Of a DNA stretch of 34,835 nucleotides, positions 1 through 34,835 are shown piece by piece. A program made the position numbers and the translations under genes. Position 1 is the first letter of the stretch, and every line of letters begins with the position of its first letter. The stretch spans positions 1-34,835 of the forward strand of contig CAYVIG010000002.1 in NCBI GenBank assembly GCA_964451445.1. The letters run 5' to 3'. The stretch is from an uncultured Dehalococcoidia bacterium (GTDB lineage Bacteria; Chloroflexota; Dehalococcoidia; Lucifugimonadales; UBA3495). Below the pieces are notes generated by a model. That model was not told where the DNA came from and did no database searches. It saw only the letters and a list, made by a program, of their open reading frames with translations.

Positions 1-1
1 A

Positions 2-424
2 CCCGATGTCGCACCCACCCGGTACACGGCACTGTTGTTTTATCGGGGCCATTGGTGACCCTACTGCAATCGGCAGTTAGCCGAATGGGAAGCAAACAAA
101 GCGGAGCTGGACGATCTGGAAGTCACCGTCTACGCCGTGAGTGTCGATAGCAAAGAACACGCTCAGGAAGTTAAGGACAAGGGTTTGTCCTTCCCAATTG
201 CCTACGGCGCCACCAAAAAAGACGGCGCAACCATCGGCGCCTGGTGGTCCGAGGACCGGGGTGGCTACATCCAGCCAGCCGAATTCCTCCTGGGGCGTGG
301 TGGCACCGTGCTGGGGTCGATGTACGCCTCTGGGCCGGTGGGACGGATGGGCGCCGATGAAGCCATCCGCCAGATCACACGCCGGGAAGGCATCCGAAGG
401 GAAGAAGAGGCCGAGGCGCAATAG
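2..424 (+). CDS. PRX-like / AhpC-TSA (redoxin, thioredoxin-fold) thiol peroxidase, 5' partial, with in-frame TGA at 56..58 read as putative selenocysteine
   Basis: Frame 2 is open from the window edge: PDVAPTRYTALLFYRGHW-[TGA]-PYCNRQLAEWEANKAELDDLEVTVYAVSVDSKEH. It runs straight into track ORF 137..424. FYRGxW-C-P-x-C is the redox motif of PRX-like redoxins, and the TGA sits exactly at the first Cys. The stop is TAG at 422..424. Confidence 0.7.
56..58 (+). other. In-frame TGA, candidate selenocysteine (recoding) codon in a U-P-Y-C motif
   Basis: Direct reading gives cat tgg TGA ccc tac tgc. The same frame continues into a conserved redoxin C-terminal region. Confidence 0.6.
61..80 (+). other. 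Candidate bacterial SECIS-like hairpin immediately 3' of the TGA
   Basis: ACUGC(63-67)/GCAGU(73-77) forms a 5-bp stem with loop AAUCG. It extends by U62-A79 and C61-G80 with U78 bulged. A loop G lies 16 nt after the U of UGA. The structure is hand-folded only. Confidence 0.35.
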
Positions 425-466
425 CCTAAATCCAGGAATCGACCAGCTAAATTTAAGGAGATAGCC

Positions 467-1279
467 ATGAGCAACCAACAGGTGTTGGACCTGATGGAAC
501 GAGTTTGGCGTTCCATAGATTCGTTGTGCTCTCCCCTGAACGAAGCCCAGTGGAAAACCGCCACAGATTGCCCAGGATGGTCGGTTCAAGACCAGGTGTC
601 GCATATTGCCGGTGCGGAATCTGGCATACTTGGTAACCCACGCCCAGACCACATGCCGCAAGACACCTCCTACGTTCAGAACGACGTTGGCCAGTCCAAC
701 GAAGTGGTCGTCGACTACCGTCGCTCCTGGACAGGACAAGAGGTCTTAGACGAGTTCCGCCAACTCACCAACGAACGTTTGTCTTTCCTCAAAGGTCTGA
801 CCGAAGAGGGATTCAACGCCGAGACCGAAACACCCCTTGGTCCGGGCACCATCACAGACCATCTGCGTATTCGGATCATGGATGCCTGGGTCCACGAGCA
901 AGACATACGGCGCGCCCTAAACATACCTGGAGAACTGGACGGGCCAGTAGCAGCCCATTCCGTGGGTCGGTTCACCAGGGCCATGCCCTTTGTGGTTGCT
1001 AGAAAAGCGCAAGCTCCAGACGGCACCACCGTGGTCTTCAACATCACCGGGCCCGTTGGCAGGGTAATCTCTGTGGGCGTCGGCGGAAACAGGGGCAGTG
1101 AACTGGAAACAGAACCAGCCTCGCCAATGGTCACAATCACCGCCGATGTCGAAACCTTCACCTGCCTCAGTTGTGGCCGTTGGGCACCGTCAGATGCATT
1201 GACTTCAAGAAGGATCACCATCACCGGTGACACAACACTGGGTCAGACCATCATCAATCAAATGAACATCATGATCTGA
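467..1279 (+). CDS. Maleylpyruvate isomerase family mycothiol-dependent enzyme (DinB/MDMPI N-terminal fold, TIGR03083-like)
   Basis: The N-terminus reads ...WRSIDSLCSPLNEAQWKTATDCPGWSVQDQVSHI..., typical of the MDMPI_N/DinB_2 domain. The AAGGAG RBS lies 6 nt upstream of the ATG. Length is 270 aa. Confidence 0.8.
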   Translation: MSNQQVLDLMERVWRSIDSLCSPLNEAQWKTATDCPGWSVQDQVSHIAGAESGILGNPRPDHMPQDTSYVQNDVGQSNEVVVDYRRSWTGQEVLDEFRQLTNERLSFLKGLTEEGFNAETETPLGPGTITDHLRIRIMDAWVHEQDIRRALNIPGELDGPVAAHSVGRFTRAMPFVVARKAQAPDGTTVVFNITGPVGRVISVGVGGNRGSELETEPASPMVTITADVETFTCLSCGRWAPSDALTSRRITITGDTTLGQTIINQMNIMI

Positions 1280-1310
1280 TACTGTTTCGGCAACCCGTTC
1301 AGCCGTAGCC

Positions 1311-1338
1311 TGTGCAAGTAGCGGTCTTTCGTTATAAT
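1311..1338 (+). promoter_or_regulatory. Candidate sigma70-type promoter for the MFS gene (TGTGCA-16 nt-TATAAT)
   Basis: A perfect TATAAT sits at 1333..1338 with a weak -35 at 1311..1316. It lies about 70 nt upstream of the 1409 start. Confidence 0.3.
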
Positions 1339-1408
1339 GTGAGCGTCCTTCATACAAAATGTAATCATCTATTGGAATTTCATCTTCCAGACAGGCGGTA
1401 TTAGGTAA

Positions 1409-2782
1409 TTGGCTCTTCCAGTCAGACCAAAATTGGGCTTCTCAGCTGGTAATATGCCCTTCGGCATCCACTACAGTTGGATCATCATCGGCATCCTAGC
1501 CACCGTCCAGATCTTCGCCAGTTCCATCAGCATGGCTGCCGGAATCATGGTCCCGCCCCTGAATGACCCCGACGGGGAATTTAGCTGGAGCATGGGCGCC
1601 ATCGGCATGGTCATCGCCAGCTACTACCTGTTCGGCGCGATGTATGCCCCGATCACAGGCTGGCTGGGCGACCGCTACGGCTCGCGCCGGATGCTCTTAG
1701 CCGCAGCGACCATGTACATCATCAGCATGTTCCTGCTGAGCCAGGTGACCGAGATTTGGCACTTCTTCATCTTCTTCGGGATTCTGCTGTCCCTCACCCA
1801 ATCGCTGGCCATGGTCCCCTTGATGGCAGCGGTCAGCGGCTGGTTCCGTCGCCGGTTGGGACTGGGAGTGGGCCTTCTCTGGGGCGCAGGAGGCGCAGGA
1901 ACCGCCGTCATGGCCCCGGTCATAGGTGGGTTCATAGAAGCGTTCGGCTGGCAGTCCACCTTCATGCTCATTGGATCTGTTGGTGGGGGCATCATGCTCT
2001 GCTTGGTCCCCTTGATGAGGAGCAAACCAGCCGACATCGGCATCCAGCCCTATGGAGCCAGGCCAACGGATCCGCCACTGGTCGTCAGAGATAAGACCGT
2101 CGATCGGATGCGCCAGAAGGTATTCAATCAACACACCCGTAGTACCAAGCCGTTCTGGAATCTGCCATTGATCCATGCCCTGGGCTGCGCAGGGCATGGC
2201 ACCGTCTTGATCTACGTCATCCCCATGGCTTTTGAGCGTGGGGCATTCTCGTCATTGGCCCAAGCCGGTATCATCCTGACCATTATCGCCCTGATAAGCG
2301 TTATCAGTCGTATCGTGACGCCGATCATGGCAGAGGCCTACGGGACTCGAAAGATGATGGCCGCCAGTCTGTCCATTCAGGCCATCACCGTGTTCATGCT
2401 CTTTTGGTCCCATGACGCCTGGGCTTTTTACCTCTTCGCCGCGGTTTTCGGGATTGGATTCGGCGGGGAGTGGACGGGTTACCTAGTCATCAACCGCCAG
2501 TACTTCGGGGAAGGCCCGATGGGAACGGTCTACGGCTGGCAGACCACGGGCGCATTGATGGGTCACGCCGTGGCAACGGGTCTGGCTGGGTTGGTGGTCT
2601 ATGCGACCGGGTCTTTCAACGTGGTGATGGCCCTGTCTGTGGGGTTCAGCGCCTTTGGCGTGGTGGTCATCAGTATGCTAGATGACACGTCTCATGTACT
2701 GATTCCCAACTGGGAAGACGACATTCCTTCAGGAGAACCTCAGGTTGAACCGAACCTGGGCACGGCGACGGCGGACGACTAG
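1409..2782 (+). CDS. MFS transporter (oxalate/formate-antiporter-like class); TTG start at 1409, alternative ATG at 1454
   Basis: The protein has about 12 hydrophobic segments and a GWLGDRYGSRR loop motif between TM2 and TM3. It is a paralogue of 31671..32990 with the same N-terminal GIHY(S/A)WI and C-terminal IPNWED..IP...ADD. Confidence 0.88.
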   Translation: MALPVRPKLGFSAGNMPFGIHYSWIIIGILATVQIFASSISMAAGIMVPPLNDPDGEFSWSMGAIGMVIASYYLFGAMYAPITGWLGDRYGSRRMLLAAATMYIISMFLLSQVTEIWHFFIFFGILLSLTQSLAMVPLMAAVSGWFRRRLGLGVGLLWGAGGAGTAVMAPVIGGFIEAFGWQSTFMLIGSVGGGIMLCLVPLMRSKPADIGIQPYGARPTDPPLVVRDKTVDRMRQKVFNQHTRSTKPFWNLPLIHALGCAGHGTVLIYVIPMAFERGAFSSLAQAGIILTIIALISVISRIVTPIMAEAYGTRKMMAASLSIQAITVFMLFWSHDAWAFYLFAAVFGIGFGGEWTGYLVINRQYFGEGPMGTVYGWQTTGALMGHAVATGLAGLVVYATGSFNVVMALSVGFSAFGVVVISMLDDTSHVLIPNWEDDIPSGEPQVEPNLGTATADD

Positions 2783-2815
2783 GTCCCTTTTAAAACGGGA
2801 TGATGGCAAAGATTG

Positions 2816-2850
2816 GCCCTCATCCCAACCTTCTCTCTGAGGAAGAAGGG
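2816..2850 (+). repeat. Short dispersed intergenic repeat, copy 1 (GCCCTCATCCCAACCTTC-n5-GAGGAAGAAGGG)
   Basis: It matches the reverse complement of 24786..24822. The left arm is 17/18 identical, the right arm 12/12, and the centre is variable. Both copies lie just 3' of an MFS gene in the same relative orientation. Confidence 0.6.
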
Positions 2851-3030
2851 CCTCTGTTCCGGTCTCCAGAAGAGGCTTAACGCCGTTAGCAAAAGACTCT
2901 CCCAAAAAGTCGCCCCGAGCTTGCCAAAGGGTCTGCCGAACCGCAATTTGGTAGACTCTTCATGGTTCCACTCCTCAGGATTACAGTCTCGGAGAACGGC
3001 TCCTGAGACAGGATTAACGCTCTTCAGTGA

Positions 3031-4482
3031 CTATTCTTGATTTAGGAAATGCTTAACGAACTGGCTCATTGGTTCTTTGTCGTAGCGGGAGTTCATCAGC
3101 ACCACGTTGCGGTTTCTGTCCCCCTGGAAGAACCGCTCATAGAGTATCTGCCGTGAGCCAAACGCACTGCAGCAGGTATCCCAGGCCAGCCTGAACAATC
3201 TGACCCGATCCTTAGCGTTGGAGAAATCAGTCTCCAGATACCGGCCTATGTCTTCGGCTATGGGACCTTCGAAATCCTCTTCGGTAGGCAGGGCCATCAA
3301 GCTGCTGGAACCCAACAGGTGCAGTATCTCCCCCATACGCGGGTACATCTTAATGAACTGCTGGCGGGCCACCATCAACGAGATGTCCACCGGACACATC
3401 ACTCCCCACTCATCCAGCTCGGCATCCACTTCGGCCGCCCGAAGTAGGGCCTTGGTTATCTCAAGGTTCTCGATGATCTCCGCCATCATGCCGTGGACCT
3501 GGGGCGCTTCGCCCGAACCCAAAGTCTCGACCATCAGGTTGGCCAATCCCAAGATGAACTCGCATTTCACCACATTCTTGGTGACAACCTGGTGGCCCGA
3601 GTGCAGGTACTGGTGGGTTGTCAAAGACATGTTGTTGCACATGTCCACGTCGCCGTACAGGAAGACTCGCTCCCAAGGGACTAACACATTGTCGAAGAAG
3701 GCCAGAGCGTCCATCTCTTCAAACCGTGAACCTAGCGGATGATCAAAGCTGGAGCGCTGCAGGTCAAAGGGTTCCCGACATTGGAACTTCAATCCAGGAG
3801 CATCACAAGGAATAGCAAAGGCGAATGACGTCCGGCCTGGCGCTCCGGTGGGTAGACGGTGGGAGCGCGCCGGATAGACAGCGATCTCATCGGCGATGGG
3901 CAGAGTTGCCAGCACCCTGGCCCCGTTCACGATGATTCCCTCATCGGTCTCTTTCACCACCGACAACGCCACATCCAAGGAATCGTCCAGGGCTGTGGCC
4001 GCGCCGGAGCGGTTTCTCTGGATATTGACCAGCGTGTGGGTCAGGACCAGATCTTTCTCACGGACCATCTCGTAGTAATTTTGGATGTTCTTCTCAAACT
4101 CAGGGCGGTTCTGGCCAAAGAATTTACCTGCCGCAGCCATGGACATCAGGCTCACGTTCAAGAAATCCGGAGTCCGGCCCATCATCCCGCAGGTGATCTT
4201 GGCCCAGTTCCGCATCATCTGATGCCTAAGGTCCAGGTCTTCGTGGGTTTTGGGAGTCAAGAACGAGAGACCCACCTGGTCTCCAGTGGTGGGTGACTCA
4301 TAGGTCATATCATTCCCCACAACCGGATCATGTTGCAGGTCGTACAACCGGGCCAGAGTCTTGATTCCGCCCATGAGCCCGGGCTGAGTGGTGGGGTCCT
4401 TGACCTGTTTGCCAGCCATATAAAGATTGGGCGGTCTTTCCTTGAGTCCCTCGATATATTGTTTACCCGTTCTAGCTGGCAT
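3031..4482 (-). CDS. hpaB: 4-hydroxyphenylacetate 3-hydroxylase (HpaB) family flavin-dependent monooxygenase, oxygenase component
   Basis: The N-terminus MPARTGKQYIEGLKERPPNLYMAGKQVKDPTTQPG...LYDLQHDP...GMMGRTPDFLN closely resembles the HpaB/4-HBA-CoA dehydratase family. Length is 483 aa, with an AGGAGG RBS. The substrate is not inferable. Confidence 0.85.
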   Translation of the reverse strand: MPARTGKQYIEGLKERPPNLYMAGKQVKDPTTQPGLMGGIKTLARLYDLQHDPVVGNDMTYESPTTGDQVGLSFLTPKTHEDLDLRHQMMRNWAKITCGMMGRTPDFLNVSLMSMAAAGKFFGQNRPEFEKNIQNYYEMVREKDLVLTHTLVNIQRNRSGAATALDDSLDVALSVVKETDEGIIVNGARVLATLPIADEIAVYPARSHRLPTGAPGRTSFAFAIPCDAPGLKFQCREPFDLQRSSFDHPLGSRFEEMDALAFFDNVLVPWERVFLYGDVDMCNNMSLTTHQYLHSGHQVVTKNVVKCEFILGLANLMVETLGSGEAPQVHGMMAEIIENLEITKALLRAAEVDAELDEWGVMCPVDISLMVARQQFIKMYPRMGEILHLLGSSSLMALPTEEDFEGPIAEDIGRYLETDFSNAKDRVRLFRLAWDTCCSAFGSRQILYERFFQGDRNRNVVLMNSRYDKEPMSQFVKHFLNQE

Positions 4483-4607
4483 CAGCTATCCTCCTGTCAG
4501 TCCTGAGCCGGTACGAGTTCACCGATTTTGTTAGCCGACATTCTGCGGTAATCTCTCCTGTTTTACTAGAGTCTGCCTTTTCGAGACATCGTACGGTCCA
4601 GATACGA

Positions 4608-4636
4608 TTGACAGCGGTAGCTGTTTCCCCTAGTCT
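4608..4636 (+). promoter_or_regulatory. Candidate promoter for the deacetylase-fold genes (TTGACA-17 nt-TAGTCT)
   Basis: A perfect -35 hexamer sits at 4608..4613 with a weak -10. It lies in the divergent 200-bp intergenic region. Confidence 0.25.
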
Positions 4637-4683
4637 GGCCTCACATCACGGCCAGGCATACTTTTCTCAGGAGGCCCATTGAG

Positions 4684-5595
4684 ATGTCCCTAGCTCCGCA
4701 TCGAGTGGATTACAACCCCATAATCGAGCGTCCGCCCATCAAATGGCCCAACGGTGAAAGGGTGGCACTGTGGATCGCCCCCAACGTTGAGCACTATGAA
4801 TACATGCCCATCAAGTACGGACCACGCGACCCCTGGCCGCGCACACCGTATCCCGATGTTCAGCAGTACTCCTACCGTGATTACGGCAACCGGGTCGGGT
4901 TCTGGCGGATGCTGGAGGTCTTGGATCAGTACAAGATCCGCAGCTGCGTCTCATTGAACCTGGCCGTGTTGGAGCATTTTCCGGAGATCCGTAAGGCCAT
5001 GGTCGACCGGGACTGGGATTACATGACCCACGGCATCTATAACACCCGTTACCTCTATGCCTATACCGAGGCTGAAGAACGGGAGTTCTACCGCGACAAC
5101 ATCGAGACTGTGAAGAGATACACCGGCAAGAAACTGAACGGAATGCTTGGCCCAGCCATCTCTGGCACCGTCCGTACTCCTGACTTGATGGCTGAAGCCG
5201 GTCTGACTTATCACACCGACTGGATGCACGACGACCAGCCTGTGCCCATCAACGTGAACTCAGGCAACAAGCTAATCTCAGTCCCTTACTCAATCGAGTT
5301 GAACGATTCACCATTGTTCAGGGTGAACTACGAAGCCGAATACTTTGCAGAGATCTGCAAACGGCAGTTTGACCAGCTCTATAAAGAGGGAGCCGAGAGC
5401 GGCCGGGTGATGTGTATCGCCCTTCATCCCTTCCTGACGGGCCAACCCAACCGGATAAAGTACCTGGACGACATCCTCAGCTACATAACCGGACATGGCG
5501 AAATCTGGCTGACCACCGCGGACGACATAACCGAGTACTACCTCGAGAATTACTACGACCAAGCGGTGGCAGATAACAAGAAGTACCAGGTTTAG
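4684..5595 (+). CDS. Polysaccharide deacetylase-fold hydrolase, PuuE (metal-independent allantoinase)-like, paralogue 1
   Basis: It has YGNRVGFWRMLEVL, HG..N and ALHPFLTGQPNRIKYLDDIL signatures similar to PuuE-type deacetylase-family amidohydrolases. Length is 303 aa. Confidence 0.8.
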   Translation: MSLAPHRVDYNPIIERPPIKWPNGERVALWIAPNVEHYEYMPIKYGPRDPWPRTPYPDVQQYSYRDYGNRVGFWRMLEVLDQYKIRSCVSLNLAVLEHFPEIRKAMVDRDWDYMTHGIYNTRYLYAYTEAEEREFYRDNIETVKRYTGKKLNGMLGPAISGTVRTPDLMAEAGLTYHTDWMHDDQPVPINVNSGNKLISVPYSIELNDSPLFRVNYEAEYFAEICKRQFDQLYKEGAESGRVMCIALHPFLTGQPNRIKYLDDILSYITGHGEIWLTTADDITEYYLENYYDQAVADNKKYQV

Positions 5596-5635
5596 ACGAT
5601 TAAATTCAAAATCTTAGGCGAGGGGAGATTTACCC

Positions 5636-6538
5636 ATGCCAGGTGAACGACGAGAAGGGATGGACCATCCGCACCACGAATGGTCACCCATTACCACCCG
5701 AGGGAAACTTAACTGGCCCAACGATGCAAGAGTAGCGTTGTGCGTGATAATCACTCTGGAACACACCGAATGGGAGCTGCCTGAAGGCGCCTATTCCGCT
5801 GACCAAGCAGGCGGTTTGGGCGTAAGGCCATTCCCAGACTACCCGCGCTTCTCCCACCGGGAGTACGGCCACCGGGTCGGAATCTTCCGCGTGCTTGATG
5901 CCCTAGAACACCTGGGCATCAAGTCCACCGTCGCCATGGACACCCAGACAGCAGAAGGCTATCCCTACCTGGTGAAACACTGCCAAGACCGGGGCTGCGA
6001 GATCATCGCCCACGGTGTCTCGGGAACCCAGATGATCTCGAGTTTGATGTCCGAGGAGTCAGAGACAATCTTCATCCGCTCTTCTATTGAGAAGATGGAG
6101 AAAGCCACCGGAAAGACGCCGAGGGGCTGGTTCGGTACTGACTACGGAGAATCAGACCGCACGCCCGATCTGCTCAGGCGAGCAGGCGTCGACTACGTCT
6201 GTGACTGGGTCAACGATGAACAACCCTACGCCATGAGGGACGGCCTGACCGCTCTGCCTACCATGCTGGAGATGGATGACCTGTTCACCATGTCCACCCG
6301 ACGCGTGACCATCGAGCGCTACGCCCGGTCCATCCGAGAGGGGTTTGATGTCATGTACGAGGACGGCGCAGAGAACGGTCGCTTGCTGACCATCAACCTT
6401 CACCCGTGGTTGATCGGCCAACCCTTCCGCATCGGATATCTTGAAGATGCTCTTGGGCACATAATGGGCCACGATGGCGTATGGACCGCGACTGGATCCG
6501 AGGTTGTCGACTGGTTCAACAACAACAGACCTTCATGA
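5636..6538 (+). CDS. Polysaccharide deacetylase-fold hydrolase, PuuE-like, paralogue 2
   Basis: YGHRVGIFRVLDAL and NLHPWLIGQPFRIGYLEDAL are collinear with the preceding gene. An alternative start exists at Met9. Confidence 0.8.
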   Translation: MPGERREGMDHPHHEWSPITTRGKLNWPNDARVALCVIITLEHTEWELPEGAYSADQAGGLGVRPFPDYPRFSHREYGHRVGIFRVLDALEHLGIKSTVAMDTQTAEGYPYLVKHCQDRGCEIIAHGVSGTQMISSLMSEESETIFIRSSIEKMEKATGKTPRGWFGTDYGESDRTPDLLRRAGVDYVCDWVNDEQPYAMRDGLTALPTMLEMDDLFTMSTRRVTIERYARSIREGFDVMYEDGAENGRLLTINLHPWLIGQPFRIGYLEDALGHIMGHDGVWTATGSEVVDWFNNNRPS

Positions 6539-6688
6539 ATAAAAGAGGGCTTGATCATACCTTTGCGATAACTGACACAAAGTTGTGAACGAAACAGGGA
6601 AAGAGAGCCCATATCTGGGCGGAAATCGAGGCCTGATTTATATCGCTGCGGTGAGCCAAATTTTACGCGTAGCCATAGCTAAAATCTC

Positions 6689-6717
6689 TTGACACCAATT
6701 TCCTGTTGTGATATTTT
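6689..6717 (+). promoter_or_regulatory. Candidate sigma70-type promoter of the ACIII block (TTGACA-17 nt-TATTTT)
   Basis: A perfect -35 sits at 6689..6694, followed by a 17-nt spacer and a 4/6 -10 at 6712..6717. It lies in the only sizeable (271 bp) gap upstream of the co-directional block. Confidence 0.45.
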
Positions 6718-6809
6718 TCACCTGGCCTCGAGTATGAGGTGTTTTCACGCACGAAACATTCAGCGAGAGAGCGTGTAAGATCGGCAAGTAATATCACCGA
6801 AGGGAATCA

Positions 6810-7106
6810 ATGTTCGAAGACCCTAAAGCACTAACGAGCACCGATTGGCACAACATCCATATGTTCTTGCAATGGTTCTGGATTTACCTGCCCATCGTCC
6901 TGACATTTGGCATCACAATGTTGATTGCCCACGCACTGATTCCATCATTGATCATCACTGGGCAACTCCCCGAATCTGCCCACAAGGCAAGGTTGCCTCT
7001 CACTGGCATAGCCGCCATTGCATTCGCCGCTGGCGTGGTCATATTGAGCCTGGCCATCAACGCTCAGTTAGATGTACAGAACATCTGGCCCAGGGTCTTC
7101 GTCTAG
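6810..7106 (+). CDS. Small hypothetical membrane protein (2 predicted TM segments), first ORF of the ACIII block
   Basis: The 98-aa protein has hydrophobic stretches FLQWFWIYLPIVLTFGITMLIAHALIPSLII and LTGIAAIAFAAGVVILSLAI. The competing frame 6845..7156 is His/Arg-rich junk. I recognise no family. Confidence 0.5.
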   Translation: MFEDPKALTSTDWHNIHMFLQWFWIYLPIVLTFGITMLIAHALIPSLIITGQLPESAHKARLPLTGIAAIAFAAGVVILSLAINAQLDVQNIWPRVFV

Positions 7107-7173
7107 ACCAGCCCGGTCTGACATATAACTTACGAGAAACTCAACGAAACCAATGAACGGAACAACTAACTAG

Positions 7174-7815
7174 ATGATGCCAAGTCGGAAAATGCTGCCC
7201 TTGATGATTGCGGGTGGAGTCGTCACCGTAATCATGGGATTCATCCTGGTTGTTCTTCTTATTTCCTGGTTTTCAAACCCTCCTTTCGGATTAGGTAACG
7301 CACCGGCCCAGCCCGTGGCCTTCCCCCACACCGTTCACGTCGCCGATAACAACATCCAGTGCGAGTTCTGCCACCGGAACGTTACCAAGGGTAAGGCAGC
7401 CACTGTCCCAGCCGTGGAACAATGCCTGTTCTGCCATCAAGAGATCGATGGCGGATCCCCCACCACCAGCGTCAACTCCGTTGCGGAGATTCAAAAAGTT
7501 CGCGACGCATTCTCCTCTGATATGCCAATCGACTGGGAACGGGTTCACCGGCTCCCAGACCACGTCCGCTTCATCCATGAAGCCCATATAAGGTACTTCA
7601 CCAACGATGATATTCCGGTCAAAAAATACGGAATCAACGGCGAAGAGATAACAGAAACCCTGGATGTCGCTTTGACCTGCACCATCTGTCACGGCGACGT
7701 TGCAAACAAAGTGGAAGTACAGCCGAAGACCGGCCAGTCTCTAAAGATGGGAACCTGCCTGGATTGTCACCGTAACAATAACGTTCCTACAGACTGTACA
7801 GTCTGTCACAAGTAA
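7174..7815 (+). CDS. actA: Alternative complex III pentahaem cytochrome c subunit ActA
   Basis: It has an N-terminal TM anchor plus five CxxCH motifs (CEFCH, CLFCH, CTICH, CLDCH, CTVCH). It sits directly upstream of the actB-like genes. Confidence 0.88.
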   Translation: MMPSRKMLPLMIAGGVVTVIMGFILVVLLISWFSNPPFGLGNAPAQPVAFPHTVHVADNNIQCEFCHRNVTKGKAATVPAVEQCLFCHQEIDGGSPTTSVNSVAEIQKVRDAFSSDMPIDWERVHRLPDHVRFIHEAHIRYFTNDDIPVKKYGINGEEITETLDVALTCTICHGDVANKVEVQPKTGQSLKMGTCLDCHRNNNVPTDCTVCHK

Positions 7816-7853
7816 TTGGATTGCAAGGCCAGTAAGTAAAGGTCAGTAGGTAG

Positions 7854-10160
7854 ATGAAACTAACCCGGCGAAATTTTCTAGCTTGGGCCGGCCTGGGAGC
7901 GGTGGGAGCCGTTGCCTGTGAGGGCTTCGGCATCCGACACGGAGAACTGAATATTCAGAGCCCCGTCCAGTTGCCCGAGGACCTAGTCCGAGGAAACGAT
8001 AACTGGTACGCCAGCCTCTGTCGAACCTGTCCCTCTTGCGAGGGTATCGTCATTCGGGTCATGGAAGGCCGCGCCAAGATGATTCAAGGCAACCCCTTCT
8101 ATCCGACCAACCAAGGCAAGATTCACGCCCGTTGCGAATCAGGCCTCCAAGCCCTTTACCACCCGGACCGGATCGCCTCTCCCATGAGACGGAGCGGCCC
8201 CCGCATCTCAGCAGCGTTCACCCCGATCACCTGGCAACCCAACGGTATGGACGTACTGCGCACCGCCCTGCAAGAACGCGGTCGTTCCTCAGTAATGATC
8301 ACCGAGCCGCTAAGAGGCCACATGGCCCTCTTGGCCGACAAGTTCAGCTCTGCCATTGGCGGAGAGCACCTGGGCTTTGAGTCAATCGACAACAACACCT
8401 ACCGGGCAGCGGTCAAGAATGTCTTCGGACAGGACACCATGCCCGACTTTGACCTGGAACACAGCAGTTTCATACTTTCCTTTGGCGCGGACTTCCTCTC
8501 AACATGGGTCTCGCCCACCCGCTTCAACCGCGGGTACGGCGAGTTCCGGCAGGGCGAACACCGCGACCGTGGCATGTTCTATCAGGTAGATTCACGGTTC
8601 TCCATGACCGCGGCCAACTCGGACAAGTGGGTTCCAATAAAGCCCGGTTGGGAAGGTTATCTGGCCTTGAGTTTGGCTCAAGTGATCATCGCTGAGCGGC
8701 TCCAAGCCCCGGGCGTTGATGTGGCTTCACTGACCGGCGGTGATAACTTGGATTCCTTCCGGCCAGAAGCGGTTTTCGAAAAAGCCGGATTAACCTCAGA
8801 CATCGTCGGCGGTAACCCTGCCGAATTCATCAAGGACTTGGCCCGCAAATTCGCTGCCAGCCGACCCAGCATCGCGATTGGCGGCGGTTCAGCCGGAGCT
8901 TCAAGCAACGGACTCTTTAACCTGGAGGCGATCTACGCCCTCAACTACCTCGTTGGCAGTGTGGGCGAAGAAGGCGGAATCAAACTCAATCCTGGTAGCC
9001 CTTGGTCAAATGTACCGTCGACCTCCAATGTGGGCAGCCTAGAGGATTGGACCCGCGTCACCGAGCAGATTCGTAGCGGACAGACAAAACTGTTGCTGCT
9101 CCACGGAGTTGACCCGGTCCATGGTCTGCCAGATTCTGTTGACCTCAGAAATGCCATCACCCAGGCAGAAGACCTGATGGTTGTCAGCTTCTCGCCTTTC
9201 TTGGACGATACCAGCGCACTAGCCGACCTGATCCTCCCAGACCGCGTGTCTCTGGAGGACTGGGGCGACGATATATCAGAACCGGGACCTGGCTATCAGA
9301 TGGTTGGGCTCCAACAGCCAGTGGTTAATCCGCTGGGTGAAGTATCACCATTGAGTTTCCCCGACCTCCTCTTGATCATGGCCCAGGAACTGGGTAAAGA
9401 GTCCCAGCTGCCCTGGTCCAATTTCAAAAGCATGCTCAGGGAAGGCTCAGACGCCCTATTTGACCTGAACCGTGGTTCCATTGAAGCCGCAACGGCGGAT
9501 GAGTTCTGGAACAACCTGCTGAAACGCGGCGGCTGGTGGGACGAAAATGCCACCGGACCAAGCTCCGTACAGCCTTCTGCAGGGCTCTTGAAGACTATCG
9601 CAGGCAAGGCTTCAAACCCTGACTTCTCAGGAATCGGCATGGGTGCCGACTCCTATTACCTGGTGCCGTTCGTTCATAACACCTTGCTAGACGGATACAA
9701 CGCCCATCTGCCGTGGCTCCAATCCGCGCCAGACCCGCTGTCCACCGTTACCTGGCAGACTTGGGTGGAACTAAACGACAAGACCGCTGATAAACTGAAT
9801 GTCAAAGAAGGCGATATCCTCCGGATCGAGTCCTCCCAGGATTCCATCAGGGCCGTGGTCTACCCGACACCGGCAGCGCCGCCAGACGTGATCGGCATTC
9901 CCTTTGGCCAGGGCCGACAATACGGCTCCAACTACGCAACCAGCGGCAACGGTAACGAAAGTTCCAACGTGATGGACATCCTGGAGACCACCCAGGTCAA
10001 AGACTCTGGTTCGCTGGCGTGGGCCGGAACCAGAGTCAGGGTTTCCAAGACCGGAGAGAGCATAAGCATCTCCAAGCTCGAAGGCGATGCCAGGGCTGTC
10101 GAGATCGGCCTGTCACCCGCTGAAGACATCATCAAGACCATTACCCCGGATCACTCCTAA
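7854..10160 (+). CDS. actB1: ACIII ActB1: Tat-exported molybdopterin-oxidoreductase-like (MopB/CISM-fold) subunit
   Basis: It has a twin-arginine signal (MKLTRRNFLAWAGLGAVGAV), is 768 aa long and shows MopB-like architecture. It sits between actA and a 4-cluster ferredoxin subunit. Confidence 0.85.
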   Translation: MKLTRRNFLAWAGLGAVGAVACEGFGIRHGELNIQSPVQLPEDLVRGNDNWYASLCRTCPSCEGIVIRVMEGRAKMIQGNPFYPTNQGKIHARCESGLQALYHPDRIASPMRRSGPRISAAFTPITWQPNGMDVLRTALQERGRSSVMITEPLRGHMALLADKFSSAIGGEHLGFESIDNNTYRAAVKNVFGQDTMPDFDLEHSSFILSFGADFLSTWVSPTRFNRGYGEFRQGEHRDRGMFYQVDSRFSMTAANSDKWVPIKPGWEGYLALSLAQVIIAERLQAPGVDVASLTGGDNLDSFRPEAVFEKAGLTSDIVGGNPAEFIKDLARKFAASRPSIAIGGGSAGASSNGLFNLEAIYALNYLVGSVGEEGGIKLNPGSPWSNVPSTSNVGSLEDWTRVTEQIRSGQTKLLLLHGVDPVHGLPDSVDLRNAITQAEDLMVVSFSPFLDDTSALADLILPDRVSLEDWGDDISEPGPGYQMVGLQQPVVNPLGEVSPLSFPDLLLIMAQELGKESQLPWSNFKSMLREGSDALFDLNRGSIEAATADEFWNNLLKRGGWWDENATGPSSVQPSAGLLKTIAGKASNPDFSGIGMGADSYYLVPFVHNTLLDGYNAHLPWLQSAPDPLSTVTWQTWVELNDKTADKLNVKEGDILRIESSQDSIRAVVYPTPAAPPDVIGIPFGQGRQYGSNYATSGNGNESSNVMDILETTQVKDSGSLAWAGTRVRVSKTGESISISKLEGDARAVEIGLSPAEDIIKTITPDHS

Positions 10161-10214
10161 GAGAGTGAGTCGGATTTAACACAAGAACGACCAACCAAGA
10201 AGTGAAGTTAATCG

Positions 10215-11048
10215 ATGGTAACGACGAATAAAATAGGACACAAATGGGGAATGGTAGTGGATCTGGACCGGTGTACCGGCTGCCAGGCCTGTGTCATTGC
10301 TTGCCAAGCAGAGAACAACATTCCCATCAACACCAAGGATTACTTCCAACAACGACGGGCCTACGAATGGATCCGTATTGAACGTTACTGGGAAGGCGAG
10401 TTCCCTAACGTTAAAGCTAAATTCATTCCCATCCTGTGTCAGCACTGCGAAAACGCACCCTGCGAACCGGTCTGTCCGGTGTTCGCCACCTATCACAACG
10501 ATGAGGGCATGAACGTCCAGATTTATAACCGCTGCATCGGCACCCGCTATTGCTCGGTTAACTGCCCATACTCCGCCCGAATGTTCAACTACTGGCAGCC
10601 CAACTGGCCGGAGAGCTTCCGGAATCAGTTGAACCCAGATGTGACCGTTCGGACCCGTGGAATCATGGAAAAGTGCACCTTCTGCGTACAACGCCTCCGC
10701 CGCGGAGAGGTCAACGTGGAACGGCGCGGCATCGAGCCTCTGACCGGAGAGAAGATCGCCGGAGAACGCAAGCTCAATTACAGGCAGATGCAGGAAGGCA
10801 ATTACTTGCCTGCGTGCGTTCAGTCCTGCCCGACCAATGCACTACAATTCGCCGACCAGCACGACGAGACCGGTCCGGTGAAAGAGCACTTCGAAGAAGC
10901 TAACGAGATTGTTGAGAGACGCCATCACGGCGAACACATCAACGAACATGACAGCCGGACTTACCGGTTGTTTGAGGAAGTGGGTGCCACTCCCAACCTC
11001 ATTTACTTGAAGAAAGTTGAACCATTCCCCTTGGAAGAAAAGGCCTAG
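10215..11048 (+). CDS. actB2: ACIII ActB2: 4Fe-4S ferredoxin-type (PsrB/NrfC-like) iron-sulfur subunit
   Basis: The Cys groups are CTGCQACVIAC, CQHCENAPCEPVCP, CIGTRYCSVNCPY, CTFC and CVQSCP. Confidence 0.88.
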   Translation: MVTTNKIGHKWGMVVDLDRCTGCQACVIACQAENNIPINTKDYFQQRRAYEWIRIERYWEGEFPNVKAKFIPILCQHCENAPCEPVCPVFATYHNDEGMNVQIYNRCIGTRYCSVNCPYSARMFNYWQPNWPESFRNQLNPDVTVRTRGIMEKCTFCVQRLRRGEVNVERRGIEPLTGEKIAGERKLNYRQMQEGNYLPACVQSCPTNALQFADQHDETGPVKEHFEEANEIVERRHHGEHINEHDSRTYRLFEEVGATPNLIYLKKVEPFPLEEKA

Positions 11049-11052
11049 ATAG

Positions 11053-12483
11053 ATGGCGGCTGCAGAACCAAAAGGTCACGGCCAACACGCCGGTATGTGG
11101 GTTTACCCAGATGCCAAGGCGATGAGCCAAGACGTCTCTGAAAAATCACGGGTCATGGCAAAGCCATTCACAATGGCTCTAATCGTGACTGGAATCTTGT
11201 TCATCTTGGCTATCGTGGGCTTCATCGCCAGGACGGCTGATGACGGATTCGACGAAATCGGCCCATGGGGCTACTATACAGCCGTCTTCTCCATGATCTT
11301 CATGGTCACCAGCGGCGCGCCATTGGCGGCATGCGCGTTCCGTTTCACCAAGAGCCACTGGCGCAGGCCTCTCTCCAGAGTAGCTGAACTATTCTCGATT
11401 GTGGGTATCTTGAACCTCTTGATGTTCATCCCTATGATGATTTTTCTACCGGATCTGGAGAACCCTGCAGGCGCCGTCGAAGGTCAGATGGAACTGCGTA
11501 GGACTATCTGGTTTGAAGGCCCCATCGGCGCACCCCTCGCCTGGGATTTCGTCGGCGTAGCATTCCTAACTATTACGTCCATGGCCATCCTTTGGACTTC
11601 TGCAGTAGCAGATATGGGCGAAGCCCGCCATACCGCCACTGGATTCAAGGGCTGGCTCTACCGAACACTGGCCGGCGGTTGGTACGGCACCAAGCGACAA
11701 TGGAACGTACAGAAGGCTGGCCTGGCATTGCTCGGCGCTTTCTACTTCATGACCGTTGTCTTCATGCACTTCACCATCAGTTCTGACTACGCTCAGAGCT
11801 TGATTCCCGGTTGGAAAGACTCGATCTTCCCGGTGCTCTACACCGTTACAGCATTCCAGGTGTCCTTGGGCGCCATCCTAGTCACGTTGTTCATACTGCG
11901 CCGTTGGGGCGGCTACGAAGGCTACATCGGCAAGTCGACCTTCTGGTCGGGCAGCAAGGTGCTCCTGGGAATAACCCTGCTCTGGGTCTATCACCTGTTC
12001 GCCTTCTTCATCACGTTCTGGTATGGACGGTTGGAAGTCGAGCAGAACATCATCAAATACCTAATAGTCGATACATACTCGATTATCTTCATATTGAACC
12101 TAGCGTTCAGCTTTGTCCTGCCCTTCGCAGTCCTCGTATGGAACCCGGTACGCCGGAGCGACTGGGGGCCGTCCTTGGCGGGCCTGCTCGCTCTAATCGG
12201 CGGACTCATGTTCAACATCAGGATCTTCGTCGGGTCGGCCAATGCGGCTCCCGGCGAAAACCTTTACCACTTCTTCTTGGAGAAGGTACCGGCGCCGGCT
12301 TACCCCGATATCTGGGACGTATTCATGGTGGTTGGAGGAGTCGGCGCAGCCATCTTCATATACCTGATATCAACCAGGATCCTTCCAGTACTTTCCATCT
12401 GGGAAGTGAAGGAAGGCACTCTGTATCAGAAGTGGGGCAGACTGCACAGGGGAGAATATCAAGTCCTGGGTAAGCCTGAATAA
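11053..12483 (+). CDS. actF: NrfD/PsrC-family integral membrane subunit, divergent paralogue (ActF-like; ActC/ActF assignment uncertain)
   Basis: The 476-aa polytopic protein shares WRRPLSRVAE, KRQWNVQ and the C-terminal PVLSIWEVKEG with the next gene. It lacks that gene's strongly canonical NrfD N-terminal signature. Confidence 0.7.
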   Translation: MAAAEPKGHGQHAGMWVYPDAKAMSQDVSEKSRVMAKPFTMALIVTGILFILAIVGFIARTADDGFDEIGPWGYYTAVFSMIFMVTSGAPLAACAFRFTKSHWRRPLSRVAELFSIVGILNLLMFIPMMIFLPDLENPAGAVEGQMELRRTIWFEGPIGAPLAWDFVGVAFLTITSMAILWTSAVADMGEARHTATGFKGWLYRTLAGGWYGTKRQWNVQKAGLALLGAFYFMTVVFMHFTISSDYAQSLIPGWKDSIFPVLYTVTAFQVSLGAILVTLFILRRWGGYEGYIGKSTFWSGSKVLLGITLLWVYHLFAFFITFWYGRLEVEQNIIKYLIVDTYSIIFILNLAFSFVLPFAVLVWNPVRRSDWGPSLAGLLALIGGLMFNIRIFVGSANAAPGENLYHFFLEKVPAPAYPDIWDVFMVVGGVGAAIFIYLISTRILPVLSIWEVKEGTLYQKWGRLHRGEYQVLGKPE

Positions 12484-12581
12484 GTAGCGCTTAAACTTAG
12501 AGATAATCTAAAGACATCAAAGGGATGCCAAAGCCCGGCGTCCACCGAACATTAGACTGGTAAACCGTCCAACGGAGCATC

Positions 12582-13973
12582 ATGCAGGAAGGCAAACCAC
12601 TACAATCTAAGCAGATAAACAGAGAACTGCTCTTAACGATTCTCAATTCGCCTAAGTGGTTCTTTACGACTGTATCTGTGCTTGGCATCATCGTAATGGT
12701 TGCCATGGGTGCAGCTGGCTACATGATTAACCAGGGCTTCGGGGTTACCGGTCTCAACCGACCAGTAATGTGGGGGTTCTTCATCACCAACTTCGTGTTC
12801 TGGATCGGTATCAGCCACGCCGGAGTTATGCTCTCAGCCATACTCCGTCTATCCAAGGCAGAATGGCGGCGTCCGGCCACCAGGGCCGCCGAGATTCTGA
12901 CGGTCTTCTCGCTGATGACGGCCATGACCATGCCTCTGATTCACACCGGCCGCCCCTGGCGTACCGTGTACTGGATCTACACCCTGCCGTTCGTTCCTTA
13001 TGACTACGCTCGCGGCATCTGGCCAAACGTCCGGACACCTCTGGTGTGGGACCCCAGCGCCGTTTACACCTACCTAACCTCCAGTATCCTGTTCGTCTTG
13101 GTTGCTTTGATACCTGATTTCGCAGTGCTGCGGGATCGCACCACCGGCATGAGCCACCGCATCTACGGGATGCTGGCCATGGGCTGGCAGGGCAATGCCC
13201 GACAGTGGAAGCTACAGATCATTGCCGGTGTCTTGCTTTCAGCCCTGATTCTGCCGGTCTTCGTTTCGGTACACAGTATCGTGTCCTGGGACTTCGGTAT
13301 GGCAGTCTCGGTTAAGTCCTGGCACTCCACCATCTTCGCCCCCTACTTCGTAGTCGGTGCGGTCCATTCCGGAGTGTCTGCGGTTGCCTTCGTACTGATT
13401 CTGCTTCGGTACGTATACGGATGGCAGAACTACATCCGTCACGAACACATCGACGCACTCGCCCGTCTCCTAGTTGTGGTAGCCACTGGTTGGTTCTACT
13501 TCCTGGTAATGGAGATCGTGTTTGGCTTCTACGGCCGGGAGGCTGATGAGATAGCCGTTAGGGACTACCAATTCATGGTCAGTCCATGGAACATCTGGAT
13601 GATGATCTTTGTGGGAGTAACCTACTTCCTACCGGTCGCCATCTGGCTGAGCCGCTCCGCCCGGCGAAACCTTTGGATCATGTCCATAGCATGTATCTCA
13701 GTGAACATAGGTATGTGGCTGGAACGTTTCTTGATCATTGTTCCTGGTTTGGCCCGCAAACAACTATTGACCTTCGACTGGTACACCTACACTCCCAGTT
13801 CAGTGGAGTGGATAATCGTCGGTGGTACCTTCGCCATGGTGACCATGCTCATGCTGGTTATTGCCAGAGTGGTCCCTTTGATCCCACTCTATGACATCAA
13901 AGAGGGCGAGATACTCAGAACAGAGATCAAGGTCGGCCGGGTGACCGTCCCTGCCGTCTTCCGAGAAGACTAG
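12582..13973 (+). CDS. actC: ACIII quinol-interacting NrfD/PsrC-family membrane subunit ActC
   Basis: GLNRPVMWGFFITNFVFWIGISHAGVMLSAILRL is a canonical NrfD/ActC signature. The protein is 463 aa and polytopic. Confidence 0.82.
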   Translation: MQEGKPLQSKQINRELLLTILNSPKWFFTTVSVLGIIVMVAMGAAGYMINQGFGVTGLNRPVMWGFFITNFVFWIGISHAGVMLSAILRLSKAEWRRPATRAAEILTVFSLMTAMTMPLIHTGRPWRTVYWIYTLPFVPYDYARGIWPNVRTPLVWDPSAVYTYLTSSILFVLVALIPDFAVLRDRTTGMSHRIYGMLAMGWQGNARQWKLQIIAGVLLSALILPVFVSVHSIVSWDFGMAVSVKSWHSTIFAPYFVVGAVHSGVSAVAFVLILLRYVYGWQNYIRHEHIDALARLLVVVATGWFYFLVMEIVFGFYGREADEIAVRDYQFMVSPWNIWMMIFVGVTYFLPVAIWLSRSARRNLWIMSIACISVNIGMWLERFLIIVPGLARKQLLTFDWYTYTPSSVEWIIVGGTFAMVTMLMLVIARVVPLIPLYDIKEGEILRTEIKVGRVTVPAVFRED

Positions 13974-14037
13974 AAGACTAAGCGCGGCGAACCCTTACGC
14001 CGATACTAATAAACAGTAGGCATCTCGAGGAAACAGA

Positions 14038-14556
14038 ATGGCTAAAAAACCGATATTAGGGTTGTTTGAAACGGCTGATAATGCCGCCGATGCGGGCGAT
14101 GCCCTGAAGGCTGCTGGCGTTGCACCAACCGATTTCGATTTTCTGACCGACGCCCCTTATCCGGAGGGCGCATTCGGTGAACGAGAGGAAAATCACCGCC
14201 TCTACATCTTCCCATTTGTCGGCGCCTTGATCGGCCTAACGGTGGGAATCATGTTAACTGCTATGACTCAGATGGCCTACCCGTTGGCTCAAGGCGGTAA
14301 GCCGATCTTGTCGATGCCTCCCATGGCTGTGGTGACCTACGAGAGCACAATGCTTACGGCAATCGTCTTCACCATCATCGGAATCATCTTCGAATCCAGG
14401 CTGCCTGCGTTCAAAGAAGGCCTGTATGACACGCGCATCACTGAGGGTTACATCGGCGTCCTGGTAAACGTGGACGAAGGCGAACTGACTTCAACCCAGA
14501 CTTTGCTCACCCAGGCAGGAGCCATCGACGTCGTACGTAAGGACGGAGGATCGTAG
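14038..14556 (+). CDS. actD: ACIII subunit ActD (DUF3341-like)
   Basis: The N-terminal soluble domain reads ILGLFETADNAADAGDALKAAGV...DFLTDAPYPEG and is followed by two TM segments. It sits after actC. Confidence 0.8.
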   Translation: MAKKPILGLFETADNAADAGDALKAAGVAPTDFDFLTDAPYPEGAFGEREENHRLYIFPFVGALIGLTVGIMLTAMTQMAYPLAQGGKPILSMPPMAVVTYESTMLTAIVFTIIGIIFESRLPAFKEGLYDTRITEGYIGVLVNVDEGELTSTQTLLTQAGAIDVVRKDGGS

Positions 14557-14561
14557 GCTTA

Positions 14562-15107
14562 ATGTTTAAGCGGGTCAATTTACATTCGACCCCGTCCAAC
14601 ACCAATCAGGTGACGGCGGGACGGAGCAAGCGCAGATTCAAGGGCTGGTTCTTCGGAATCGCAGTGCTCTTTGGTATTTTGGTCGTTGGCTGTAGCCAGG
14701 GAACATATCCGGTGGATATCTTCTATGAACAGCATTACCAACAGTCCTATAAGTCCCATGAACCACCTCGCCTGAGCGGATCGGCTGATGCCGTCGCATT
14801 CTTCCCACCGCCTGCGTCCACAGTGACCAACACTGGAGCTGACCTGTACCGGGTCAACTGCCAGATGTGCCACGGCGCCGATGCCAAGGGTACCGGTCCT
14901 GTCTTGGGCTTAATCACCCAGACCTATGGTTACTCGCCCATCGTTTCTGCAGACATTACCACCCGGGCGGTCGCGCTGATCGAAGCGCAACTCGGGAGGA
15001 CTTCACGGCCGTTCGGCGAAGCTTCCGTCATGCCGCCATTCGGCAAGCTTCTTAATACCGACGAACGGTCTGCCATCGCCCAATACGTAGGCTCACTCCC
15101 CAAGTAA
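14562..15107 (+). CDS. actE: ACIII monohaem cytochrome c lipoprotein ActE
   Basis: It has a signal peptide with lipobox LVVGC, a single CQMCH haem motif and a distal Met region (SVMPPFG). Confidence 0.8.
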   Translation: MFKRVNLHSTPSNTNQVTAGRSKRRFKGWFFGIAVLFGILVVGCSQGTYPVDIFYEQHYQQSYKSHEPPRLSGSADAVAFFPPPASTVTNTGADLYRVNCQMCHGADAKGTGPVLGLITQTYGYSPIVSADITTRAVALIEAQLGRTSRPFGEASVMPPFGKLLNTDERSAIAQYVGSLPK

Positions 15108-15167
15108 ACGCTCCGAAGGATCTAACCCGGAGGGTATTGGGGCTGCGTTTCCGGTTCCGGTTGATAT

Positions 15168-15836
15168 ATGAGACCTTTTTTCCTATGCCTCAAACCTTCT
15201 ACTTCGCTCCGCCGCATCATCCTGTCGCTATTGCCTCTCATACTGGCCTTCGCCGTGTTTCCTGGGTATTCCATCGGGATTCTTCACGCCCAGACCCCAG
15301 AACCGACCCCTCTGGTATCCATAGAGTCAGACCCACTGGAAGGAACCTATAGCGAGAGCCAAGCCCAGGGCATCGACCGTATGATCATGTGCCCGGTCTG
15401 TCCGGCTGAGACCATCGACCAAGCTCAGGTTGAGATATCATTCCAGATGCGGAAGATAGTCCGTGAGATGTTGTCCCAGGGAAGTAGCCGCGATGAGATA
15501 CTGGATTTCTTCGTAGAACGATACGGCAATGACATCCTGGCAGCGCCACCCAAATCGGGAGCCAGCCTGGTGGCCTGGCTGATGCCCATCGCTGGAGTGG
15601 TCGGTGGACTGATTGCGATGTACTTCATCCTCCGTTCCATGACCAGACGGGGGCTTGCACCAGCCACAACCCAACCAACAGTAGACGTTGGCCTGATCCC
15701 GTATCTCCAACTGGTAGACCGCCACCTGGACATGAGACGAGCCGCTCCCCAAGCCGCTGGCACATCCAATCAAAGGGAGCCCACCGTAGAATCATCCGGT
15801 ACCGGAATCCCATTTGAAACGGAAGAGAGCAGTTAG
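15168..15836 (+). CDS. ccmH: Cytochrome c-type biogenesis protein CcmH/CycL (System I)
   Basis: It has a signal peptide, the MCPVCPAETIDQ redox motif, ...EILDFFVERYGNDILAAPP and a following TM segment. Confidence 0.85.
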   Translation: MRPFFLCLKPSTSLRRIILSLLPLILAFAVFPGYSIGILHAQTPEPTPLVSIESDPLEGTYSESQAQGIDRMIMCPVCPAETIDQAQVEISFQMRKIVREMLSQGSSRDEILDFFVERYGNDILAAPPKSGASLVAWLMPIAGVVGGLIAMYFILRSMTRRGLAPATTQPTVDVGLIPYLQLVDRHLDMRRAAPQAAGTSNQREPTVESSGTGIPFETEESS

Positions 15837-17834
15837 ATGGCTGAACTAGGCGCAATAAGCCTGTGGATCGCAATGGCTCTGTCCGCGTATTCCACCATCG
15901 GTTCAGTGGCCGGGAAGGTGCGCCTTGCGCCAGCCCTGGTCGAAAGCGCCCAAACAGCCGTGTACGTGGCCGCCCTAGCGTTGTTGGTCTCCACCTTCAG
16001 TCTAGTCATCGCCTTCATCAGCCGCGACTTTGAGATTGCCTACGTGGCCGCGCACAGCGATCTCGCCATGCCCAACAAGTTCACCTGGGTGGCCTTCTAC
16101 GCCGGAAACGAGGGCTCGCTACTTTACATAGGCACCGTGCTGGCCATCATGTCGGCCATCGCCGTCCGGTGGTCGCCGGAGAAGTTCAAAGACGCCCTGC
16201 CCTACACCACCGCAGTCCTGATGTTGACTCTTACATTCTTCCTGTCAGTGACTGCTGTCATGGCCAACCCCTTCGAAAAACTTCCATTTGTACCGCTGGA
16301 CGGAGAGGGCATCAACCCGCTGTTAACCCACTATGGCATGTTCTTCCATCCACCAGCGCTGATGGCCGGGCTGATTGGCATAACCGTCCCCTTCGCCTTC
16401 GCCACCGGTTCTCTGCTGGCAGGGAAGACGGGCGACGAATGGGTGGACGCCGGTCGAGTCTGGGGGATCGTTTCCTGGGCGTTATTAGCCGCAGGATTAC
16501 TGCTGGGGTCCTGGTGGGCATACACCATCTTGGGCTGGGGCGGCTTCTGGTTCTGGGACCCCGTAGAAAACGCCGCCTTCATGCCCTGGCTGGGCATCAC
16601 CGCCTTTATCCATTCCATCATGGTCCAGAAGCGCCGTGGCATGTTCCGCATGTGGAACATCGTCTTGGTCAACGTGTCCTTTGGTCTGGCTCTTTACGGC
16701 ATGTTCATGAACCGTGGCGGTTCGGTGCCGTCCGTTCATTCCTTTGGTGCCTCATCCTTGGGTTGGGTCTTCTTGATGTTCCTCGCCATAGGTGTGATCA
16801 TCCCATTCGCAATCTTCATCTGGCGGTATCCGCTGTTGAAGAGCTTCCGGAACCTGGACTCTATGCTCTCCCGGGAAGCAGCATTCCTGGTAAACAACCT
16901 GCTGCTCCTGGCCATCGCATTTGTCACTCTTTGGGGCACGGTCTACCCATTGCTCTCCCGGTTGACCAACGACGAAGAGATCACGGTGGCACGCCCATTC
17001 TACGACCAGGTGAACGGCCCGCTCATGCTGGCGCTAGTCTTCCTGATGGGGGTGGGGCCACTGATACCCTGGCGCAAGGCTGGACTAACCAGCGTCCGCA
17101 GAACACTCTTGCCACCCATAATCGGTGGGTTGATAACAGTGGCGATACTCATAATGCTGGGGCTGCACAAAGAATACGCTCTCATCGGCTTCGGTTTATG
17201 TTCATTCGTGACCACGGGCATTCTGATGGAATGGTACCGGGGCACCCGTTCCAGACGCCGAAGCACCGACGAGAATTACCCCGCAGCGTTCTTACGGTTG
17301 ATTATGGCCAATCGTCCACGCTACGGCGGTTACATCGTGCACCTTTCAGTGGTGATGGTGACTCTGGGCATCGTCGGTACCTCCTTCTTCAGTACCCAGA
17401 AAGACGTGGTGTTGAACCCGGGAGATCGGGTTTCCATCGAGGACTACGAACTGGTCTACTTGGGCAGCATCGAAACTCCCAAAGGCAACCGCACCGAGTT
17501 CATCTCAACTGTCCAGATATTCCGGGACGACGAACTATTGAAAACCGCCCGCGCTAAGAGGGATTTCTATCCCAGTTTCAACATGGCCTCCACCAGCGCC
17601 TCCATCCGGTCAACGCCAGTTGAAGACCTGTACATCGTCCCCAGTGAGAACCTGCCCGATGGCAGCGTGGGGTTCCGTATCCTGGTAAATCCGCTGATCT
17701 GGTGGATGTGGGTTGCCGGTCCGATCATGGTCATCGGCACCGTCATCGCTCTGTGGCCTCAGAGGGTCCGCGCACTCGCTCCGGTGCCAGATTCCGGTCG
17801 GTTAACGCCTGGAACCCGACCCTCGGCCGCTTAA
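15837..17834 (+). CDS. ccmF: Cytochrome c haem lyase subunit CcmF (System I)
   Basis: The 665-aa polytopic protein carries the W-rich haem-handling motif WGGFWFWDPVENAAFMPWL. Its ATG abuts the ccmH TAG stop (TAGATG). Confidence 0.92.
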   Translation: MAELGAISLWIAMALSAYSTIGSVAGKVRLAPALVESAQTAVYVAALALLVSTFSLVIAFISRDFEIAYVAAHSDLAMPNKFTWVAFYAGNEGSLLYIGTVLAIMSAIAVRWSPEKFKDALPYTTAVLMLTLTFFLSVTAVMANPFEKLPFVPLDGEGINPLLTHYGMFFHPPALMAGLIGITVPFAFATGSLLAGKTGDEWVDAGRVWGIVSWALLAAGLLLGSWWAYTILGWGGFWFWDPVENAAFMPWLGITAFIHSIMVQKRRGMFRMWNIVLVNVSFGLALYGMFMNRGGSVPSVHSFGASSLGWVFLMFLAIGVIIPFAIFIWRYPLLKSFRNLDSMLSREAAFLVNNLLLLAIAFVTLWGTVYPLLSRLTNDEEITVARPFYDQVNGPLMLALVFLMGVGPLIPWRKAGLTSVRRTLLPPIIGGLITVAILIMLGLHKEYALIGFGLCSFVTTGILMEWYRGTRSRRRSTDENYPAAFLRLIMANRPRYGGYIVHLSVVMVTLGIVGTSFFSTQKDVVLNPGDRVSIEDYELVYLGSIETPKGNRTEFISTVQIFRDDELLKTARAKRDFYPSFNMASTSASIRSTPVEDLYIVPSENLPDGSVGFRILVNPLIWWMWVAGPIMVIGTVIALWPQRVRALAPVPDSGRLTPGTRPSAA

Positions 17835-17864
17835 CCCGATTGGCTACCCTGGTAAACTGAGTTC

Positions 17865-18314
17865 ATGGACGCTGAAACCGCCATATCCATCTTATTCGGC
17901 GCGCTATTGGCCATGTTCAGCGTCGCCGCCGTCGGATATTCTTTTTTCCGTGACAATCAACCGTTACCTGCCGACAACCCCACCTCATCTGATGCCGATG
18001 ACCAGGCCCTGGCAGATATCTTCGATGCCATAACCACCTTGGACCTTGAGTATCAGCTGGGGAGGTTGCCCGAGGAACAGTTCCAGGAGCAGTTCCAGGC
18101 ATACCGTGTGCATGCGGCAACGGTTCTTCGAGAGCAGCTTGTGGCCGGACGCGGCGACCCCGCCTGGGTCTTGGAACAAGAGATACTGCTGGCCAGAGGT
18201 CGGCATGAAAGTGCCGATGGGAGGGTAGTAGCCTGCCCTGATTGCAGCGCCGCCGTATTGGAAAGCGCTCCCAACTGCCCCCACTGCGGCACCGAACTGG
18301 TGTCCCAGTCGTGA
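17865..18314 (+). CDS. Hypothetical membrane-anchored zinc-ribbon protein
   Basis: It has an N-terminal TM segment (ISILFGALLAMFSVAAVGYSFF), the motif LDLEYQLGRLPEEQF and a C-terminal CPDC...CPHC zinc ribbon. Its stop overlaps the next start (GTGA). Confidence 0.65.
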   Translation: MDAETAISILFGALLAMFSVAAVGYSFFRDNQPLPADNPTSSDADDQALADIFDAITTLDLEYQLGRLPEEQFQEQFQAYRVHAATVLREQLVAGRGDPAWVLEQEILLARGRHESADGRVVACPDCSAAVLESAPNCPHCGTELVSQS

Positions 18315-19540
18315 AGATCAAGCTCTCTTTCTTACTCGTCTTGGCCGTCGTGACCTGCTTTTTCCCACTTGGCAGACCGTCTTTGCTGGCCCAGGAGACC
18401 ATCGAAGTACGAGGGCAGGTGATAAACGGCACAGCAGGCGCAGAGATCCCCGATGACCTAAGCGTTTTAATGCTTATCACCGACACTGACGGCAGACTAT
18501 CCGGCACTGGGCAGACCAGCCCGGATGGAAAGGGCCGATTCGTGTTTGAAGACGTTCAGGTCGAAAACGGGAACACCTACACCGTCAGCGTGGACCACCT
18601 GGGCGTGTTTTACGGAGTCTCCTTTGCTACCGACGGACTGGGAGATGACTTGCTCCTGACCGTGTACGAGACAACTCGCGACGCATCGATAATCGATGTG
18701 GAACGCCAAGTTATGGTGATTGCCGCCGTTGACAAGGACGAACAGATGGTCAGCGCCATTGAATTTGTCCGCATTGTGAACCCTTCTGACCGGACCCTGC
18801 TCCCGGATCTGACCAACATGGAGCAGATCAGCTTTTTGCGTTTCGCCCTGCCCCCTGATCCTGCTGAGTTGAGTGTGCAGTCAGACCTGCCTGGCGGTGA
18901 CATCGTGTCCATCGGGACCGGTTTTGCCCTGACATCTCCCGTGGTTCCAGGTGCTCACAGCATAGACTTCAGCTACGTCTTCCCGTATGAAGATGAGACG
19001 GTCTCCTACCGGCAGAGCCTGGTACAAGGGGCCGGTATTTTTCAGATTCTGGTACCAGATGCAGTCCCGAGCATGGCAGCGCCTGGTCTGACCAACGTGA
19101 AACCCGTGGATATTCAAGGGGCTTCATACCGGGCCTACGAGGACCGGGACTTACCCAAGGGACAAGGATTGCAGATCGAGATTACCGGGTTGCCGCTCCC
19201 AGGCGTCTGGGCAAGGTTCTCAAACTCGATCACCAGCGGCAGGTTCTGGCAGATCACCATACCCAGCGCTCTGGGTGCCACGCTGGCTTTTATGCTCCTG
19301 TGGGGTCTCATACGTGGTTATCGACCGGATTCCGGTATAGATGGCCAGTTAGCAGCCTCTCCCGCCCTGGATGCGGCTGAGAGGGCATCTGTGGTACGGG
19401 CAGTGGCAGCACTCGACCTTCGATTCCAGGAAGGAGCTGTCCCAGAACAGGATTACCTCACTCACCGACAACAGTTGCTGGACCGGGTGCTTGCCCCTGG
19501 CGGTGTCGACCACGAACAGCGTGCGGAGCAGGCAGAATGA
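18311..19540 (+). CDS. Hypothetical exported protein with C-terminal TM anchor (carboxypeptidase-regulatory-like beta-sandwich region)
   Basis: I prefer the GTG start at 18311 (VKIKLSFLLVLAVV... signal peptide) over the track start at 18242, which overlaps the upstream gene. It has a GRFVFEDVQVENGNTYTV region, the TM segment ALGATLAFMLLWGLI and the tail motif LDLRFQEGAVPEQDY. Confidence 0.65.
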   Translation: MKIKLSFLLVLAVVTCFFPLGRPSLLAQETIEVRGQVINGTAGAEIPDDLSVLMLITDTDGRLSGTGQTSPDGKGRFVFEDVQVENGNTYTVSVDHLGVFYGVSFATDGLGDDLLLTVYETTRDASIIDVERQVMVIAAVDKDEQMVSAIEFVRIVNPSDRTLLPDLTNMEQISFLRFALPPDPAELSVQSDLPGGDIVSIGTGFALTSPVVPGAHSIDFSYVFPYEDETVSYRQSLVQGAGIFQILVPDAVPSMAAPGLTNVKPVDIQGASYRAYEDRDLPKGQGLQIEITGLPLPGVWARFSNSITSGRFWQITIPSALGATLAFMLLWGLIRGYRPDSGIDGQLAASPALDAAERASVVRAVAALDLRFQEGAVPEQDYLTHRQQLLDRVLAPGGVDHEQRAEQAE

Positions 19541-20094
19541 GCAAACGCGTCTGGATAATGTTGGGCGGCGGCATTCCGCTCATCGCTTTGATCGCCCTTT
19601 TGGCCTGGGCTTCGATACGAACAGGAGGGAACCCAGGTGGGTTGGCCACCAACACCGACTTGGTCGAATTCAAGGTCGACGCGGAGACAGCCAGGGATTT
19701 CAGTCTGAATCTTATCGGCGGAGGGTCATTGAAGATCTCCGACTACCGAGGCCAGGTGGTGATGGTGGATTTTTGGGCGTCTTGGTGCCAGCCATGCCGT
19801 GTGGAGGCCCCAACGCTGGCTAAGGTCTATCAGGAGTTTCAAAGGCAACCCGTTGAATTCATCGGAGTAGACGTTTGGGACAATATCGGCGACGCCGAGG
19901 TCTTTCTTCAACAGGAAGGGCATAATTACCCCAACGGGTTCGACGGAGAAGGCGTCATCGCCATCGACTACGGAGTACGCGGCATCCCAGAAAAGTATTT
20001 CATCGACCGTGAGGGAGTCTTGGTCAAGAAGCTGTCCGGCCCATTGACCGAAACGACACTGCGCGACACGTTGAACGAGCTCTTAGCAAGATGA
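19537..20094 (+). CDS. Thiol:disulfide oxidoreductase, TlpA/ResA/CcmG(DsbE) family
   Basis: It has an N-terminal TM anchor, WASWCQPCRVE (WCxxC) and GVRGIPEKYFID. Its ATG overlaps the upstream stop (ATGA). Confidence 0.88.
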   Translation: MSKRVWIMLGGGIPLIALIALLAWASIRTGGNPGGLATNTDLVEFKVDAETARDFSLNLIGGGSLKISDYRGQVVMVDFWASWCQPCRVEAPTLAKVYQEFQRQPVEFIGVDVWDNIGDAEVFLQQEGHNYPNGFDGEGVIAIDYGVRGIPEKYFIDREGVLVKKLSGPLTETTLRDTLNELLAR

Positions 20095-20119
20095 GAACCA
20101 ACTCTAGAAGCACTGCCTT

Positions 20120-21127
20120 ATGAGTACACCACCGGTAGCAGTTGTCATGGACTGGGGCGGTACTTGGGCCCGAACGGCGGTGGTCAACCGACAAGGCGAT
20201 ATCCTATGGCAGTCGCGGGAACCCAACCCCCAGGGCGGCACCAAAGAAGAGTACCTGGGCAATGCTGAACGCTTACTGACCACCGCCATCGAACAGGCGG
20301 GAGCCAGCCCAATAGTGGGCATCGGCGCTGCGGTAGCGGGCCCGGTGGAACCAACAACCGGCACCTTCTACCAACCGCCGAACTTAAAAGTCCTGGACGG
20401 GGTGTCGTTCAACGCCCTCTGGGAAGAGAAGTTCTCCCTGCCCGTGAGGGTGGGCAACGATGCCAATCTGGCCGCCATGGGCGAGTACTACTTCGGAGCG
20501 GGCAAGCAGTCGGCAGACCAAGGCAGCCCGGTGAAGACCCTGTTTTACATCACGGTCAGCACCGGAGTTGGCGGCGGAGCAGTGGACAAGGGATCACCCT
20601 TCATGGGAGCCAACGGTCTCACAGGCGAGATTGGGCACACCTTGGTCGACAGCACGGAAGCCGCATTGACCTGCGAGTGTGGCTCACGGGGCTGTCTGGA
20701 GACACGGGCATCGGGCACCAATATCGCCCGAATAGCGAAGCAACGAGTTGCCTCCGGTGAGTTCCCCAAATCCGCCCTATCTGCTATTGATCCCGCCGCT
20801 CTTGATTCCGTAGCTGTTTTCAACGCTGCCGAGACCCACGACCCGCTGGCAATGTCTATCGTCGACGGAGTGGTCTCAGCCCTGTCCGTCGGTCTGACCA
20901 ACGTTGTCCACCTGTTCAACCCAAACATGATCGTGCTGGGCGGCGGGGTGCCCGTGGGGCTGGTCAAGTTGGCCGTGTTGAAACGAATCCAAGCGCAGAT
21001 ATCAGCGCGGGCCATGAGCGAACTTCACAAGGAGTTCCTTCTCACATCTGCGGTGCTGGGCGACTCGGTTGGCCTGGTCGGAGCCGCATCCCTGATCTGG
21101 GAGCAGCTTGGAGCCGATTCTCACTAG
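20120..21127 (+). CDS. ROK family sugar kinase/regulator-like protein (probable glucokinase-type)
   Basis: It has an N-terminal DWGGT nucleotide-binding motif, GVGGG and the ROK zinc motif CECGSRGCLE. Confidence 0.85.
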   Translation: MSTPPVAVVMDWGGTWARTAVVNRQGDILWQSREPNPQGGTKEEYLGNAERLLTTAIEQAGASPIVGIGAAVAGPVEPTTGTFYQPPNLKVLDGVSFNALWEEKFSLPVRVGNDANLAAMGEYYFGAGKQSADQGSPVKTLFYITVSTGVGGGAVDKGSPFMGANGLTGEIGHTLVDSTEAALTCECGSRGCLETRASGTNIARIAKQRVASGEFPKSALSAIDPAALDSVAVFNAAETHDPLAMSIVDGVVSALSVGLTNVVHLFNPNMIVLGGGVPVGLVKLAVLKRIQAQISARAMSELHKEFLLTSAVLGDSVGLVGAASLIWEQLGADSH

Positions 21128-21658
21128 AGTCTGCCACGCCACCCAGGCACTTCCCCAGATCAACCGCTGATCATCAGCAGGTACCATAGCTGGCCATACC
21201 GTGATATCTTCTTGTTCTTTCGACCGCCGTTGCCCACCTGGGATACATTCCAGCCAGGAAGGGAAGTACCAAAGGTATTTTCCGGCAACGCCTATCAGCG
21301 GTGGCAGAAACACTAACAGAATTACCGTCGTATCCAGCAGCACAACTGGGGCCAGGGCGAAGCCAAGCTGTTGAATGGCGAAGAGCCGCATCAGGGCGAA
21401 CACCGCAGCAACCGCGATCACGATGGCTGCTGCACTGAACACGACACCGAAGCTGTCACCCACTCCCTCTTTGATGGCATCCCTCACGCTGTAGCCCTGC
21501 CGGTATAACTCCTCCGCTCTGGTGATGGCAAAGTTCAGGTAATCCATTGAGATCCCGAACATCGGCGTGAAGACAAACAACGGCAGCCAAGACTCTATGA
21601 TGCCCGTAACCTCAACGCTAAGCAGGCCCTCCAACCCCCAACCCCAACAAAACCCCAC
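21002..21658 (-). pseudogene. C-terminal remnant of an MMPL/RND-superfamily transporter (only the last ~3-4 TM segments)
   Basis: FGISMDYLNFAITRAEELYRQG... plus following TM segments and ...YFPSWL match the C-terminal end of 700-1000-aa MMPL proteins. The frame is closed by TAG immediately upstream (21659..21661), 5 nt from the SDR stop. The tail overlaps the ROK 3' end by 126 nt. Confidence 0.5.
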
Positions 21659-21666
21659 TATTCGGG

Positions 21667-22437
21667 CTAGTTTATGTAGCGGCCGCCCATCACATTTACG
21701 CTGTCTCCGGTGATGTAACCTGACTCATCAGAAGCAAAGAACAGGCAGGCATTGGCAATGTCTTCCACCGTGGCCTGTCTGCCCATGGGAATCTCTTTCA
21801 AGTGTTCGTTGGAGCCACGTTCAACTCCCTGCTGGAACTCTGGATACCACTCAGGGTTGCCTCGGGTAGTGTCTGTGGAGCCTGGGTTAACCATGTTGGC
21901 GCGGATGTTGTAGGGTGCCATCTCAGCGGCCACGGCCCGCATCAAACCCAGGACGCCCGTCTTGGCGGTGGTGACGATGCTGGTACCTGGACGCCCGGTG
22001 ATGGCCGACTGGCCTCCCAGGGCTATGATGCTGCCGTTCTTACGGTCCATCATGCCCGGCAAGACCGCCTTGATCAGGTAGAAGGCGGCGTGCATGTTCA
22101 CACCCAAGGTGTGGTGCCATTCCTCGTCGGTCACTTCCAGGATGGGTTTGTGGGGGCGAATGGCCACGTTATTGACCAGGATGTCTATCTTGCCCAGTTC
22201 TTTGATGCCCTCTGCTACCATGGACGTGACAGTGTCGGAATCTGAAACGTCGCCCAGCACCGTATGAACCCGGACTCCCAGTTCCTTGCATTTCTCCGCC
22301 ACTTCATTCAACTCAGGCTGGCTAGAGCGGGTGTTAAGGATCAGATCAGCCCCTTCGCGGGCAAAGGTAATAGCGACCTCTCGGCCAATGTTCCGGCTGG
22401 CGCCGGTGATCAGGGCTGTCTTTCCTTCGAGTCGCAT
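21667..22437 (-). CDS. SDR family oxidoreductase (FabG-like fold; atypical active site)
   Basis: It has the Rossmann motif TGASRNIGREV, NNVA and IRANMVNPG. The canonical YxxxK position reads VTTAK. Confidence 0.85.
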   Translation of the reverse strand: MRLEGKTALITGASRNIGREVAITFAREGADLILNTRSSQPELNEVAEKCKELGVRVHTVLGDVSDSDTVTSMVAEGIKELGKIDILVNNVAIRPHKPILEVTDEEWHHTLGVNMHAAFYLIKAVLPGMMDRKNGSIIALGGQSAITGRPGTSIVTTAKTGVLGLMRAVAAEMAPYNIRANMVNPGSTDTTRGNPEWYPEFQQGVERGSNEHLKEIPMGRQATVEDIANACLFFASDESGYITGDSVNVMGGRYIN

Positions 22438-22451
22438 GGTTAATTCACCTT

Positions 22452-22478
22452 ATTCGATTTCAAAATTTGATTTCAAAT
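22452..22478 (-). promoter_or_regulatory. Tandem ATTTGAAATC(A/G)AAT palindromic motif upstream of the SDR gene (candidate operator/promoter element)
   Basis: The minus strand reads cATTTGAAATCAAATTTTGAAATCGAAT. ATTTGA-nn-TCAAAT is a 14-bp inverted repeat ending 28 nt before the ATG. The same 12-mer occurs upstream of the CMD gene at 23952. Confidence 0.35.
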
Positions 22479-22713
22479 GCTGGCAGCTTGATTCTTGGAA
22501 ACCGCATCCCAGCGCGCTAGATTCTACCACCTTGGCCCAAGCAATAGCGGAACATGCCTGCTTGACCACGCCGGAGTGCGGTGTAGAATTGGCCTGAAAG
22601 ATTAATGGCTGCCCAAGCGCCAAGGTTTTGACTGAAGCCATACTGAGTCTATCCCAAAGCTCGAATTGAAGCCGGAGCCGACCGCGTGCAGCCCAAAATG
22701 AGGTAAAACAAAC

Positions 22714-23496
22714 ATGAAATGGTGCAGATTCTCCAATGGCGGGCCCATCTCCTTTGGCATCATCGAGGGCGACACGGTAACCCAGGTTGATGGCAGCCCC
22801 TTTGATAGCTACACAAAGACCTCAACTACCCTCAAGTTGGACTCGGTCAAACTTGAGGTACCAGTCATACCTCCGACCTTCTACGCCGCTGGCATCAACT
22901 ACCCAGAGCATGTGACCTGGGCTGCCCAGATGCGCGGAGAGGAACCCGTCCTTCCGAAACAGGCCGATGTCGGATACCGGGCCATCAACGCGTTGGTCGA
23001 AGACGGCCACGACATCATCGTGCCCAAAGACGCCACCGAGATGCTGCAATACGAGGGTGAGCTGGTGGTGGTCATCGGCAAGACCTGCCGAAACGTGACC
23101 GAAGCCCAGGCTCTGGACTATGTGTTTGGATACACCATCGGCAACGACGTCAGCGAGCGCACCTGGCAACGGGGCGACAGGACAATGTGGCGGGCCAAGA
23201 ACACCGACACCTTCAAGCCAATGGGCCCCTGGATCGTCACCGACTTGAACCCAGACGACTTTCACGTGGTGATCAAGGTCAACGACCGGATCGTTGGTGA
23301 GTACGACGTTGCCACGGCCATCTTTGGCGTGCGCACGTTCATCAGCAAGATGAGTGAGTACCTGACACTGGTGCCCGGCGACGTTCTGTGGATGGGAACC
23401 GACGGCGCAACGGAGAACATGGTGGACGGCGACGTCTGCACCATCTCCATCAACGACATCGGCACCCTAACAAACAAAGTAAACTGGCAAAAATAG
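22714..23496 (+). CDS. Fumarylacetoacetate hydrolase (FAH) family protein
   Basis: YEGELVVVIGKTCRNV...GYTIGNDVSERTWQ is a typical FAH-family core. Length is 260 aa. Confidence 0.88.
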   Translation: MKWCRFSNGGPISFGIIEGDTVTQVDGSPFDSYTKTSTTLKLDSVKLEVPVIPPTFYAAGINYPEHVTWAAQMRGEEPVLPKQADVGYRAINALVEDGHDIIVPKDATEMLQYEGELVVVIGKTCRNVTEAQALDYVFGYTIGNDVSERTWQRGDRTMWRAKNTDTFKPMGPWIVTDLNPDDFHVVIKVNDRIVGEYDVATAIFGVRTFISKMSEYLTLVPGDVLWMGTDGATENMVDGDVCTISINDIGTLTNKVNWQK

Positions 23497-23529
23497 CTGC
23501 ACAGCAGCGTTTCTTGGGTCAGACTTATC

Positions 23530-23565
23530 GGAGTTCTCCCAATTTCCTGAAATTGGGAGAACTCC
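23530..23565. terminator. Bidirectional intrinsic-terminator-like hairpin between convergent genes
   Basis: GGAGTTCTCCCAATTT-cctg-AAATTGGGAGAACTCC forms a perfect 16-bp stem. It is followed by TTCTGTTT on the + strand. Confidence 0.7.
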
Positions 23566-23574
23566 TTCTGTTTG

Positions 23575-23952
23575 CTACTTATCCAGCCCGATTCCGGTCT
23601 CTGCGCTCCAAGCTTGCAGGCCGCGTCGGTAGGCCAGCGCGCCCATGGGCATGATCACGCACTGCATGGCCTCTAACACTTCCATGGGTGAGGCGCCTTC
23701 CTGGATGGCCACGTGGATGTGGGCCTGAATCTGGTCAACGTCGGCCTTCAGAGCAGCTTCCACGGCCACCTGCAGCAGTTCCTTGGTCTTGCGGTCCAGC
23801 AAGCGCTGTCCGGTGTAGGTGGCGTCGATGAACTGGTTGTAGGCGGTTACCCAGTCGATATCCACCTCGGCCATAATCCGGTGCATTTCAAGGGAGTAAC
23901 CTCGGTTCTCTGAGATCCTCTTAAGCATTTCCTCTTTTGTTTCTTCAGACAT
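23575..23952 (-). CDS. Carboxymuconolactone decarboxylase (CMD/AhpD-like) family protein
   Basis: The 125-aa protein has ...LDRKTKELLQVAVEAALKADVDQIQAHIHVAIQEGASPMEVLEAM..., typical of the CMD fold. It has no CxxC and an AAGGAG RBS. Confidence 0.8.
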   Translation of the reverse strand: MSEETKEEMLKRISENRGYSLEMHRIMAEVDIDWVTAYNQFIDATYTGQRLLDRKTKELLQVAVEAALKADVDQIQAHIHVAIQEGASPMEVLEAMQCVIMPMGALAYRRGLQAWSAETGIGLDK

Positions 23953-23977
23953 TATCGTGCTCCTTTTTGAATCTTTT

Positions 23978-23991
23978 AGTTGATTTCAAAT
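23978..23991 (-). promoter_or_regulatory. ATTTGAAATCAA motif upstream of the CMD gene (second copy of the SDR-upstream element)
   Basis: The minus strand reads gaATTTGAAATCAAct and ends 27 nt before the ATG at 23952. The 12-mer is identical to, and spaced almost the same as, the one at the SDR gene. Confidence 0.35.
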
Positions 23992-24063
23992 TCAATTGCG
24001 GTGGGCGAATTGTAATGCCTGAGGAGTGATGCCACCAGTACGCCTGGGGCGAAGCTAAGGCTC

Positions 24064-24759
24064 GTGTTACAATTCGCCAATCCTACCTGGATACCCGATT
24101 CCAGGACGCGCGGAGGTGTCACCACGGAGTCTAGATTCACACCCGAATATTTCCAGCGAGAGGACGAAGAGGACGACAGAGTTTTCTACCAGACCCCACG
24201 CCTGGTTGTACACATTGACCAAGGGGCCATCGCGGCCATCAGCGATTTTTTCGAATCACAGATACCCGAGAACGGGGAAATATTAGACTTGATGAGCAGT
24301 TGGCGAACCCATTGGCCAGCCAACCACCCCAAGGAAAAGATCGTCGGTCTGGGCCTGAACCAGGTCGAATTAAAAGAGAATCCAGACCTGGATGGATTTG
24401 TTGTTCATGACGTGAACAAAGATTTGGAACTGCCATTTGAAGACGAATCGTTCGATGCGGTGGTAATCACGGTCTCGGCCCAATACCTGACCAGCCCCAT
24501 AGAAACCTTTGCCCAGGTGAACCGAGTATTGCGCCCAGGCGGAGTGTTTATCGTCAGTTTCTCCAACCGCATGTTCGCCACCAAGGCGGTGCTGATCTGG
24601 CGCAACTCCACCGACCGCGGCCGAGTGGACCTGGTGGGCACCTACATGGAAGCCGCCGGAAATTTTGAAGACATCCAAGCGGCTTTCCTCAACCCGCAGA
24701 CCAGCCCACCCAACGACCCCATGTATGCCGTCTACAGCCGCAAAGCCAAACCCTCTTAG
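24064..24759 (+). CDS. Class I SAM-dependent methyltransferase (Methyltransf_11-like)
   Basis: It has ILDLMSSW, a DAVVITVSAQYL-type motif and VLRPGGVFIVSFSN. The start is GTG and its position is uncertain. Confidence 0.75.
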   Translation: MLQFANPTWIPDSRTRGGVTTESRFTPEYFQREDEEDDRVFYQTPRLVVHIDQGAIAAISDFFESQIPENGEILDLMSSWRTHWPANHPKEKIVGLGLNQVELKENPDLDGFVVHDVNKDLELPFEDESFDAVVITVSAQYLTSPIETFAQVNRVLRPGGVFIVSFSNRMFATKAVLIWRNSTDRGRVDLVGTYMEAAGNFEDIQAAFLNPQTSPPNDPMYAVYSRKAKPS

Positions 24760-24785
24760 TCAACCCAAAAGATAGTCCCTTCTTC

Positions 24786-24822
24786 CTCGCATGGGGAAGG
24801 TTAGGATGAGGGCGACTACCCG
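24786..24822 (-). repeat. Short dispersed intergenic repeat, copy 2 (reverse orientation)
   Basis: The reverse complement, GCCCTCATCCTAACCTTC-n7-GAGGAAGAAGGG, matches 2816..2850. Confidence 0.6.
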
Positions 24823-24836
24823 CTGAAACCAGGCTC

Positions 24837-26174
24837 CTACACAAGCTCCGCCGTTTCACTCTCTTGCGGCAAGCGGACCGGCGGGGTTGCCGCCAGCACC
24901 ATAACAGCAGCCACAGCCACGACGATGCCAAACATAGTGAAGGGAACTCGATACCCGCCGGTGGCATCAAACATGAACCCGGCGACAGTCGGCCCCATGG
25001 CCTGGCCGCCGATCTGGGCTGGCAGGGTCAAACCGCGGATGCTGCCCAGGTGCAGTCTGCCATAATAATCAGCCCAAGTCAGCCGCAGCAGCAAGTGTAT
25101 TCCACCCACGCCTGTACCCAGCAGGAGCCCCATCGGCAGCCCCACGGCCAGCGTGCTACTGTATCCGGTCCCGATCGCCCCCACGGCCATAACCCCTCCA
25201 GCTACCGCCAACAGGAACCGCGGCGGCACCCTCCGAGCCCAGAACGACCAGAATAGACCGCCAGGCACCTGACCAAAGGCGAAGACGCTGGCGGTGATTG
25301 CCGCTAGGCGAATGTCCACACCCTGGCCAATGTAATGGGGAACCTGGTGCAGGCTGACTCCAGCCTGAACCACAAACCCGAACACCGAGAATACGGCCAG
25401 TATCCAAAAGGCACGTGTCCGTAACGCCTGTCTCACGGTGTAATTGTTCTCGGCAATTTGGGATACCGGCTCTGGTTCGGCAACGGCGGCTACCGTATCC
25501 GGGACTTGCTGCTGCCGAATCCTAGCCTGGCCTTTGACCGGGTCTGGCTCCAGGCCCATATCCTCGGGTCGTCTCGCCATCAGCATCAGGACCGGGATTA
25601 TGCCGGTGCTGATGGTGAATATACCCAGGGCCAACCACGCCGTCCGCCAGCCATAACCGTTGATCATCACCTGGGCGACCACTGGGAAGATGGTCAACCC
25701 GATGGACTGGATGATTCCCATGCAGGCCAACGCCGAGGGCCTGCGCCGGATGAACCAGTTGCTGACCGCCGTTGAAGTACCGAGTTCCAAGGGAGCGGAG
25801 AACACAGCCCGGCCAGGCACATACATGGCGTAAAACGACCAGACTGGGGAAGTAAGGGAGAGACCGATCGCGCAGATTCCCACGACACCTGCCGAGGCCG
25901 CGAGCATGATACCGGATCCGTAACGGTCCACCAGTCGTCCGGCAAACGGTGAGACCAACAGCCCAAATACGGCGCCGAGACTGACAGCGCCGGAGAACTG
26001 GCCCCGCGACCAACCAAACTCATCGGTCATGGGCACTACGAACACGGAGAGGGTTGCAACTGCCATCACTGGCCGTGACCCGAAGCTGGGCACGGAGGCG
26101 GCAAACAATATAACCCAGCCGTAGTAGAAGGGCAGACGCTGAGCCAACCGGGCGCGAAGCCTGGAAAAGTTCAC
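24837..26174 (-). CDS. MFS transporter
   Basis: The 445-aa protein has about 12 TM segments and a GRLVDRYGSG loop motif. It uses a GTG start. Confidence 0.88.
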   Translation of the reverse strand: MNFSRLRARLAQRLPFYYGWVILFAASVPSFGSRPVMAVATLSVFVVPMTDEFGWSRGQFSGAVSLGAVFGLLVSPFAGRLVDRYGSGIMLAASAGVVGICAIGLSLTSPVWSFYAMYVPGRAVFSAPLELGTSTAVSNWFIRRRPSALACMGIIQSIGLTIFPVVAQVMINGYGWRTAWLALGIFTISTGIIPVLMLMARRPEDMGLEPDPVKGQARIRQQQVPDTVAAVAEPEPVSQIAENNYTVRQALRTRAFWILAVFSVFGFVVQAGVSLHQVPHYIGQGVDIRLAAITASVFAFGQVPGGLFWSFWARRVPPRFLLAVAGGVMAVGAIGTGYSSTLAVGLPMGLLLGTGVGGIHLLLRLTWADYYGRLHLGSIRGLTLPAQIGGQAMGPTVAGFMFDATGGYRVPFTMFGIVVAVAAVMVLAATPPVRLPQESETAELV

Positions 26175-26267
26175 CTTACGGCCGGATATCGGTGCACGAA
26201 GTTAATTCCCCAACCGGGTATTCCGTCACGCGAACACATGCAGAATAGGACCACCGATCCCGCGGGC

Positions 26268-26846
26268 CTACTCCTGAGGATGGGGTTCCCCCAGAACGTG
26301 CATCAGCCGGTTTGCCCATGCGAATATCGAGGCTGACAGTGTCAGGTCGAATATCTCATCCATACCCAGCCCGTTCCCGACCATACGTTCAACGTCAGCC
26401 TTGTCAGCCTCAGACGGGCATTGCGAAAGCTTGGTGGCAAAGTTGAGCATCGCCTTTTGACGGTCGTCGAGTTCAGCGTCTTCACGGTCGGCAAAGATGC
26501 GGTCCATCACCGCCTCGTCTTTGGTCAATTGGTTGTAGCGGTTGGCATGGACCGCCGCGCAGTAGATACATTCGTTGACCACCGATGCTGCCACCGCGCC
26601 GAACTCAGTCTCGGCCCGGGAGAGACCTCCATGGTGATACATGATGCCGTTGAACAGAGGCGTGCGGTGTTGCAGGGTTTCCGGGTCCAGGGCTAAGACC
26701 AGAGTGTAATTCCCGATCTTGGTATCGGAGACCGTGACTTTCATTGCCTCCAGTTGCTCACCGGTGGCGTTTTCCAACACCACCGGAGTGACCCTTGGCT
26801 CCCAGAACGGGATCACCGTTGTAAAGTCCTTAATCGGCTCGCTCAT
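26268..26846 (-). CDS. AhpD-like 'peroxidase-related enzyme' (CMD domain with CxxC)
   Basis: It has ...AASVVNECIYCAAVHANRY... (the CxxCxxxH AhpD-type motif). Its start overlaps the upstream stop (ATGA at 26843..26846). Confidence 0.8.
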   Translation of the reverse strand: MSEPIKDFTTVIPFWEPRVTPVVLENATGEQLEAMKVTVSDTKIGNYTLVLALDPETLQHRTPLFNGIMYHHGGLSRAETEFGAVAASVVNECIYCAAVHANRYNQLTKDEAVMDRIFADREDAELDDRQKAMLNFATKLSQCPSEADKADVERMVGNGLGMDEIFDLTLSASIFAWANRLMHVLGEPHPQE

Positions 26847-27340
26847 GCTACCTCCGCCATCAACCTCAAACTCTGGACCACCCTGATCTGATAACTGACA
26901 AAGGCGATCAACTGGGACAACCGGACTATGTCCGGGTCATTCATCCCCACAGATTGCAAGGCGGCTACGTCTCCCGACACTGCGGTTTTGGGATTGGTGG
27001 TGATCAAGTCCGTGTGGCGAATGATCGCTTTAAGCCGAGAGTCACTGCCGCCGTCAAAAGCAGGGTTGGACAGGGCTTGGCTGCCGTCGCCGAAAAGACC
27101 CTCGTAATGTGTTGCCAGCACTTTATCGTTATTCAGCTTGGCCATGCGGCAGGCCAGGCCAGCCCGCTCGGCGTGAGATAACCCGCCTGACTCTTTGGGT
27201 CTAAGCGACGCATCATGGGAATTTTCGGTCAACTCCATGAGATCCGCGCGACCAGAAAATACGCTCGCCAATTTACTATCCGAGGCTATCCCCGCCGCTT
27301 TGGCGACCACAGTCTGAAATATATCCAACATGCCCTCCAT
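26843..27340 (-). CDS. CMD domain-containing protein (partner of the AhpD-like gene)
   Basis: The 165-aa helical protein has ...LSHAERAGLACRMAKLNND.... It is translationally coupled to the downstream AhpD-like gene. Confidence 0.65.
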   Translation of the reverse strand: MEGMLDIFQTVVAKAAGIASDSKLASVFSGRADLMELTENSHDASLRPKESGGLSHAERAGLACRMAKLNNDKVLATHYEGLFGDGSQALSNPAFDGGSDSRLKAIIRHTDLITTNPKTAVSGDVAALQSVGMNDPDIVRLSQLIAFVSYQIRVVQSLRLMAEVA

Positions 27341-27370
27341 GTCCGTGCGAGATTAGCTTTAATCAGACCG

Positions 27371-29041
27371 CTATATGGAGCCGTCTATAACGATGTCCAG
27401 CACTGCCGGTTTTCCCGAAGCCAAGGCCCGTTCCAGGGCTGGCGCTATCTCTCCTGGGTCGGTGATCCGCTCCCCGTGGACTCCCATACCGCCAGCAATC
27501 GCAGAGACGTGGAACGGCGTGGGGAAGTCGGAGAATGGGAGGTTCTCTCCTGCGGTTTCTGTCATCTGGAGGATATCCCGTTGGTAAACGTCAAAGTTCA
27601 CCTTCAGGATTCGGTACATGCCGTTGTTGCAGATGATGAAGACGCATGGAATGTTGTCATTGGCCGCCGTCCACAGTCCCTGGACGGTCATCATGGCGCT
27701 ACCGTCTCCGATGATGCCGATCACCGGTCTATCCGGGTGGGCCACCTGGACGCCCATGGTAGCGCCGATACCACCGCCGATGGCCTGGCCCCGGAAAGCG
27801 CGAAGGTCGCCCCGTTCCTTGCCCTGGAAGTAATGCCGCATGGTGGCGCGATTGCTGATGGAGTCGTCAACGACTATGGCATTGTCGGGAATGGCGGCGG
27901 CTAGTTCCGACATCATCCGAGCCGGAGACATGGGTTTGCTGTCCCAGTCTTCAGTCACTGAATCGTCAAATGCTTGGCGCTTTTCAGCGGCTGCGGCCAC
28001 CACGCCGATCTTGCGGCCATCGATCTCGTTTGCTAATTCGGGCGTGAGTTTTGGCTTGATTCCGGCAATCAATTCCTCGATGCCCAGTCGGCAGTGCGAC
28101 ACGATTCCTACATCCGTGGGCTCTGACCTTCCGGCTCGACCTGGGATCGGGTCGATGTGAATCAGCTTGGTGTTCTCTTCCAGGATCACATCACCCCAGT
28201 AGAACAACTCGTCCATGGCGTCCATGCCAATGGCCAAAACCAGGTCTTTGTCTTTCAAAATCTCACGCCCACCGGGAGTCCGGAGGGTATGGTTGCCAAA
28301 GAACTGGGGGTGCATGGTTGGGAATGCCACCTCGGCACCCCGAGATTGGTAGACCGGGAATCCCATCAATTCGGCCAGTTCCACGGCGGCATCATTGGCG
28401 TGGTCCTCGGAGACCCGGTCACCCACCATCATCATGGGGTTCTTGGCGGCCATGATCAGCGACACCGCCTCTTCGATACCCTTTGTGTCGGGGCGGTATG
28501 AGTCGTGCATCTTGCTGGATGGAACGATGTTCATCTCAGCCTCGGCCTCCAGGGCGTTGGCAGAGAAACCGACGTAGACCGGTCCCTTGGGATGACTGTT
28601 GGCTTCATGGAATGCCCGGCGCAGTACTGACGGGATGGCGTCAGCCAAGTCCAACTCCACCGACCATTTAGTCACCGGTCGCACCAGTTCTGCCAGGTCG
28701 GTCATGGTCTCATTGACCTTGCGGGCGTCATAGTTGGCCGACATAACCACCATTGGGGTTCCGGTGTTGAGAGCGTCCAGCATCAAGCAAATGCCGTTGG
28801 CCAGACCACTATCCACGTGGAGCAAGACGCAGGACGCCGTCTCCGTTGACCTGGCGTAAGACTCTCCCATTCCCACAGCAACGCTTTCCTGGAGTGTTAG
28901 GAAGTATTGGAACTCAGGGTAGTCACCCAGCATGTCCATTATCGGGCCTTCACTGGTCCCAGGGTTGCCGAAGATGTGCTTCACACCTTCTGCTTTTAAC
29001 ATCTCCAATACAGCCTGTTTGCCGGTCATCATTTGAGCCAT
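27371..29041 (-). CDS. Thiamine diphosphate-dependent enzyme (acetolactate synthase large subunit / benzoylformate decarboxylase-like)
   Basis: The N-terminal region reads GVKHIFGNPGTSEGP. The ThDP motif is GDGSAMMTVQGLWTAANDNIPCVFIICNNGMY. Length is 556 aa. Confidence 0.88.
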   Translation of the reverse strand: MAQMMTGKQAVLEMLKAEGVKHIFGNPGTSEGPIMDMLGDYPEFQYFLTLQESVAVGMGESYARSTETASCVLLHVDSGLANGICLMLDALNTGTPMVVMSANYDARKVNETMTDLAELVRPVTKWSVELDLADAIPSVLRRAFHEANSHPKGPVYVGFSANALEAEAEMNIVPSSKMHDSYRPDTKGIEEAVSLIMAAKNPMMMVGDRVSEDHANDAAVELAELMGFPVYQSRGAEVAFPTMHPQFFGNHTLRTPGGREILKDKDLVLAIGMDAMDELFYWGDVILEENTKLIHIDPIPGRAGRSEPTDVGIVSHCRLGIEELIAGIKPKLTPELANEIDGRKIGVVAAAAEKRQAFDDSVTEDWDSKPMSPARMMSELAAAIPDNAIVVDDSISNRATMRHYFQGKERGDLRAFRGQAIGGGIGATMGVQVAHPDRPVIGIIGDGSAMMTVQGLWTAANDNIPCVFIICNNGMYRILKVNFDVYQRDILQMTETAGENLPFSDFPTPFHVSAIAGGMGVHGERITDPGEIAPALERALASGKPAVLDIVIDGSI

Positions 29042-29086
29042 TGAAATAAACCTTCCATCCAGTATCTATAAGTTCCTTGCGGTGAG

Positions 29087-29482
29087 TTACGGGGCCGCTT
29101 GTACCAACTCGATGATCACATCGTCCGGGCCTTCTATGTAGGCCAGCTTGATTCCTTGGGGAGTAACTGTCAGTGGGAGCACCACCCGGATGCCCTCAGC
29201 CTCAAATCTGGCCATCTCTGATTCCAGGTCTTCCACGTGGAATCCGAAGTGTTCCAACCCCAGGCGGTTTAGCTCGGGAACTGCTCGCTCCGGAGAGGAA
29301 TTCCGCGGCTGAGACGAGATGTTCAGCCTAGTTGGCCCGCCTACCTGCATACCGATGGTGATGGTGCCTGGCATGACCTCGCGTTCGGAAACGATCTTGG
29401 CATTGAATATCTTCTCGTACCAGGAAGCCGATGCCTTGGGGTCTTTGGCCCTTATGTGAACGTGATTGATGGCGTAATCCAT
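29087..29482 (-). CDS. VOC family protein (glyoxalase/bleomycin resistance/dioxygenase fold)
   Basis: It has INHVHIRAKD... and GLEHFGFHVEDL motifs. I prefer the ATG at 29482, preceded by GAGGAG, over the track's TTG at 29497, which overlaps that RBS. Confidence 0.8.
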   Translation of the reverse strand: MDYAINHVHIRAKDPKASASWYEKIFNAKIVSEREVMPGTITIGMQVGGPTRLNISSQPRNSSPERAVPELNRLGLEHFGFHVEDLESEMARFEAEGIRVVLPLTVTPQGIKLAYIEGPDDVIIELVQAAP

Positions 29483-29701
29483 GGCGCTTCTCCTCAATGG
29501 GCAACACTCATAAGCCTTCGGGGCTGTCGTGGCTGTTTGCTTTACGTCGAAATATTAGCTTCGGCGGGCAACCCTTGTCCACCATCAAGCCCATGCTAAC
29601 CCTGAACCGACTCCTTTATACCACTATGCTCAGGCTCGATATTTACTAGCATGTGCATTTGGAAGATTGTATACTCGGCTCAACCCCGCACGAGGATTTA
29701 C

Positions 29702-31504
29702 ATGGCACGGACCTTTCGCTTGGCCCTGGCGCAGATCAACCCCACCGTAGGGGACATCCCCGGAAACACTGCCAAAATTCTGGAATACCTGGAACGCGCC
29801 CGCGAAGCCCAGGCCGCCCTCGTTGCCTTCCCCGAGATGGCCACCACCGGCTACCCACCGGAAGACCTGCTCTACAAGAAATCCTTTTTGACTGAGAATG
29901 TGGTTGCCATGGAGCAGATCGCAGAGGCCTCCGACGACATGGCCGTGGTCTTGGGTTACGTGAACGTGCTTTCACTGGAGCCGGCCTCACCGGAGGTTGC
30001 AGATGCGGGGGACGCACGCCCCCAGATCACCAACGCAGCGGCTCTGTGCCACGACGGCGAACTGGTGGACGTCTATCACAAGATATTCCTCCCCAATTAC
30101 GGCGTCTTCGACGAACAGCGTTACTTTCAAAAGGGGTCCATCTGCCCGGTCTACCGCATCGGCGGTGTCCTGATCGGGGTGAACATCTGCGAGGACATCT
30201 GGTATCCGGTGGGTCCAACCACCGTACAGTGCCAGACGGGGGCCGAACTAATCGTCAACATCAACGCTTCGCCCTTTCACGCTGGCAAACGGGCGTTCCG
30301 GGAAGCCATGATTGCCCAGCGCGCCTCTGACCATGGTCTGACGGTCGCCTACGTGAACACGGTAGGCGGCCAGGATGAGCTGGTCTTCGACGGCGGCAGC
30401 ATCGTCTATGACGCAGACGGCAATCTCCTGGCCAGAGCGCCCGCCTTTGAAGAGAACCTGTTGGTCATAGACTTGGAGTTCCTTGATGACATCCCAAAAC
30501 CAAAACCAGAACCCACCGGAGCCTTCGCTGACGCCCTTAACGCCGTGGGGGAGCCGAAAGCCCTCACGGTGTCCAATGCGGAGCCTGGCAATAAACCCCA
30601 ACTTGACCAAGAGCTGGCCGCTGAGATAAAAGGCCCCGAGGAAATCTACCGGGCCCTTGTCATGGGCACCGGTGATTACCTGCGTAAATCCGGCTTCTCC
30701 AAGGCGCTGATCGGCCTGTCTGGCGGCATCGACTCGGCTCTGACAGCGGCCGTGGCCGTGGACGCTCTCGGCGGAGAGAACGTGGTGGGGATCTCCATGC
30801 CCTCCCGCTACTCTTCAGGCGGCAGCATCAGCGACTCTGAATCCCTTGCCAAGAACCTGGGCATGGACCTCTGGGAGGTGCCCATAGAACGGGCCCATCA
30901 GGCTTTCACAGACATGCTGGAGGACTGGTTTGAAGGCACTGACGCCAACGTGGCCGAGGAGAATGTGCAGGCCCGTATCAGGGGCAATGTGCTGATGACC
31001 GTGTCCAACAAATTTAGCTGGATCGTGCTCACCACCGGCAACAAGTCGGAGATGGCCATGGGCTACGCCACTCTCTACGGAGACATGGCCGGTGGATTTG
31101 CAGTACTTAAAGACGTGCCCAAGACCACGGTCTACGAGCTGTGCCGCTGGCGCAACCGGCAGGGACAGGGGTTTGGGACCAAGGATGATATCATCCCAGT
31201 GGCAATCATAGACAAACCGCCCAGCGCCGAGTTACGTGCTGACCAACTGGACTCGGATAGTCTGCCTGAATATGAGGTTCTGGATCCGGTGGTGGAGGCT
31301 TATGTCGAGGATGACCTCAGCTATCAGGACATGGTTGCCAAGGGTTTTAGTCCGGCAATCGTCCGACAGGTCATGTCTGCGGTGGACCGAAACGAGTACA
31401 AAAGACGCCAGGCCCCGCCCGGGGTGAAGATCACTCACCGGGCCTTCGGTAAAGACCGCCGCCTCCCCATAGTCAACCGCTACCGCCAGCAGGACGGGAA
31501 TTGA
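29702..31504 (+). CDS. nadE: Glutamine-dependent NAD+ synthetase
   Basis: The N-terminal CN-hydrolase domain shows AFPEMATTGYPPEDL and GVNICEDIW. The C-terminal synthetase shows GLSGGIDSAL (SGGxDS P-loop). I prefer the ATG at 29702 (MARTFRLALAQINP) with a GAGGA RBS over the 29651 start. Confidence 0.92.
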   Translation: MARTFRLALAQINPTVGDIPGNTAKILEYLERAREAQAALVAFPEMATTGYPPEDLLYKKSFLTENVVAMEQIAEASDDMAVVLGYVNVLSLEPASPEVADAGDARPQITNAAALCHDGELVDVYHKIFLPNYGVFDEQRYFQKGSICPVYRIGGVLIGVNICEDIWYPVGPTTVQCQTGAELIVNINASPFHAGKRAFREAMIAQRASDHGLTVAYVNTVGGQDELVFDGGSIVYDADGNLLARAPAFEENLLVIDLEFLDDIPKPKPEPTGAFADALNAVGEPKALTVSNAEPGNKPQLDQELAAEIKGPEEIYRALVMGTGDYLRKSGFSKALIGLSGGIDSALTAAVAVDALGGENVVGISMPSRYSSGGSISDSESLAKNLGMDLWEVPIERAHQAFTDMLEDWFEGTDANVAEENVQARIRGNVLMTVSNKFSWIVLTTGNKSEMAMGYATLYGDMAGGFAVLKDVPKTTVYELCRWRNRQGQGFGTKDDIIPVAIIDKPPSAELRADQLDSDSLPEYEVLDPVVEAYVEDDLSYQDMVAKGFSPAIVRQVMSAVDRNEYKRRQAPPGVKITHRAFGKDRRLPIVNRYRQQDGN

Positions 31505-31571
31505 CCCGCCCGAATACGGGTGGATATTACTTAACGCAGAAGATCAAATAATACCCAGCAATATTTATCAA

Positions 31572-31601
31572 TTGACATGGGGTATGCCATAAGCGCAGAA
31601 T
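31572..31601 (+). promoter_or_regulatory. Candidate promoter for the second MFS paralogue (TTGACA-18 nt-CAGAAT)
   Basis: A perfect -35 hexamer sits at 31572..31577 with a 4/6 -10. It lies about 70 nt upstream of the ATG. Confidence 0.3.
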
Positions 31602-31670
31602 GTGGTTTGCCGATGCGCTGTCGACCATTTATATATGGCTGGCCCAATCACGAGGTAAAAAAACCTTCAG

Positions 31671-32990
31671 ATGATAAAACCTAGAAATACGGGCGCGTTC
31701 GGCATACCCACAGGCATCCACTACGCGTGGATTGTCATGCTGATTGCCGCCGTCATGCATATGGTGGGAGGCTCCATCAGGCAGGCCTTTGGCGTGCTGA
31801 TAGTACCTCTAGAAGAAGCCAACGGCTGGAACCCAGCAATGGTCACCCTGGCCTACGCTCTGGCCAGCATCACCGGCGCACTTCTGGCCCCTCTAAGCGG
31901 CTATTGCACGGACCGTTACGGGGCTAGAAAAGTCATTGTGGTGGGCATCGGTGCGTTTGTAATCGGTGCCTTGATGACCGGAGTCATCGGCGAGGTATGG
32001 CACCTCTGGATCTCCTACGGACTGTTCCTTGGCGCTGCCAGCGCGTGCTTCAACGTACCAATAATCACCACCGCTTCATACTGGTTCCGCACCCATCTGG
32101 GTTACGGGGTCGGGTTCTTGCAGGCATCCCACGGACTAGGCCCGGCCATAATGGCGATCATAGTGAGCATCATGATCAGCGGGTCGTCTTGGAAGGTCGC
32201 ATTTTGGTCCATTGGCATCCTGGGCGGAATCATGATGTTGGCGCTGATGGCCTTTTTCAGAAACCGCCCCGTGGATATCAATATAAGGGCATTTGGAGCG
32301 CCTCCGACCGAGGACCTACCCGTTGAAAGAGACCGGGTGATGGAACGGCTGCGGATTACCGCCTTCCGCAATAGCATGCAGTCTACAGCCACATTCTGGA
32401 AGTTGGTTTCGGTCCACTTCCTGGGCTGCGTCAGCCACGCTATAGTCATAATTTACATAGTACCCATCGCCGTATTGGCCGGAATGGACAACGTCGCGGC
32501 ATCTGGGGTGCTCAGTACACTGGCCCTGGTCAGTGTGTCCACCAGGTTCCTAACGCCGGTGATATCAGATTACATCGGCGCCAGAGGAACCATGGCCACC
32601 TTCTTTGTCTGGCAGGGGCTCCCCGTTTTGATGCTCTTCTGGGCTCAAGATCCGTGGCAGTTCTATCTGTTTGCCGTCATCTTCGGCATCGGATATGGTG
32701 GAGAAGGCTCGGCATTCCCGGTGATAAACCGACAGTACTTTGGCCGTGGCCCCATGGGGTCGTCCTTCGGCTGGCAGGCGTTTGGAGCTGGTACTGGCAT
32801 GGCTGTGGGAGCCTGGCTGGGCGGTGCACTATTCTGGTTGTTCGATTCCTACGCGGCCACCATCATAGTCTCGACGTTGGCCAGTGTTGGTGGCGCCGCT
32901 ATCATCATGTCGATGGAAACAACGGGCCGAATCTTGATTCCCAACTGGGAAGACAGCATACCGAAGGCCCCGGTAGCGGCCGACGACTAA
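31671..32990 (+). CDS. MFS transporter, paralogue of 1409..2782
   Basis: It shares GIHYAWIV, GYCTDRYGARK, NRQYFGRGPMGSSFGWQ and the C-terminal LIPNWEDSIP...AADD with the first MFS. Confidence 0.88.
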   Translation: MIKPRNTGAFGIPTGIHYAWIVMLIAAVMHMVGGSIRQAFGVLIVPLEEANGWNPAMVTLAYALASITGALLAPLSGYCTDRYGARKVIVVGIGAFVIGALMTGVIGEVWHLWISYGLFLGAASACFNVPIITTASYWFRTHLGYGVGFLQASHGLGPAIMAIIVSIMISGSSWKVAFWSIGILGGIMMLALMAFFRNRPVDINIRAFGAPPTEDLPVERDRVMERLRITAFRNSMQSTATFWKLVSVHFLGCVSHAIVIIYIVPIAVLAGMDNVAASGVLSTLALVSVSTRFLTPVISDYIGARGTMATFFVWQGLPVLMLFWAQDPWQFYLFAVIFGIGYGGEGSAFPVINRQYFGRGPMGSSFGWQAFGAGTGMAVGAWLGGALFWLFDSYAATIIVSTLASVGGAAIIMSMETTGRILIPNWEDSIPKAPVAADD

Positions 32991-33046
32991 CTTCACCAAC
33001 GGTCCACCACTCGCATTGGATGGGTTTCAACTCACATGTACAAATT

Positions 33047-33084
33047 AAAAAATCCTTCAGGGTGATCACCCTGAAGGATTTTTT
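33047..33084. terminator. Bidirectional intrinsic terminator between convergent MFS and ridA genes
   Basis: AAAAAATCCTTCAGGGTGA/TCACCCTGAAGGATTTTTT is a perfect palindrome. It is flanked by an A-run and a T-run. Confidence 0.8.
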
Positions 33085-33113
33085 AATCTAACGCTGGTAT
33101 GTCACCTGTATCT

Positions 33114-33500
33114 CTAACCCAGGCGCACTATGGCTTCCACTTCCACCAGCAACTCGGGCAGAACCAGCCCAGCGACCACCACGGTAGAGCTGGCCGGCGG
33201 CGAGTTGGGCCAAGTCTCTGCGCGTACCTTGCTGTAAGCAGGGTAGTTGGCTATATCAGTCAGGAAGCAGGTGATTTTGGCCACGTCTTCCATCTTGCCA
33301 CCGGCAGCTGTCACCACCGCGCGGATGTTGGCCATCACTTGGCGGGACTGGGCTTCAGCGTCACTCACTCCTACGATGTTACCTCCCTGATCGACTGATA
33401 CGTGTCCTGAGACGTACAGCGTATCGCCGACGATCATACCTGGGGAAAGGGCTGGATTGGGACTGGCTCCGGTTGGGCTAACTGGTTTTCTCTCCGCCAT
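33114..33500 (-). CDS. ridA: RidA family protein (YjgF/YER057c/UK114, reactive intermediate deaminase)
   Basis: It has TLYVSGHVS... and KITCFLTDIANYPAYSKV...VEVEAI, typical of RidA. Length is 128 aa, with a GGTGG RBS. Confidence 0.85.
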   Translation of the reverse strand: MAERKPVSPTGASPNPALSPGMIVGDTLYVSGHVSVDQGGNIVGVSDAEAQSRQVMANIRAVVTAAGGKMEDVAKITCFLTDIANYPAYSKVRAETWPNSPPASSTVVVAGLVLPELLVEVEAIVRLG

Positions 33501-33553
33501 AACACCACCTTTTTTAGTTCTATATTCTGTTAGACGCTCGATTGCGAGTAATT

Positions 33554-33581
33554 ATTATAACCACAGGAACTAAAGGCACAA
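33554..33581 (-). promoter_or_regulatory. Candidate promoter for ridA (TTGTGC-16 nt-TATAAT on the minus strand)
   Basis: The minus strand reads ccgTTGTGCctttagttcctgtggtTATAATaat, about 50 nt upstream of the ridA ATG. Confidence 0.4.
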
Positions 33582-33624
33582 CGGTGCTGGGGTAAGGACC
33601 GCGGCGAAAAGGTCAGGAGAGGGG

Positions 33625-34835
33625 TTAGCTGCGGGCGGGGATGGGCATGCTGGTACGGTCGCGGGTCACGGAGATACAACCACGCACTCCGTCCAACTTG
33701 GAGAACAGCTTATTAAGCTGATCCAGACCGGTGGTATGGCAGGTGAGGGCCATGGTCACTGTGCCGTCGGCCCATTCTTCGGTGAGCACCGAGGCGATGT
33801 TCACACCCTCGTTGGACACCACGACCGTGAGATCGCGGAGGAGGCCCACACGGTCGTAGGCCTTCATGATGATACGGACGGGGTAGAGTTGCTGCTCCTG
33901 ACCCCACTGGACGTTCACCAATCGCTCTGGCTCATCCTCATGGAAGACGCTGGAGCAATCTTGCTTGTGGACCGTCACGCCACGGGCGCGGGTGATGAAC
34001 CCGATGATCGGGTCACCAGGTATGGGATTGCAACAGCGACCTATACGTATAAGCAGGTCGCCAACACCAAGGACGGTGATTCCAGAACTGGGGCTGGACA
34101 GCGGCAAGTCGTTGCGACGCTGGGTTAGCGGCTCTTCGGTCTCATGTCCTATCTGAGCCAGCCGGTGCGCCAGCAGGCTGTCAGCGATGTTGCCCGAACC
34201 CAGGTTAGCCATCAGGTCATCCATGGAGTCGACCTTGAACAGACCCATGATGGTCTCTTCATCCACTTTTTGGTTGAGCCGCCGCAGCTCACGGCGCATG
34301 AGTTCTTTGCCCCGCTGGATGTTGGCGCTGCGTTCCTGACGGCGGAACCATTGCCGCACACTCTGGCGAGCGCCCGCAGAGCGTACGTAACCCCGATTCG
34401 GATTCAGCCAGTCCAAGCTGGGGCCACGGTCTGATTTCGAGTTGAGCACCTCAACGGTGTCGCCGTTCTCCAGAGCGGTGTCCAGAGCGACTAGCTTGCC
34501 GTTCACCTTGGCCCCAATGCAGTGGTGCCCTAGGTCGGTGTGGATCTTGTAGGCGAAGTCCACAGGAGTGGAACCGGAGGTAAGCTCTACGATCCGGCCT
34601 TTGGGGGTATAGACGAACACCTGGTCGCGGAAGATGTCTTGCTTGACCGACTCTATGAACTCAGCGGTACCGGAAACTTCCCGCTGCCATTCCAGCAATT
34701 GCCGTAGCCAGGTCATCTTTTCTTCGAATCGTTGGTCTCCGGAGGCGCCTTCTTTGTAGGCCCAGTGGGCAGCGACTCCGTACTCGGCGATGCGGTGCAG
34801 TTCGTAGGTCTTGATCTGCACTTCCAAGGGCGTTC
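33625..34835 (-). CDS. RelA/SpoT family (p)ppGpp synthetase/hydrolase, 5' end beyond the window (C-terminal ~400 aa present)
   Basis: It has the synthetase-domain end HRIAEYGVAAHWAYKEG and the TGS domain VFVYTPKGRIVELTSGSTPVDFAYKIHTDLGHHCIGAKVNG. A CCxP zinc-finger-like region and a C-terminal ACT-like domain follow. The frame is open to the window edge. Confidence 0.92.
   Translation of the reverse strand, partial: TPLEVQIKTYELHRIAEYGVAAHWAYKEGASGDQRFEEKMTWLRQLLEWQREVSGTAEFIESVKQDIFRDQVFVYTPKGRIVELTSGSTPVDFAYKIHTDLGHHCIGAKVNGKLVALDTALENGDTVEVLNSKSDRGPSLDWLNPNRGYVRSAGARQSVRQWFRRQERSANIQRGKELMRRELRRLNQKVDEETIMGLFKVDSMDDLMANLGSGNIADSLLAHRLAQIGHETEEPLTQRRNDLPLSSPSSGITVLGVGDLLIRIGRCCNPIPGDPIIGFITRARGVTVHKQDCSSVFHEDEPERLVNVQWGQEQQLYPVRIIMKAYDRVGLLRDLTVVVSNEGVNIASVLTEEWADGTVTMALTCHTTGLDQLNKLFSKLDGVRGCISVTRDRTSMPIPARS

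Follow-up and report, generated by a model that had tools for sequence, protein, structure and literature searches.

An in-frame UGA that very probably encodes selenocysteine in a peroxiredoxin-fold redox protein of marine SAR202-type Chloroflexota

We analysed a 34,835-nucleotide stretch of DNA from an uncultured Dehalococcoidia bacterium (hereafter, the window) and found that the UGA at 56..58 very probably encodes selenocysteine (Sec, U) in a small peroxiredoxin-fold redox protein of marine SAR202-type Chloroflexota. Frame 2 of the forward strand reads PDVAPTRYTALLFYRGHW-TGA(56..58)-PYCNRQLAEWEANKAELDDLEVTVYAVSVDSKEH..., is open from the window edge and terminates at TAG 422..424, and its sole break is the TGA at 56..58, within ...LLFYRGHW-U-PYC.... 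Around 26 N-terminal codons of the gene fall outside the window edge. A preliminary description had read frame 2 in this way, with the TGA in an FYRGHW-TGA context, and had taken the initial 'M' of the listed ORF 137..424 for an internal GTG; the coordinates were borne out, and the GTG is the Val of 'AVSVD'. The features on which the analysis rests are as follows.

2..424, + strand: 3' part of a putative Prx-like (AhpC/TSA-fold) UxxC selenoprotein gene, 140 codons plus stop
56..58, + strand: in-frame TGA, putative Sec, the U of UxxC (column conservation; Cys in Cys-type homologues)
65..67, + strand: TGC, partner Cys of U-P-Y-C (opposite the peroxidatic Cys of BCP-type peroxiredoxins when aligned to 2cx3)
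70..84, + strand: candidate bacterial SECIS-type hairpin within the coding sequence (synonymous freeze, covariation, RNAalifold, bSECIS criteria)
422..424, + strand: TAG stop of the selenoprotein gene (sequence)
455..460, + strand: AAGGAG, ribosome-binding site for the gene that follows (6 nt upstream of the ATG)
467..1279, + strand: MDMPI_N/DinB-type gene, TIGR03083 'maleylpyruvate isomerase family mycothiol-dependent enzyme' (Pfam, NCBIfam)

A search of 5.8 billion proteins returned 929 homologues, the best 120 of which were examined for length. Among these 120, 113 were 95–122 aa long and started just past the TGA column, as would be the case for a UxxC selenoprotein that is cut short by ORF callers, which is how the gene had been interpreted from the window alone. 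The other seven were full-length and showed C (P0010 and P0076), W (four JGI proteins) or S (P0001) at this column. At the DNA level, we examined 80 species-representative genomes that encode a relative, all of them Dehalococcoidia/Chloroflexota/SAR202 MAGs with 66–85% amino acid identity, and many of them complete long-read chromosomes. The TGA was present at the exact same column in 80/80, inside ...FYRGHW-TGA-PYC..., a coincidence far beyond chance, and further metagenome contigs also carry it. The partner Cys of U-P-Y-C is invariant, with TGC in 72 and TGT in 9 sequences. Most orthologues have an ATG with a GGAG-type ribosome-binding site 44 codons 5' of the TGA, and the full-length orthologues are 164–167 aa long, with U as residue 45. 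Cys-type homologues have TGT or TGC at the TGA column and, as predicted, place a Cys opposite the TGA; these include P0010, P0076, the locus L082 (TGT) and 17 distinct Cys-type loci.

Conservation had also been expected to extend upstream of the TGA, and this was the case. Over the 30 codons before the TGA, pairwise diversity across the 80 orthologous loci was 0.27, 0.18 and 0.49 at codon positions 1, 2 and 3, and over codons +10 to +40 after it the corresponding values were 0.25, 0.29 and 0.51, whereas ahead of the start codon each of the three positions gave 0.72. As the three-periodic diversity is alike on both sides of the TGA, the two halves are under the same protein-level selection.

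The RNA downstream of the TGA provides an independent set of observations. Codon statistics over 81 sequences revealed that codons +5 to +8 are synonymously frozen, Arg being CGG in 81/81, Gln CAG in 81/81, Leu TTR in 81/81 and Ala GCC in 80/81, whereas the other Arg, Leu and Ala columns of the gene have a codon entropy of 1.2–1.9 bits; third-position diversity is 0.09 at these four codons, compared with about 0.5 elsewhere. TTA makes up only 4% of the Leu codons in the window's own genes. The frozen bases fold as CGGC-AGUUR-GCCG (window 71..83), closed by a further pair, 70/84. In the window, the resulting 5 bp stem pairs 70–74 with 80–84 (U-CGGC/GCCG-A) around a 5-nt apical loop, AGUUA, at 75–79, 16 nt from the UGA. 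The closing pair is G-C in 49 distinct sequences, U-A in another 16 and open in 13; this covariation has a score that 0/500 column shuffles reached, and no other stem pair covaries among the close orthologues. RNAalifold picks the same hairpin.

As given in the literature, the criteria for a bacterial SECIS (bSECIS) are an apical loop of 3–9 nt, an upper stem of 4–16 bp, 16–37 nt between UGA and loop, a G (usually followed by G or U) within the first two loop positions and a minimum free energy at or below −7.5 kcal/mol (PMC13188914). The hairpin at 70..84 agrees with the loop, stem, G-position and spacing values, its 16 nt being the lower limit of the published range, and its loop has G at position 2, followed by U, in 81/81 sequences. 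The window copy has an energy of −6.8 kcal/mol in isolation and −7.6 as an in-context centroid, which is marginal against the published threshold of −7.5, and across orthologues the median is −8.2 kcal/mol, with 50/81 at or below the threshold. The 76-nt region at the hairpin did not fold better than shuffles (z = +1.47), and Rfam gave nothing at gathering scores for the whole window or at E values up to 10 for positions 1..300. Four other perfect AGUUR hairpins turned up in the hairpin search, and the two that follow a TGA (L019 and L033) do not lie in a coding frame. By the loop, stem, G-position and spacing rules of the published model, the hairpin 70..84 fits a bacterial SECIS.

The preliminary description was right in expecting a SECIS hairpin just past the TGA, but the pairing it had drawn, at 61..80, is not the one we propose. 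Bases 61..80 can indeed pair in that way, with a 7 bp upper stem and a bulge. As a SECIS, this pairing fails the published spacing and loop rules: it lies 9 nt from the UGA, its 5-nt loop varies in sequence and only 16/81 sequences have a G in the first two loop positions. None of the 81 sequences reaches −7.5 kcal/mol (window copy, −5.1), covariation is limited to wobble-type, one-sided changes, and the frozen GCC codon is left unexplained.

If the hairpin serves recoding, it should accompany the TGA. The Cys-type locus L082 encodes the same R-Q-L-A as AGG CAG CTC GCG and hence lacks the hairpin. A metagenome scan seeded with this Cys protein gave 80 more loci, and we scanned all sequences uniformly on bSECIS criteria (i)–(iii). 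Among distinct TGA-type sequences, 87/91 had a qualifying hairpin, 86 of them at exactly 16 nt with an AGUU(R) loop, and 60/91 had a hairpin at or below −7.5 kcal/mol. In Cys-type sequences, qualifying hairpins were found in 7/17, at scattered positions and with unrelated loops, and 0/17 were at or below −7.5 kcal/mol. A TGA subgroup with 52% identity (L091–L093) keeps the AGUU loop and the spacing on a different stem, GACGCC/GGCGUC, which on comparison of the sequences is a genuine compensatory replacement. Present with TGA and absent with Cys, the hairpin thus goes with the TGA, as expected of a SECIS. In comparison with the E. coli fdhF type, with which it shares a coding-region stem-loop 3' of the UGA and a small loop with G then U, it is much shorter (4–6 bp upper stem) and has the minimum spacing of 16 nt; also unlike that type, its AGUU(R) loop is invariant across the clade and no Rfam family matched.

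Several other explanations of the TGA have to be weighed against Sec. One could suspect a pseudogene, or a sequencing or assembly error at the TGA, with no full-length protein made, since there is but one in-frame stop and the gene is truncated at the window edge; a related contig of 755 bp (L083) with TCA in place of TGA also indicates that the site can differ by one base. Such an accident would have to recur in each of the 80 independent genomes, including the long-read chromosomes, and in the metagenome contigs, and would have to leave intact both the selection on the two halves and the linked RNA hairpin. Cross-species conservation effectively refutes this reading, which we regard as extremely improbable. 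Equally hard to sustain is the idea that the locus makes two products, a 44-aa peptide ending at the TGA and a second protein begun downstream, even though most database entries are so annotated (113–116 aa, with a start near 'LAEWEA'). The post-TGA protein would be devoid of the whole CxxC site and the first beta-strands of the fold, while the upstream 44 codons, with their own ATG and ribosome-binding site, are under protein-level selection. In the window, moreover, the codon at the annotated start is TTA, which is no start codon, so that the caller fell back on GTG 137, the internal Val. The shared protein-level selection on both halves in itself rules out a pseudogene, a sequencing error and two genes. 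Were TGA read as sense (Trp or Gly) throughout the genome, the W shown at this column by four JGI proteins (P0004, P0007, P0013 and P0017) would be accounted for, but the DNA behind P0007 (L084) carries TGA, so this W is an artefact of the code that the gene caller applied to a short contig. Non-TGA homologues show Cys at the column, neither Trp nor Gly. As had been pointed out from the window, TGA is a genuine stop elsewhere (1277..1279, 18312..18314 and 20092..20094): it ends 4 of the 26 long window ORFs (TAG ends 14 and TAA 8), including one with an ATGA stop/start overlap at 19537..19540. It also terminates 14/80 of the orthologues themselves, and therefore one TGA would be read through and another obeyed within one gene. 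These data indicate that recoding is context-dependent and that the code is not reassigned; we consider a TGA-sense code to have practically no chance of being correct.

The remaining alternative accepts the recoding and replaces the residue: the hairpin would stimulate UGA read-through, with Cys or Trp, and not Sec, inserted by a suppressor or near-cognate tRNA. In its favour, the identity of the inserted residue rests on sequence, and we did not find Sec machinery nearby. No selA, selB, selD or tRNA genes are present in the 34.8-kb window, and tblastn with E. coli SelA, SelB and SelD, which are approximate probes, returned nothing in 1.6 Mb of related loci. With ARAGORN, neither the window nor the 80 loci yielded a tRNA-Sec, although the program may miss the unusual 8/4-type tRNA-Sec reported from Chloroflexi. 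Nor did we find a second selenoprotein gene in the vicinity, since a read-through scan gave only out-of-frame artefacts, as did a tblastn screen for Cys/TGA pairs in which 6,659 ORFs were compared with all loci. Sec insertion is nevertheless favoured by the hairpin, which matches SelB-type bSECIS elements in loop sequence and spacing, and by the lineage. BSepDB, for which only species possessing two or more of SelA, SelB and SelD were screened for selenoprotein genes, places 'Dehalococcoidia bacterium 10f4566d-ab44-49ae-b774-fc9f760c6436' among its top ten selenoprotein-rich bacteria, with 46 selenoprotein genes (PMC13326102). This isolate is the source of one of our loci (L027, OY761986.2), which carries the orthologous TGA, so that an orthologue-bearing genome is a documented Sec user. 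A tRNA-Sec of 8/4 structure is reported from Chloroflexi (PMC5389517), and a family with the same motif is catalogued as selenoproteins. Support for the Sec machinery thus comes from the literature and at the level of the lineage only (PMC13326102, PMC5389517). A possible link to UGA-to-Cys recoding through PMC5424206 was discarded, as that paper concerns SepRS/SepCysS, without UGA recoding. Altogether we find insertion of Cys or Trp very unlikely, and infer that the inserted residue is Sec, that SelB binds the hairpin and that the protein has the biochemical role proposed below.

With Cys in place of the TGA, the window protein matched Pfam AhpC-TSA at 57.2 bits (gathering cut-off, 26) and also Redoxin. 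No NCBIfam model reached its cut-off for this protein (PrxU, 26.9 bits vs 270; SelL-related, 24 vs 120), and it lacks a signal peptide and a membrane anchor, which sets it apart from the ResA-like gene of the window at 19537..20094. In the AlphaFold2 model that we computed for P0076, a Cys-form homologue (pLDDT 90), residue 45 lies at the N-terminal end of helix 46–57. Foldseek of this model against the PDB gave peroxiredoxins as all of the best matches (BCP, PrxQ, Prx6 and AhpE), with a TM of about 0.8 at 18–24% identity. The closest solved folds are of the BCP/PrxQ type (PDB 3hjp, 2cx3 and 3drn; TM 0.79–0.85, 2.0–2.3 A rmsd), and in sequence the window protein reaches 2cx3, the BCP of A. pernix, at E = 5e-7.

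For the residue-level alignments, the N-terminal 26 residues of the query were borrowed from the homologue P0007. Against 2cx3, U falls on the Ser/Thr of the peroxiredoxin T/SxxC and the Cys at U+3 on the peroxidatic Cys, while the Pro of PxxxTxxC is replaced by Arg, giving the motif R-G-H-W-U-P-Y-C. In other words, the PxxxT/SxxC of BCP/PrxQ corresponds to RxxxUxxC here: the canonical motif is absent, and only the Cys aligned with the peroxidatic one is retained. In the single HMMER pairwise alignment to 2cx3, the catalytic Arg ('KRAVFIV') aligns with the Pro of 'IQPAEFLL'. Against 4fyu, a thioredoxin-fold protein with WCPPC, U falls on the N-terminal nucleophilic Cys. Thioredoxin/tryparedoxin WCPPC proteins (4fyu) and ResA/TlpA align residue for residue over HW-U/C-P-x-C, and differ in that the window protein is built on the larger peroxiredoxin scaffold. 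PrxU/TxxU selenoperoxiredoxins (NF040737) share with it the AhpC/TSA fold and a Sec in the turn before helix 1; in these, Sec replaces the peroxidatic Cys, whereas in the window protein it sits three residues earlier and the peroxidatic position is Cys. The proposal that Sec occupies the redox Cys of a CxxC motif therefore holds for the N-terminal Cys of the thioredoxin type, and does not hold, by the 2cx3 alignment, for the peroxidatic Cys of a peroxiredoxin. Because U stands at the Thr/Ser position of true peroxiredoxins, a Prx-like thiol oxidoreductase is indicated and a canonical peroxiredoxin excluded. On these alignments, the protein is a peroxiredoxin-fold redoxin with a thioredoxin-type UxxC site (U-P-Y-C, 56..67) at the active-site turn, neither a canonical nor a TxxU peroxiredoxin.

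The preliminary description had pointed to Prx-like families reported from marine metagenomes, and a family with this very motif is indeed on record. The selenoproteome of the 2008 GOS survey (Zhang & Gladyshev) includes 'Prx-like 1', pfam00578, with UxxC and 225 Sec sequences (PMC2398784), and later reviews count 'Prx-like thiol:disulfide oxidoreductase' (PF00578, UxxC/UxxU) among the high-confidence selenoprotein families of prokaryotes (PMC9312934, PMC13188914). The exemplar given in these reviews is Geobacter WP_010940744.1; similarity was computed here against GOS members instead. Under 'Prx-like 1', the GOS supplementary sequences contain GHWUPYC 27 times, the local motif FYRGHWUPYC being the same as in the window protein. 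Two of them, JCVI_READ_1161201 and JCVI_READ_286511, show 44% and 43% identity with the window protein over some 120 residues (E = 2e-38 and 3e-38). The window protein thus has the Pfam domain and the UxxC motif of 'Prx-like 1', and comes from a SAR202/Dehalococcoidia subclade sharing only some 44% identity with the GOS members used for comparison. By sequence comparison, we assign the gene to a known selenoprotein family, as a further member from a SAR202-type subclade; the GOS set already includes the motif, and the lineage is already known to be selenoprotein-rich.

Directly downstream lies the TIGR03083 gene (NCBIfam, 122 bits; cut-off, 50), which starts 42 nt 3' of the selenoprotein gene and is probably co-transcribed with it. 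In 54/80 loci, a TIGR03083 gene follows immediately and on the same strand, which suggests a conserved two-gene unit and, by extension, a possible functional link. Apart from the window, just one contig (L081) carries the neighbouring gene, and it begins at window position 59. The descriptions of 'Prx-like 1' accessible to us hold no mention of a pairing with a DinB/MDMPI gene. Elsewhere, the window carries genes for MFS transporters, cytochrome c maturation, an HpaB-type monooxygenase and catabolic enzymes of several kinds, together with an alternative complex III cluster.

Based on these results, we propose the following model. The region 2..424 would form the 3' part of a gene whose product is a cytoplasmic protein of some 166 aa, with an AhpC/TSA fold and a U-P-Y-C site. 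In the mRNA, the hairpin 70..84, with AGUUA 16 nt past the UGA, would recruit SelB with Sec-tRNA(Sec) to the ribosome, and UGA codons that have no such hairpin would terminate normally. At the start of the first helix, Sec would act as the N-terminal nucleophile of a thioredoxin-type CxxC, with the Cys at +3 as its partner, so that the site would most likely cycle between selenol/thiol and selenenylsulfide. The protein would most likely be a thiol:disulfide (or hydroperoxide) oxidoreductase, and it may serve the DinB/MDMPI-type, thiol-dependent enzyme encoded directly downstream. More speculatively, the Sec redoxin and the TIGR03083 enzyme might form a dedicated module, and the minimal hairpin (4–6 bp, AGUU(R), 16 nt) might be a lineage-specific class of SECIS for the SelB of Dehalococcoidia. 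We offer this only tentatively and think it rather doubtful; neither idea is mentioned in the portions of the literature available to us. Were the module real, the redoxin, through its selenol/thiol, would stand in for the low-molecular-weight thiol that TIGR03083-type enzymes normally require, or would regenerate it.

The finding is correct and useful for annotation, and will not surprise a specialist, given that the family has been catalogued since 2008. It offers an unusually clean computational case of a coding-region SECIS, combining a synonymous freeze, a compensatory stem and the loss of the hairpin in Cys homologues. Its main value lies in the annotation of a very widespread SAR202 redox protein: with 113 of the best 120 homologues truncated and four showing a spurious Trp, the active site of this protein is missing from most records. 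Knowledge of selenoproteins itself is left unchanged, and the result fits the published view of marine Dehalococcoidia as selenoprotein-rich bacteria.

The selenoprotein gene is followed directly, on the same strand, by a TIGR03083 / MDMPI_N / DinB-type gene (window 467..1279). In 54 of the 80 species-level Dehalococcoidia/SAR202 genomes, a TIGR03083-type gene likewise comes next in the same orientation, about 400 nt 3' of the TGA; judged by position and strand, the two genes form a conserved pair. Other genes of the window include:

7174..20094: alternative complex III-like cluster (multihaem cytochrome, molybdopterin-like subunit, 4Fe-4S subunit, NrfD, ActD and cytochrome c) and the genes after it, starting with CcmH and CcmF
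17865..18314 and 18242..19540: two ORFs after CcmH/CcmF for which a Pfam search returned no match
19537..20094: membrane-anchored ResA/TlpA-like thioredoxin with a WCQPC motif, after these two ORFs
26268..26846 (-): AhpD/CMD "peroxidase-related enzyme" (TIGR01926) with a CIYC motif
26843..27340 (-): overlapping upstream ORF of 165 aa, for which no family match was found

The AhpD/CMD gene weakly matches the NCBIfam AhpD-related (seleno)protein model; this copy encodes the Cys form intact, and its reading frame is uninterrupted by TGA. Across the whole window (56% GC), the stop codons of the 26 long ORFs are unevenly used (14 TAG, 8 TAA and 4 TGA); TGA stops are rare in the source organism, a member of a selenoprotein-rich lineage.

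Besides the SECIS-type hairpin, RNAalifold drew a second, weak hairpin of 4 bp (GGUG/UACU) that encloses the UGA itself (window 54..65; columns 8-19 of alignment A2), every pair of which is invariant or wobble-only. A more distant TGA-type subgroup, at about 40% identity, was present on five metagenome contigs (L097-L100 and L102; FYRGHW-TGA-PYCKQQLTAF). No hairpin was found in this subgroup at the usual 16-nt position, and a scan of its first four distinct sequences with the bSECIS model, which applies published criteria (PMC13188914), gave no fit anywhere. L102 carries a tandem pair of TGA-containing paralogues (TGA at L102:836 and L102:1437), and the only hairpin of the second is an unrelated one with a GGGC loop and 34-nt spacing. 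From their sequences, the genes of this subgroup may use a different SECIS.

The homologue P0001, at 68% identity (L083:71-574, on an ENA contig of 755 bp), carries TCA, a Ser codon differing from TGA by a single base, at the Sec column. Despite this codon, the locus retains a complete SECIS-type hairpin (GCGGC-AGUUG-GCCGC). Either Sec was replaced by Ser very recently, or the short contig is in error here. The sole other public contig with the window's neighbouring gene, a 4966-bp ENA scaffold (L081), corresponds to window 59..5024 and starts at the base directly after the TGA, which is probably a coincidental assembly break. In the JGI gene calls P0004, P0007, P0013 and P0017, the Sec-TGA was rendered as Trp (HWWPYC; the DNA of P0007 is L084:841-1338), apparently through the choice of an alternative genetic code for short contigs. 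As a result, database proteins named "peroxiredoxin" carry a spurious active-site Trp.
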